Program-made: the position numbers and the translations under genes
The notes under the pieces: generated by a model
What the model saw: only the letters and a program-made list of their open reading frames with translations
Database searches by the model: none
What the model was told of the DNA's origin: nothing
Origin: Azolla caroliniana
Lineage: Eukaryota; Plantae; Polypodiophyta
Direction of reading: 5' to 3'
Assembly: GCA_043228905.1 (NCBI GenBank)
Contig: JBHGNT010000059.1
Span: 97,030-161,029 of the forward strand
Length of the DNA: 64,000 bases
Part shown: in pieces, positions 1 through 64,000 of the stretch
Position numbering within the stretch: position 1 is the stretch's first letter
Layout of the letters: every line of letters starts with the position of its first letter

Positions 1-205
1 AATCATGTGTGCGTGGAGTTTCATTTTGCTTGTGCAATGAGCGAGCGAGGGCACGCGACCTGATCGTGCGTGCGTGCGTGTTGTGCGCGAGCGTGGGAGA
101 AATATGATTGAGAGGGTTATGAGAACGTCAAGACACCACACAGAGCACACCATTTACATTTACGATGTTCAGAAAGTGTATAGTTGAAAAAGTTATGTAC
201 GTTCT

Positions 206-1282
206 TTAAAAGTGGCGAATACAAGCGCGTGGGCGAAGATCACATTGTTGGAGAAGGCGAGAGGTTGCCACGCTTAGAAGTTGTTCCTCCTCACCGGCCT
301 TGAAACGACGACGTTGTTCCTCATCTTGTCGTCCGGTCATGCGATAACGGCGCTCGTCCTCCTCGCGCTCGCTACTGTCTCTCTCTCGCTCGGCATCCTC
401 TTCCCATTGACGACGTTCCCTTGACACTTGGCTATGGCGGTGACCATCATTGCGTGCCTCTTCTCCGCTAATGTATAAGGCCTCGCGGAGGCGGTTGCAA
501 CGCTCTTCTACGGGGATTTGTTCCACGTTCCTGCAGCATCTTTCGGAGGGCCTTGCATATCGGCTGATTTCATCCCAAGAGGTGCGACGGCTTCGTCCAC
601 GTTCTTCCTTCTCATTACGTTCTTGTAGGTGGCGGACCTGCCCATCGACGAAGTTTTGGCACTCTTGCCTCAACTCTCGGTCTCGTGGCTCATCGCGATC
701 GCGGCCGCGACGATCCCGTTCCTCTTCGGACTCTCTCTTGTTGTCTCTGCGACGTCCTTCATCGAGGGATCCTTCACGACGTCGGTCGCGCCTCTCCTGC
801 TCGACATCCTCCTCCCTACGTCGATCGCGCCTCTCGTCGCGTGACTCATCACGATCGCGACCGCGACGATCCCGTTCCTCTTCGGACTCTCTCTTGTTGT
901 CTCCGTAGCGCCCCTCCTCGATGGACCCCTCGCGACGTCCCCCGCGCCTCTCCTCATCGAAATCCTCCTCCCTGCGTCGATCGCGCCTCTCCTCACGTGG
1001 CTCATCGCGATCGTGACTGCGACGATCCCGGTCCTCATCCGACCCTCTCTTGTTGTCTCTGTAGCGCCTCTCATCGATGGATCCCTCACGACGTCCGTTG
1101 CGCCTCTCCTCGTCGACATCCTCCTCCCTACGTCGATCGCGTCTCTCCTCGTCAATGTCTCCCTCTCTTCGTCGATCGCGCCTCTCCTCTTCGCGATCCC
1201 GTCCTACAGATCTAGCATTGGCCGCGCCGCAGGCGGCTAGCATGATAACCGCCATGAGGAATATGATAGTGAGCTTCGCCAT
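206..1282 (-). CDS. 2S albumin-like (prolamin superfamily) storage protein precursor with R/E/D-rich repeat extension, copy 1
   Basis: Hydrophobic signal peptide MAKLTIIFLMAVIMLAACGAANA, charged repeats, then C-terminal Cys skeleton ECQNFV...RCCRNVEQIP..ERC..L...QQCDLRPRAC; intronless. Confidence 0.85.
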   Translation of the reverse strand: MAKLTIIFLMAVIMLAACGAANARSVGRDREEERRDRRREGDIDEERRDRRREEDVDEERRNGRREGSIDERRYRDNKRGSDEDRDRRSHDRDEPREERRDRRREEDFDEERRGGRREGSIEEGRYGDNKRESEEERDRRGRDRDESRDERRDRRREEDVEQERRDRRREGSLDEGRRRDNKRESEEERDRRGRDRDEPRDRELRQECQNFVDGQVRHLQERNEKEERGRSRRTSWDEISRYARPSERCCRNVEQIPVEERCNRLREALYISGEEARNDGHRHSQVSRERRQWEEDAERERDSSEREEDERRYRMTGRQDEEQRRRFKAGEEEQLLSVATSRLLQQCDLRPRACIRHF

Positions 1283-1348
1283 TGCTTGTGTTCGGAACTA
1301 CCCCGGTTCTCTCTCCGCCTATTTGAGTGTGTCATGGTTGATCCACCC

Positions 1349-1483
1349 TTATATACACAAGGCCATGCATGTCTAGTACATGCATGTCCCTTCCCACGTC
1401 CATTCCTATAGACGTTAATGGCATGATCCATACTTGGGCCACGGAAGAGACCATTCACTTTTCACCACCCCCCTTTACGTGTC
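1349..1483 (-). promoter_or_regulatory. Storage-protein-type promoter (repeated in each unit): TATA box, twin RY elements, ABRE/G-box-like motifs
   Basis: TATATAA on minus strand at 1349-1355; CATGCATG at 1364-1371 and 1379-1386; ACGTGG (minus strand) ~1394-1399; ACGTGTC 1477-1483. RY plus ABRE is the known ABI3/bZIP module of seed-storage promoters. Confidence 0.75.
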
Positions 1484-2181
1484 CAGGATCCTCCTGCTTC
1501 GACCTACCATATCACTAGCCCTATACTCACCTCCATCACACCAGGAGTGGGATTATGCACTTGGGCATTTCAAATCTACTAACCTATGGACGCTTCGTCC
1601 ATATTGCAACGTAGACAGTATGTAACCTCATGATAGCCACCTACACATGTGATGCCATTGAGGTTGTAGAGTGCGTATGGGCCTCGTAAAACGAGGATAA
1701 GGTGGTGAGAAAAGGTTTTTAGGGTGTTGGTTCTCTCCACGAAAACGTGCTCGGTGGTTGTGGCCACGAGGGAGTTTAGAATCCATTGCGACCAACATAC
1801 GGACGACGACACGCGTTTTCATTGTGATTACAAGATCCGTCGTCGTTGTGGACGCTGCAACCACCGGAGGAATATGAAGGTGGCACCATTCAAGGACAAC
1901 ATTTCTAGGTGAAACATGCGTGGGTTGGTTGGTTCACACGATGATGAAAATGGTAGATAGACATGGGAATGTCATGTGGAATCATATTTGTAGTAGGAGT
2001 TACGATCAGCCACTACTATTGCGCACATCATGGTACGGCGAGACACGGCATTGTATGAGGGTGGCTTCAATACAACATTGTGATGGCATCGACGTTTGAC
2101 GAGTTTCGCGTTGCTCGTGAGAGAGATAGCGATAGATGGATAGCGATAGATATAGGTAGGGTGGGAGTGGGTAGTGTGCGT

Positions 2182-2983
2182 TGTCGTGAAGAAAACCGTC
2201 CATAGGCGGAATCGGCGCACCTAGGCGTGGGTACCGGTTCTTCACGCGCGCAAGCTCCAAGTTGTACATAGAAGCGAGTTAGGAGGATAACCGGCAGGAA
2301 CGGGCCCTAACACAAGTGGAGACAAAGACCGCGCGAACAGTCTTTTCGGCCGCGCGCGCGAGCGAAGGGACTGTACGAGTCGGCGGCGTAACTACGCGGA
2401 CGCGTGAAGGACGGAGCGGATCCCTGTCCAAAAGGGACAGGGGAATAAAGCTGACAGGACGGCCTGCTCGTCGGGCTATAAAAAGAGGAGGACAGAGCTG
2501 TTGCAGGGATCTCGGGCGGAGAGGACGAAGTGCTGTCGGACCGTTTCTGGACGCTTCTCTCTCTGTTTCCTTCCTTCTTGAGCTCGATAGCTTTTCTGTG
2601 CAGGGTTCCGAGGGGGCTCGTGCTGCTTCGAGGAACGCCCGAGTGCTTCCGGCAGCACCTCCGACCTGCTTCCCCCTCCCCCTTTTGTGCATCGAAGCGA
2701 ACAAGTATCGGCATCTGTTCGCCGGCTTGTTCGGTTGTAACCAACCTGAGCCCCATCGAGGGTTGTAGTCGTGTTAGCCATTTTTGTTAATATACGTATT
2801 TAGTCGTTCGCGTCTGTCTGTGTCGGTGTCTGTTCGCGTTCTCCGTGCTGAAGGGCCGTGTCCCTGTGTATCCCCGGTCCTGCGTAGCCGGTTCTCTCTC
2901 TTTCTCCTCCCTCGCTTGCTCTTTGGTTCGAGACCCCCGCGGTCCCGCCTCATCTCCACACGCACTTGCGAAATATCTCGACA
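2182..2983 (+). repeat. 5' LTR of Gypsy element
   Basis: TGTCG...CGACA, direct repeat of 8704-9505 with only ~3 transitions seen by eye; contains TATAAAA. Confidence 0.95.
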
Positions 2984-2987
2984 TCTT

Positions 2988-3005
2988 TGGTGAACCCGAC
3001 GTGAA
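2988..3005 (+). promoter_or_regulatory. Primer-binding site complementary to tRNA-Trp 3' end
   Basis: TGGTGAACCCGACGTGAA is the reverse complement of the plant cytosolic tRNA-Trp 3' end (...TTCACGTCGGGTTCACCA), 4 nt after the LTR. Confidence 0.85.
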
Positions 3006-3027
3006 AGAGGCGGCAGAAGAGCAGAAG

Positions 3028-5154
3028 ATGAGGGGGTCGGATCTTGCAGAGGCCATGGCTTCGGCCGTGGATCGGATTGTAAACGCGCGCGAGGGCACCG
3101 GTGCCCTCGACAGAGCTATTGAGGCGGTCGTCGGCACGATCGGCCGGTTCGATGGGAGGGATGCCACGAAGTATCTAGCGTCCTACGGTGCGGAAATGTT
3201 GATGCGGGACATTCCGGAAGAAAGGCGTCTTGCCGGATTTCCCCGAGTCGCAATGCCGGGCATCCATGCGGAGGTGCTCGAGGTGCGGGCGGAGAGCCGT
3301 ACCTGGGAGGAGTTCGAAGGTCGGCTCCTAGAGAAATACGGGCTGGACGACGCGCTCCGGCTTTCGAAGCGAAGGTTCATGGAATGGGTGGAGTCCCCGG
3401 GGAAGGGAAGAAACGCTTCGGCACTCCTCCGGGAGTTCGAGGAAAACTTTGCGCGCCTTTCGGCGCTCGACCGAACCATCCTGGACACGAGCCGGGTCTT
3501 GCTGTTTGTCAAGTCGGTCGACGAGCGGGATCGGGAGCAAGTGGGCCTCTTGCTGGAAACCGAAGACGGGCTCACTACCGACTGGGCGGCTGTCAAGAAA
3601 GTCTGTGGCCGTTTCGACAAACGGCGAGAATGGGCGGATAACGGGGTAACCGGGTCGGGCTCGGTCGCAGCAAGGAAGTTCGAACCAGCGCCACGGGTGC
3701 GAAAGGAAGAGACCGGAGAGTGGTTGGAAACCGGTTCGGCTTCGACCGGCGTAGTCAGAGGCTCAACCGGAGGAGCGGCGCTGGAGGAATTGACGAGGGC
3801 GGTAAAGGACCTCCAAATCGCGCAAGCCCGAAGGGAAGGTGGCGAACCGGCTCGTGACCGACGGCCGGCGGCAGGAAACAGGTGCATGTGGTGCGATGAA
3901 GTCGGCCACATTCGGAAGGACTGCGGCGACTTCGCGGAGGCGCTAAGGGACAGGGTGGTGTACCTGTGGGAAGGACGGGTGCATGCCAGCGACACCCGAA
4001 GGACCCTGAGCCGAAACGACGGAAAAGGTGGTATGAAAAGGTTGATGGAAGAGGCGGCGGCCCGGCACGCGGAAACCGTCCACTACTCGGCGTCGGCCGG
4101 CATTCGAGTCGGGGGCGGCGAGGCCCGAAAGGAAAGCAAAGCCGGATTCTGGCCGACGATGCTGGAAGGCCTTGCCGGTGCAAGGCTTAAAGGGGAGGAA
4201 TCGGACCGTGCGGAGAAACGGGTACGGGAGATGACCGGGTGGAGCGACCCGGTCGAGGAAAGGACGGGCTTCGTGGAAGCCGCTTGCCAGAACTACGAGG
4301 CTCTGGTAGAAGAGAAGCGGGTGGGGAGACCCGGGACGACCGGGCCCTCACAACGATACGAGACCCGGTCCGGGCCACGACGGGACGAAGCCGGCGGGGC
4401 CGGTACGCAAGATAAACCCCAGAAGGGCGGGTACCGTCTGGGGACGGAGATAGAAAGGACCACGGACTTACGAAAGGTCCTGGAGGAACGGATCCTCGAC
4501 AGCAAGGTGGAGCTGTCGTTACGAGAGGTGCTGGGAATCGCCAAGAAGGAGTTCCACGACTCCATCGTGGACTTGGTGAAACGGAAAAGGCTGTCGACGG
4601 AGACAGAACCGGAAAGACCGGTGGAAGTGCGGACGACGCACCTAGACGACATGGCGCTGGGAGACGAGTGGGCGGAAAGCCACTATTCGAGACCACACTG
4701 GGCCCGAGCGACCACGGAAACACCGGTAAAGATCGGCGATGTCCAGGAACCGGTGATAGCTTTGGTGGACCACGGATCGGAGATCAATTTGATGTCCATG
4801 GACTTCTATAAGAAGGGCAAATGGCCGATCAACACCAAGCACGGGTGGAAAATAAGGGCAGCAACGCGCGCCACCGAGGAACTGCACGGGGCCTGTCCGA
4901 ATGTGCGAGTCAAGATCGGCGACGTTGAGATTGACCAGCACTTCTTCGTGCAGGAGACGTCTTCGCATCCGGTCATTCTGGGAGAGCCGTACATCACGGC
5001 GGCGCGAATGGAGACCAAAGTGCTGGACAATGGTTCGGCCTACGCAAGGGTCAAAAGCCAAGACGGGCGCCATTCGGTCCAGTTTCTGACGGTACGGCCG
5101 AACCACGAACGTAACCGCGACTCCCTCGGTTCCGAAAACCGAGAGGATTTTTAG
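3028..5154 (+). CDS. gag: Gag-protease polyprotein (ORF1)
   Basis: CCHC knuckle CMWCDEVGHIRKDC; aspartic protease-like ALVDHGSEINLM...VILGEP; likely ATG at 3028 (the ORF track start at 2845 lies in the LTR). Confidence 0.9.
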   Translation: MRGSDLAEAMASAVDRIVNAREGTGALDRAIEAVVGTIGRFDGRDATKYLASYGAEMLMRDIPEERRLAGFPRVAMPGIHAEVLEVRAESRTWEEFEGRLLEKYGLDDALRLSKRRFMEWVESPGKGRNASALLREFEENFARLSALDRTILDTSRVLLFVKSVDERDREQVGLLLETEDGLTTDWAAVKKVCGRFDKRREWADNGVTGSGSVAARKFEPAPRVRKEETGEWLETGSASTGVVRGSTGGAALEELTRAVKDLQIAQARREGGEPARDRRPAAGNRCMWCDEVGHIRKDCGDFAEALRDRVVYLWEGRVHASDTRRTLSRNDGKGGMKRLMEEAAARHAETVHYSASAGIRVGGGEARKESKAGFWPTMLEGLAGARLKGEESDRAEKRVREMTGWSDPVEERTGFVEAACQNYEALVEEKRVGRPGTTGPSQRYETRSGPRRDEAGGAGTQDKPQKGGYRLGTEIERTTDLRKVLEERILDSKVELSLREVLGIAKKEFHDSIVDLVKRKRLSTETEPERPVEVRTTHLDDMALGDEWAESHYSRPHWARATTETPVKIGDVQEPVIALVDHGSEINLMSMDFYKKGKWPINTKHGWKIRAATRATEELHGACPNVRVKIGDVEIDQHFFVQETSSHPVILGEPYITAARMETKVLDNGSAYARVKSQDGRHSVQFLTVRPNHERNRDSLGSENREDF

Positions 5155-8100
5155 AGAGGACTGCCAAGGCGTGGGGCCGCGACAGTCCGGATGCTCCGGG
5201 AAACCCCCACATCTGTACGATAAAACCGTGTACAATAGGTAGGAAATTTTGCTTCTCCGACAGCGGGGCATGTACGATGGTCGGCATCACCGGCCGAGAG
5301 AAAACAAAGACGGAGGGGAGACTTCGGGCGTGCGGAGTTCTCGGCCCTGACGAAGGAATCAACGGAGCCGTGGAGGCAGTCTCCTTCGACGACACCTTGG
5401 GGATGCTGGGGAAGTTAGTCGAAGAAGACCTTAACGAAGACCGGACGATACCGGTATGTTCCGAAGAAATGTACGAAGTCATCGCGGACTTCGGTCGAGG
5501 GCTCGAGTCGGAACGGACGGCCCGAGTGAGCACCAAGTACAAGACGGTGGACCGGAAGGTGAGGCCAGTTGCGGCGCCCTTACCGGAGGGCAGCGAATCC
5601 CGAATCAAAGGGGTTGCATCGGACCCCAGCTTACGAGATCCGGCCTGCATAGGACACACCTTCACCAACGAGACGCTCCGCGAGCTGAAGATCGGTGGGG
5701 GCGGGTTCCTACTGCCGATGGAGGAAGACCGGTTTCGGAGAATGCTCGGAAGGCACGGGAAAGCCTTCGCATTCTCACCGGAGGAAATCGGGTGCGTAGA
5801 CCCGACGATCGTAGAGCCAATGGTGATATTCACGGTACCGCATGTACCGTGGAATCTCAAGCCAATTTCGGTTCCGAGAGCTCACATCCCGATGTTGATG
5901 GAGCTGTTGAAGCAGAAAGTTGATATGGGCATTCTCGAGCCGTCGAGCGCTCCGTATTCAAACCGGTGGTTTACCGTACCAAAGAAAAACGGATCATTGC
6001 GCTTCATTCAGGACCTGCAACCGGTCAATAGGGTGACCATTCGGAACGCAGGGATCGGACCGACCATAGACGAGTTCGCGGAGGCCTTCGCCGGAAGGTC
6101 GATTTACTCGGTCGGTGATCTATACTCAGGGTACGACCAGTTCCAGCTAGCCGTGGAGAGCAGAGACATCACGACGATGCGAACTCCCCTCGGCCTAGTG
6201 CGGATGTGTACGCTGCCGCAAGGAGGGACCAACTCGGTGGCCCACATGGTGAATGCAATGAACAAGGTGCTGAGGGACTGCATCCCGGACATCACCATGC
6301 CGTTTCTAGACGACATCCCGATCAAGGGATGCCCGGTAGAAGAGAAGGACGAGACGGTCGGGCCGGACGGATGCCGGCGATTCGTGATGGCGCACATCGA
6401 CGACTGCGAGAAGGTGCTGCAAAGGCTAGAGGTTGCGAGGCTCACCTTCTCGGGGGAGAAATCAGCCTTCGGGCAATCGGAAATCATGGTGGTCGGACAT
6501 TTGTGCGGGCCATATGGCCGGAAACCGTCTCCGGCAAAGGTAGAGGCCATCTCCGCGATGAAGCCTGACTGCAGCTCGGTCACGGAAGTACGAAGATTCT
6601 TGGGAGCATGCGCCTTCTACCACATATGGATCCCGCATTACGCGCACGTCGCGGAGCCGCTGTACGGATTATTGAAGAAAGGGCGAAGATTCGAATGGCT
6701 AGACAAGCACGCGGAGTCGGTCCGGAAGCTGAAGGAGGCCCTTTCGGCAGCACCGGCGCTCCGAAAGGCTGTCTACGGGAAGGGCACCCCAGTGTACATA
6801 ACGGTTGACACGAGTCCGACCGGAATCGGGTGGGTCGTCAACCAAGAAGACGGGGACGGCAATCGGTTTCCAATCCGATTCGGCGCGAAGGTCCTCAGTG
6901 AGCGGCAACGGGGATACGCCCAGGTTAAACGCGAACTCTGGGGTATCGTTTCGGCAGTGAAGACCGACAAGGACTATCTGATCGGGACAGAGGTAATCAT
7001 AGAGACGGATTGCATGCCGATTCTCGGCATGGTTTACGGATGCGCGACGCCGGACCTGGCAATGCTCAGGTGGATAGCGTACATCAAGTCCCTGGACCCG
7101 GAAATACGACACATTTCCGGGAAAGACAACGCCATGGCCGACATGCTTTCAAGGGCGAGATTCGATGACGAGGGCACCATGGTTTCGGAGGACGAGGAGG
7201 TCGGCGTGGACTTCTTCGAGGCAGCATACGTAACAACCGGCGGGTCGAGCACTCCGGCGCTTAACGACTTCGACGCGAGCAAGTACGACGGGGAGTGGCT
7301 GCAGATCGGCGGGTTCTTGAGGACAATGGCGCCGGATGCGTCATGGACGAAAGACGAGGCCAACCGGATCCGGAAGAAAGCGTACCGATTCTTTCTCCGG
7401 GATGGATACCTGTGGAAGCACCCGAAGAAGAGGAACGGCGTCCCGCTCCGGGTGGTGGCAATGAAGGAAGATCAGGAGGAGCTGCTAGCGGCCTGCCACG
7501 ACAGCCCTTGGGCTGGACACCGTGGGACATGGGCTACGTTTGAGAAACTGAAGGGGAAGTATTGGTGGCCGGGGCAGTACCGGGACGTGCATCGGTTCGT
7601 GACAACTTGCGAGAGCTGTCAGATGCACTCCATAGTCCGACACCGGGACGAGCTTCACCCTACGTACCCTCCGACCATCCATTTCAAATGGATGGTAGAT
7701 CTGGTGACGATGCCAATGGGGGTAGGACAGATGCGGTACCTGGTCCTAGCACGGGAGGATCTGACGAACCAGGTGGAAGGCCGAGCCCTCCCGAACAAAA
7801 CGACCGCGGCCGTATGTCGATTCCTAATCGAGGACGTGATATGCCGGTACGGGTGCGTCGGGAAGATCGTGGCTGATCGAGGGGAGTTGGACACCGAAGA
7901 AGCCGCGGAGCTGTTCGACCGGCTCGGAGTTAAGCTCTCGCTCACCACTGCGTACAATCCGGAGGCGAATGGGAAGGTGGAGCGCGGACACGGGCCGATC
8001 GTCAAGGCGTTGGTTCGGGCATGCGGAGGCCAAGTCGGTAACTGGCCGCGGCTGCTACCTTATGCTTTGTGGGCAGACCGGACCACGCACAGTTCGGTAA

Positions 8101-8633
8101 CCGGGTACATGCCGACGGAGCTCATGTTCGGCCAGAAGCCGATCATGCCGATGGAACGGACGATCTCCTCATGGGCAACGGTCGATTGGAGGGACGAGAT
8201 GAGCCGGGAGGAGTTGTTGGCCGCGCGTATACGACAACTCGAGCGGAGTCCGGAGGACGTGGAACTGGCTACGGAGAGGCTCCGGGTGGCGAGGGCAAAG
8301 AACAAAGCCAGGTTCGACCGAACGCACCGGCTCCGACCGAAGAAGATCGAAGAAGGTGACTGGGTGCTCGTCTACGACAGCAGTCTCGACAACCAGCACC
8401 GAGCTACAAGGAAGTTCGCACGTAGGTGGTTTGGGCCTTACGCGGTACGGAGCGCCAATGGCAACGGGACATATCACCTGGCGGAACTCGACGGCACGAG
8501 AATGGCGATACCGGTTGCAGGGAAGCAGATCAAAGCGTTCAAAAAGCGACACGACGACGAGCCAAACCCGGCTCTTCTAGTCAGCAGTGACGAACGATCC
8601 GAAAACGAGGAAGAACCGACGGGCGAGGAATGA
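5148..8633 (+). CDS. pol: Pol (RT-RNaseH-integrase), -1 frame relative to ORF1
   Basis: RT DLYSGYDQ/LPQG/FLDD, RNase H DTS..E..D, integrase H-x6-H..CESC and DDE core, GPY motif; frame is open from the GGATTTTTAG site, first ATG at 5277. Confidence 0.93.
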   Translation, partial: FLERTAKAWGRDSPDAPGNPHICTIKPCTIGRKFCFSDSGACTMVGITGREKTKTEGRLRACGVLGPDEGINGAVEAVSFDDTLGMLGKLVEEDLNEDRTIPVCSEEMYEVIADFGRGLESERTARVSTKYKTVDRKVRPVAAPLPEGSESRIKGVASDPSLRDPACIGHTFTNETLRELKIGGGGFLLPMEEDRFRRMLGRHGKAFAFSPEEIGCVDPTIVEPMVIFTVPHVPWNLKPISVPRAHIPMLMELLKQKVDMGILEPSSAPYSNRWFTVPKKNGSLRFIQDLQPVNRVTIRNAGIGPTIDEFAEAFAGRSIYSVGDLYSGYDQFQLAVESRDITTMRTPLGLVRMCTLPQGGTNSVAHMVNAMNKVLRDCIPDITMPFLDDIPIKGCPVEEKDETVGPDGCRRFVMAHIDDCEKVLQRLEVARLTFSGEKSAFGQSEIMVVGHLCGPYGRKPSPAKVEAISAMKPDCSSVTEVRRFLGACAFYHIWIPHYAHVAEPLYGLLKKGRRFEWLDKHAESVRKLKEALSAAPALRKAVYGKGTPVYITVDTSPTGIGWVVNQEDGDGNRFPIRFGAKVLSERQRGYAQVKRELWGIVSAVKTDKDYLIGTEVIIETDCMPILGMVYGCATPDLAMLRWIAYIKSLDPEIRHISGKDNAMADMLSRARFDDEGTMVSEDEEVGVDFFEAAYVTTGGSSTPALNDFDASKYDGEWLQIGGFLRTMAPDASWTKDEANRIRKKAYRFFLRDGYLWKHPKKRNGVPLRVVAMKEDQEELLAACHDSPWAGHRGTWATFEKLKGKYWWPGQYRDVHRFVTTCESCQMHSIVRHRDELHPTYPPTIHFKWMVDLVTMPMGVGQMRYLVLAREDLTNQVEGRALPNKTTAAVCRFLIEDVICRYGCVGKIVADRGELDTEEAAELFDRLGVKLSLTTAYNPEANGKVERGHGPIVKALVRACGGQVGNWPRLLPYALWADRTTHSSVTGYMPTELMFGQKPIMPMERTISSWATVDWRDEMSREELLAARIRQLERSPEDVELATERLRVARAKNKARFDRTHRLRPKKIEEGDWVLVYDSSLDNQHRATRKFARRWFGPYAVRSANGNGTYHLAELDGTRMAIPVAGKQIKAFKKRHDDEPNPALLVSSDERSENEEEPTGEE

Positions 8634-8703
8634 AGACGGGCCGGTTTTCTCCGTCCCAACTCTCTGGCGCATACCGGAGGATGCGCGGTTAGGTGGGGGC
8701 GGA

Positions 8704-9505
8704 TGTCGTGAAGAAAACCGTCCATAGGCGGAATCGGCGCACCTAGGCGTGGGTACCGGTTCTTCACGCGCGCAAGCTCCAAGTTGTACATAGAAGCGAG
8801 TTAGGAGGATAACCGGCAGGAACGGGCCCTAACACAAGTGGAGACAAAGACCACGCGAACAGTCTTTTCGGTCGCGCGCGCGAGCGAAGGGACTGTACGA
8901 GTCGGCGGCGTAACTACGCGGACGCGTGAAGGACGGAGCGGATCCCTGTCCAAAAGGGACAGGGGAATAAAGCTGACAGGACGGCCTGCTCGTCGGGCTA
9001 TAAAAAGAGGAGGACAGAGCTGTTGCAGGGATCTCGGGCGGAGAGGACGAAGTGCTGTCGGACCGTTTCTGGACGCTTCTCTCTCTGTTTCCTTCCTTCT
9101 TGAGCTCGATAGCTTTTCTGTGCAGGGTTCCGAGGGGGCTCGTGCTGCTTCGAGGAACGCCCGAGTGCTTCCGGCAGCACCTCCGACCTGCTTCCCCCTC
9201 CCCCTTTTGTGCATCGAAGCGAACAAGTATCGGCATCTGTTCGCCGGCTTGTTCGGTTGTAACCAACCTGAGCCCCATCGAGGGTTGTAGTCGTGTTAGT
9301 CATTTTTGTTAATATACGTATTTAGTCGTTCGCGTCTGTCTGTGTCGGTGTCTGTTCGCGTTCTCCGTGCTGAAGGGCCGTGTCCCTGTGTATCCCCGGT
9401 CCTGCGTAGCCGGTTCTCTCTCTTTCTCCTCCCTCGCTTGCTCTTTGGTTCGAGACCCCCGCGGTCCCGCCTCATCTCCACACGCACTTGCGAAATATCT
9501 CGACA
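8704..9505 (+). repeat. 3' LTR of Gypsy element
   Basis: Preceded by purine-rich PPT (AGGTGGGGGCGGA), followed by TSD GCGT. Confidence 0.95.
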
Positions 9506-9733
9506 GCGTGTGGGCACGTTACCTAATCATGTGTGCGTGGAGTTTCATTTTGCTTGTGCAATGAGCGAGCGAGGGCACGCGACCTGATCGTGCGTGCGTG
9601 CGTGCGTGTTGTGCGCGAGCGTGGGAGAAATATGATTGAGAGGGTTATGAGAACGTCAAGACACCACACAGAGCACACCATTTACATTTACGATGTTCAG
9701 AAAGTGTATAGTTGAAAAAGTTATGTACGTTCT

Positions 9734-10810
9734 TTAAAAGTGGCGAATACAAGCGCGTGGGCGAAGATCACATTGTTGGAGAAGGCGAGAGGTTGCCACG
9801 CTTAGAAGTTGTTCCTCCTCACCGGCCTTGAAACGACGACGTTGTTCCTCATCTTGTCGTCCGGTCATGCGATAACGGCGCTCGTCCTCCTCGCGCTCGC
9901 TACTGTCTCTCTCTCGCTCGGCATCCTCTTCCCATTGACGACGTTCCATTGACACTTGGCTATGGCGGTGACCATCATTGCGTGCCTCTTCTCCGCTAAT
10001 GTATAAGGCCTCGCGGAGGCGGTTGCAACGCTCTTCTACGGGGATTTGTTCCACGTTCCTGCAGCATCTTTCGGAGGGCCTTGCATATCGGCTGATTTCA
10101 TCCCAAGAGGTGCGACGGCTTCGTCCACGTTCTTCCTTCTCATTACGTTCTTGTAGGTGGCGGACCTGCCCATCGACGAAGTTTTGGCACTCTTGCCTCA
10201 ACTCTCGGTCTCGTGGCTCATCGCGATCGCGGCCGCGACGATCCCGTTCCTCTTCGGACTCTCTCTTGTTGTCTCTGCGACGTCCTTCATCGAGGGATCC
10301 TTCACGACGTCGGTCGCGCCTCTCCTGCTCGACATCCTCCTCCCTACGTCGATCGCGCCTCTCGTCGCGTGACTCATCACGATCGCGACCGCGACGATCC
10401 CGTTCCTCTTCGGACTCTCTCTTGTTGTCTCCGTAGCGCCCCTCCTCGATGGACCCCTCGCGACGTCCCCCGCGCCTCTCCTCATCGAAATCCTCCTCCC
10501 TGCGTCGATCGCGCCTCTCCTCACGTGGCTCATCGCGATCGTGACTGCGACGATCCCGGTCCTCATCCGACCCTCTCTTGTTGTCTCTGTAGCGCCTCTC
10601 ATCGATGGATCCCTCACGACGTCCGCTGCGCCTCTCCTCGTCGACATCCTCCTCCCTACGTCGATCGCGTCTCTCCTCGTCAATGTCTCCCTCTCTTCGT
10701 CGATCGCGCCTCTCCTCTTCGCGATCCCGTCCTACAGATCTAGCATTGGCCGCGCCGCAGGCGGCTAGCATGATAACCGCCATGAGGAATATGATAGTGA
10801 GCTTCGCCAT
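9734..10810 (-). CDS. 2S albumin-like storage protein, copy 2
   Basis: 358-aa ORF near-identical to copy 1. Confidence 0.85.
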   Translation of the reverse strand: MAKLTIIFLMAVIMLAACGAANARSVGRDREEERRDRRREGDIDEERRDRRREEDVDEERRSGRREGSIDERRYRDNKRGSDEDRDRRSHDRDEPREERRDRRREEDFDEERRGGRREGSIEEGRYGDNKRESEEERDRRGRDRDESRDERRDRRREEDVEQERRDRRREGSLDEGRRRDNKRESEEERDRRGRDRDEPRDRELRQECQNFVDGQVRHLQERNEKEERGRSRRTSWDEISRYARPSERCCRNVEQIPVEERCNRLREALYISGEEARNDGHRHSQVSMERRQWEEDAERERDSSEREEDERRYRMTGRQDEEQRRRFKAGEEEQLLSVATSRLLQQCDLRPRACIRHF

Positions 10811-11933
10811 TGCTTGTGTTCGGAACTACCCCGGTTCTCTCTCCGCCTATTTGAGTGTGTCATGGTTGATCCACCCTTATATACACAAGGCCATGCATGT
10901 CTAGTACATGCATGTCCCTTCCCACGTCCATTCCTATAGACGTTAATGGCATGATCCATACTTGGGCCACGGAAGAGACCATTCACTTTTCACCACCCCC
11001 CTTTACGTGTCCAGGATCCTCCTGCTTCGACCTACCATATCACTAGCCCTATACTCACCTCCATCACACCAGGAGTGGGATTATGCACTTGGGCATTTCA
11101 AATCTACTAACCTATGGACGCTTCGTCCATATTGCAACGTAGACAGTATGTAACCTCATGATAGCCACCTACACATGTGATGCCATTGAGGTTGTAGAGT
11201 GCGTATGGGCCTCGTAAAACGAGGATAAGGTGGTGAGAAAAGGTTTTTAGGGTGTTGGTTCTCTCCACGAAAACGTGCTCGGTGGTTGTGGCCACGAGGG
11301 AGTTTAGAATCCATTGCGACCAACATACGGACGACGACACGCGTTTTCATTGTGATTACAAGATCCCTCGTCGTTGTGGACGCTGCAACCACCGGAGGAA
11401 TATGAAGGTGGCACCATTCAAGGACAACATTTCTAGGTGAAACATGCGTGGGTTGGTTGATTCACACGATGATGAAAATGGTAGATAGACATGGGAATGT
11501 CATGTGGAATCATGTTTGTAGTAGGAGTTACGATCAGCCACTACTATTGCGCACATCATGGTACGGCGAGACACGGCATTGTATGAGGGTGGCTTCAATA
11601 CAACATTGTGATGGCATCGACGTTTGACGAGTTTCGCGTTGCTCGTGAGAGAGATAGCGATAGATGGATAGCGATAGATATAGGTAGGGTGGGAGTGGGT
11701 AGTGAGCGTGTGGGCACGTTACCTAATCATGTGTGCGTGGAGTTTCATTTTGCTTGTGCAATGAGCGAGCGAGGGCACGCGACCTGATCGTGCGTGCGTG
11801 CGTGCGTGTTGTGCGCGAGCGTGGGAGAAATATGATTGAGAGGGTTATGAGAACGTCAAGACACCACACAGAGCACACCATTTACATTTACGATGTTCAG
11901 AAAGTGTATAGTTGAAAAAGTTATGTACGTTCT

Positions 11934-13010
11934 TTAAAAGTGGCGAATACAAGCGCGTGGGCGAAGATCACATTGTTGGAGAAGGCGAGAGGTTGCCACG
12001 CTTAGAAGTTGTTCCTCCTCACCGGCCTTGAAACGACGACGTTGTTCCTCATCTTGTCGTCCGGTCATGCGATAACGGCACTCGTCCTCCTCGCGCTCGC
12101 TACTGTCTCTCTCTCGCTCGGCATCCTCTTCCCATTGACGACGTTCCCTTGACACTTGGCTATGGCGGTGACCATCATTGCGTGCCTCTTCTCCGCTAAT
12201 GTATAAGGCCTCGCGGAGGCGGTTGCAACGCTCTTCTACGGGGATTTGTTCCACGTTCCTGCAGCATCTTTCGGAGGGCCTTGCATATCGGCTGATTTCA
12301 TCCCAAGAGGTGCGACGGCTTCGTCCACGTTCTTCCTTCTCATTACGTTCTTGTAGGTGGCGGACCTGCCCATCGACGAAGTTTTGGCACTCTTGCCTCA
12401 ACTCTCGGTCTCGTGGCTCATCGCGATCGCGGCCGCGACGATCCCGTTCCTCTTCGGACTCTCTCTTGTTGTCTCTGCGACGTCCTTCATCGAGGGATCC
12501 TTCACGACGTCGATCGCGCCTCTCCTGCTCGACATCCTCCTCCCTACGTCGATCGCGCCTCTCGTCGCGTGACTCATCACGATCGCGACCGCGACGATCC
12601 CGTTCCTCTTCGGACTCTCTCTTGTTGTCTCCGTAGCGCCCCTCCTCGATGGACCCCTCGCGACGTCCCCCGCGCCTCTCCTCATCGAAATCCTCCTCCC
12701 TGCGTCGATCGCGCCTCTCCTCACGTGGCTCATCGCGATCGTGACTGCGACGATCCCAGTCCTCATCCGACCCTCTCTTGTTGTCTCTGTAGCGCCTCTC
12801 ATCGATGGATCCCTCACGACGTCCGCTGCGCCTCTCCTCGTCGACATCCTCCTCCCTACGTCGATCGCGTCTCTCCTCGTCAATGTCTCCCTCTCTTCGT
12901 CGATCGCGCCTCTCCTCTTCGCGATCCCGTCCTACAGATCTAGCATTGGCCGCGCCGCAGGCGGCTAGCATGATAACCGCCATGAGGAATATGATAGTGA
13001 GCTTCGCCAT
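11934..13010 (-). CDS. 2S albumin-like storage protein, copy 3
   Basis: 358-aa intact ORF (R>W and R>C substitutions). Confidence 0.85.
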   Translation of the reverse strand: MAKLTIIFLMAVIMLAACGAANARSVGRDREEERRDRRREGDIDEERRDRRREEDVDEERRSGRREGSIDERRYRDNKRGSDEDWDRRSHDRDEPREERRDRRREEDFDEERRGGRREGSIEEGRYGDNKRESEEERDRRGRDRDESRDERRDRRREEDVEQERRDRRREGSLDEGRRRDNKRESEEERDRRGRDRDEPRDRELRQECQNFVDGQVRHLQERNEKEERGRSRRTSWDEISRYARPSERCCRNVEQIPVEERCNRLREALYISGEEARNDGHRHSQVSRERRQWEEDAERERDSSEREEDECRYRMTGRQDEEQRRRFKAGEEEQLLSVATSRLLQQCDLRPRACIRHF

Positions 13011-14133
13011 TGCTTGTGTTCGGAACTACCCCGGTTCTCTCTCCGCCTATTTGAGTGTGTCATGGTTGATCCACCCTTATATACACAAGGCCATGCATGT
13101 CTAGTACATGCATGTCCCTTCCCTTGTCCATTCCTATAGACGTTAATGGCATGATCCATACTTGGGCCACGGAAGAGACCATTCACTTTTCACCACCCCC
13201 CTTTACGTGTCCAGGATCCTCCTGCTTCGACCTACCATATCACTAGCCCTATACTCACCTCCATCACACCAGGAGTGGGATTATGCACTTGGGCATTTCA
13301 AATCTACTAACCTATGGACGCTTCGTCCATATTGCAACGTAGACAGTATGTAACCTCATGATAGCCACCTACACATGTGATGCCATTGAGGTTGTAGAGT
13401 GCGTATGGGCCTCGTAAAACGAGGATAAGGTGGTGAGAAAAGGTTTTTAGGGTGTTGGTTCTCTCCACGAAAACGTGCTCGGTGGTTGTGGCCACGAGGG
13501 AGTTTAGAATCCATTGCGACCAACATACGGACGACGACACGCGTTTTCATTGTGATTACAAGATCCGTCGTCGTTGTGGACGCTGCAACCATCGGAGGAA
13601 TATGAAGGTGGCACCATTCAAGGACAACATTTCTAGGTGAAACATGCGTGGGTTGGTTGGTTCACACGATGATGAAAATGGTAGATAGACATGGGAATGT
13701 CATGTGGAATCATGTTTGTAGTAGGAGTTACGATCAGCCACTACTATTGCGCACATCATGGTACGGCGAGACACGGCATTGTATGAGGGTGGCTTCAATA
13801 CAACATTGTGATGGCATCGACGTTTGACGAGTTTCGCGTTGCTCGTGAGAGAGATAGCGATAGATGGATAGCGATAGATATAGGTAGGGTGGGAGTGGGT
13901 AGTGAGCGTGTGGGCACGTTACCTAATCATGTGTGCGTGGAGTTTCATTTTGCTTGTGCAATGAGCGAGCGAGGGCACGCGACCTGATCGTGCGTGCGTG
14001 CGTGCGTGTTGTGCGCGAGCGTGGGAGAAATATGATTGAGAGGGTTATGAGAACGTCAAGACACCACACAGAGCACACCATTTACATTTACGATGTTCAG
14101 AAAGTGTATAGTTGAAAAAGTTATGTACGTTCT

Positions 14134-15210
14134 TTAAAAGTGGCGAATACAAGCGCGTGGGCGAAGATCACATTGTTGGAGAAGGCGAGAGGTTGCCACG
14201 CTTAGAAGTTGTTCCTCCTCACCGGCCTTGAAACGACGACGTTGTTCCTCATCTTGTCGTCCGGTCATGCGATAACGGCGCTCGTCCTCCTCGCGCTCGC
14301 TACTGTCTCTCTCTCGCTCGGCATCCTCTTCCCATTGACGACGTTCCCTTGACACTTGGCTATGGCGGTGACCATCATTGCGTGCCTCTTCTCCGCTAAT
14401 GTATAAGGCCTCGCGGAGGCGGTTGCAACGCTCTTCTACGGGGATTTGTTCCACGTTCCTGCAGCATCTTTCGGAGGGCCTTGCATATCGGCTGATTTCA
14501 TCCCAAGAGGTGCGACGGCTTCGTCCACGTTCTTCCTTCTCATTACGTTCTTGTAGGTGGCGGACCTGCCCATCGACGAAGTTTTGGCACTCTTGCCTCA
14601 ACTCTCGGTCTCGTGGCTCATCGCGATCGCGGCCGCGACGATCCCGTTCCTCTTCGGACTCTCTCTTGTTGTCTCTGCGACGTCCTTCATCGAGGGATCC
14701 TTCACGACGTCGGTCGCGCCTCTCCTGCTCGACATCCTCCTCCCTACGTCGATCGCGCCTCTCGTCGCGTGACTCATCACGATCGCGACCGCGACGATCC
14801 CGTTCCTCTTCGGACTCTCTCTTGTTGTCTCCGTCGCGCCCCTCCTCGATGGACCCCTCGCGACGTCCCCCGCGCCTCTCCTCATCGAAATCCTCCTCCC
14901 TGCGTCGATCGCGCCTCTCCTCACGTGGCTCATCGCGATCGTGACTGCGACGATCCCGGTCCTCATCCGACCCTCTCTTGTTGTCTCTGTAGCGCCTCTC
15001 ATCGATGGATCCCTCACGACGTCCGCTGCGCCTCTCCTCGTCGACATCCTCCTCCCTACGTCGATCGCGTCTCTCCTCGTCAATGTCTCCCTCTCTTCGT
15101 CGATCGCGCCTCTCCTCTTCGCGATCCCGTCCTACAGATCTAGCATTGGCCGCGCCGCAGGCGGCTAGCATGATAACCGCCATGAGGAATATGATAGTGA
15201 GCTTCGCCAT
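14134..15210 (-). CDS. 2S albumin-like storage protein, copy 4
   Basis: 358-aa intact ORF. Confidence 0.85.
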   Translation of the reverse strand: MAKLTIIFLMAVIMLAACGAANARSVGRDREEERRDRRREGDIDEERRDRRREEDVDEERRSGRREGSIDERRYRDNKRGSDEDRDRRSHDRDEPREERRDRRREEDFDEERRGGRREGSIEEGRDGDNKRESEEERDRRGRDRDESRDERRDRRREEDVEQERRDRRREGSLDEGRRRDNKRESEEERDRRGRDRDEPRDRELRQECQNFVDGQVRHLQERNEKEERGRSRRTSWDEISRYARPSERCCRNVEQIPVEERCNRLREALYISGEEARNDGHRHSQVSRERRQWEEDAERERDSSEREEDERRYRMTGRQDEEQRRRFKAGEEEQLLSVATSRLLQQCDLRPRACIRHF

Positions 15211-16319
15211 TGCTTGTGTTCGGAACTACCCCGGTTCTCTCTCCGCCTATTTGAGCGTGTCATGGTTGATCCACCCTTATATACACAAGGCCATGCATGT
15301 CTAGTACATGCATGTCCCTTCCCTTGTCCATTCCTATAGACGTTAATGGCATGATCCATACTTGGGCCACGGAAGAGACCATTCACTTTTCACCACCCCC
15401 CTTTACGTGTCCAGGATCCTCCTGCTTCGACCTACCATATCACTAGCCCTATACTCACCTCCATCACACCAGGAGTGGGATTATGCACTTGGGCATTTCA
15501 AATCTACTAACCTATGGACGCTTCGTCCATATTGCAACGTAGACAGTATGTAACCTCATGATAGCCACCTACACATGTGATGCCATTGAGGTTGTAGAGT
15601 GCGTATGGGCCTCGTAAAACGAGGATAAGGTGGTGAGAAAAGGTTTTTAGGGTGTTGGTTCTCTCCACGAAAACGTGCTCGGTGGTTGTGGCCACGAGGG
15701 AGTTTAGAATCCATTGCGACCAACATACGGACGACGACACGCGTTTTCATTGTGATTACAAGATCCCTCGTCGTTGTGGACGCTGCAACCACCGGAGGAA
15801 TATGAAGGTGGCACCATTCAAGGACAACATTTCTAGGTGAAACATGCGTGGGTTGGTTGGTTCACACGATGATGAAAATGGTAGATAGACATGGGAATGT
15901 CATGTGGAATCATGTTTGTAGTAGGAGTTACGATCAGCCACTACTATTGCGCACATCATGGTACGGCGAGACACGGCATTGTATGAGGGTGGCTTCAATA
16001 CAACATTGTGATGGCATCGACGTTTGACGAGTTTCGCGTTGCTCGTGAGAGAGATAGCGATAGATATAGGTAGGGTGGGAGTGGGTAGTGTGCGTGTGGG
16101 CACGTTACCTAATCATGTGTGCGTGGAGTTTCATTTTGCTTGTGCAATGAGCGAGCGAGGGCACGCGACCTGATCGTGCGTGCGTGCGTGCGTGTTGTGC
16201 GCGAGCGTGGGAGAAATATGATTGAGAGGGTTATGAGAACGTCAAGACACCACACAGAGCACACCATTTACATTTACGATGTTCAGAAAGTGTATAGTTG
16301 AAAAAGTTATGTACGTTCT

Positions 16320-17396
16320 TTAAAAGTGGCGAATACAAGCGCGTGGGCGAAGATCACATTGTTGGAGAAGGCGAGAGGTTGCCACGCTTAGAAGTTGTTC
16401 CTCCTCACCGGCCTTGAAACGACGACGTTGTTCCTCATCTTGTCGTCCGGTCATGCGATAACGGCGCTCGTCCTCCTCGCGCTCGCTACTGTCTCTCTCT
16501 CGCTCGGCATCCTCTTCCCATTGACGACGTTCCCTTGACACTTGGCTATGGCGGTGACCATCATTGCGTGCCTCTTCTCCGCTAATGTATAAGGCCTCGC
16601 GGAGGCGGTTGCAACGCTCTTCTACGGGGATTTGTTCCACGTTCCTGCAGCATCTTTCGGAGGGCCTTGCATATCGGCTGATTTCATCCCAAGAGGTGCG
16701 ACGGCTTCGTCCACGTTCTTCCTTCTCATTACGTTCTTGTAGGTGGCGGACCTGCCCATCGACGAAGTTTTGGCACTCTTGCCTCAACTCTCGGTCTCGT
16801 GGCTCATCGCGATCGCGGCCGCGACGATCCCGTTCCTCTTCGGACTCTCTCTTGTTGTCTCTGCGACGTCCTTCATCGAGGGATCCTTCACGACGTCGGT
16901 CGCGCCTCTCCTGCTCGACATCCTCCTCCCTACGTCGATCGCGCCTCTCGTCGCGTGACTCATCACGATCGCGACCGCGACGATCCCGTTCCTCTTCGGA
17001 CTCTCTCTTGTTGTCTCCGTAGCGCCCCTCCTCGATGGACCCCTCGCGACGTCCCCCGCGCCTCTCCTCATCGAAATCCTCCTCCCTGCGTCGATCGCGC
17101 CTCTCCTCACGTGGCTCATCGCGATCGTGACTGCGACGATCCCGGTCCTCATCCGACCCTCTCTTGTTGTCTCTGTAGCGCCTCTCATCGATGGATCCCT
17201 CACGACGTCCGCTGCGCCTCTCCTCGTCGACATCCTCCTCCCTACGTCGATCGCGTCTCTCCTCGTCAATGTCTCCCTCTCTTCGTCGATCGCGCCTCTC
17301 CTCTTCGCGATCCCGTCCTACAGATCTAGCATTGGCCGCGCCGCAGGCGGCTAGCATGATAACCGCCATGAGGAATATGATAGTGAGCTTCGCCAT
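16320..17396 (-). CDS. 2S albumin-like storage protein, copy 5
   Basis: 358-aa intact ORF. Confidence 0.85.
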   Translation of the reverse strand: MAKLTIIFLMAVIMLAACGAANARSVGRDREEERRDRRREGDIDEERRDRRREEDVDEERRSGRREGSIDERRYRDNKRGSDEDRDRRSHDRDEPREERRDRRREEDFDEERRGGRREGSIEEGRYGDNKRESEEERDRRGRDRDESRDERRDRRREEDVEQERRDRRREGSLDEGRRRDNKRESEEERDRRGRDRDEPRDRELRQECQNFVDGQVRHLQERNEKEERGRSRRTSWDEISRYARPSERCCRNVEQIPVEERCNRLREALYISGEEARNDGHRHSQVSRERRQWEEDAERERDSSEREEDERRYRMTGRQDEEQRRRFKAGEEEQLLSVATSRLLQQCDLRPRACIRHF

Positions 17397-18505
17397 TGCT
17401 TGTGTTCGGAACTACCCCGGTTCTCTCTCCGCCTATTTGAGGGTGTCATGGTTGATCCACCCTTATATACACAAGGCCATGCATGTCTAGTACATGCATG
17501 TCCCTTCCCACGTCCATTCCTATAGACGTTAATGGCATGATCCATACTTGGGCCACGGAAGAGACCATTCACTTTTCACCACCCCCCTTTACGTGTCCAG
17601 GATCCTCCTGCTTCGACCTACCATATCACTAGCCCTATACTCACCTCCATCACACCAGGAGTGGGATTATGCACTTGGGCATTTCAAATCTACTAACCTA
17701 TGGACGCTTCGTCCATATTGCAACGTAGACAGTATGTAACCTCATGATAGCCACCTACACATGTGATGCCATTGAGGTTGTAGAGTGCGTATGGGCCTCG
17801 TAAAACGAGGATAAGGTGGTGAGAAAAGGTTTTTAGGGTGTTGGTTCTCTCCACGAAAACGTGCTCGGTGGTTGTGGCCACGAGGGAGTTTAGAATCCAT
17901 TGCGACCAACATACGGACGACGACACGCGTTTTCATTGTGATTACAAGATCCGTCGTCGTTGTGGACGCTGCAACCACCGGAGGAATATGAAGGTGGCAC
18001 CATTCAAGGACAACATTTCTAGGTGAAACATGCGTGGGTTGGTTGGTTCACACGATGATGAAAATGGTAGATAGACATGGGAATGTCATGTGGAATCATG
18101 TTTGTAGTAGGAGTTACGATCAGCCACTACTATTGCGCACATCATGGTACGGCGAGACACGGCATTGTATGAGGGTGGCTTCAATACAACATTGTGATGG
18201 CATCGACGTTTGACGAGTTTCGCGTTGCTCGTGAGAGAGATAGCGATAGATATAGGTAGGGTGGGAGTGGGTAGTGTGCGTGTGGGCACGTTACCTAATC
18301 ATGTGTGCGTGGAGTTTCATTTTGCTTGTGCAATGAGCGAGCGAGGGCACGCGACCTGATCGTGCGTGCGTGCGTGCGTGTTGTGCGCGAGCGTGGGAGA
18401 AATATGATTGAGAGGGTTATGAGAACGTCAAGACACCACACAGAGCACACCATTTACATTTACGATGTTCAGAAAGTGTATAGTTGAAAAAGTTATGTAC
18501 GTTCT

Positions 18506-19582
18506 TTAAAAGTGGCGAATACAAGCGCGTGGGCGAAGATCACATTGTTGGAGAAGGCGAGAGGTTGCCACGCTTAGAAGTTGTTCCTCCTCACCGGCCT
18601 TGAAACGACGACGTTGTTCCTCATCTTGTCGTCCGGTCATGCGATAACGGCGCTCGTCCTCCTCGCGCTCGCTACTGTCTCTCTCTCGCTCGGCATCCTC
18701 TTCCCATTGACGACGTTCCCTTGACACTTGGCTATGGCGGTGACCATCATTGCGTGCCTCTTCTCCGCTAATGTATAAGGCCTCGCGGAGGCGGTTGCAA
18801 CGCTCTTCTACGGGGATTTGTTCCACGTTCCTGCAGCATCTTTCGGAGGGCCTTGCATATCGGCTGATTTCATCCCAAGAGGTGCGACGGCTTCGTCCAC
18901 GTTCTTCCTTCTCATTACGTTCTTGTAGGTGGCGGACCTGCCCATCGACGAAGTTTTGGCACTCTTGCCTCAACTCTCGGTCTCGTGGCTCATCGCGATC
19001 GCGGCCGCGACGATCCCGTTCCTCTTCGGACTCTCTCTTGTTGTCTCTGCGACGTCCTTCATCGAGGGATCCTTCACGACGTCGGTCGCGCCTCTCCTGC
19101 TCGACATCCTCCTCCCTACGTCGATCGCGCCTCTCGTCGCGTGACTCATCACGATCGCGACCGCGACGATCCCGTTCCTCTTCGGACTCTCTCTTGTTGT
19201 CTCCGTAGCGCCCCTCCTCGATGGACCCCTCGCGACGTCCCCCGCGCCTCTCCTCATCGAAATCCTCCTCCCTGCGTCGATCGCGCCTCTCCTCACGTGG
19301 CTCATCGCGATCGTGACTGCGACGATCCCGGTCCTCATCCGACCCTCTCTTGTTGTCTCTGTAGCGCCTCTCATCGATGGATCCCTCACGACGTCCGCTG
19401 CGCCTCTCCTCGTCGACATCCTCCTCCCTACGTCGATCGCGTCTCTCCTCGTCAATGTCTCCCTCTCTTCGTCGATCGCGCCTCTCCTCTTCGCGATCCC
19501 GTCCTACAGATCTAGCATTGGCCGCGCCGCAGGCGGCTAGCATGATAACCGCCATGAGGAATATGATAGTGAGCTTCGCCAT
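18506..19582 (-). CDS. 2S albumin-like storage protein, copy 6
   Basis: 358-aa intact ORF. Confidence 0.85.
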   Translation of the reverse strand: MAKLTIIFLMAVIMLAACGAANARSVGRDREEERRDRRREGDIDEERRDRRREEDVDEERRSGRREGSIDERRYRDNKRGSDEDRDRRSHDRDEPREERRDRRREEDFDEERRGGRREGSIEEGRYGDNKRESEEERDRRGRDRDESRDERRDRRREEDVEQERRDRRREGSLDEGRRRDNKRESEEERDRRGRDRDEPRDRELRQECQNFVDGQVRHLQERNEKEERGRSRRTSWDEISRYARPSERCCRNVEQIPVEERCNRLREALYISGEEARNDGHRHSQVSRERRQWEEDAERERDSSEREEDERRYRMTGRQDEEQRRRFKAGEEEQLLSVATSRLLQQCDLRPRACIRHF

Positions 19583-20713
19583 TGCTTGTGTTCGGAACTA
19601 CCCCGGTTCTCTCTCCGCCTATTTGAGTGTGTCATGGTTGATCCACCCTTATATACACAAGGCCATGCATGTCTAGTACATGCATGTCCCTTCCCACGTC
19701 CATTCCTATAGACGTTAATGGCATGATCCATACTTGGGCCACGGAAGAGACCATTCACTTTTCACCACCCCCCTTTACGTGTCCAGGATCCTCCTGCTTC
19801 GACCTACCATATCACTAGCCCTATACTCACCTCCATCACACCAGGAGTGGGATTATGCACTTGGGCATTTCAAATCTACTAACCTATGGACGCTTCGTCC
19901 ATATTGCAACGTAGACAGTATGTAACCTCATGATAGCCACCTACACATGTGATGCCATTGAGGTTGTAGAGTGCGTATGGGCCTCGTAAAACGAGGATAA
20001 GGTGGTGAGAAAAGGTTTTTAGGGTGTTGGTTCTCTCCACGAAAACGTGCTCGGTGGTTGTGGCCACGAGGGAGTTTAGAATCCATTGCGACCAACATAC
20101 GGACGACGACACGCGTTTTCATTGTGATTACAAGATCCGTCGTCGTTGTGGACGCTGCAACCACCGGAGGAATATGAAGGTGGCACCATTCAAGGACAAC
20201 ATTTCTAGGTGAAACATGCGTGGGTTGGTTGGTTCACACGATGATGACAATGGTAGATAGACATGGGAATGTCATGTGGAATCATGTTTGTAGTAGGAGT
20301 TACGATCAGCCACTACTATTGCGCACATCATGGTACAGCGAGACACGGCATTGTATGAGGGTGGCTTCAATACAACATTGTGATGGCATCGACGTTTGAC
20401 GAGTTTCGCGTTGCTCGTGAGAGAGATAGCGATAGATATAGGTAGGGTGGGAGTGGGTAGTGTGCGTGTGGGCACGTTACCTAATCATGTGTGCGTGGAG
20501 TTTCATTTTGCTTGTGCAATGAGCGAGCGAGGGCACGCGACCTGATCGTGCGAGCGTGCGTGCGTGTTGTGCGCGAGCGTGGGAGAAATATGATTGAGAG
20601 GGTTATGAGAACGTTGTCGTAGTGTATTTTGTACACTACGTGAAAAACGTATATAGTATTAGATTCAATAAAAAATGAAGAAATAGAAGAAAATAGCAAA
20701 ATAAATGGAACAT

Positions 20714-20784
20714 GCATAGGGCAAGATTCGAACCTTGCACCTCCATGTTAATAATGTAATGTCTTACCATTACACTAGCATTTC
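20714..20784 (-). other. tRNA-like module (Pol III A-box/B-box) inside LTR; also at ~23647-23717, 26571-26641, 27304-27374
   Basis: Minus strand reads ...TAGTGTAATGGTAAGACAT...GCAAGGTTCGAATCTTGC: A-box with D-arm, T-arm with GTTCGAAT; acceptor stem does not pair. Confidence 0.6.
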
Positions 20785-21524
20785 ATTAGTGTTAAAGTAT
20801 AGATGTCCCACATAGAAAGGTAAATTCACGCTAGGATAAACATTAGAAAAACGCATAACAAAAGAAAAAGCTACACATACACATCTAGCGTGCATGATAA
20901 AAAACGCACAAGTTAGAAAAAGCATGATCACTTTAGATAAAGCATATAGTCTATCTATAGGAAAAGCATGAGCACTATATTTAGCAAATAAAAGCAAGGA
21001 TTAGAAAAGCATCACATGCACATTTAGTGTGCATGAACATATTAGAAAAAAAGCATGTAGCTATGCTTAGTCTCTCCCATCACTACATAAGGATGGGGAG
21101 CACAATGTAATAGGTGTGTGAAAAATATTTGGGAAATTGGATATATTTCCTAAAACACCAATTAATATAATCGTGGGATTCACGAAGTTTTATATAATCT
21201 ATCTCTTTCAATCTAAATTCATATTCTTACATAATTATTGATTAATGTAATACTTGTGGGATTCACAAGGTTTGATCTCTTTTCTATTTCTACTCTAAAC
21301 TATTCTAAACTATATCAATTTATTACTATGATTAGTACAAACTAAAACAACTCTACTTGTGGGATTCACAAGCTTCTAATAATCTATACATAATTAAAAT
21401 CACCTCAAATTCTTCCTCTTCCTAGTCCAAAACCCCAGCGGTTCCCACCCAACTCACGCAACGATCCGGAGCCGAAAGGCACGACACAGTTGGTGAACCC
21501 GACGTGAAGACGGGTGGCAAGGAG

Positions 21525-23546
21525 ATGGAGAATCAACAAGAGGCGATGAACATGATGATGATAATGTTTGAGCGGATGCAACAAGAACAACGTGCGATGT
21601 CGGAGATGAAGGCGGCAGTAGAGCGGCTTCTGCGACGAAACGGGGAATTCAACGGTAAGGGTGTGTCACGCTACCTACGTGAATATAAGGCGGAGATGAT
21701 GCAATATCGGATACCGGAAGGATTGCAAGTGATATCCTTTAGTCGGGTGGCCTCGGATGAACTACAAGAGAGAATCCACAAGATACAACAACAAAACTCG
21801 ACATGGGAGTCCTTTGAAGAAGCTTTACGGGAGGCATATGACTATGAGAGATGGACGGGACGAGATCGACGAGAATTCGACGAATGGGTGGCGTCGGAGA
21901 AGACTCACCGAAGTGCAACGCAAGCGTTCCTAGAGTTCGAGCATCGTTTTGCTCGACTCTCGGAGCGGAAACGACGATTGGTGGGAGAAGATAAAGTCTT
22001 AATGTTCGTAAGATCGATCGATCGGAAAGAAAGGATGGACATTGGGATCAAACTCGAAGATGATGACGGTGCGAACGGCCTTACCGAGGATTGGGCCAAA
22101 GTCGAAAGGGTATGCCGAAGACATGATGAAAGGAAGCTGAGAATCTCGTCAACAACGACATGGCCCATGAAGGATGGTCGATTGAGGAAAAACGATGAAG
22201 CCAATATGAAGGCCGAAATACAACATGATGGTACCACGGGAGAAAGAGTGGAACAAGACACCCACTCGTCTTGTGAAAGAACGATGGCGAAGGATAAGGC
22301 CGATAATTCAAGTGTAGAAGGAAATTTCGGGATACAAGTGCCCGAGACATCGGGTCAAAAAGGGGTAAGCATAATAGATGTTTGCATAATTGATGCAGAT
22401 AAAGAGTGTGAAGCGGATGTGATTAAGGAGGTAGCCACAAAAGACGAAATCGAATCGGAGGTGGCTATGGACGAATCAATGGCGGATTGCCATATCGAGA
22501 CTTCCCCACCACTGATTCCAGAGACTCCGGCGGTTGCGATCGAAAGGCAACGTGAGACCGAAGAGACGGAAGGTGGCGGAGAGAAAACGAATGTCGAAGC
22601 CGACGAATACGATGAAGAGATAGCCGAGAAGAATGCTAAGGGTGAAACTACGAAAGAAGGTAATACCGAGGATTCATGCCAACAATATCTAGAGACTTCG
22701 TCGGTTGTGTCCGAGAACCAACGTGAGACCGGAGAGACGGGAGATGACGGCGAGGAAGGTAAAGTCGGAAGTCGGTTCGGATGGAAAATGATCCATCCGA
22801 AATTCCAATCTAAAAGAAAGTGCGACAATGCGGAGGTCGGGTCTACGACGGGAGAAGCGCGTAATACAGAGCATGCTCTACGGCGAATAAAGAAACGCGT
22901 GTTATTGCGAATAAAGAAGCACGCGCTACGGCGAGAAAAGAAGCATGCATTACAACCACACGAGGACCGAACAACGAGCACATATCGGAGGACCTACGTG
23001 GCGAACAACGGAAAGAAGTGCCGAAAGTCGAACCGAACAAGGCAGGTGAAAACGAAGAAAAGAAAGCAAATCCGGACGAAAAGAAAAGAAAAGAAACCGA
23101 CCCGAAAGAGCACTGAATCGGTAAAAACCGATCAACCGAGTCCGGATCGACCGAATACAAATCGGAAAGGAAGCCGAACTAAACGAAAGACGATCCGACG
23201 AGACCGAATCGGAAGTAAGCTAATCCGACTAAACCGAAAATCCGAAAAGAAGTCGAGATTGATGAAGAAAAGAAAGAGGGCAAGAAAAGATACTACCGCG
23301 GATGACAAGGACCAAGCGGGCCATGCAAAAAGCGAACGAAGACTATGGTGGATCGGATGTCGACAATGGTTCGGGTGGAAAGAATGGATGTGCTCCAAAT
23401 GGAGAGACAAAGTCAACATAACAAGAGAAGTCGAGGGTACTACGAGCCGGCAACGAAACCAATCGGGTAGAGACCGGACGGAGGAGACTAACAAACACCA
23501 ACAACTTCGGCACATACCGGAGAATGTGCGGGTTTGGAGGGGGTGA
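21525..23546 (+). CDS. Gag-derived protein with acidic, basic and Trp-rich C-terminal extension (variant A)
   Basis: N-terminus aligns by eye to the gag at 3028 (GEFNGKGVSRYLREYKAEM vs GRFDGRDATKYLASYGAEM; GLTEDWAKVERVC vs GLTTDWAAVKKVC); no CCHC or protease. Confidence 0.8.
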   Translation: MENQQEAMNMMMIMFERMQQEQRAMSEMKAAVERLLRRNGEFNGKGVSRYLREYKAEMMQYRIPEGLQVISFSRVASDELQERIHKIQQQNSTWESFEEALREAYDYERWTGRDRREFDEWVASEKTHRSATQAFLEFEHRFARLSERKRRLVGEDKVLMFVRSIDRKERMDIGIKLEDDDGANGLTEDWAKVERVCRRHDERKLRISSTTTWPMKDGRLRKNDEANMKAEIQHDGTTGERVEQDTHSSCERTMAKDKADNSSVEGNFGIQVPETSGQKGVSIIDVCIIDADKECEADVIKEVATKDEIESEVAMDESMADCHIETSPPLIPETPAVAIERQRETEETEGGGEKTNVEADEYDEEIAEKNAKGETTKEGNTEDSCQQYLETSSVVSENQRETGETGDDGEEGKVGSRFGWKMIHPKFQSKRKCDNAEVGSTTGEARNTEHALRRIKKRVLLRIKKHALRREKKHALQPHEDRTTSTYRRTYVANNGKKCRKSNRTRQVKTKKRKQIRTKRKEKKPTRKSTESVKTDQPSPDRPNTNRKGSRTKRKTIRRDRIGSKLIRLNRKSEKKSRLMKKRKRARKDTTADDKDQAGHAKSERRLWWIGCRQWFGWKEWMCSKWRDKVNITREVEGTTSRQRNQSGRDRTEETNKHQQLRHIPENVRVWRG

Positions 23547-24765
23547 GTGTCGTAGTGTATTTTGTACACTACGTGAAAAACGTATATAGTATTAGATTCA
23601 ATAAAAAATGAAGAAATAGAAGAAAATAGCAAAATAAATGGAACATGCATAGGGCAAGATTCGAACCTTGCACCTCCATGTTAATAATGTAATGTCTTAC
23701 CATTACACTAGCATTTCATTAGTGTTAAAGTATAGATGTCCCACATAGAAAGGTAAATTCACGCTAGGATAAACATTAGAAAAACGCATAACAAAAGAAA
23801 AAGCTACACATACACATCTAGCGTGCATGATAAAAAACGCACAAGTTAGAAAAAGCATGATCACTTTAGATAAAGCATATAGTCTATCTATAGGAAAAGC
23901 ATGAGCACTATATTTAGCAAATAAAAGCAAGGATTAGAAAAGCATCACATGCACATTTAGTGTGCATGAACATATTAGAAAAAAAGCATGTAGCTATGCT
24001 TAGTCTCTCCCATCACTACATAAGGATGGGGAGCACAATGTAATAGGTGTGTGAAAAATATTTGGGAAATTGGATATATTTCCTAAAACACCAATTAATA
24101 TAATCGTGGGATTCACGAAGTTTTATATAATCTATCTCTTTCAATCTAAATTCATATTCTTACATAATTATTGATTAATGTAATACTTGTGGGATTCACA
24201 AGGTTTGATCTCTTTTCTATTTCTACTCTAAACTATTCTAAACTATATCAATTTATTACTATGATTAGTACAAACTAAAACAACTCTACTTGTGGGATTC
24301 ACAAGCTTCTAATAATCTATACATAATTAAAATCACCTCAAATTCTTCCTCTTCCTAGTCCAAAACCCCAGCGGTTCCCACCCAACTCACGCAACGATCC
24401 GGAGCCGAAAGGCACGAGAAGCACAATGTAATTGTGTGTGAAAAATATTTGGAAACTGGATATGTTTCTAAAAAACACCAATTAATAAACTATACTCGTG
24501 GGATTCACGAGGATTCTATATCATTCTCTTTCAACCGAAGTTTATATTCTTATATTCATATTGATTAATCTAATACAATACACTCGTGGGATTCACGAGT
24601 TTGCTATAACTCTTTCTTACAACATATTTATATTCTTATTAGCCTTAAAACTCTCCTCTTCCTAGTCCAAAACCCCAGCGGTTCCCACCCGACTCACGCA
24701 AACGATCCGGAGCCGAAAGGCACGACACAGTTGGTGAACCCGACGTGAAGACGGGTGGCAAGGAG

Positions 24766-26412
24766 ATGGAGAATCAACAAGAGGCGATGAACATGATGAT
24801 GATAATGTTTGAGCGGATGCAACAAGAACAACGTGCGATGTCGGAGATGAAGGCGGCAGTAGAGCGGCTTCTGCGACGAAACGGGGAATTCAACGGTAAG
24901 GGTGTGTCACGCTACCTACGTGAATATAAGGCGGAGATGATGCAATATCGGATACCGGAAGGATTGCAAGTGATATCCTTTAGTCGGGTGGCCTCGGACG
25001 AACTACAAGAGAGAATCCACAAGATACAACAACAAAACTCGACATGGGAGTCCTTTGAAGAAGCTTTACGGGAGGCATATGACTATGAGAGATGGACGGG
25101 ACGAGATCGACGAGAATTCGACGAATGGGTGGCGTCGGAGAAGACTCACCGAAGTGCAACGCAAGCGTTCCTAGAGTTCGAGCATCGTTTTGCTCGACTC
25201 TCGGAGCGGGAACGAAGATTGGTGGGAGAAGATAAAGTCTTAATGTTCGTAAGATCGATCGATCGGAAAGAAAGGATGGACATTGGGATCGAACTCGAAG
25301 ATGATGACGGTGCGAACGGCCTTACCGAGGATTGGGCTAAAGTCGAAAGGGTATGCCAAAGACATGATGAAAGGAAGCTGAGAATCTCGTCAACAACGAC
25401 ATGGCCCATGAAGGATGGTCGATTGAGGAAAAACGATGAAGCCAATATGAAGGCCGAAATACAACATGATGGTACCACGGGAGAAAGAGTGGAACAAGAC
25501 ACCCACTCGTCTTGTGAAAGAACGATGGCGAAGGATAAGGCCGATAATTCAAGTGTAGAAGGAAATTTCGGGATACAAGTGCCCGAGACATCGGGTCAAA
25601 AAGGGGTAAGCATAATAGATGTTTGCATAATTGATGCAGATAAAGAGTGTGAAGCGGATGTGATTAAGGAGGTAGCCACAAAAGACGAAATCGAATCGGA
25701 GGTGGCTATGGACGAATCAATGGCGGATTGCCATATCGAGACTTCCCCACCACTGATTCCAGAGACTCCAGCGGTTGCGTTCGAAAGGCAACGTGAGACC
25801 GAAGAGACGGAAGGTGGCGGAGAGAAAACAAAGGTCGAAGTCGATGCATACGACGGAGAGATAGCCGAGAATATGGCTATGGGTGAAACAATGGAGGATG
25901 ATAATACCGAGGATTCCTACCCACTAATTCTAGAGACTTCGGCGGTTGTATTCGAGAACCAACGTGAGACCGGAGAGACAGGAGGTGGCGGCAAGAAAGG
26001 TAAAGTCGGAAGCCGGTTCGGATGGAAGGTGATCCGGACAGGATTCCGATCCGAAAGAAAGCCAACCGAAACCGAAAGCGATAGATCGAAACCGGGCCGG
26101 AAGGAGACCGACTCAATCGAAACCGAACAACCGATTCCGATTCGGCCGAATACGAATCCGATCAGAAGCCGATCAAACCGAAAGTCGATCGGACGAGAGC
26201 GATCCGGAAAAAAGTCAAGGTTGATGAAGACAAGAAAGAGGCCAGTAAAAGACACTACCACGAATGACAAGGGCCAAGAATATGACGAGAGAGAACAAAG
26301 AATATGGTGGATCGGATGGCGACAATGGTTCGGGTGGAAAGAATGGGTCTACTCAAAATGGAGAGACAAAGTTGACATAGCGGGACAAACAGAGGATGAA
26401 GGAGGAGACTAA
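24766..26412 (+). CDS. Gag-derived protein (variant B, shorter C-terminus)
   Basis: First ~360 aa almost identical to variant A, diverged afterwards, but retains WWIGWRQWFGWKEW..SKWRDK. Confidence 0.8.
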   Translation: MENQQEAMNMMMIMFERMQQEQRAMSEMKAAVERLLRRNGEFNGKGVSRYLREYKAEMMQYRIPEGLQVISFSRVASDELQERIHKIQQQNSTWESFEEALREAYDYERWTGRDRREFDEWVASEKTHRSATQAFLEFEHRFARLSERERRLVGEDKVLMFVRSIDRKERMDIGIELEDDDGANGLTEDWAKVERVCQRHDERKLRISSTTTWPMKDGRLRKNDEANMKAEIQHDGTTGERVEQDTHSSCERTMAKDKADNSSVEGNFGIQVPETSGQKGVSIIDVCIIDADKECEADVIKEVATKDEIESEVAMDESMADCHIETSPPLIPETPAVAFERQRETEETEGGGEKTKVEVDAYDGEIAENMAMGETMEDDNTEDSYPLILETSAVVFENQRETGETGGGGKKGKVGSRFGWKVIRTGFRSERKPTETESDRSKPGRKETDSIETEQPIPIRPNTNPIRSRSNRKSIGRERSGKKSRLMKTRKRPVKDTTTNDKGQEYDEREQRIWWIGWRQWFGWKEWVYSKWRDKVDIAGQTEDEGGD

Positions 26413-28560
26413 CAAACACCAACAACTTCGGCACATACCGGAGGATGTGCGGGTTTGGAGGGGGTGAGTGTCGTAGTGTATTTTGTACACTACGTGAAAA
26501 ACGTATATAGTATTAGATTCAATAAAAAAAAATGAAGAAATAGAAGAAAATAGCAAAATAAATGGAACATGCATAGGGCAAGATTCGAACCTTGCACCTC
26601 CATGTTAATAATGTAATGTCTTACCATTACACTAGCATTTCATTAGTGTTAAAGCATAGATGTCCCACATAGAAAGATAAATTCACGCTAGGATAAACAT
26701 TAGAAAAACGCATAACAAAAGAAAAAGCTACACATACACATCTAGCGTGCATGATAAAAAACGCACAAGTTAGAAAAAAGCATGATCACTTTAGATAAAG
26801 CATATAGTCTATCTATAGGAAAAGCATGGGGTCTATAGTTAGAGAAAAAGCATGGATTACTAAGACTTCCTCATCACTACATAAGGATGGGAAGCACAAT
26901 GTAATTGTGTGTGAAAAATATTTGGAAACTGGATATGTTTCTAAAAAACACCAATTAATAAACTATACTCGTGGGATTCACGAGGATTCTATATCATTCT
27001 CTTTCAACCGAAGTTTATATTCTTATATTCATATTGATTAATCTAATACAATACACTCGTGGGATTCACGAGTTTGCTATAACTCTTTCTTACAACATAT
27101 TTATATTCTTATTAGCCTTAAAACTCTCCTCTTCCTAGTCCAAAACCCCAGCGGTTCCCACCCGACTCACGCAAACGATCCGGAGCCGAAAGGCACGACA
27201 CAAGTGTCGTAGTGTATTTTGTACACTACGTGAAAAACGTATATAGTATTAGATTCAATAAAAAATGAAGAAATAGAAGAAAATAGCAAAATAAATGGAA
27301 CATGCATAGGGCAAGATTCGAACCTTGCACCTCCATGTTAATAATATAATGTCTTACCATTACACTAGCATTTCATTAGTGTTAAAGCATAGATGTCCCA
27401 CATAGAAAGGTAAATTCACGCTAGGATAAACATTAGAAAAACGCATAACAAAAGAAAAAGCTACACATACACATCTAGCGTGCATGATAAAAAACGCACA
27501 AGTTAGAAAAAGCACGATCACTTTAGATAAAGCATATAGTCTATCTATAGGAAAAGCATGGGGTCTATAGTTAGAGAAAAAGCATGGATTACTAAGACTT
27601 CCTCATCACTACATAAGGATGGGGAGCACAATGTAATTGTGTGTGAGAAATATTTGGAAATTGGATATATTTCCGAAAACACCAACCGATTAATATAATC
27701 GTGGGATTCACGAAAATAATATAATCTATACTTGTGGGATTCACAAGTTTCTTATATCTTTCTTTCAATCTAAATACATATTCTTATCTAAATATTGATT
27801 AATCGAATACAATACACTCGTGGGATTCACGAGATTCTTATCTTATAACTCTTTATACCTATTGTTTACTAGCCTTATTTGTATTTTTCTTCCTCCTAGT
27901 CCAAAACCTCGGCGGTTCCCACCCGACTCACGCAAACGATCCGGAGCCGAAAGGCACGACACAGTTGGTGAACCCGACGTGATTACAAGATCCGTCGTCG
28001 TTGTGGACGCTGCAACCACCGGAGGAATATGAAGGTGGCACCATTCAAGGACAACATTTCTAGGTGAAACATGCGTGGGTTGGTTGGTTCACACGATGAT
28101 GAAAATGGTAGATAGACATGGTAATGTCATGTGGAATCATGTTTGTAGTAGGAGTTACGATCAGCCACTACTATTGCGCACATCATGGTACGGCGAGACA
28201 CGGCATTGTATGAGGGTGGCTTCAATACAACATTGTGATGGCATCGACGTTTGACGAGTTTCGCGTTGCTCGTGAGAGAGATAGCGATAGATGGATAGCG
28301 ATAGATATAGGTAGGGTGGGAGTGGGTAGTGTGCGTGTGGGCACGTTACCTAATCATGTGTGCGTGGAGTTTCATTTTGCTTGTGCAATGAGCGAGCGAG
28401 GGCACGCGACCTGATCGTGCGTGCGTGCGTGCGTGTTGTGCGCGAGCGTGGGAGAAATATGATTGAGAGGGTTATGAGAACGTCAAGACACCACACAGAG
28501 CACACCATTTACATTTACGATGTTCAGAAAGTGTATAGTTGAAAAAGTTATGTACGTTCT

Positions 28561-29637
28561 TTAAAAGTGGCGAATACAAGCGCGTGGGCGAAGATCACAT
28601 TGTTGGAGAAGGCGAGAGGTTGCCACGCTTAGAAGTTGTTCCTCCTCACCGGCCTTGAAACGACGACGTTGTTCCTCATCTTGTCGTCCGGTCATGCGAT
28701 AACGGCGCTCGTCCTCCTCGCGCTCGCTACTGTCTCTCTCTCGCTCGGCATCCTCTTCCCATTGACGACGTTCCCTTGACACTTGGCTATGGCGGTGACC
28801 ATCATTGCGTGCCTCTTCTCCGCTAATGTATAAGGCCTCGCGGAGGCGGTTGCAACGCTCTTCTACGGGGATTTGTTCCACGTTCCTGCAGCATCTTTCG
28901 GAGGGCCTTGCATATCGGCTGATTTCATCCCAAGAGGTGCGACGGCTTCGTCCACGTTCTTCCTTCTCATTACGTTCTTGTAGGTGGCGGACCTGCCCAT
29001 CGACGAAGTTTTGGCACTCTTGCCTCAACTCTCGGTCTCGTGGCTCATCGCGATCGCGGCCGCGACGATCCCGTTCCTCTTCGGACTCTCTCTTGTTGTC
29101 TCTGCGACGTCCTTCATCGAGGGATCCTTCACGACGTCGGTCGCGCCTCTCCTGCTCGACATCCTCCTCCCTACGTCGATCGCGCCTCTCGTCGCGTGAC
29201 TCATCACGATCGCGACCGCGACGATCCCGTTCCTCTTCGGACTCTCTCTTGTTGTCTCCGTAGCGCCCCTCCTCGATGGACCCCTCGCGACGTCCCCCGC
29301 GCCTCTCCTCATCGAAATCCTCCTCCCTGCGTCGATCGCGCCTCTCCTCACGTGGCTCATCGCGATCGTGACTGCGACGATCCCGGTCCTCATCCGACCC
29401 TCTCTTGTTGTCTCTGTAGCGCCTCTCATCGATGGATCCCTCACGACGTCCGCTGCGCCTCTCCTCGTCGACATCCTCCTCCCTACGTCGATCGCGTCTC
29501 TCCTCGTCAATGTCTCCCTCTCTTCGTCGATCGCGCCTCTCCTCTTCGCGATCCCGTCCTACAGATCTAGCATTGGCCGCGCCGCAGGCGGCTAGCATGA
29601 TAACCGCCATGAGGAATATGATAGTGAGCTTCGCCAT
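28561..29637 (-). CDS. 2S albumin-like storage protein, copy 7
   Basis: 358-aa intact ORF. Confidence 0.85.
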   Translation of the reverse strand: MAKLTIIFLMAVIMLAACGAANARSVGRDREEERRDRRREGDIDEERRDRRREEDVDEERRSGRREGSIDERRYRDNKRGSDEDRDRRSHDRDEPREERRDRRREEDFDEERRGGRREGSIEEGRYGDNKRESEEERDRRGRDRDESRDERRDRRREEDVEQERRDRRREGSLDEGRRRDNKRESEEERDRRGRDRDEPRDRELRQECQNFVDGQVRHLQERNEKEERGRSRRTSWDEISRYARPSERCCRNVEQIPVEERCNRLREALYISGEEARNDGHRHSQVSRERRQWEEDAERERDSSEREEDERRYRMTGRQDEEQRRRFKAGEEEQLLSVATSRLLQQCDLRPRACIRHF

Positions 29638-30760
29638 TGCTTGTGTTCGGAACTACCCCGGTTCTCTCTCCGCCTATTTGAGCGTGTCATGGTTGATCCA
29701 CCCTTATATACACAAGGCCATGCATGTCTAGTACATGCATGTCCCTTCCCACGTCCATTCCTATAGACGTTAATGGCATGATCCATACTTGGGCCACGGA
29801 AGAGACCATTCACTTTTCACCACCCCCCTTTACGTGTCCAGGATCCTCCTGCTTCGACCTACCATATCACTAGCCCTATACTCACCTCCATCACACCAGG
29901 AGTGGGATTATGCACTTGGGCATTTCAAATCTACTAACCTATGGACGCTTCGTCCATATTGCAACGTAGACAGTATGTAACCTCATGATAGCCACCTACA
30001 CATGTGATGCCATTGAGGTTGTAGAGTGCGTATGGGCCTCGTAAAACGAGGATAAGGTGGTGAGAAAAGGTTTTTAGGGTGTTGGTTCTCTCCACGAAAA
30101 CGTGCTCGGTGGTTGTGGCCACGAGGGAGTTTAGAATCCATTGCGACCAACATACGGACGACGACACGCGTTTTCATTGTGATTACAAGATCCGTCGTCG
30201 TTGTGGACGCTGCAACCACCGGAGGAATATGAAGGTGGCACCATTCAAGGACAACATTTCTAGGTGAAACATGCGTGGGTTGGTTGGTTCACACGATGAT
30301 GAAAATGGTAGATAGACATGGGAATGTCATGTGGAATCATGTTTGTAGTAGGAGTTACGATCAGCCACTACTATTGCGCACATCATGGTACGGCGAGACA
30401 CGGCATTGTATGAGGGTGGCTTCAATACAACATTGTGATGGCATCGACGTTTGACGAGTTTCGCGTTGCTCGTGAGAGAGATAGCGATAGATGGATAGCG
30501 ATAGATATAGGTAGGGTGGGAGTGGGTAGTGTGCGTGTGGGCACGTTACCTAATCATGTGTGCGTGGAGTTTCATTTTGCTTGTGCAATGAGCGAGCGAG
30601 GGCACGCGACCTGATCGTGCGTGCGTGCGTGCGTGTTGTGCGCGAGCGTGGGAGAAATATGATTGAGAGGGTTATGAGAACGTCAAGACACCACACAGAG
30701 CACACCATTTACATTTACGATGTTCAGAAAGTGTATAGTTGAAAAAGTTATGTACGTTCT

Positions 30761-31837
30761 TTAAAAGTGGCGAATACAAGCGCGTGGGCGAAGATCACAT
30801 TGTTGGAGAAGGCGAGAGGTTGCCACGCTTAGAAGTTGTTCCTCCTCACCGGCCTTGAAACGACGACGTTGTTCCTCATCTTGTCGTCCGGTCATGCGAT
30901 AACGGCGCTCGTCCTCCTCGCGCTCGCTACTGTCTCTCTCTCGCTCGGCATCCTCTTCCCATTGACGACGTTCCCTTGACACTTGGCTATGGCGGTGACC
31001 ATCATTGCGTGCCTCTTCTCCGCTAATGTATAAGGCCTCGCGGAGGCGGTTGCAACGCTCTTCTACGGGGATTTGTTCCACGTTCCTGCAGCATCTTTCG
31101 AAGGGCCTTGCATATCGGCTGATTTCATCCCAAGAGGTGCGACGGCTTCGTCCACGTTCTTCCTTCTCATTACGTTCTTGTAGGTGGCGGACCTTCCTAT
31201 CGACGAAGTTTTGGCACTCTTGCCTCAACTCTCGGTCTCGTGGCTCATCGCGATCGCGGCCGCGACGATCCCGTTCCTCTTCGGACTCTCTCTTGTTGTC
31301 TCTGCGACGTCCTTCATCGAGGGATCCTTCACGACGTCGGTCGCGCCTCTCCTGCTCGACATCCTCCTCCCTACGTCGATCGCGCCTCTCGTCCCGTGAC
31401 TCATCACGATCCCGACCGCGACGATCCCGTTCCTCTTCGGACTCTCTCTTGTTGTCTCCGTAGCGCCCCTCCTCGATGGACCCCTCGCGACGTCCCCCGC
31501 GCCTCTCCTCATCGAAATCCTCCTCCCTGCGTCGATCGCGCCTCTCCTCACGTGGCTCATCGCGATCGTGACTGCGACGATCCCGGTCCTCATCCGACGC
31601 TCTCTTGTTGTCTCTGTAGCGCCTCTCATCGATGGATCCCTCACGACGTCCGCTGCGCCTCTCCTCGTCGACATCCTCCTCCCTACGTCGATCGCGTCTC
31701 TCCTCGTCAATGTCTCCCTCTCTTCGTCGATTGCGCCTCTCCTCTTCGCGATCCCGTCCTACAGATCTAGCATTGGCCGCGCCGCAGGCGGCTAGCATGA
31801 TAACCGCCATGAGGAATATGATAGTGAGCTTCGCCAT
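30761..31837 (-). CDS. 2S albumin-like storage protein, copy 8
   Basis: 358-aa intact ORF with several substitutions (DRKV, PFE). Confidence 0.83.
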   Translation of the reverse strand: MAKLTIIFLMAVIMLAACGAANARSVGRDREEERRNRRREGDIDEERRDRRREEDVDEERRSGRREGSIDERRYRDNKRASDEDRDRRSHDRDEPREERRDRRREEDFDEERRGGRREGSIEEGRYGDNKRESEEERDRRGRDRDESRDERRDRRREEDVEQERRDRRREGSLDEGRRRDNKRESEEERDRRGRDRDEPRDRELRQECQNFVDRKVRHLQERNEKEERGRSRRTSWDEISRYARPFERCCRNVEQIPVEERCNRLREALYISGEEARNDGHRHSQVSRERRQWEEDAERERDSSEREEDERRYRMTGRQDEEQRRRFKAGEEEQLLSVATSRLLQQCDLRPRACIRHF

Positions 31838-33267
31838 TGCTTGTGTTCGGAACTACCCCGGTTCTCTCTCCGCCTATTTGAGCGTGTCATGGTTGATCCA
31901 CCCTTATATACACAAGGCCATGCATGTCTAGTACATGCATGTCCCTTCCCACGTCCATTCCTATAGACGTTAATGGCATGATCCATACTTGGGCCACGGA
32001 AGAGACCATTCACTTTTCACCACCCCCCTTTACGTGTCCAGGATCCTCCTGCTTCGACCTACCATATCACTAGCCCTATACTCACCTCCATCACACCAGG
32101 AGTGGGATTATGCACTTGGGCATTTCAAATCTACTAACCTATGGACGCTTCGTCCATATTGCAACGTAGACAGTATGTAACCTCATGATAGCCACCTACA
32201 CATGTGATGCCATTGAGGTTGTAGAGTGCGTATGGGCCTCGTAAAACGAGGATAAGGTGGTGAGAAAAGGTTTTTAGGGTGTTGGTTCTCTCCACGAAAA
32301 CGTGCTCGGTGGTTGTGGCCACGAGGGAGTTTAGAATCCATTGCGACCAACATACGGACGACGACACGCGTTTTCATTGTGATTACAAGATCCGTCGTCG
32401 TTGTGGACGCTGCAACCACCGGAGGAATATGAAGGTGGCACCATTCAAGGACAACATTTCTAGGTGAAACATGCGTGGGTTGGTTGGTTCACACGATGAT
32501 GAAAATGGTAGATAGACATGGGAATGTCATGTGGAATCATGTTTGTAGTAGGAGTTACGATCAGCCACTACTATTGCGCACATCATGGTACGGCGAGACA
32601 CGGCATTGTATGAGGGTGGCTTCAATACAACATTGTGATGGCATCGACGTTTGACGAGTTTCGCGTTGCTCGTGAGAGAGATAGCGATAGATGGATAGCG
32701 ATAGATATAGGTAGGGTGGGAATGGGTAGTGTGCGTGTGGGCACGTTACCTAATCATGTGTGCGTGGAGTTTCATTTTGCTTGTGCAATGAGCGAGCGAG
32801 GGCACGCGACTTGATCGTGCGTGCGTGCGTGCGTGCGTGTTGTGCGCGAGCGTGGGAGAAATATGATTGAGAGGGTTATGAGAACGTCAAGACACCACAC
32901 AGAGCACACCATTTGGGTGAAAGCATGCGAGTGGAAACAATTAGCTATGTCCTTGACATAGCTAATTAGCTATGCAAAAAGCTACCATTGATAAATAGTC
33001 ATTTTAGTAAAAAGCCATCATGAATAAATTAAGTATGCAAAAAACTACCATTGAAAATACTAGAGTGTTTTAATTACATATGTAAATGAGTGCCATAAAT
33101 GTGCAACATAAATTGATGTGTGCACCATAAATGTGTACCATAAATTATATATCGAATTCCTAGGGCCATTATGCATGATCCTTTGCCACATCACGTTGGC
33201 CATCTCTAGTTGAGTACTGTGGGTTAGTTGCTACCACTGTTGCTAAACCCTATCGAGTCCACCTGCC

Positions 33268-34010
33268 GCCACTCTACACTGAGGGGCTGCTACTGTGCGT
33301 TCCAAGCATCATCAAAGAGCTGCTCAATCTGACGGGGTTCTCTTCTCTGTGACACTCTACACTCAGGGGCCACTACTGTGCATTCCAAGCATCATCAAAG
33401 AGTTGTTCAATCTGACGGGGTTCTCTTCTCTGTGCCACTCTACACTCAGGGGCCATTACTGTGCGTTCCAAGCATCATCAAAGAGCTGTTCAATCTGAGG
33501 GGGTTCTCTTCTCTGTGCCACTCTACACTCAGGGGCCATTACTGTGCGTTCCAAGCATCATCAAAGAGCTGTTCAATCTGAGGGGGTTCTCTTCTCTATG
33601 CCACTCTACACTCAGGGGCCGCTGCTGTGCGTTCCAAGCATCATCAAAGAGCTGTTCAATCTGACGGGGTTCTCTTCTCTTTGCCACTCTACACTCAGGG
33701 GTTGCTACTGTGCGTTCCAAGCATAATCAAAGAGCTATTCAATCTGACGGGGTTCTCTTCTCTTTTCCACTCTCACTCAGGGGCCGCTACTGTGCGTTTC
33801 AAGCATCATTGGTAACTGTTCAATCTGACGGGGTTCTCTTCTCTTTTCCACTCTCACTCAGGGGCCGCTACTGTGCGTTTCAAGCATCATTGGTAACTGT
33901 TCAATCTGACGGGGTTCTCTTCTCTATGCCACTCTATTCTCAAGTGCCTTCTATGTGCGTTTCAAGCATCATCGGTAACTGTTCAATCTGACGGGGTTCT
34001 CTCCTCCATT
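33268..34010. repeat. 83/81-bp tandem minisatellite (~9 copies) upstream of the transposase
   Basis: CCACTCTACACTCAGGGGCC...CAAGCATCATCAAAGAGCTGTTCAATCTGACGGGGTTCTCTTCTCT recurs with 83-bp period (ORF echoes at 33295, 33378, 33461, 33544, 33627, 33710). Confidence 0.92.
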
Positions 34011-34337
34011 GCCATCATTCTATACTCAGTTGCCACTACTGTCCAGTCCCGGATTGCTTCCACATTTCGATTTGACGGAGTTCACTCATCCAACGGCAAC
34101 ATTCTACACTCAGTTGTTGCCATTGGTCGGTCTTGGATCGCCTCCTCAACTGTTGGATCCAACAGAGTGAAATCCTCTACTGTTCGGTCTTGGATTGCAA
34201 TAACTTTTCTGTCTATTGATTATCTTGTGTATTGTTGTGTCTAATCTTGTGTATTGTGTGGAATATTTTTGTGTATTGTTGTTGCCCATAGCCATCTTTA
34301 ATACTTGTTTTTTTTTCTGGAAATTTAGGGTTTTAAC

Positions 34338-37300
34338 ATGTCTAGCCAAATGGAAGGGGAAGAAGGGTGTTTAGAATTACCCCTCAATGATCATAAGGAT
34401 AGGGATGATGTTATCAGGACACAACAAGCCATACGAAACTATTGGGCAGAAAAAAAAAGGAAACATCGTCAATTGTTGAAGGATACGAAAGCCACACTCA
34501 GTAAAGGTAAGGATAGTTTAGCTGAGAATGTAAGTAATGCGACTACCATCATAGAGAGAAAGGTTGTAGACTATTTCAATGTTCAAACCAAGCACATCAG
34601 CAATGAAGAAAAGAAGGTAGTACTTTATGGAATATGTAATGATCCATCGATAAAGGACTTAGTTGATTGTGATGGTCTTAATGCAAACATATCATCTATT
34701 TTAGTAAATAATCTTCGTAATAGTTTCGTATCCATGAGCAGGTCAGAAGATGATCTTGTCTTAAAAAGGTCTAGTCTAATGATGTTACTTAATAGTGATG
34801 TTGACGATATAAACATCAGTGAGCTATCTAAGGTAATTGGTGTTAGTAGAAAAACAGTGTACAATACAATGAACCGTATAATTTCCTCGGGTGAAGGAAC
34901 TAGTCTACTAAAGCTAACTACAAGATGTAAGCCAATGACACCCATAACATTTGAAATCAAGGATGTAATCACAATGTTTTGGACTAATGAGAGTAGGGTT
35001 TCACCCAATAAAAAGGATTTATGCAGGAAACGTGTTGGAAGAAATCAATACGAGGAGCATCCCATTCATCTTCTTGATGTACCTCAGGTATTTACATTTA
35101 TCTCAACATTTGTTTTGACTCTACTCGGAAAGTTAATTAGCTCAGTTAGCAGAAAAGCTAATTAGCTTATCAGATACATTTACCTCAGTTAGCTACTAGG
35201 ATCGCTACTACATAGGTAACTAGCTACTCTCAATAGTTACTACCATGATAGCTAATTAGATATTCTCAATAGCTAATTTAGGTACTACCAGATAATTAGC
35301 TGTACTGCTAGCTAGTTAGCTATTTCGTTATTACCAGCTAATTAGCTACTAGGAAAGCTAATTAGCTACCATGATAGCTAATTAGCTACTATGATAGCTA
35401 CTACATAGGTAACTGGCTACTCTCAATAGCTACTACCATGATAGCTAATTAGTTAGGATAGCTAATTAGCCACCATTATGGCTAATTAGCTACTAGACCA
35501 GCTAATTAGCTACTATACCAGCTAATTAGCTACCATGATAGCTAATTAGTTACTAGGAAAGCTAATCAGCCACCATTATAGCTAATTAGCTACTAGACCA
35601 GCTAATTAGCTACCACGATAGCTAATTAGCTACTAGACTAGCTAATTAGCTACCATGATAGCTAATTAGTTACTAGGAAAGCTAATTAGCCACCATGATA
35701 GCTAATTAGCTAGTAGACAAGCTAATTAGCCACCATGATAGCTAATTAGCTACTAGGACAACTAATTAGCTACTAGGACAGCTAATTAGCTACCATGATA
35801 GCTAATTAGCTACTACGACAGCTAATTAGCTACCATGATAGCTAATTAGCTACTAGAATAGCTAATTAGCTACTAGAATAGCTAATTAGCTACCATGATA
35901 GCTAATTAGCTACTACGACAGCTAATTAGCTACCATGATAGCTAATTAGCTACTACGACAGCTAATTAGCTACCATGATAGCTAATTAGCTACTAGAATA
36001 GCTAATTAGCTACCATGATAGCTAATTAGCTACCATGATAGCTAATTAGCTACTACGACAGCTAATTAGCTACCATGATAGCTAATTAGCTACTAGGACA
36101 ACCAATTAGCTACTAGGACAGCTAATTAGCTACCACGACAGCTAATTAGCTACTACGACAGCTAATTAGCTACCATGATAGCTAATTAGCTACTAGAATA
36201 GCTAATTAGCTACCATGATAGCTAATTAGCTACTACGACAGCTAATTAACTACCATGATAGCTAATTAGCTACTAGGACAACTAATTAGCAACCATGATA
36301 GCTAATTAGCTACTAGAATAGCTAACTAGCTACTAGAATAGCTAACTAGCTACTAGAATAGCTAATTAGCTACTAGGATAGTTAGCTAGTTACGAGAATA
36401 ACTAATTCCCCTTTATTACGCAGGTCGATTTATTTATTAGGTTCAAACGAATGCATCCAACTATCAAAGTTCAACTACGAACATTCGAGTCTCTTAAGCC
36501 ACACTTTGTGAGACGCTTAAAGGATCGATACACATGTTGTTGCATTTACCATGTACAGATGGGTTTTCTGAAGGACTCTGTTAATCTACTACGTCACCAT
36601 AGCGCATCCCTAACTAATACAGTTTGCACATGTGGGTGCCAAATCTGTCGATCAAGCCCGCAAGAGGAGTGTAAATCATCTGAGCACGTTATCTCTTCCA
36701 TGAGTTATTTATTAGATTCAATATTGTGTCCGAGAGAATCTGACGCTATCTTCCATATTCATAAATGTGTCATGGGTTTATGTCAAGATTGTGGCCCTAC
36801 TAGATTTAGGTGGTGTCCAAATGAATTGAGTAGTGAAATATTGATCTCTGTGAAGTTATTTGAGTCAGTGAACACCAATTTCGAAGGAAAGGTGTGTAAA
36901 AGAAAGGATCTAGTTCGGAAGATGCTTAAACCAAGGGATTTGGTGTCTCTGTTTGTAGTATCTCTAGGAAAGTTCATTAAACACAACTTCATTTATTCAT
37001 GGCAGGCCCATCAGTTTAAGACTTGCATATCTGATTTCCCAAATGATGTAGTAGTCTCAGTAGTAGATTTCGCAGAGAATTATACTTTCAAGCAGCAGAA
37101 TGAAATTCAATCTATGCATTGGTGTTCAGTTCAGGTAACCATTTTTGTGCACATAACATATTTTCGAGTTTCAGGTGATGTTAAAAAAGTAATTCATTTC
37201 TTTATTTCCGATGATAAGAAGCATGATACCTTGTTCGTCCAACACTGTTTTAAGTTACATTGGCAGTGGTTATTAGCTCAACGTTTGGAGCTTACTCAAC

Positions 37301-38265
37301 ATTGGGTCTGGTCTGACGGAGCTGCGTCACAATTCAAGGCTCGACGTCCATTTTATTTTGTGGGGAGGTATCCTGCTATAACAGGTTTGGAGATGAGATG
37401 GAATTTTTTTGGGTCTGGCCATGGTAAAGGTGAACATGATGGTGCAGGGGCTGTTATAAAGCGGGCACTTACCCATGAACAACTAAAGACAGATGGTGTG
37501 CACATGAATTGTGCATCACATGTAGTTGAATTTTTAAGAACAAATATGTCGACGAGTGCCACAGGTGTTTATTCCTCGCAAGTTCGAGATATCAAACGTG
37601 AATTTTGGGAAGTGAAGATAGATGAAGTAAATAGGGAGAAGACCTGGGAGTGCCAAGGAATTCCCGAATTGCGATCTCTACATGCTGTTCGCGGTTATTC
37701 CAGGTTCGATGGTCATTGTATTGCGGTTAGAGAATTGACTTGTTTTTGCTTCCATTGTGTGCAGGGAAATTGGAGATATTGTCTAAACAAAGCATACATT
37801 CAGAATTGGGAGTATCACACTCTGAATGATAAGGAAGCAGTTGATGGAGAAACAGGGCAGAATGCTGACTTCACATATGAGGGACTTGGAGATACTTTGA
37901 GTGATGTCCTGAACGTTGGGGATAACTTCGCTGTAAATGCTGAAGAAGGCAATTCAGAGGGTGCTAATTTCTATATATTAAAGTGCACGGTTAGTAAACA
38001 GTGTGCAAGGCAGAATATTGTAGATGCATGGGGAAATTTTGTATCTGCCGGTACATTCTACATCGAAGGCATTTTTTATGCAAAACTAGATGACTACGAA
38101 TATGTGTACAGGCTGTTAGAAGACAAACCAGCGGCGTATATGTACTCTCATTTGGTCAGATGCATCAACGTCCCAATGTCAGAATACAATAGCTGCTCCG
38201 GTTTATACACTGTTGGTGCTAATGTGTATGAATGTATTTACAATAGTATGCCATGGAATTTGTAG
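34338..38265 (+). CDS. Sola2-like DDD transposase, two exons (34338-35087, 36424-38265), ~863 aa
   Basis: Motifs VDFAENY..QNEIQSMHW, WSDGAASQFK, FFGSGHGKGEHDGAG, Cys-rich regions, N-terminal HTH-like ISELSKVIGVSRKTVYN; phase-0 intron CAG|GTATTT...TTACGCAG|GTC joins the ORFs in frame. Confidence 0.8.
35140..36400. repeat. ~20-bp satellite built on palindrome AGCTAATTAGCT filling the transposase intron
   Basis: Dozens of units GCTAATTAGC-TACCATGATA / -TACTAGAATA / -TACTACGACA. Confidence 0.95.
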
Positions 38266-38740
38266 CTACAAGTAGCACTTACCATGTTCTCTTGTAAAAC
38301 AAACATGTATTTCGCGAAAACAGATCAATAAATTCGTTTGGAATCAATTTCTTGTATACAGTCTGCTTTCTGTGCTTCTTTCTCAATAAAATCATGTCTT
38401 TTTTGTTAAGTTTTAAGTTATAAGTTATAGCGAAATAGTCATCAGTAGCTAATTAGCTGTACAAATGAAGCTAATTAGCTGTACAAATGTATTTACAATA
38501 GTATGCCATGGAATTTGTAGCTACAAGTAGCACTTACCATGTTCTCTTGTAAAACAAACATGTATTTCGCGAAAACAGATCAATAAATTCGTTTGGAATC
38601 AATTTCTTGTATACAGTCTGCTTTCTGTGCTTCTTTCTCAATAAAATCATGTCTTTTTTGTTAAGTTTTAAGTTATAAGTTATAGCGAAATAGTCATCAG
38701 TAGCTAATTAGCTGTACAAATGCAGCTAATTAGCTGTACA
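38231..38740. repeat. ~255-bp tandem duplication of the transposase 3' end/UTR
   Basis: AATGTATTTACAATAGTATGCCATGG...TAGCTAATTAGCTGTACAAATG occurs at ~38231 and ~38486. Confidence 0.9.
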
Positions 38741-38889
38741 AATGCAGCTAATTAGCTGTCAATAGCTAAATAGTCATCAATAGAATGAAATCAACAATCT
38801 GCAACATATTCCTCAAATTACACAGTAGATAAGTACAGTGGGAACAAGTAATTAAATTCTTCATTGAATAATGTCATCTCTTTACATAT

Positions 38890-40024
38890 TTATAAATTAC
38901 CATTGGAAATGTCTACAAATCTCCTATAAACAGCTAAGCTCTTGCTAGTCAGTGGAACGAGTCTACATATATTATCCGCATATTGAGCTCGGTATGGAGT
39001 CCACAACCATGCACCTAGTTGGCAGCTCACTGTTTGCACCAGGTACTGTTCAGGCATTTCCTCGGGTAGAATGAGACAGCATCTCCGAATATTGAAGTAG
39101 TGTCGGAAATGTTCTGTATCCAAAATCAATGTATTGTCAGCATTATATTCAGGCCAAGTAGCCCAAAAATCAGAAAGCCTCTTGAATCTTGCAGCTTCCA
39201 TCTGCTCACAATTTTCTCGTGCCCATTGACCTTTAAAACGACTTTGCCATTTTGGGAAGAATCTTGCCAAACACTTCCACACATCTGATTTTGGTTTTTC
39301 ACTCCAAATAAACAAATCGAAGTACTCCGCAGCCCACTCTAGAAACTGATTTGCGTCCCTCCTTGGCTGCATATATCTCACACTCATCAAGACTTTATCC
39401 AGCTCCAAGATCAAGGCTCTTCGCTCGACTTCTAGTGGTTTAGGTTTCCATTCCTGAAACTGAGCCGCTGTTACACCATTTTCTGGTAGGATACGATCAA
39501 TCTCAATCAGCTCAGGTTCGGCTGACACAACTGGTGTCCTTTTTCCTCTTTAAACCCCTAGTCGACTGTGTTGGGCCTAGCTTCACATTCTGGTGCTCTT
39601 GTTTTGTCGACTTAGTTATCAATCCTTGGATTATCTGAGTGCATGTAGCTACTGTTCTGCTCGATATCAATCCACTGGTATCACATGCTGCATCTACCTG
39701 CAACACCAAGTCATCCGTGCTACATGCTGCATCTACCTGCAACACCAAGTCATCCGTGCTACATGCTGCATCTACCTGCAACACCAAGTCATCCGTGCTA
39801 CATGCTTGATCAACTTGTGTGACCAGATCACTTGTGTCAGTTGCTACATCTACTTTCAAGATGGGGCCCTTTAAACATGCCGCAACATCAACAGTATCCA
39901 CACTGCCATTGGCCTTACGAGCAATAGAATCAAACCCTTTAGACTCTGCAACATCAGAAAACACCAACATATTCACACTCACAAAGTAACTACTAGTCTC
40001 ACAAAACAATATCCTGAACATCAA
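38890..40024 (-). CDS. Transposon cargo: 13-aa-repeat region + FCP1/NIF-like (HAD) phosphatase-like domain; split by an apparent 1-bp frameshift at 39540-39544
   Basis: ALILELDKVL...RRDANQFLEWAAEYFDLFIWS...NTLILDT..RHYFN resembles the FCP1-homology fold with degenerate DxDxT; upstream VLQVDAACSTDDL repeats; start uncertain. Confidence 0.6.
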
Positions 40025-40194
40025 AGAGTTTCAGTCATAGAACAACACTCTTCAAATTATCTTGGAAAAACATCATAGAGTTCCATTACATAATGTGGAT
40101 CAAGCAACAACCAATCTGAGGTTTTACTTGTCCAACAGGATAGTAAAACTTCATAAAACCCTAGCAAAATCCCTAAGCTAACAATCATATCCAA

Positions 40195-43100
40195 CTAAAC
40201 AGTATTTCGCTCCACTACGTCTGGGCCCCTTGACCGAGTAACTGGTCTTGTTCCCGATCGCGGCCCCTTCTTCAGCCTTTTTCTGGTTGGTTCCCCATTT
40301 AGCCTTGCTTCTAGGACCCAATGCGCAAGTGTGTCCTCCTCCGACAACCTTCCCATCGCCTCAGCAGCTAATTGCACATCAGCTGTTTCTTGAACTAGCT
40401 TTTCAAGTACAGAGGGATCTGTTTGGACATTTTCAGTAGTTGGGCTCGGTGGGGTGGAATCAAGGTCTTGAGACTCGAAGAAATGTTGCATCAAGTGTTC
40501 ATAAACACTGTTGTTGTGAACCTCAATTTTACATGTTGTTTCCACTATTTCATGGCATTTCACATCGTTGCCTAATTCAGTACACTGTTCCAAAAGAATA
40601 GGGTGCAGCTGATCTGAAGGAGATGTGATAACAGGACTCTTACTTTCAGCCACATTGGCAGTAGTATCCTCATCTGTCGCAGCATCATCAGCACCAGACA
40701 CATCATGTGCCGTCCTTAATCCACAAGATTCTACAATAACATGACAGTTATTTAGGATAGCTAATTAACTACTTTACTAAACTATGGTAGAAGCTAGGAT
40801 AGCTAATTAGCTAGTATGATAGCTAATTAGGTACTTTACTCAACTATGGTAGTAGTTAGGATAGCTAATTAGGTACTTTACTCAACTATGGTAGTAGTTA
40901 GGATAGCTTATTAGCTACTAGGACAGCTAATTAGCTGCCAGTAGCTAATTAGCTACTAGGATAGCTAATTAGCTGCCAGTAGCTAATTAGCTACTAGGAT
41001 AGCTTATTAGCTACTTTCCACAACTATGGCAGTAGCTACTAGGATAGCTAATTCGCTAGTAGGATAGCTAATTAGTTGCCAGCAGCTAATTAGCTACTAG
41101 GATAGCTAATTAGCTACTAGGATAGCTAATTAGTTGCCAGTAGCTAATTAGCTAGTAGGATAGCTAATTAGGTACTTTACTCAACTATGGTAGTAGCTAA
41201 TTAGCTAGTAGGATAGCTAATTAGCTACTTTACTCAACTATGGTAGTAGCTAATTAGCTAGTAGGATAGCTAATTAGCTACTAGGATAGCTAATTAGCTG
41301 CTAGTAGCTAATTAGCTACTAGGATAGCTTATTAGCTACTTTACACAACTATGGCAGTAGCTAATTAGTTACTAGGATAGCTAATTAGTTGCCAGTGGCT
41401 AATTAGCTAGTAGGATACCTAATTAGCTTTTTTACACAACTATAGTACTAGCTAATTAGCTAGTACCATAGCTAATTACCTACTAGGATAGCTAATTAGC
41501 TAGTAGGATAGCTTATTAGCTACTTTACACAACTATAGTAGTAGCTAGGATAGCTAATTAGCTACTATGGTAGCTAATTAGCTACTTTACTCAACTATGG
41601 TAGTAGCTAGGATAGCTAATTAGCTACTTTACTAACTATGGTAGTAGCTAGGATAGCTAATTAGCTACTTTATTAACTATGGTGGTAGCTAGGATACCTA
41701 ATTAGCTACAATGAAAGCTAATTAGCTACTTTCTCAACTATGTAGTAGCTAGGATAGCTTATTAGCTACTAGGACAGCTAATTAGCTGCCAGTAGCTAAT
41801 TAGCTACTAGGATAGCTTATTAGCTACTTTACACAACTATGTCAGTAGCTAATTAGCTACTATGATAGCTAATTAGCTAGTAGGATAGCTAATTAGCTAG
41901 TAGGATAGCTAATTAGCTAGTAGGATAGATAATTAGTTGCCAGTAGCTAATTAGCTAGTAGGATAGCTAATTAGCTTTTTTACACAACTATGGTACTAGC
42001 TAATTAGCTAGTACCATAGCTAACTAGCTACTAGGATAGCTTATTAGCTACTTTACACAACTATGTCAGTAGCTAATTAGCTACTATGATAGCTAATTAG
42101 CTAGTAGGATAGCTAATTAGTTGCCAGTAGCTAATTAGCTAGTAGGATAGCTAATTAGCTTTTTTACACAACTATGGTACTAGCTAATTAGCTAGTACCA
42201 TAGCTAACTAGCTACTAGGATAGCTTATTAGCTACTTTACACAACTATGTCAATAGCTAATTAGCTACTATGATAGCTAATTAGCTAGTAGGATAGCTAA
42301 TTAGTTGCCAGTAGCTAATTAGCTAGTAGGATAGCTAATTAGCTTTTTTACACAACTATGGTACTAGCTAATTAGCTAGTACCATAGCTAACTAGCTACT
42401 AGGATAGCTTATTAGCTACTTTACACAACTATGGCAGTAGCTAATTAGTTACTAGGATAGCTAATTAGTTGCCAGTGGCTAATTAGCTAGTAGGATAGCT
42501 ATTTAGCTTTTTTACACAACTATGGTACTAGCTAATTAGCTAGTACCATAGCTAATTAGCTACTAGGATAGCTAATTAGCTAGTAGCTCATTAGCTGCCA
42601 GTAGCTAATTAGCTAGTAGGATAGCTAATTAGAAAAGACTAAGCTTATTAGCTACAGTATGGTATACCTGTTTGTTTTCTCCACTCATTTGGTAGAGTTG
42701 TACTGCAATCTCCCAAACAGAATGCAGCAATTCGACAGGCATGTTGAAAACAAAGCAGATGGTATGTGTGGTTGCATGGTTGTAGGTGAACCAACAAAGA
42801 CGCAGTTTTGTCCTCCACACCTAACCCGCAAGCGATGCAACGTGCTTGAACTGTCAATAAATCATTTTCTGGTTCTACTTCATTTGGTAAGGGAGCAAGA
42901 ATGTTCAGGTCCAAATCCTGTCTGGTCCTTACCATTCCCTCCACAAAATGTAGCTTCTTCTTAAGGCAGCTAACTAACTGTTCTTGATGAATGTATTGTT
43001 CCTTCAACGCAACAGAGAAATTTACCGATTAATTATTCTTGTTGTTGAAAGATACACCAACTTTGCTCAGGAATCGTTAACTTACTTGAAGCTTATCCAA

Positions 43101-43989
43101 ATTGTAATCTGCAACAGTATTTACACCTAGAAGGTTCAGGTTCATTGAAAGAACCTGGATCTCTATTTGCAGTTCTATTTTACGCTGGGGATCCAGTGGC
43201 CCCTCTAATTCAAGCTCCTGTTGCGCAACCTATTCCAGATAATGCTTGATTAGCACATTTTACCTGTTATTTATAACACAATCACATACCAGCAAAACAA
43301 TAGTTACCTGAATCTTATTTCTAATTGTTGTAACAACAGAAGTAACTTCGCTCTCCATTGCAGAAGCCATTGTGGCTTTCTCTAAATCAGTCTTAAAAAA
43401 TGCCAATGTCTCACAGGCTTCATGGACATTTTTTAGCATATAGCTAACCAATGTCTCACCTGTATCATCGACATTGGCTTTCCTTGGGTGTCGGTGTGGT
43501 GTATGCCCCCGGTCTTGCTGGGAGTCGGCAGTTGCATCAACAGCTGCCATGCTCCAAAATCTGTCTATTTTTTGTGCCAAGGTCCCCATCTTTCGGCATC
43601 TTTTTACCGATGCCTCACCATAGACTGCCCAAGCTACCCTATACATTTCAGGGTCTCTAGATTCCTTCGCTCTTTTGCAGTACTCATATGCAAATGCTCT
43701 AGCAAATGAAACTGACAACTCATTGTTGACTAGGATCTCCTGATGAACTTTCTGGTGCAGCCTCATGCAGTCATCGTACAAGTCGGCTCGTACATGCTTC
43801 AGCTTGACCTTGCCTTTGACTCTAGGCACTGTATATACTGTCATCCAGTCTATATCACTGATCAATTTATCACTTAGGACAGCAGGGTCAACACCCTCGA
43901 GTGACAGACCATAGGTGTTGTGGAAGTCCTCCTTTGTCTCGCAAAATTTTGCGAAGTTTAGCACTCTCGTATACGGAGGAACGAGCCAT
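40195..43989 (-). CDS. Transposon cargo: multi-exon RING-H2-like finger protein (exons 43308-43989, 43086-43217, 42668-43001, 40195-40730; 5' end uncertain), >=560 aa
   Basis: GT-AG introns of 90, 84 and 1937 bp keep one frame open; RING pattern CIAC..PCNHTYHLLC..CLGDC. Confidence 0.7.
40750..42650. repeat. AGCTAATTAGCT satellite filling the 1.9-kb intron of the RING gene
   Basis: Dense GCTAATTAGC units with TACTAGGATA / TTTACACAACTATGG spacers, including higher-order repeats. Confidence 0.95.
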
Positions 43990-44039
43990 CTGAAATATCA
44001 TTTCAGAAATCAGAAATAGTGCAAAATCAGAATATGTGA

Positions 44040-44450
44040 GAATCAAAAACCCCAATCAACAACAACAAAAATGGTGCAAAATCTTTAACTTAACCTAATC
44101 AAAATCTGTAATCAGAAGTTTGAAATCAGAAACCCTAATCAAAATCTGTAATCAGAAGTTTGTAACTAGAAACCTTATTCAGAAATTCTAATCAGAAATT
44201 TATAATCAAAAACCCTAATCAGAAATTTCAATCAGAAACCCTAATAAAAAATTTCAATCACAAACCCTAATCAGAAATCCTAAGCAGAAATTTATAAACA
44301 AAAACCCTATTCAGAAATTCTAATTTGTAATCAAAATTTGTAACCAGAAACCCTATTCAGAAATTCTAATCAGAAATTTATAATCAAAAACCCTAATCAG
44401 AAATTTCAATCACAAACCCTAATCAGAAATTTCAATCAAAAACCCTATTC
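44040..44450. repeat. AAACCCTAATCAGAAATT degenerate repeat (telo-box-like)
   Basis: Multiple AAACCCTA(A/T)TCAGAAATT units, probably inside a 5' intron of the RING gene. Confidence 0.75.
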
Positions 44451-45055
44451 ACTAAAGACAGGATTAAACACAAAAAAAGTAATATAAACACACCTGTTGC
44501 TACTCCCCGATTTGCGAGACATCCTTGTATGGGACTCCAAGGACTTCGCCCTATTCGATTTTGGGGAAATATGAATCGGCACCAAAGTTCACACAGTAGT
44601 CAAAAAGAAAAAACAAATGTTTGGGGTTTCTGTAACTGAAACATACCTGGACGATGATCGAGCGGGTTCTGTGTTGTAGCTCTCAATCTGCAATGTCGAT
44701 TTTTTGCTGTTGCGGGAGCTACGTCTGCGTTCGTGCTCTGAGTACTCCATCTGCGTTCAAAATCAGACTTAGGCTAAACAGGAAATTGATGACATTGAAG
44801 TCGACCTTAGATGATGGTGATATTCCCCAAGTTCCACTACGTCTGAAACAGAAGTTCAAATATTTGAGTTTTTTCATAAATTAGTTTTTCAAATATTTGA
44901 TTTTCCCACAAGAAAGACTAGCTAAACAAATAGCTAATTAGCTATGGCCATTTTAGTAGCTAATTAGCTATAATAGTGTTTCCACTCGCATGCTTTTACC
45001 CATTTACATTTACGATGTTCAGAAAGTGTATAGTTGAAAAAGTTATGTACGTTCT

Positions 45056-46132
45056 TTAAAAGTGGCGAATACAAGCGCGTGGGCGAAGATCACATTGTTG
45101 GAGAAGGCGAGAGGTTGCCACGCTTAGAAGTTGTTCCTCCTCACCGGCCTTGAAACGACGACGTTGTTCCTCATCTTGTCGTCTGGTCATGCGATAACGG
45201 TGCTCGTCCTCCTCGCGCTCGCTACTGTCTCTCTCTCGCTCGGCATCCTCTTCCCATTGACGACGTTCCCTTGACACTTGGCTATGGCGGTGACCATCAT
45301 TGCGTGCCTCTTCTCCGCTAATGTATAAGGCCTCGCGGAGGCGGTTGCAACGCTCTTCTACGGGGATTTGTTCCACGTTCCTGCAGCATCTTTCGGAGGG
45401 CCTTGCATATCGGTTGATTTCATCCCAAGAGGTGCGACGGCTTCGTCCACGTTCTTCCTTCTCATTACGTTCTTGTAGGTGGCGGACCTGCCTATCGACG
45501 AAGTTTTGGCACTCTTGCCTCAACTCTCGGTCTCGTGGCTCATCGCGATCGCGGCCGCCACGATCCCGTTCCTCTTCGGACTCTCTCTTGTTGTCTCTGC
45601 GACGTCCTTCATCGAGGGATCCTTCACGACGTCGGTCGCGCCTCTCCTGCTCGACATCCTCCTCCCTACGTCGATCGCGCCTCTCGTCACGTGACTCATC
45701 ACGATCGCGACCGCGACGATCCCGTTCCTCTTCGGACTCTCTCTTGTTGTCTCCGTAGCGCCCCTCCTCGATGAACCCCTCGCGACGTGCCCCGCGCCTC
45801 TCCTCATCGAAATCCTCCTCCCTGCGTCGATCGCGCCTCTCCTCACGTGGCTCATCGCGATCGTGACTACGACGATCCCGGTCCTCATCCGACTCTCTCT
45901 TGTTGTCTCTGTAGCGCCTCTCATCGATGGATCCCTCACGACGTCCGTTGCGCCTCTCCTCGTCGACATCCTCCTCCCTACGTTGATCGCGTCTCTCCTC
46001 GTCAATGTCTCCCTCTCTTCGTCGATCGCGCCTCTCCTCTTCGCGATCCCGTCCTACAGATCTAGCATTGGCCGCGCCGCAGGCGGCTAGCATGATAACC
46101 GCCATGAGGAATATGATAGTGAGCTTCGCCAT
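45056..46132 (-). CDS. 2S albumin-like storage protein, copy 9 (3' flank interrupted by the DNA transposon 50 bp after stop)
   Basis: 358-aa intact ORF with more substitutions. Confidence 0.8.
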   Translation of the reverse strand: MAKLTIIFLMAVIMLAACGAANARSVGRDREEERRDRRREGDIDEERRDQRREEDVDEERRNGRREGSIDERRYRDNKRESDEDRDRRSHDRDEPREERRDRRREEDFDEERRGARREGFIEEGRYGDNKRESEEERDRRGRDRDESRDERRDRRREEDVEQERRDRRREGSLDEGRRRDNKRESEEERDRGGRDRDEPRDRELRQECQNFVDRQVRHLQERNEKEERGRSRRTSWDEINRYARPSERCCRNVEQIPVEERCNRLREALYISGEEARNDGHRHSQVSRERRQWEEDAERERDSSEREEDEHRYRMTRRQDEEQRRRFKAGEEEQLLSVATSRLLQQCDLRPRACIRHF

Positions 46133-47254
46133 TGCTTGTGTTCGGAACTACCCCGGTTCTCTCTCCGCCTATTTGAGTGTGTCATGGTTGATCCACCCTT
46201 ATATACACAAGGCCATGCATGTCTAGTACATGCATGTCCCTTCCCACGTCCATTCCTATAGACGTTAATGGCATGATCCATACTTGGGGCCACGGAAGAG
46301 ACCATTCACTTTTCACCACCCCCCTTTACGTGTCCAGGATCCTCCTGCTTCGACCTACCATATCACTAGCCCTATACTCACCTCCATCACACCAGGAGTG
46401 GGATTATGCACTTGGGCATTTCAAATCTACTAACCTATGGACGCTTCGTCCATATTGCAACGTAGACAGTATGTAACCTCATGATAGCCACCTACACATG
46501 TGATGCCATTGAGGTTGTAGAGTGCGTATGGGCCTCGTAAAACGAGGGTAAGGTGGTGAGAAAAGGTTTTTAGGGTGTTGGTTCTCTCCACGAGAACGTT
46601 ATCGGTGGTTGTGGCCACGAGGGAGTTTAGAATCCATTGCGACCAACATACGGACGACGACACGCGTTTTCATTGTGATTACAAGATCCGTCGTCGTTGT
46701 GGACGCTGCAACCACCGGAGGAATATGAAGGTGGCACCATTCAAGGACAACATTTCTAGCTGAAACATGCGTGGGCTGGTTGGTTCACACGATGATGAAA
46801 ATGGTAGATAGACATGGGAATGTCATGTGGAATCATGTTTGTAGTAGGAGTTACGATCAGCCACTACTATTGCGCACATCATGGTACGGCGAGACACGGC
46901 ATTGTATGAGGGTGGCTTCAATACAACATTGTGATGGCATCGACGTTTGACGAGTTTCGCGTTGCTCGTGAGAGAGATAGCGATAGATGGATAGAGATAG
47001 ATATAGGTAGGGTGGGAGTGGGTAGTGTGCGTGTGGGCACGTTACCTAGTCATGTGTGCGTGGAGTTTCATTTTGCTTGTGCAGTGAGCGAGCAAGGGCA
47101 CGCGACCTGATCGTGCGTGCGTGCGTGCGTGTTGTGCGCGGGCGTGGGAGAAATATGATTGAGAGGGTTATGAGAACGTCAAGACACCACAGAGCACACC
47201 ATTTACATTTACGATGTTCAGAAAGTGTATAGTTGAAAAAGTTATGTACGTTCT

Positions 47255-48296
47255 TTAAAAGTGGCGAATACAAGCGCGTGTGTGAAGATCACATTGTTGG
47301 AGAAGGCGAGAGGTTGCCACGCTTAGAAGTTGTTCCTCCTCACCGACCTTGAAACGACGACGTTGTTCCTCATCTTGTCGTCCGGTCATGCGATAACGGC
47401 GCTCGTCCTCCTCGCGCTCGCTACTGTCTCTCTCTCGCTCGGCATCCTCTTCCCATTGACGACGTTCCCTTGACACTTGGCTATGGCGGTGACCAACATT
47501 GCGTGCCTCTTCTCCGCTAATGTATAAGGCCTCGCAGAGGCGGTTGCAACGCTCTTCTACGGGGATTTGTTCCGCGTTCCTGCAGCATCTTTCGGAGGGA
47601 GGTCCTTGCATATCGGCTGATTTCATCCCAAGAGGTGCGACGGCTTCGTCCACGTTCTTCCTTCTCATTACGTTCTTGTAGGTGGCGGACCTGCCTATCG
47701 ACGAAGTTTTGGCACTCTTGCCTCAACTCTCGGTCTCGTGGCTCATCGCGATCGCGGCCGTGACGATCCCGTTCCTCTTCGGACTCTCTCTTGTTGTCTC
47801 TGCGACGTCCTTCATCGAGGGATCCTTCACGACGTCGATCGCGCCTCTCGTCACGTGACTCATCACGATCGCGACCGCGACGATCCCGTTCCTCCTCGGA
47901 CTCTCTCTTGTTGTCTCCGTAGCGCCCCTCCTCGATGGACCCCTCGCGACGTCCCCCGCGCCTCTCCTCATCGAAATCCTCCTCCCTGCATCGATCGCGC
48001 CTCTCCTCACGTGGCTCATCGCGATCGTGACTGCGACGATCCCGGTCCTCATCCGACTCTCTCTTGTTGTCTCTATAGCGCCTCTCATGGATGGATCCCT
48101 CACGACGTCCGTTGCGCCTCTCCTCGTCGACATCCTCCTCCCTACGTTGATCGCGTCTCTCCTCGTCAATGTCTCCCTCTCTTCGTCGATCGCGCCTCTC
48201 CTCTTCGCGATCCCGTCCTAAAGATCTAGCATTGGCCGCGCCGCAGGCAGCTAGCATGATAACCGCCATGAGGAATATGATAGTGAGCTTCGCCAT
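47255..48296 (-). pseudogene. 2S albumin-like copy 10, frameshifted
   Basis: 4-bp insertion near 47598 before the CC motif and an in-frame 39-bp deletion; length 1042 = 1077-39+4. Confidence 0.88.
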
Positions 48297-49417
48297 TGCT
48301 TGTGTTCGGAACTACCCCGGTTCTCTCTCCGCCTATTTGAGTGTGTCATGGTTGATCCACCCTTATATACACAAGGCCATGCATATCTAGTACACGCATG
48401 TCCCTTCCCACGTCCATTCCTATAGACGTTAATGGCATGATCCATACTTGGGCCACGGAAGAGACCATTCACTTTTCACCACCCCCCTTTACGTGTCCAG
48501 GATCCTCCTTCTTCGACCTACCATATCACTAGCCCTATACTCACCTCCATCACACCAGGAGTGGGATTATGCACTTGGGCATTTCAAATCTACTAACCTA
48601 TGGACGCTTCGTCCATATTGCAACGTAGACAGTATGTAACCTCATGATAGCCACCTACACATGTGATGCCATTGAGGTTGTAGAGTGCGTATGGGCCTCG
48701 TAAAACGAGGGTAAGGTGGTGAGAAAAGGTTTTTAGGGTGTTGGTTCTCTCCACGAGAACGTTATCGGTGGTTGTGGCCACGAGGGAGTTTAGAATCCAT
48801 TGCGACCAACATACGGACGACGACACGCGTTTTCATTGTGATTACAAGATCCGTCGTCATTGTGGACGCTGCAACCACCGGAGGAATATGAAGGTGGCAC
48901 CATTCAAGGACAACATTTCTAGGTGAAACATGCGTGGGCTGGTTGGTTCACACGACGATGAAAATGGTAGATAGACATGGGAATGTCATGTGGAATCATG
49001 TTTGTAGTAGGAGTTACGATCAACCACTACTATTGCGCACATCACGGTACGGCGAGACACGGCATTGTATGAGGGTGGCTTCAATACAACATTGTGATGG
49101 CATCGACGTTTGACGAGTTTCGCTTTGCTCGTGAGAGAGATAGCGATAGATGGATAGAGATAGATATAGGTAGGGTGGGAGTGGGTAGTGTGCGTGTGGG
49201 CACGTTACCAAATCATGTGTGCGTGGAGTTTGATTTTGCTTGTGCAGTGAGCGAGCGAGGGCACGCGACCTGATCGTGCGTGCGTGCGTGCGTGTTGTGC
49301 GCGAGCGTGGGAGAAATATGATTGAGAGGGTTATGAGAACGTCAAGACACCATAGAGCACACCATTTACATTTACGCTGTTCAGAAAGTGTATAGTTGAA
49401 GAAGTTATGTACGTTCT

Positions 49418-50493
49418 TTAAAAGTGGCGAATACAAGCGCGTGGGCGAAGATCACATTGTTGGAGAAGGCGAGAGGTTGCCACGCTTAGAAGTTGTTCCT
49501 CCTCACCGGCCTTGAAACGACGACGTTGTTCCTCATCTTGTCGTCCGGTCATGCGATAACGGCGCTCGTCCTCCTCGCGCTCGCTACTGTCTCTCTCTCG
49601 CTCGGCATCCTCTTCCCATTGACGACGTTCCCTTGACACTTGGCTATGGCGGTGACCATCATTGCGTGCCTCTTCTCCGCTAATGTATAAGGCCTCGCGG
49701 AGGCGGTTGCAACGCTCTTCTACGGGGATTTGTTCCACGTTCCTGCAGCATCTTTCGGAGGGCCTTGCATATCGGCTGATTTCATCCCAAGAGGTGCGAC
49801 GGCTTCGTCCACGTTCTTCCTTCTCATTACGTTCTTGTAGGTGGCGGACCTGCCTATCGACGAAGTTTTGGCACTCTTGCCTCAACTCTCGGTCTCGTGG
49901 CTCGTCGCGATCTCGGCCGCGACGATCCCGTTCCTCTTCGGACTCTCTCTTGTTGTCTCTGCGACGTCCTTCATCGAGGGATCCTTCACGACGTCGGTCG
50001 CGCCTCTCCTGCTCGACATCCTCCTCCCTACGTCGATCGCGCCTCTCGTCACGTGACTCATCACGATCGCGACCGCGACGATCCCGTTCCTCTTCGGACT
50101 CTCTCTTGTTGTCTCCGTAGCGCCCCTCCTCGATGGACCCCTCGCGACGTCCCCCGCGCCTCTCCTCATCGAAATCCTCCTCCCTGCGTCGATCGCGCCT
50201 CTCCTCACGTGGCTCATCGCGATCGTGACTGCGACGGTCCCGGTCCTCATCCGACTCTCTCTTGTTGTCTCTGTAGCGCCTCTCATCGATGGATCCCTCA
50301 CGACGTCCGCTGCGCCTCTCCTCGTCGACATCCTCCTCCCAACGTCGATCGCGTCTCTCCTCGCAATGTCTCCCTCTCTTCGTCGATCGCGCCTCTCCTC
50401 TTCGCGATCCCGTCCTACAGATCTAGCATTGGCCGCGCCGCAGGCGGCTAGCATGATAACCGCCATGAGGAATATGATAGTGAGCTTCGCCGT
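49418..50493 (-). pseudogene. 2S albumin-like copy 11, start lost and frameshifted
   Basis: ATG>ACG at 50491-50493, 1-bp deletion near 50364, RY-containing promoter segment replaced by an LTR fragment. Confidence 0.9.
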
Positions 50494-50610
50494 TGCTTGT
50501 GTTCGGAACTACCCCGGTTCTCTCTCCGTCTATTTGAGTGTGGCATGGTTGATCCATCCTTATAATATGGGTTGATCCACTCTTATTTGAGTGTTTCATG
50601 GTTGATCCAT

Positions 50611-51571
50611 TGTTACGGGCATGACCATATAATATCTCGTGGTAAGAATTTACCGGAGTATTCTATACACGTGGATAAGTGTGAGGGTTAAACGAGAGTG
50701 TAAAGAAGGGAGGATTACTTTTAATCGTCGGGATTGAGACAACCCATTAGGTCAAGTGTGAACTTGCCTGGGGGCCTTGGGTATCGCTATAAATAAGAGG
50801 CCTAGCTACCCTCATTTGATCATCTTTTGACTACATCGAGACTCTGCTCGTGTGGTGGGTCAACTCTTGTAGCGAGCGCGCCAGCACCAGGTACGACTCG
50901 ACGCCACGGCGGTGGTATGGGACGCCGATCGAGGCTCGAGTCCGTCTCGATCCCTTCGCTCGGGGGTGGTCGGGTGGATCGGCACCCTTCTTTCTCTTTC
51001 TCCTTTCTATCTTTCATTTCTTTATCCTTATCTTAATCTTACTTTAGTACCTAGATCTATAATATTTGGTATCAGATTTTTGTACTAATGTTTCTTTGTT
51101 TTTCATTTGTCTTTTGATTGATGCTGATCGATCGTTGTGCGGTTGGCCTTGATCCAGACAACGTTCAACAAAGAACTTCGGTAACTCTTTCCATAATTTT
51201 TCTTTCTATTCTCTCTTCTCCCATCTAATCATGTGTTTAGTTTATATGTAATTTTTTTTCATTAAGTCAATGATGTTGTAGTGGTCTTTAATTGATTATC
51301 TAAAACGTTTACATATGTGCACGAGGTCAATACCTCGTTTGACATATTAATAATATGTGATGAGTGTCGTATGCGTACGAGGTTAATACCTCAATTACGT
51401 ATTACGTTCACGAACATATGTTACGTTTGCGTATGACTTTAATACCTTGATTTGTTGTAAACGATATGCGTTTGGTCTCGTATGCGTAAGAGGTCAATAC
51501 CTCCATTGCGTATTACGATGATCTCTTATTTGTAGATGTTTCGTGTGCGTATGCCATCGTAATTACGAGAC
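50611..51571 (+). mobile_element. Truncated chromovirus-type Gypsy: 5' LTR (50611-51064) + Met PBS + 5' UTR fragment
   Basis: TGTTACGGGC...TAATA then TGGTATCAGA (tRNA-iMet PBS, 51067-51076); matches the reverse complement of 61525-62251. Confidence 0.85.
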
Positions 51572-52566
51572 TAGACGTTAATGGCATGATCCATACTTGG
51601 GCCACGGAAGAGACCATTCACTTTTCACCACCCCCCTTTACGTGTCCAGGATCCTCCTGCTTCGACCTACCATATCACTAGCCCTATACTCACCTCCATC
51701 ACAGCAGGAGTGGGATTATGCACTTGGGCATTTCAAATCTACTAACCAATGGACGCTTCGTCCATATTGCAACGTAGACAGTATGTAACCTCATGATAGC
51801 CACCTACACATGTGATGCCATTGAGGTTGTAGAGTGCGTATGGGCCTCGTAAAACGAGGGTAAGGTGGTGAGAAAAGGTTTTTAGGGTGTTGGTTCTCTC
51901 CACGAGAACGTTATCGGTGGTTGTGGCCACGAGGGAGTTTAGAATCCATTGCGACCAACATACGGACGACGACACGCGTTTTCATTGTGATTACAAGATC
52001 CGTCGTCGTTGTGGACGCTGCAACCACCGGAGGAATATGAAGGTGGCACCATTCAAGGACAACATTTCTAGGTGAAACATGCGTGGGCTGGTTGGTTCAC
52101 ACGATGATGAAAATGGTAGATAGACATGGGAATGTCATGTGGAATCATGTGTGTAGTAGGAGTTACGATCAGCCACTACTATTGCGCACATCATGGTACG
52201 GAGAGACACGGCATTGTATGAGGGTGGCTTCAATACAACATTGTGATGGCATCGACGTTTGACGAGTTTCGCGTTGCTCGTGAGAGAGATAGCGATAGAT
52301 GGATAGAGATAGATATAGGTAGGGTGGGAGTGGGTAGTGTGCGTGTGGGCACGTTACCTAATCATGTGTGCGTGGAGTTTCATTTTGCTTGTGCAATGAG
52401 CGAGCGAGGGCACGCGACCTGATCGTGCGTGCGTGCGTGCGTGTTGTGCGCGAGCGTGGGAGAAATATGATTGAGAGGGTTATGAGAACGTCAAGACACC
52501 ACAGAGCACACCATTTACATTTACAATGTTCAGAAAGTGTATAGTTGAAAAAGTTATGTACGTTCT

Positions 52567-53643
52567 TTAAAAGTGGCGAATACAAGCGCGTGGGCGAAGA
52601 TCACATTGTTGGAGAAGGCGAGAGGTTGCCACGCTTAGAAGTTGTTCCTCCTCACCGGCCTTGAAAAGACGATGTTGTTCCTCATCTTGTGGTCCGGTCA
52701 TGCGATAACGGCGCTCGTCCTCCTCGCGCTCGCTACTGTCTCTCTCTCGCTCGGCATCCTCTTCCCATTGACGACGTTCCCTTGACACTTGGCTATGGCG
52801 GTGACCATCATTGCGTGCCTCTTCTCCGCTAATGTATAAGGCCTCGCGGAGGCGATTGCAACGCTCTTCTACGGCAATTTGTTCCACGTCCCTGCAACAT
52901 CTTTCGGTGGGCCTTGCATATCGGCTGATTTCATCCCAAGAGGTGCGACAGCGTCATCCACGTTCTTCCTTCTCATTACGTTCTTGTAGGTGGCGGACCT
53001 GCCTATCGACGAAGTTTTGGCACTCGTGCCTCAACTCTCGGTCTCGTGGCTCATCGTGATCACGACCGCGACGATCCCGTTCCTCTTCGGACCCTCTCTT
53101 GTTGTCTCTGCGACGTCCTTCATCGAGGGATCCTTCACGACGTCGGTCGCGTCTCTCCTGCTCAACATCCTCCTCCCTACGTCGATCGCGCCTCTCGTCA
53201 CGTGACTCATCACGATCGCGACCGCGACGATCCTGTTCCTCTTCCGACTCTCTCTTGTTGTCTCCGTAGCGCCCCTCCTCGATGGACCCCTCGCGACGTC
53301 CCCCGCGCCTCTCCTCATCGAAATCCTCCTCCCTGCGTCGATCGCGCCTCTCCTCACGTGGCTCATCGCGATCGTGACTGCGACGATCCCGGTCCTCATC
53401 CCACTCTCTCTTGTTGTCTCTGTAGCGCCTCTCATCGATGGATCCCTCACGACGTCCGCTCCGCCTCTCCTCCTCGACATCCTCCTCCTTACGTCGATCG
53501 CATCTCTCCTCGTCGATGTCTCCCTCTCTTCATCGATCGCGCCTCTCCTCTTCGCGATCCCGTCCTACAGATCTAGCATTGGCCGCGCCGCAGGCGGCTA
53601 GCATGATAACCGCCATGAGGAATATAATAGGGAGCTTCGCCAT
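52567..53643 (-). pseudogene. 2S albumin-like copy 12 with premature stops
   Basis: CGA>TGA at 53530-53532 and 52954-52956; one Cys of the CC motif also lost. Confidence 0.88.
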
Positions 53644-54017
53644 TGCTTGTGTTCGGAACTACTCCGGTTCTCTCTCCGCCTATTTGAGTGTGTCATGGGT
53701 GATCCACCCTTATATACACAAGGCCATGCATGTCTAGTACATGCATGTCCCTTCCCACGTCCATTCCTATAGACGTTAATGGCATGATCCATACTTGGGC
53801 CACGGAAGAGACCATTCACTTTTCACCACCGCCCTTTTGCGTGTCCAGGATCCTCCTGCTTTGACCTACCATATCACTAGCCCTATACTCACCTCCATCA
53901 CACCAGTAGTGGGATTATGCACTTGGGCATTTCAAATCTACTAACCTATGGACGCTTCGTCCATATTGCAACGTAGACAGTATGTAACCTCATGATGGCC
54001 ACCTACACATGTGATGC

Positions 54018-55831
54018 CAATGGATCTCCCGTACAATTTTTATGTGATTAGGGAAGCTCACACAATTTTGTGAATGATCGTTTGGTTCAGATATGGGGAA
54101 TCCAACCCACCGTAAGTGATCACACCTACACGGTGCACTTGGTTGATGGAAGAGTACAATACGTCAACGGGGCGATTCATTCATTAGGAATTTCTATTGA
54201 TACTTATATAGAGGAAGTAGACTTCCATGTAATGAATCTTCCATGAACGATTATACGCATTTTATTCAATGTGTAAAAAAACAATCCCTCTCGATTGTTT
54301 CTTTGTGTCCATCAATATCCGAGTTGTCTTGTTCTACGTTCTTTTATTGTGTACTTGATCCAGACATTCACGTTTACGATATCGATAATGTCCCGATTCA
54401 ATTAACATATTTTGAACAACAACAACTTGATGAAATCTTAAATGATTTTCATGATGTTTTTCCAAGTGAACTACCTGATGGGTTACCTCCTAAACGTAAT
54501 ATAGACCATCGTATAGATATTGTACCTGGTGTTGCACCAATAAGTATACCTCCGTATCGCTTAAGTCGATCCGAAGAAGATGAGGTATCTAAGCAACTCA
54601 AGGACTATTTACGAATGGGTTATATACGTTATAGTAAATCTCCATGGGGTGCACCCGTTCTCTTGGTTAAAAAGAAAGAGGGCACATGGCGTATGTGTAT
54701 TAATTATCGACGCTTGAATAAAGTGACGATCAAGAATTCGTATCCATTGCCCCGGGCTGATGATCTAATTGACCGTCTCCAGGGAGCTCGGTATTTTACG
54801 AAACTTGATCTCCGTACTGGCTACCATCAAATACGAATAAGTGAGGACGATGTTCCTAAAATGGCATTTCGTACGCGCTATGGCCATTACGAATTTTTGG
54901 TTATGCCTTTTGGTTTGACCAATGCTCCGGCTACTTCTCAACAAGAAATGAATGACATTTTCCAAGAACAACTTGGAAAATTTGTCGTTATTTTCTTGGA
55001 TGATATTTTAGTTTATAGCCGTACATTACAAGAACATGCTAGACATGTCCGCTTTGTTTTACAAACATTGCGTGACAAACAGTTTTATGCGAAGATCTCG
55101 AAATGTGAGTTCTTCAAGAAATCAATTACTTATCTAGGACATCTCATAACCGAACGAGGACTTGAAATTGATCCTTCTCGCATTGAGAAAATCAAGCATT
55201 GGCCCACTCTTCGGAATATTCGAGAAGTTCGATCATTCCTTGGTTTTGTGGGGTTTTTGCGAAAGTCTCTTCGTAATTACTGCCAATTGACGACGCCGTT
55301 TACTGATCTTTTAAAAGGTCAAACGCGTAAGTCTACAAAACCTATTGTGTGGAATGCTACACTAGACCTTGCCTTTAAGGAATTCAAGGACCTGGTTTGC
55401 AAGGCTCCTTCACTTCTTTTGAGGTTGAAACCGATGCAAGCGATTATGCTATAGGTGCTGTCTTATATCAAGATGGTAAACCAATAGCATTCGAGAGTAA
55501 GAAACTTGATTCTGCTCAATGTCGGTATACCGTTCAAGAAAAGGAATTATTCGCAGTTATACATGCGCTCAAAACATGGTGCCATTATCTTTATGGAAAT
55601 CACTTTGTGGTAACTACGGACCACGAGTCCTTGAAATATTTTCGTGACCAACAAGACCTGAAAGGTCGTAAGGCACGATGGGCTGATCTCATCCAGGACT
55701 TTGATTTCTCCATACGATATCGTAAAGGTTCCATGAACGCTGTCGCTGATGCACTAAGTCGCATCCGTGAAGTTAACATGTTTAGCTTCACTGCAATATC
55801 ATCAGATCTTTATGATCACCTTCGAGGAAAG
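54018..55831 (+). mobile_element. Inverted pol fragment (PR-RT-RH, frameshifted) of the chromovirus-type element
   Basis: ORFs 54243-55454 ([16 protein letters not shown]) and 55397-55873 ([12 protein letters not shown]); reverse-complement copy of ~57435-59343. Confidence 0.9.
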
Positions 55832-55970
55832 TTCACACTTGACATAATGGGTTGTCTCAATCCCGAGGATTAAAAGTAATCCTCCCCTTCTTTACACTCT
55901 CGTTTAACCCTCACACTTATCCACGTGTATAGAATACTACGGTAAATTCTTACCACGGGATATTATATGG

Positions 55971-57332
55971 TCATGCCCGTAACATACTCCCCCTTTTTAA
56001 AACATTGCACTTTTGCAATGGAAAGTTAGGGAAGTTAGTTCTAAGAGTATTTTCGCGTTCCCATGTGTCATCTTTTATTGATTTATCCATCCATTTTATT
56101 TTAAATTCTCGGATTTCTTTAGTACTTAATTTTTTTGTTTTAACATGGAGAATTCTTTCTGGTACATGTGGTTTAGAAGATAATTCTTCAGAAGTAACCA
56201 GAGTTTCAGTCGTAACTGTATTGTCGCCAGAACCTAGAAGTTCTTTTAGACGACTCACATGAAAGACTGGATGAATTCCGACACCATCGGGAAGAGCGAG
56301 ACGATAGGCTGATGACCCAATGCATTTGAGGATTGTAAAAGGTCCACAAAACCGTGGGGCTAACTTAGCGTACTTACCCGTAGACAATGTCTTAGAATTG
56401 TGAGGTACACGTAAAAATACCTTCTGTCCAAGGTTGAATACACGAGGTTGCCTATGATGATCGGCATAAAAACGCGCTCTATCTTGAGCAGTTTTTATAT
56501 TATCTCGTGCAATATGCAACATATCTTGCATATCCCGAAGAAAGTTTTGCGTACTTCGCAACTCATCATGAGGTATATTAACATCATTCGGGGCTCGTAG
56601 CTGAAAACCATACATCAACATAAAAGGACTATATCCCGTCGACGAATGCTTGGAGCTGTTATAAGCAAACTCCAAAATTGGGAGATAATGTTCCCATTTT
56701 GTTGGTTTTGCACCAACGTATGCTCGAAGCATGTCCTCAATAATTTGATTTACTCGTTCTGTCTGTCCATCGGATTGAGGATGATCCGTGGAGCTCATGC
56801 TCAACGTAGTTTCTAACTTCTTAAAGACTTGTGTCCAGAAGTCACTAGTAAACTTTAGATCTCGATCACTCACGATATCCATCGGTAACCCATAAAAACG
56901 AAACAATTCGTCAACGAATTGGTAAGCCAATTCAGGAGCTGTTACCGTGGTTTTAGTAGCAATAAATCTGGCCATTTTAGTTAGTCGATCGACGACAACC
57001 CAGATGGCATCATGACCTTTTTGGGTGCGAGGAAGGCTAACAATAAAATCCATGGATATACTTTCCCACTTATTATTGGGAATGTCCAAGGGATGTAAAA
57101 GTCCTGCGGCTTTAAGTCGCTCGGCTTTGGTAACCTGACACTGGTGACATTTAGTCACATAGCTATGTATGTCAGGACGCATCTTAGGCCAATAAAATTG
57201 AGTGGAGATGACAACGAGTGTACGATGTATTCCAGGGTGCCCTGCTGAGGGTGCATCATGGCATTCAAAAAGAATCCTCATTTTGACCTCGGGTAAATCT
57301 GGAACACAAACCTTCCCATTACGGTAGAGCAA
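55971..57332 (-). pseudogene. Integrase with C-terminal chromodomain
   Basis: HDAPSAGHPG..CHQC, WESISMDF, HPQSDGQTE, GPF, then PERIL...FKIKWM...DDTWE. Confidence 0.88.
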
Positions 57333-58654
57333 ACCGTTAGCAATGTGGAAGTATTCCTTCGAGGATGTGGTGGTGTCTGTTCCAGACTCAACTCTTGCCC
57401 AGTATTTTGCGAAATAACTGTCATCAGGATACTTTCCTCGAAGGTGATCATAAAGATCTGATGATATTTCAGTGAAGCTAAGCGTGTTAAGCGTGCATCA
57501 GCGACAATGTTCATGGGACCTTTACGATATCGTATGGAAAAATCAAAGTCCTGGATGAGATCAGCCCATCGTGCCTTACGACCTTTCAGGTCTTGTTGGT
57601 CACGAAAATATTTCAAGGACTCGTGGTCCGTAGTTACCACAAAGTGATTTCCATAAAGATAATGGGGCCATGTTTTGAGCGCATGTATAACTGCAAATAA
57701 TTCCTTTTCTTGAACGGTATACCGACATTGAGCAGAATCAAGTTTCTTACTCTCGAATGCTATTGGTTTACCATCTTGATACAAGACAGCACCTATAGCA
57801 TAATCGCTTGCATCGGTTTCAACCTCAAAAGGTTTTGAAGGATCAGGTAAAAGAAGTGAAGGAGCCTTGCAAACTAGGTCCTTGAGTTCCTTAAATGCAA
57901 GGTCTAGTGTAGCATTCCACACAATAGGTTTTGTAGACTTACGCGTTTGACCTTTTAAAAGATCAGTAAACGACATCGTCAATTGGGAGTAATTACGAAG
58001 AGACTTTCGCAAAAACCCCACAAAACCAAGGAATGATCGAACTTCTCGAATATTCCGAAGAGTGGGCCAAAGCTTGATTTTCTCAATGCGAGAAGGATCA
58101 ATTTCAAGTCCTCGTTCGGTTATGAGATGTCCTAGATAAGTAATTGATTTTTTGAAGAACTCACATTTTGAGATCTTCGCATAAAACTGTTTGTCACGCA
58201 ATGTTTGTAAAACAAATCGGACATGTCTAGCATGTTCTTGTAATGTACGGCTATAAACTAAAATATCATCCAAGAAAATAACGACAAATTTTCCAAGTTG
58301 TTCTCGGAAAATGTCATTCATTTCTTGTTGAAAAGTAGCCGGAGCATTGGTCAAACCAAAAGGCATAACCAAAAACTCGTAATGGCCATAGCGCGTACGA
58401 AATGCAGTTTTAGGAACATCGTCCTCACTTATTTGTATTTGATGGTAGCCAGTACGGAGATCAAGTTTCGTAAAATACCGAGCTCCCTGAAGACGGTGAA
58501 TTAGATCGTCAGCCCGGGGCAATGGATACGAATTCTTGATCGTCACTTTATTCAAGCGTCGGTAATTAATACCCATACGCCATGTGCCCTCTTTCTTTTT
58601 AACCAAGAGAACTGGTGCACCCCATGGAGATTTACTATAACGTATATAACCCAT
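57278..58654 (-). pseudogene. RT-RNaseH of chromovirus element
   Basis: [27 protein letters not shown]; frameshifted relative to integrase. Confidence 0.88.
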
Positions 58655-61600
58655 TCGTAAATAGTCCTTGAGTTGCTTAGATACCTCATCTTCTTCGGAT
58701 CGACTTAAGCGATACGGAGGTATACTTATTGGTGCAACACCAGGTACAATATCTATACGATGGTCTATATTACGTTTAGGAGGTAACCCATCAGGTAGTT
58801 CACTTGGAAAAACATCATGAAAATCATTTAAGATTTCATCAAGTTGTTGTTATTCAAAATATTTTAATTGAATCGGGACATTATCGATATTGTAAACGTG
58901 AATGTCCGGATCAAGTACACAATAAAATAACGTAGAACAAGACAACTCGGATATTGATGGACACGAGGAAACAATCGAGAGGGATTGTTTTTTTACACAT
59001 TGGATAAAATGCGTACAATCGTTCAGTACAAAAGAAATGGAATGACGAACCCAATCAATAAATAAAGAAGAGTTTTTATTATAAAACCAGGGATAACCCA
59101 GTATTACATCGGTGGTACAAAGATTCATTACATGGAAGTCTACTTCCTCTATATAAGTATCAATAGAAATTCCTAATGAATGAATCGCCCCGTTGATGTA
59201 TTGTACTCTTCCATCAGCCAAGTGCACCGTGTAAGTGTGATCACTTACGGTGGGTTGGATTCCCCATATCTAAACCAAACGATCATTCACAAAATTGTGT
59301 GAGCTTCCCGAATCAAATAAAAATTGTACGGGAGATCCATTGTGAGTAAATCATTGGGACCCAATACATAGTGAGGGAAAGAACATTGACAATTACTTAA
59401 ATGATGTGTATAGACCTGAAGGACATTAGGAATCTGACCTTTATGGTCTACAGCTTTAGCTTTGTTGTCGTGCTCTTTCCGTTGGAGCTTTCGACATTGA
59501 TCTTTTGTCTGACCCTTCTTTTTGCAGAATACACAAAAAGGATGTTGTCGCTTACAATCGCGATCCAGGAATTCGTTGGGTGTCTTGCGTTTCCCAACAA
59601 ATTGCGACTACTTAGTCCCGGGCGCTTCATTGGGTTTGTTATGGTCCTTCCTCGAAGTGCGTTGAACTATTTCAACGGCCTCTTCGAAGGATTTTGGATC
59701 CTTATCGTGCACTATCCAATGATAGTCCGAATTGGGGATGCCATTGACAAAACAAGCTATCAACCAATTGTCCCCTTCTAGACCCGATTTTTGGATTTGA
59801 GTTCTAGCATGGTGAACATAGTCTTCTAGCGAGGAAACTTTCCTGCTAGAGAGGTTCATTAAAGCTTGTGCTGCCTCGGTTCGAGAGGGAGGTTGTAGAA
59901 ATTGGCCCTTAAAAACCGTGACAAAATCTGTCCAGGTATCGGGCAATTTCCCCATAGTACGGAGGCCACGCCACTAGTACGGGATAGAGCTCAAAATGAG
60001 ACTCCCATCGTCCCAACCATGTGCAGATTGCTTCTTCGGTTCTTTCCTTTTTGTCTCCCGTAAATGGCTTAACGACAAATCATGGTTCACCTTGTCGCTC
60101 ATCAGGTCTATTAGTCTCACGTTGTAGACTAATGACACATGCCTCAAGAGCACTCTGAGATTGCCGAAGTTCGGTCATCTGTTGAGCGGTGAAACTAAGG
60201 TATTGGGTTATTTGTGCCAAATACATCTCAGTGGACATTTGTCCAGGAGGATTCCCTTGAGTTCCTTCCACTTGAGCGGATGACATCGGGTCATTAATTT
60301 GAGCCATTAAAAATTATTTCTGGAAAAGAAATAGGATAAGGTCAGAGATATAGTTATAACATCATGTCGTGATGTAAACATATCATGGGCGAGCATTAAT
60401 CCATATCATTATCTCACGTCAATACCCCTCTAGACATATGAGATGAGGTTTAAGATCAGGTTACTATGGTAACACAAAGGTGTCTTAATAAACCATGGAG
60501 GTGACAAATAAATATCTTTCCCTGATCTCTATATCGATTTTTTCATGGTGGCTCCCCGAGGTTCAACCATGTATGTTCGCGTCATGAATAGTTTGTACAC
60601 GAAAAAAAATGTTAACAATAAACTATGTTTCGGTGCCCACATAAGTGGTTTCGGCTCTTTAAGTCCTATTACGAGGACCCCGAGGTGCACTTAGAACTTA
60701 AGTCTAAACATGTATTATAGTCATATGTATCAAGGATGTTGTATGGTCTTGGTCATATTTGAACTCGAGACCTCGAGAACAAATACATTAAACACTTGAG
60801 CCAACCAAGTAAGTTGCTCTTCTTGAATGCTTAATGTTTGATGCGTATAAGTGATATGGGAGGCAATTGATCATATATGTTTTTTTTAAAAGAACATATA
60901 TGTCAAAGGTCCTTATTTCGCCCTCATTTACCAAAACTATGTTGGTACGTTACCTAACCTCAAGTCTCGTAACTATGTTGGTACGTTACCAAAACTATGT
61001 TGGTGCAACCTAATGGTCAAGCCAAATGAGCCCTCGTTTCGTAGTAGGCTCACGCGGGCCATCACATGGTCACGTCATTACGAATGCCTCTCATAAGAAC
61101 GAGCTCATGGTGGCATCGTATCCATGTAATGAGGGAGGGATGTTGGATACGTGCGTCATTGGAGCGACCTCACTTGAAGTGGGTCAAGCCCTACGTACTC
61201 AACATCATTATGGCTATTGGCGTTTCTTTACGTAACGAAATCGAGGTCATCAACGGGGTTATCAACAATAAAAAATTGTTGAAAAAGGGATGGTGACAAC
61301 ACCATTCTCACAAAAATGTGAGGACGGCCACCAACATCGTTTTCCCGACAAGGACAACTTTCGATATAATCACGTAATAACGAATATACACATATGTTTA
61401 CTTATCACATATATACGATCAAATACGTATATATGTGACCACATATGCCTATATTAAACATATCGTTATATTAAATAGCCACAAATGATGTGATTGAGAT
61501 GCGTAATCGAGGTATATACCTCCACAAATAAGAGATCATCGTAATACGCAATGGAGGTATTGACCTCTTACGCATACGAGACCAAACGCATATCGTTTAC

Positions 61601-62251
61601 AACAAATCAAGGTATTAAACTCATACGCAAACGTAACATATGTTCGTGAACGTAATACGTAATTGAGGTATTAACCTCGTACGCATACGACACTCATCAC
61701 ATATTATTAATATGTCAAACGAGGTATTGACCTCGTGCACATATGTAAACGTTTTAGATAATCAATTAAAGACCACTACAACATCATTGACTTAATGAAA
61801 AAAATTACATATAAACTAAACACATGATTAGATGGGATAAAGAAATGAAAGATAGAAAGGAGAAAGAGAAAGAAGGGTGCCGATCCACCCGACCACCCCC
61901 GAGAGGAGGGATCAAAACGGACTCGAGCCTCGATCGGCGTCCCATACCACCGCCGTGGCGTCGAGTCGTACCTGGTGCTGGCGCTCGCTACAAGAGTTGA
62001 CCAACCACACGAGCAGAGTCTCGATGTAGTTCAAAAGATGATCAAATGAGGTTAGCTAGGCCTCTTATTTATAGCGATACCCAAGGCCCCCAGGCAAGTT
62101 CACACTTGACCTAATGGGTTGTCTCAATTCCGAGGATTAAAAGTAATCCTCCCCTTCTTTACACTCTCGTTTAACCCTCACACTTATCCACGTGTATAGA
62201 ATACTACGGTAAATTCTAACCACGGGATATTATATGGTCATGCCCGTAACA

Positions 62252-62671
62252 GCGACGATCCCGTTCCTCTTCGGACTCTCTCTTGTTGTCTCCGTAGCGC
62301 CCCTCCTCGATGGACCCCTCGCGACGTCCCCCGCGCCTCTCCTCATCGAAATCCTCCTCCCTGCGTTGATCGCGCCTCTCCTCACGTGGCTCATCGCGAT
62401 CGCGATTGCGACGATCCCGGTCCTCATCCGACTCTCTCTTGTTGTCTCTGTAGCGTCTCTTATCGATGGATCCCTCACGACGTCCGCTGCGCCTCTCCTC
62501 GTCGACATCCTCCTCCCTACGTCGATCGCGTCTCTTCTCGTCAATGTCTCCCTCTCTTCGTCGATCGCGCCTCTCCTCTTCGCGATCCCGTCCTACAGAT
62601 CTAGCATTGGCCGCGCCGCAGGCGGCTAGCATGATAACTGCCATGAGGAATATGATAGTGAGCTTCGCCAT
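62252..62671 (-). pseudogene. 2S albumin-like copy 13, 5' half only (cut by LTR)
   Basis: ORF runs from the signal peptide into LTR sequence at 62251. Confidence 0.9.
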
Positions 62672-63792
62672 TGCTTGTGTTCGGAACTACACCGGTTCTC
62701 TCTCCGCCTATTTGAGTGTGTCATGGTTGATCCACAATTATATACACAAGGCCATGCATGTCTAGTACATGCATGCCCCTTCCCACGTCCATTCCTATAG
62801 ACGTTAATGGCATGATCCATACTTGGGCCACGGAAGAGACCATTCACTTTTCACCACCCCCCTTTACGTGTCCAGGATCCTCCTGCTTCGACCTACCATA
62901 TCACTAGCCCTATACTCACCTCCATCACACCAGGAGTGGGATTATGCACTTGGGCATTTCAAATCTACTAACCTATGGACGCTTCGTCCATATTGCAACG
63001 TAGACAGTATGTAACCTCATGATAGCCACCTACACATGTGATGCCATTGAGGTTGTAGAGTGCGTATGGGCCTCGTAAAACGAGGATAAGGTGGTGAGAA
63101 AAGGTTTTTAGGGTGTTGGTTCTCTCCACGAAAACGTTATTGGTGGTTGTGGCCACGAGGGAGTTTAGAATCCATTGCGACCAACATACGGACGACGACA
63201 CACGTTTTCATTGTGATTACAAGATCCGTCGTCGTTGTGGACGCTGCAACCACCGGAGGAATATGAAGGTGGCACCATTCAAGGACAACATTTCTAGGTG
63301 AAACATGCGTGGGCTGGTTGGTTCACACGATGATGAAAATGGTAGATAGACATGGGAATGTCATGTGGAATCATGTTTGTAGTAGGAGTTACGATCAGCC
63401 ACTACTATTGCGCACATCATGGTACGGCGAGAGACGAAATTGTATGAGGGTGGCTTCAATACAACATTGTGATGGCATCGACGTTTGACGAGTTTCACGT
63501 TGCTCGTGAGAGAGATAGCGATAGATGGATAGAGATAGATATAGGTAGGGTGGGAGTGGGTAGTGTGCGTGTGGGCACGTTACCTAATCATGTGTGCGTG
63601 GAGGTTCATTTTGCTTGTGCAATGAGCGAGCGAGGGCACGCGATCTGATCGTGCGTGCGTGCGTGCGTGTTGTGCGCGAGCGTGGGAGAAATATCATCGA
63701 GAGGGTTATGAGAACGTCAAGACACCACAGAGCACACCATTTACATTTACGATGTTCAGAAAGTGTATAGTTGAAAAAGTTATATACGTTCT

Positions 63793-63929
63793 TTAAAAGT
63801 GGCAAATACAAGCGCGTGGGCGAAGATCACATTGTTGGAGAAGGCGAGAGGTTGCCACGCTTAGAAGTTGTTGCTCCTCACCGGCCTTGAAACGATGACG
63901 TTGTTCCTCATCTTGTCGTCCGGTCATGC
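63793..63929 (-). pseudogene. 2S albumin-like copy 14, 3' end only, interrupted by LTR
   Basis: C-terminal codons, then LTR sequence from 63930. Confidence 0.85.
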
Positions 63930-64000
63930 TATTATAGATCTAGGTACTAAAGTAAGCTTAAGATAAGGATAAAGAAATGAAAGATAGAAAGGAGAGATAG
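63930..64000 (-). mobile_element. End of another chromovirus-type LTR (continues beyond window)
   Basis: Reverse complement of ~50994-51064 (…TACTTTAGTACCTAGATCTATAATA). Confidence 0.85.

Follow-up and report, generated by a model that had tools for sequence, protein, structure and literature searches.

A Sola2-type transposon of the fern Azolla caroliniana with a conserved accessory gene and internal palindrome arrays

A 64,000-nucleotide stretch of the Azolla caroliniana genome (GenBank assembly GCA_043228905.1, contig JBHGNT010000059.1, forward-strand positions 97,030 to 161,029; hereafter the window, to which all coordinates refer) holds a transposon carrying, convergent to the transposase, further spliced coding sequences. 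Do these sequences make up one gene or two, and what may they do for the element?

The element and its transposase

The element is bounded by terminal inverted repeats (TIRs) of 25 bp (32915–32939, plus strand, and 44977–45001, minus strand), which start with GGG and are complementary at 24 of 25 bases. The tetranucleotide ATTT is found on both sides (32911–32914 and 45002–45005), the right copy lying 50 bp past the stop codon of a storage-protein-like gene, and in the flanking 2.2-kb array 11 sibling units have the empty site, with a single ATTT. The element is a recently inserted, young copy of a cut-and-paste transposon, and the ends and target-site duplication reported in a preliminary description of this DNA are confirmed. 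Automatic pairing of TIRs and duplications at 35 related loci returned low-complexity pairs only.

The transposase is encoded on the plus strand by two exons (34338–35087, 250 aa; 36424–38265, 613 aa), separated by a predicted GT..AG intron (35088–36423) filled by copies of the palindrome AGCTAATTAGCT, arrayed with a period of 20 bp. The joined frame measures 863 aa and has zero stops, as described earlier. Exon 1, the frame of which is 96% identical in the related locus L001, includes a helix-turn-helix (HTH)-like stretch (aa 147–185); exon 2 features DFAENY, SDGAASQFK and GHGKGEHDG. Sola2 TIRs have a 5'-GRG end, which the GGG terminus fits, as the 4 bp AT-rich duplication fits a further Sola2 feature. 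The Sola2 motifs D-F-x-ENY, Q.EIQS.HW, SDD..HD, SDG...QFK and HGK...DG.G..VKR were matched by eye in the transposase core to the published Sola2 alignment (PMC3627910 Additional file 10), made by animal and amoebozoan rows only. Animal homologues were found with E values down to 6e-18 for named rows. In a quick tree of 68 rows, 9 others being dropped for short coverage, a plant-type clade of 51 rows (SH-aLRT 98) stands beside animal-type homologues, no Repbase-labelled Sola1, Sola2 or Sola3 rows being among them. The earlier reading of a Sola2-type transposase and of a land-plant lineage is supported; Sola1 is the sole Sola group given for plants in the table of a plant transposon review.

Coding sequences on the minus strand

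The accessory gene includes seven predicted exons, all on the minus strand, two of which (A and B) are phase-compatible last exons. Exon 1 runs from the ATG (44647–44750), and a spliced contig extends up to 44884. Exon 2 (44494–44550) is predicted, with splicing seen in RNA-type contigs. Exon 3 (43308–43989) encodes an unclassified conserved domain (about 43551–43955) and the start of a coiled coil, which continues in exon 4 (43086–43229; acceptor seen in RNA-type contigs) and ends in exon 5 (42668–43001), followed by a RING-H2-like finger (42705–42839). Predicted intron 5 (40731–42667) is filled by palindrome arrays. Exon A (40195–40730) encodes an acidic tract and a basic tip; exon B (38890–39945) a linker, a basic stretch and an FCP1/SCP-fold domain. 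The RING-like and FCP1-like sequences previously placed on this strand inside the TIRs are both located there.

The main conserved cargo domain is neither the RING nor the FCP1 domain, but the unclassified one, of 135 aa. Its model has a confident fold (pLDDT 94.5); basic positions 59–70, 83 and 143 are kept, and the net charge has a median of +2 over 61 rows. No Pfam family for the domain, and no DUF1985 or DUF287 match, was found in 65 accessory homologues, nor among the best 25 families for 63 alignment members (E<=10). The model gave no match at E<=0.001 in a Foldseek search of the PDB, none in a viral structure library, and no significant fold match with VIA-align (best Z 2.3). A profile search of PDB sequences gave no match at E<=10, another coiled-coil matches only. 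These null searches do not imply that the fold is new.

The RING-like motif matches Pfam zf-RING_2 below the cut-off (E=0.04). Eight zinc ligands (C-C-C-H-H-C-C-C) are present, the last pair widened. Active RING ligases usually carry a Trp, a Pro and a linchpin Arg for E2 contact, all of which the window's finger lacks.

Palindrome arrays and a possible role of the accessory protein

The palindrome AGCTAATTAGCT is found 89 times in the element, never in the coding exons (46% of the element) and never elsewhere in the window. Two introns hold 84 of the 89 copies and most others lie between the genes; copies are also found directly inside both TIRs, adjoining the right TIR inward. A 255 bp duplication and five palindrome copies sit between the converging 3' ends (38231–38760), and a tandem array of nine 83 bp copies lies 5' of the transposase (33268–34006). 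Related families repeat motifs other than AGCTAATTAGCT. The palindrome arrays, the 135 aa domain and an extra base at 39540 (see below) were absent from the preliminary description.

We tentatively favour, at slightly less than an even chance, the reading that the accessory protein of this young, Sola2-type copy binds the element's own palindrome arrays and keeps the element transcribable against silencing. One accessory gene would yield two products. The short one, of about 618 aa, would consist of the folded domain, the coiled coil, the RING-H2-like finger, an acidic tail and a basic tip; the long one, of about 790 aa and made in fern-like families, would have a catalytically dead FCP1-fold domain at its end. 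Of the two, this copy would make just the short one intact. The N-terminal domain is predicted to read the palindrome motif and the coiled coil to assemble the protein into multimers on the arrays; host chromatin and transcription factors would be recruited or decoyed by the acidic tail, the RING and the dead phosphatase. Cutting at the TIRs and generation of the 4 bp duplication would fall to the transposase, as in other Sola2 elements. In favour of array binding, VANC targets share this motif layout, according to passages of PMC5735166. Against it stand the N-terminal domain itself, devoid of a Pfam family and with a net charge of just +2, the HTH-like stretch of the transposase, and the presence of the motif inside both TIRs.

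The latter two points suit a rather unlikely alternative, in which the arrays, subterminal and internal, are bound by the transposase, with the accessory protein acting as a partner or adaptor in transposition, for example in synapsis or, as suggested earlier, in a RING-set turnover of the transposase. The HTH-like match in exon 1 is below the cut-off (E=5.6e-5); the eight RING ligands are retained across families, and activation of cognate copies by transposases alone is reported in a preprint (10.64898/2026.08.24.746577). A transposase-bound array is at odds with the location of most copies in the two introns and between genes, kilobases from the ends, and with the first 13 TIR bases, common to related families and unchanged where the motifs differ; moreover, some related transposase loci have no accessory gene within 10 kb.

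Probably one gene with two last exons

The earlier view that the cargo is made by two genes is not favoured: splice phases, relatives and fern gene models point to a single gene, which probably ends in either of two alternative exons and encodes two isoforms. Spliced contigs of a close relative, from two runs of one study guessed to be RNA, have joints at 44549–44646, 43989–44494 and 43227–43306, which correspond to introns 1–3 as predicted and are absent from the DNA run compared. A single long spliced contig departs from the element at 43186. These joints cover introns 1–3, and runs X19 and X21 are without cover across exon 5 or the acceptors of exons A and B; no RNA joint leading from exon 5 into A or B was observed. 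The exon 5 donor is in phase 1, as are the acceptors of both last exons; in the related locus L005 an acidic exon with its own stop is followed by an FCP1 exon, again both with phase-1 acceptors. In the fern gene models P0241 and P0314, which are automatic annotations, a single chain comprises the domain, the RING and NIF; several of the homologues are chimeric. The link of exon B to exon 5 is inferred from phase and from these models. Read-through of the whole of exon A into exon B was considered for this copy and rejected, as no phase-1 donor occurs in the last 310 bases of exon A.

It is improbable that the minus strand carries two independent genes, one with the RING and its end at 40195, the other FCP1-like and beginning near 39972. 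Such genes would agree with the own stop of exon A in the window, L003 and L005, with an in-frame ATG that precedes the acceptor of exon B by 27 bases and at or before which gene callers start (P0325–P0327, P0121), and with the lack of an observed RNA joint into exon B. Yet the gap between the two frames is just about 220–250 bases. In three families a phase-1 AG acceptor marks the opening of the FCP1 frame, while the position of the ATG varies; exon 5 has a phase-1 donor, and the fern models join both parts.

The NIF/FCP1 match of exon B is above the Pfam cut-off (E=1.8e-8). The domain model matches Tim50, UBLCP1, SCP and CTDNEP1 (E 6e-7 to 1e-5), the best matches including members not acting on the CTD (Tim50, UBLCP1). 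The catalytic motif DxDx(T/V) is missing: motif I reads ELDKV (39391–39405) in the window and the sister families, DLNG in L005, L007, P0241 and P0314. The domain is most likely catalytically dead, in line with the pseudo-phosphatase proposed earlier. In this copy the T run at 39540–39544 has one base more than its counterparts in the family, and the reading frame is thereby shifted ahead of the domain. The shift is missing from four sister families, whose FCP1 frame is open, and the extra base is either a mutation of this copy or an assembly error.

The FCP1 exon is not always present, a point raised for both cargo parts in the preliminary description. An FCP1 profile found the exon in 2 of 80 loci, the window row being in the wrong frame and L005 and L007 independently supported, and L003 has no such exon between its cargo and its transposase. 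A search for a host source of the FCP1 domain found nothing.

The accessory gene in related loci

Convergent accessory homologues were found downstream, on the opposite strand, at 14 of 25 related loci whose sequence reaches at least 3 kb beyond the transposase, some of which belong to the same family, and at 9 of the 11 loci with 10 kb downstream. No accessory match was found at 11 of the 25 loci, including L076 and L077 with the full 10 kb. L033 also has this type of TIR, with the RING exon on its inner side. Gene, strand and order are kept beside transposases just 31–48% identical. In many families the cargo is a constant, selected component rather than a one-off capture, as had been inferred.

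The expectation of a cargo dN/dS below 1 was also borne out. Between L016 and L017 the ratio is 0.27 for the domain, 0.36 for the coiled coil, 0.64 for the linker and 0.11 for the transposase; between the window and a contig of run X20 it is 0.33, on 25/33 differences. All indels listed are intronic or lie in UTR or gap, apart from one loss of three bases in exon A and the extra base at 39540. On these comparisons the accessory gene is old and under purifying selection (dN/dS about 0.3). A passively carried host-gene fragment (Pack-type capture) with no role for the element is very improbable and already largely refuted, since the frameshift in this copy, the cargo decayed with stops at several loci and the FCP1 exon lost in L003 are outweighed by the constant gene, strand and order, the low dN/dS, the correctly spliced introns and the open FCP1 frame in four sister clusters.

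Relation to known systems

With Sola2 DNA transposons (Repbase group; PMC3627910 Additional file 10) the element shares motifs along the whole transposase core, short TIRs and a 4 bp AT-rich duplication, ATTT being among those given for the group; it differs by the land-plant clade, the conserved spliced accessory gene and the internal palindrome arrays. Sola2 elements had been regarded in the preliminary description as usually transposase-only. Sola2 with cargo is already known, as passages of PMC3627910 describe Sola2-Fanzor1 chimeras in Dictyostelium fasciculatum and Polysphondylium pallidum, with a Sola2 transposase, cargo in the 3' half and a 4 bp AT-rich duplication. Their cargo is a TnpB-like Fanzor, whereas no TnpB/OrfB family was found here in Pfam scans of cargo frames or homologues. 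No prior description of the present cargo was found in the literature, the search lying outside subscription papers, Repbase Reports and preprint supplements.

In the VANDAL/VANC system of Arabidopsis, as portrayed in sections of PMC5735166 and PMC13547354, the accessory gene also evolves faster than the transposase, its protein combines a globular domain with a coiled coil, and short motifs specific to each family are tandemly amplified in non-coding DNA within introns, between genes and at the ends. VANDALs are MuDR elements, in contrast, and VANC has DUF1985/DUF287 and resembles MAIN; here the transposase is Sola2-type and no such Pfam match was found. Retand LTR retrotransposons, in excerpts of PMC11963269, have antisense TRP28 ORFs with a predicted DNA-binding domain and family-specific tandem arrays; they are retroelements of flowering plants. 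One Atlas search returned Transposase_28 clusters at 0.87, below the tool's 0.9 mark, and a second homologue gave no usable match. Sola1-1_Ec32 of Ectocarpus is likewise a large Sola element with an accessory gene opposite to the transposase, but belongs to Sola1 and carries ParB plus a DNA methyltransferase (parts of PMC12477816). MAIL3 and MAIN/MAIL1-PP7L (portions of PMC7156037 and 10.1101/2024.09.27.615353) combine, in cis or trans, a transposon-related, motif-associated domain with a phosphatase-family domain; being host genes with PMD and PPP domains in place of the unclassified domain and an FCP1/HAD fold, they offer an analogy only.

Implications

A broader and more doubtful proposal would grant Sola2 elements of seed-free plants, from mosses to ferns, a sequence-specific anti-silencing system of their own, separate from those of VANC and TnpA. 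Its DNA-binding domain, of a new fold, would co-evolve with each family's palindrome, and a long splice form with RING and dead CTD-phosphatase would decoy the host transcription or ubiquitin machinery.

The locus reveals a land-plant lineage of Sola2 that looks active and has two genes, in a group for which the reviews consulted name Sola1 only; its accessory protein is retained next to transposases of as little as 31% identity. As the transposase is intact and the insertion fresh, the element is testable in a standard plant transposition assay. The setting is that of large fern genomes, in which transposon control is little studied. Should the accessory protein read each family's palindrome, it would be an independent solution to the problem solved by VANC and, if true, would provide many natural protein-motif pairs for working out specificity.

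A Sola2-type element in a tandem array

The element spans positions 32915-45001 and interrupts a tandem array inside one of its 2.2-kb units. Its terminal inverted repeats (TIRs) measure 25 bp, start with GGG and are complementary at 24/25 bases, and the element is flanked at both ends by ATTT. Empty sites with a single ATTT are found in 11 sibling units, and intact siblings match the flanks at 98-99.7% identity; the insertion is therefore younger than the array, and the element boundaries are certain. The first 13 bases of the TIR recur, each time next to an AT-rich tetramer, in L002, L007 and L033, three of the 80 loci (L-numbers) collected with the transposase alignment; in L033 a RING exon lies inside the end carrying these bases.

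The transposase is made by two exons (34338-35087 and 36424-38265), and is 863 aa long and stop-free. Pfam scans gave a weak helix-turn-helix (HTH) match in exon 1, and none in exon 2. By-eye comparison found in the protein every core block of the published Sola2 alignment (PMC3627910, Additional file 10); Sola2 duplications are 4-bp and AT-rich, ATTT among them (PMC3627910). By motifs, duplication and ends, the element is of the Sola2 type, and the preliminary description was right as to TIRs, duplication, intact spliced transposase and class. A homologue search retrieved 127 proteins, the named plant ones from moss, liverwort, ferns and conifers. In a quick tree of 68 rows, none Repbase-labelled, the window falls in a 51-row clade with all named plant rows (SH-aLRT 98), and animal-type homologues adjoin this plant-type clade. 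Exon 2 shows a dN/dS of 0.19 relative to L001 (96% identical). In one run, near-identical contigs reach depths of 4,700-8,600 and divergent ones 24-75, which suggests many recent copies, depth not being equal to copy number.

The array (window 1-64000) consists of about 13 units, 98-100% identical, each with one Arg/Glu/Asp-repeat gene whose C-terminus weakly matches a seed-storage/LTP family (E=8.5e-4); the element sits 50 bp past the stop codon of one such gene. The array also hosts Ty3/gypsy-type retrotransposon frames (RT, RNase H, integrase; 2791-8630) and, in another break (21426-26409), two long plus-strand frames of 706 and 587 aa, sharing one beginning and lacking Pfam matches. A chromodomain-bearing gypsy element (51253-61804) features an inverted duplication of the RT region (54244-55420 and 57849-59025, 97%) and an additional 287-bp inverted pair. 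A DUF7869 match adjoins a TIR-like end starting with GGG in L077 (12693-13028) and L078.

Palindrome arrays

The element contains 89 copies of the palindrome AGCTAATTAGCT, all of them outside the coding exons (46% of its length); the rest of the window has none. Copies are located in the transposase intron, in intron 5 of the accessory gene on the minus strand, in the intergenic gap and inside both TIRs. Related loci carry other repeated words, such as CCATTAATGG in L002, TTAGTACTAA in L057 and TTCGGCCGAA in L050. Some sequence-specific factor must read these arrays. The accessory protein is the leading, still tentative, candidate: it would read the arrays and act as an activator or anti-silencer. 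That the transposase is the reader, the accessory protein being a partner or controlling turnover, is rather unlikely; consistent with it are the weak HTH match and a report that transposases alone activate cognate copies (10.64898/2026.08.24.746577).

A small subterminal palindrome, ATGTC-N3-GACAT, is found 3' of the left TIR (window 32945-32961; L002 71-87; degenerate in L007, about 55-70), and is a candidate conserved transposase site.

The accessory gene

Accessory exons 1-5 (44750-44647, 44550-44494, 43989-43308, 43229-43086, 43001-42668, minus strand) splice in frame. Introns 1, 2 and 3 are skipped at the predicted CT..AC ends in contigs of a related organism, from two runs of one study guessed to be RNA; they are not skipped in the DNA run compared alongside. 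Exon 5 ends in phase 1. Further downstream, two more exons each begin at a phase-1 acceptor. Exon A (40730-40195) encodes a stretch of 140 residues, 28 of them acidic, followed by a basic tip and the stop; exon B (39945-38890) encodes a linker, a basic stretch and an FCP1-like domain. The same pair is found in L005 (transposase 48% identical). The FCP1 frame opens likewise at a phase-1 acceptor in L007; L003 has the acidic exon and no FCP1 frame ahead of the transposase end. The fern models P0241 and P0314 join N-terminal domain, RING and NIF match in a single chain. We interpret the accessory region as a single gene whose last exon alternates, giving products of about 618 and 790 aa, the exon 5 joint being predicted. 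The RING and FCP1 frames had been described as two cargo genes; both frames are there, but phases and fern models argue against their separateness, and a RING gene next to a distinct FCP1-like gene is improbable.

Conservation is highest in exon 3, which encodes an unclassified domain of about 135 aa with 133 homologues at E<=0.001; nine of 10 looked up are Adiantum nelumboides models. Pfam scans of homologues and alignment members found no family. The predicted fold is confident (pLDDT 94.5), median net charge is +2, and conserved positions include W51, K63, KV-Q 83-86, F98, AWA 122-124 and several basic sites. A coiled-coil-like region follows (a profile search gave coiled-coil matches only) and leads to a finger that has all eight RING-H2 ligands, the last pair widened, and scores below the Pfam cut-off.

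The last domain of exon B has an FCP/SCP fold (NIF, E=1.8e-8). Motif I reads ELDKV in the window and DLNG in more distant families; since neither has both catalytic aspartates, the domain is likely a pseudo-phosphatase, as had been proposed. The domain matches UBLCP1 by profile, and Tim50, UBLCP1 and SCP by structure; CTD specificity is not implied, because Tim50 and UBLCP1 head these matches. At a T run (39540-39544) the FCP1 frame of the window copy falls out of register with that of the linker. An otherwise identical contig of DNA run X6 (depth 4,761) lacks one base there, and 4/4 sister protein clusters (P0325, P0326, P0327, P0121) read through, indicating that the frame is open in the family, and the window copy mutant or mis-assembled.

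In organism E (runs X19 and X20), the contig with the spliced accessory gene departs from the element at 43186, in exon 4, and continues as unrelated sequence; it is a truncated or interrupted copy.

Conservation of the cargo

At least 3 kb lie behind the transposase match in 25 of the 80 loci. The domain and/or RING exon is found downstream, on the opposite strand, in 14/25, and in 9/11 loci with 10 kb; second-round profiles were partly seeded from six of these loci, and L034/L035 and L062/L063/L068 are each one family. Frames of L011, L017 and L079 align with the domain in pairwise profile comparisons, across 101-113 columns at E 4e-5 to 1e-3. Profile searches gave no cargo match in 11/25, among them L022 and L064, whose family has cargo farther out, L039, L044 and L054, of another clade, and L076 and L077, with full flanks. 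FCP1 frames are found in 2/80 loci (L005, L007), which does not support a constant presence of both cargo parts. L071 departs from the other loci: there, a frame ending in RING (3658-4917) follows the transposase on its own strand.

Three contig sizes (17,573; 12,681; 9,606) common to a cargo and a transposase cluster hint indirectly that the two are linked in a sister family. Between L016 and L017, on small counts, dN/dS rises from 0.11 in the transposase to 0.27 in the domain, 0.36 in the coiled coil and 0.64 in the linker; for the window versus the X20 contig it is 0.33, on 25/33 differences, also small. Values below 1 had been anticipated for the cargo. Homologues and ratios together indicate a cargo that is selected, old, and evolving faster than the transposase; that it is a passive passenger is very improbable.

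Relation to known systems

Cargo in Sola elements is already known. Sola2 had been presented as usually transposase-only, but Fanzor1 cargo has been published in amoebozoan Sola2 (PMC3627910), and ParB-methylase cargo in brown-algal Sola1 (PMC12477816). Sola1 is the sole Sola entry in a plant transposon review table (PMC9033089); the accessible parts of PMC4455052, PMC5751038 and 10.1101/2021.09.26.461848 add nothing on plant Sola2. No account of accessory cargo of this kind was found in the literature searched; one could exist in Repbase Reports, in papers behind subscriptions or in supplements to preprints.

Antisense accessory frames and tandem arrays, as here, are featured by Retand retroelements (PMC11963269), and the plant protein MAIL3 pairs a motif-associated domain with a phosphatase domain (PMC7156037; 10.1101/2024.09.27.615353). 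VANC, the Arabidopsis VANDAL anti-silencing protein, has a MAIN-like domain and multimerises via coiled coils (PMC13547354). The accessory gene differs from VANC in its domains, and the element from VANDALs (MuDR) in superfamily. The parallel was assessed on motif layout, conservation and fold; fold searches with the N-terminal domain model gave no significant match, VANC targets share the motif layout of the arrays (PMC5735166), and the accessory system may work like VANC.

Follow-up and report, generated by a model that had tools for sequence, protein, structure and literature searches.

Why are both long introns of a single transposon built from the same 12-bp palindrome that lies beside its TIRs? 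The question is raised by a 64,000-nt stretch of Azolla caroliniana DNA (the window), in which a 12,087-bp Sola2-like DNA transposon (32915-45001) is inserted in a tandem host-gene array.

The element and its motif arrays

The element has 25-bp TIRs and an ATTT target duplication, and the empty site CACCATTTACATTTAC is present in eight sister units of the host array upstream of the element and in several downstream of it. The ends comprise the following features.

32911-32914, unstranded: left target-site duplication ATTT (empty sites; TIR/TSD scan pair)
32915-32939, + strand: left TIR, 25 bp, GGGT start, matching the right TIR at 24/25 positions
32941-32971, unstranded: left subterminal module, with half-site TTAGCT, 13-bp core ATGTC-N3-GACAT, then a full palindrome (32960-32971)
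33268-34006, unstranded: 83-bp repeat in nine copies, unrelated to the palindrome, upstream of the transposase (TRF; 0 motif sites)
44932-44969, unstranded: right-end motif pair, two exact palindromes 26 bp apart
44977-45001, - strand: right TIR, 25 bp, matching the left TIR at 24/25 positions
45002-45005, unstranded: right target-site duplication ATTT (empty sites; TIR/TSD scan)

The first 13 bp of the left TIR are kept at the left ends of relatives, and GGGTnnnAGCA ends were found in L002, L006, L015, L028, L035, L047, L049, L073, and L078. The 13-bp core is identical at the same register in L002 and nearly the same in L006, each with its own motifs flanking it. L073 is a short element (1064 bp) with both ends and the ATTT duplication. 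A blind TIR-pair scan of long distant loci returned only noise, though it recovered the pair of the window element. An Rfam search of the window gave no match, no relatives of the element were found in viral and prokaryotic collections, and a prokaryotic promoter scan, a method unsuited to eukaryotic DNA, reached chance level only.

Between the ends lie a transposase gene and a convergent partner (cargo) gene.

34338-35087, + strand: transposase exon 1, 250 aa, with an HTH at about aa 147-186, a candidate motif binder
35088-36423, + strand: transposase intron, 1336 bp, GT-AG, phase 0; a AGCTAATTAGCT-based 20-bp minisatellite (core 35336-36407, 53 copies)
36424-38265, + strand: transposase exon 2, 613 aa, Sola2-type core (by-eye motif match to the Sola2 alignment)
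38447-38757, unstranded: five exact intergenic palindromes, 22-bp spacing, between the convergent 3' ends; spacers unlike the intron units
38890-39549, - strand: partner gene 3' ORF, NIF/FCP1-like domain (Pfam PF03031, E 1.8e-8; P0121)
39540-39544, - strand: frameshift in a homopolymer run, splitting the linker ORF (39512-40030) from the NIF ORF
40195-40730, - strand: partner gene exon 5, acidic low-complexity linker (in-frame model)
40731-42667, - strand: partner gene intron, 1937 bp, GT-AG, phase 1, immediately following the RING; 18/20/33/42-bp units on AGCTAATTAGCT
44750-44647, 43989-43308, 43229-43086, and 43001-42668, - strand: partner gene exons 1-4, conserved N-domain, helical region, and RING (in-frame model)

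The palindrome AGCTAATTAGCT has 137 matches in the window (≤1 mismatch) against 0.17 expected by chance, so chance was rejected as the origin of the excess. All 137 sites lie inside the element and 129 are intronic (left end, 1; transposase intron, 52; intergenic, 5; partner gene intron, 77; right end, 2). The motif is absent from the transposase exons, the 3' part of the partner gene, and 51.9 kb of host flanks; after examination of these flanks and of related loci, a captured satellite was rejected as the sole explanation. The analysis bears out the preliminary description, which had the TIR-adjacent palindrome arrayed in both long introns, present at the element ends and between the genes, and missing from the host array, with frame-preserving GT-AG boundaries. 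Its phrase that the introns are “almost entirely” palindrome is too strong for the 12-mer itself, which makes up ~50% of each intron; the repeat unit is 20 bp, consisting of the 12-mer and a variable 6-8-bp spacer.

Among array units (21 distinct of 46), the 12-mer is better conserved than the spacer (0.95 vs 0.74). The two intron arrays have ACTAGGAT-type spacers in common, in the same genomic orientation and not mirrored by gene direction, indicating that the arrays are homologous. The letters flanking the eight non-intronic sites are unlike the intron spacers, and the intergenic palindromes fall within a 255-bp duplication (38231-38744). In all, the unrelated repeats of the element have 83-, 39-, 13-, and 255-bp units.

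Splicing across 35088-36423 gives an 863-aa transposase ORF. This intron is missing from 11 of 29 related loci, and of the remaining 18, 15 show GT-AG sites at an identical codon position; the intron is thus real by homology, and its splicing is backed by the same sequence comparison. Six loci have a short intron of ~90 bp at this site. Contigs of putative RNA runs X17, X18, and X19 cover the exons in part and reach neither array-intron junction. A degenerate motif copy lies ~20 nt ahead of the transposase acceptor. The exon 1 HTH matches Pfam HTH_11 slightly under the curated cut-off (E 5.6e-5), its recognition helix is divergent among relatives, and the region shows 32-46% identity to three relatives whose cores show 55-79%. 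The structure model of exon 1 is of low confidence (pLDDT 42). Sola2-type transposase motifs and an acidic triad (D465, D548, and D589, spliced-protein numbering) are present, and the triad is invariant in 38 sequences.

The partner had been described as a RING gene. A RING is present, but the gene is multi-exon and adds a conserved N-domain and an NIF/FCP1-like domain. Its further introns, including a 657-bp first intron, are without the motif. The exons 1-4 region has 146 profile matches among relatives, and the RING-alignment matches in other loci rest on seven rows, with the window row out of frame. In single proteins (P0199, P0231, P0244, P0270, and P0283), the N-domain is joined to RING and/or NIF; L002 has arrays, and no NIF end was found in the portion covered. 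In the NIF/FCP1-like domain, the first Asp of the DxDxT-type motif is replaced by Glu. P0121 is continuous across the frameshift site and the run X17 contig has a shorter homopolymer there; the frameshift may be a mutation or an assembly error. The N-domain structure model has low confidence (pLDDT 45). Pfam searches of five partner-gene pieces and 42 of the 146 relatives returned only RING, NIF, or unrelated matches, and nothing linking to VANC. Run X1 contains an array-type loose end, which is in keeping with the partner gene intron.

Arrays in related loci

The homologous transposase intron carries other motifs in other loci: GGTAATTAGT/CTAATAGTG in L002, TGCTARYTAGCA in L004, AGGTGAAA in L006, GGTAC in L007 and L008, TTCCTGA in L013, and a TGGA-rich word in L030. 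L049 and L061 carry an AGTACT array in a second intron, their intron 1 being short or not seen. L004, L008, L043, and L049 again show periods of 19-22 bp. L002 and L049 likewise keep their array motif out of exons and flank, and L006 is enriched, with 27 intronic sites vs 4 in exons. No TRF array was detected in two of nine scanned long introns (L015 and L066).

We compared each intron motif with its own left end and 3' spacer, using an all-k-mer statistic adopted after a top-5 k-mer test. The own left end was the best match in 4/7 elements including the window element (permutation 5/5040) and in 3/6 without it (5/720), with region limits chosen visually once the sequences had been inspected, and with relatives that share phylogeny. 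The match failed in three of these six relatives: L028 and L078, which are decayed, and L015, which has an open frame. Under the same terms, the own 3' spacer was the best match in 6/9 elements without the window element (62/100000), and in 7/8 when L008, which has L007's motif, was also left out (2/100000). The earlier top-5 k-mer test, with the window element included, gave 6/5040 and 12/5040 and missed the second motif of L002; the strict motifs of L002 and L006 have 0 matches in their own 3' spacers. Comparison of the sequences shows that the array motif is family-specific and changes in concert at the ends, in the introns, and in the 3' spacer, with no change in the terminal 13 bp. Among the papers listed by full-text searches of the openly accessible literature, none was seen to report motif arrays in Sola2 introns.

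Possible roles of the arrays

The introns repeat the word found at the ends, and several relatives do likewise, each with its own word, which makes docking the likely function of the arrays. We assign a probability of about 0.5 to the reading that they are predicted binding sites for an element-encoded protein that would keep the element active, much as VANC and TnpA act in Arabidopsis, a prediction drawn from sequence and analogy. The preliminary proposal of a binding site amplified into introns gains indirect support from the covariation of the array motif with the left end and 3' spacer, and from conservation of the 12-mer above its spacers. The joint change of end, intron, and spacer motifs is what would be expected if a binder's specificity evolved. 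The site could have been amplified, where no coding sequence is lost, by tandem slippage and by exchange from one intron to another, and the 20-bp period would set the sites on roughly one helix face. By analogy, a densely bound array would lose its silencing marks or be shielded from them, allowing transcription and transposition.

As for the binder, we give the N-terminal HTH of the transposase an even chance; the conserved partner gene is a plausible but less favored prediction, and a host factor is improbable. Against the docking-site reading stand the failed end-intron match in three of six relatives, the long introns of L015 and L066 without arrays, the short introns of six loci, the frameshift of the partner gene in the window copy and the absence of any Pfam link from it to VANC, and L002, with its arrays and no NIF end in the portion covered; part of the covariation could also come from intra-element copying alone. 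More doubtful is a broader proposal, in which Sola2 elements of seed-free plants would have a sequence-specific self-recognition system with an origin separate from VANC and TnpA. An ancient two-gene module (the transposase and the N-domain/RING/NIF partner) would coat its own introns via family-specific, helically spaced arrays, and the partner would alter chromatin or the state of the polymerase on cognate copies. In that case, the families would amount to a naturally occurring collection of protein-motif pairs usable for targeted de-silencing.

Internal arrays of transposase sites could instead contribute to the mechanics of transposition or to autoregulation, by loading, by pairing the ends, or by titrating surplus transposase, rather than to anti-silencing. 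The motif does stand at a fixed register inside the TIR around the conserved 13-bp core in the window element, L002, and L006, and there are one or two full sites per end vs 52 and 77 internally. However, the arrays lie at least 2.2-2.4 kb from the nearest end, the 1064-bp L073 suggests that the ends can suffice, and a spread over all non-coding parts fits the VANC pattern, making this role unlikely. Neutral minisatellites are rather unlikely. On this view, introns tolerate slippage, within-element copying spreads whatever word is there, and palindromes self-correct; the common spacers in one orientation, the unrelated repeats, the relatives without arrays, and the quickly varying array length (1000 bp/29 sites in L001 vs 1336 bp/52 sites in the window transposase intron) are all in keeping with such an origin. 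Against it, the ends, spacer, and introns have the motif in common and not its flanks, different words occur in at least six lineages and equal the end word in four elements, and non-palindromic arrays exist.

The introns might also yield fold-back RNAs, and from these small RNAs regulating the element or host genes, as the preliminary description suggested with its hairpin/siRNA source. Strong folding was found in the window element, where 400-nt pieces of both introns lie far below shuffles (z -22.0 and -28.7) and the partner gene intron holds a 32-nt perfect reverse-complement word, and the L004, L006, L007, and L049 arrays also fold beyond shuffles (z -3.6 to -10.5). Yet the longest predicted stack in the window introns is 14-15 bp, the motif is also present at the outermost ends, which are probably not transcribed, and in four of eight relatives (L002, L013, L030, and L043) the arrays show no folding beyond that of shuffles (z -0.8 to +3.4). 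Long fold-back was accordingly dropped as a family-wide trait of a hairpin/siRNA locus. The L002, L013, and L043 arrays are non-palindromic and directional, which lends no support to the earlier argument that a palindrome works in both oppositely oriented genes and led us to reject palindromy as a requirement. Since neither the palindrome nor RNA fold-back is conserved, both ideas are weak; we consider a fold-back function quite improbable, and small RNAs may well arise from the introns as a by-product. Very improbable is a role as enhancers for a host transcription factor or as splicing signals. CTAAT and TAG are both part of the word, TAATTA is similar to the core site of homeodomain proteins and CTAAT to a branch point, and the degenerate copy ahead of the transposase acceptor would agree with this, but the words of relatives in the same intron are unrelated and without CTAAT, and the motif is found outside introns too.

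Evidence for sequence-specific anti-silencing by transposons is described as confined to context-specific cases (PMC12973397), and a few angiosperm cases are known. If the docking-site reading is true, one more superfamily, the third, has the same layout, with the named relatives placing it in ferns and mosses, and this would show that such a layout has repeated origins. Sola2 has more than a minor place in plants: among the DNA-transposon superfamilies of a cypress genome it is reported to be the most abundant, and Sola elements have been noted in fern genomes. The relatives found provide matched pairs of protein and predicted motif for studying binder/target co-evolution and which of the two genes is the reader.

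Comparison with known systems

The Sola DNA transposon superfamily, with its Sola2 group, reportedly goes back to Bao et al. in 2009. GRG termini are a Sola2 TIR trait. Sola2 TIRs are short, and the window element agrees with its GGG start and 24/25-bp match. The window transposase shares with Sola2 the motif order SR..P.KK, F..LRP, CxCxxH, DFAENY, Q.E.QS.HW, SDD..HD, SDG...Q.K, W.FF...HGKG..DG.G (PMC3627910), an assignment made by eye against the first of two parts of the published alignment, Pfam assigning no family. The AT-rich 4-bp target duplication of Sola2 (PMC3627910) agrees with ATTT, which the empty sites confirm. Published amoebozoan Sola2 ends also begin with G after the duplication (PMC3627910, Additional files 10 and 11). 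Sola2 elements can have an additional gene, which is Fanzor1 in amoebozoa (PMC3627910), as the window element has its partner gene.

VANC21 binds a 9-bp motif that is tandemly amplified in introns, intergenic regions, and terminal regions (PMC5735166). As far as the sections considered describe them, VANDAL elements resemble the window element in having family-specific short motif arrays in non-coding regions, an accessory gene, and motifs that differ between related families (PMC5735166, PMC10398659). VANDALs are Mutator-like, thus of another superfamily, and have degenerate TIRs, whereas those of the window element are intact; with its Sola2-type transposase, this led us to reject VANDAL membership. 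The Pfam domain search detected no VANC homology of the partner gene.

Binding to clustered motifs, with activation of the binder's own copies, is described for TnpA of En/Spm and for the AtMu1 transposase (bioRxiv 10.64898/2026.08.24.746577). The likeness lies in clustered, family-specific motifs that co-diversify with the element, and in a transposase that can be the binder; according to the portion of that preprint considered, binding and hypomethylation occur at the termini, whereas 129/137 sites of the window element lie in internal introns and each end has one or two full subterminal sites. CACTA membership was rejected on GGGT termini and a 4-bp duplication vs CACTA termini and a 3-bp duplication. 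CACTA elements with internal tandem repeats or satellite arrays likewise hold arrays inside a TIR element, and the sections of that paper considered note no tie between array word and end word, unlike the window element (PMC8978399). Compared with published Sola2 accounts, in the parts considered here, the plant lineage of the window element is set apart by the conserved intron of its transposase, by the convergent and likewise conserved N-domain/RING/NIF gene, and by motif arrays specific to each family.

The 12-mer word and its distribution

The insertion and the two array-bearing introns have the following window coordinates.

32915-45001: Sola2-like element; 25-bp TIRs, 24/25 identical; ATTT target duplication
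35088-36423, + strand: intron of the transposase gene
40731-42667, − strand: intron of the convergent partner (RING/NIF) gene

We detected 137 sites for the 12-mer AGCTAATTAGCT in the 64-kb window at ≤1 mismatch, compared with 0.17 expected: one at the left end, 52 in the transposase intron, five between the convergent genes, 77 in the partner-gene intron, and two at the right end. At the same threshold, the word was absent from the transposase exons and from 51.9 kb of flanks, confirming the preliminary description, which had found it missing from the host array. The same description regarded both long introns as consisting almost entirely of this end-adjacent palindrome. The arrays are indeed a real feature, although half of each intron is 12-mer sequence and the true repeat unit is a 20-bp minisatellite (spacing of 20 bp in 48/55 and 43/78 in the first and second introns, respectively). 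Within the window, the motif is more conserved than the spacer (0.95 vs 0.74; 21 distinct of 46 units). Related spacers occur in both intron arrays in the same genomic orientation, indicating that one was derived from the other or that both descend from one ancestor. Terminal sites and those of the 3′ spacer, the stretch between the convergent 3′ ends of the two genes, have flanks that differ from those of the intron sites. The ends, 3′ spacer, and introns share the word, not the repeat unit.

At 36395-36423, a degenerate last motif copy yields CTAAT ~20 nt 5′ of the transposase intron acceptor, which may serve as a branch point. CpG is nearly missing from the array-bearing partner-gene intron (observed/expected 0.02); the ratio is 0.3-0.65 in the rest of the element, and the host array reaches 1.1-1.2. 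An 83-bp repeat (x9) lies upstream of the transposase at 33268-34006, and the corresponding region of the related locus L035 contains a 53-bp repeat.

The host array is a run of ~2.2-kb units, and sister units show the insertion site empty. The product of the units is of secreted type and matches seed-storage/LTP weakly (E 8.6e-4). Across 206-53658, the tandem genes number at least 11 and are nearly identical (96-99%); their product (~360 aa, signal peptide, Arg/Glu/Asp-rich) is possibly a spore storage protein. Retrotransposon-like insertions also occur in the host array (~2300-9300, 20000-28000, 54000-61000), with long gag- and pol-like ORFs inside one at 2791-8633.

Transposase and partner gene

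Predicted splicing of the transposase intron gives 863 aa, with a junction collinear with continuous homologues (e.g., P0040, P0051, P0056, and P0085). Among 80 related loci, many of them redundant copies, both junction sides were visible in 29; 11 had no insert and 18 had one at the same codon, 15 of which start with GT and end with AG. These observations agree with the frame-preserving GT-AG intron described previously. Named relatives of the transposase come from a moss, a liverwort, ferns, and conifers, from which we take the host to be a land plant, likely a seed-free one. Three aspartates are invariant across 38 transposase sequences. Exon 1 contains an HTH slightly below the Pfam cut-off, in a region that diverges fast among relatives (32-46% identity vs 55-79% in the core). 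Contigs of sequencing run X9 matched 36424-38230 at ≥85% in 1769 cases; variants and internal deletions are numerous among them, which suggests that the family is large in the organism of that run. In locus L073 (986-2049), the TIRs of the family and an ATTT duplication mark a non-autonomous element of 1064 bp.

The partner-gene model has five exons in frame (599 aa) encoding an N-domain, a helical region, and a RING, with the array intron directly after the RING and a NIF/FCP1-like ORF downstream. Single proteins (P0199, P0270, and others) join the N-domain with RING and/or NIF. The acceptor at 40731 draws its support from the reading frame alone, as there is little conservation in the linker that follows, and the window copy is frameshifted near 39540. 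In L004 and L006, the NIF end is oriented toward the transposase, and the distant loci L013, L071, L012, L041, and L043 show weak minus-strand matches to the N-domain or RING downstream of the transposase; the partner is therefore probably an old companion rather than a recent capture. Its first intron (43990-44646) contains 13/40/53-bp repeats and nine copies of AAACCCTA, which we take to be telo-box-like, and no palindrome. L002 carries at 7700-8892 (−) a convergent gene of tandemly duplicated small exon-like units with TACTA-rich stretches between them.

Words in related elements

The homologous intron of relatives contains other words: GGTAATTAGT and CTAATAGTG in L002, TGCTARYTAGCA in L004, AGGTGAAA in L006, GGTAC in L007 and L008, TTCCTGA in L013, and a TGGA-rich sequence in L030. 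TRF reported an array in 7/9 long introns scanned and none in those of L015 and L066. L049 has a first intron of 89 bp and a second one filled by an AGTACT array. The relatives' left ends, located through the common start GGGTnnnAGCA, carry their own word behind it, as represented by L002 (ACTAATAGTGCT, 10 copies in its intron), L006 (AGGTGAAA, 19), and L049 (TTAGTACTA, 19). An ATGTC-N3-GACA core between half-sites is shared in the same register by the window copy and L002, with a near match in L006.

When every left end was scored against every intron, with regions delimited by eye and lineages that are related (an earlier statistic missed L002), the own intron was the best match in 4/7 elements (permutation 5/5040), and in 3/6 without the window (5/720). 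The misses were L015 and the decayed L028 and L078. For the 3′ spacer, under the same limits of region choice and relatedness, the own intron was best in 6/9 without the window (62/100000), and in 7/8 when L008, which shares the word of L007, was also omitted.

Possible roles and known systems

The reading we favor, with a probability of about 0.5, is that the arrays multiply sites recognized by a protein of the element itself; this protein would bind the intron sites and act in self-activation or anti-silencing. The transposase is a candidate binder: the word keeps a constant place just within the ends, the HTH region of this protein diverges fast, and L002 has arrays together with a partner that lacks the NIF end in the part seen. 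The partner protein is another candidate, since it has long accompanied the transposase and the sites are spread through the interior of the element as in the VANC case.

A role in transposition mechanics or titration appears unlikely, neutral minisatellite spread is rather improbable, and we give very little credence to host-factor sites or a splicing signal. The introns as a small-RNA source, suggested in the preliminary description, are also quite improbable. In both array introns of the window copy, folding is strong relative to 12 shuffles each (z −22 and −29), and they could therefore give rise to small RNAs, whereas the arrays of L002, L013, L030, and L043 fold no better than shuffles. 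The fold-back is a consequence of the window family's palindromic word, not a conserved property. For the same reason, the related proposal that the word works in both genes by being palindromic is not supported, as palindromy is not needed for this.

By its protein motifs, target duplication, and ends, we assign the element to Sola2. The transposase matches the Sola2 alignment motif by motif, as compared by eye with part 1 of 2 of Additional file 10 in PMC3627910, and ATTT fits the AT-rich 4-bp target duplication given for Sola2 in that source. Membership in VANDAL or CACTA was rejected on the same features, although the site layout is alike. VANC21 binds to a short motif whose copies have multiplied in intronic, intergenic, and terminal regions (PMC5735166), the motifs differ between related VANDAL families (PMC5735166, PMC10398659), and TnpA can activate cognate copies via clustered motifs, as can a transposase (bioRxiv 10.64898/2026.08.24.746577). 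A literature search, with subscription journals and Repbase Reports outside its coverage, found no account of such arrays in Sola2.
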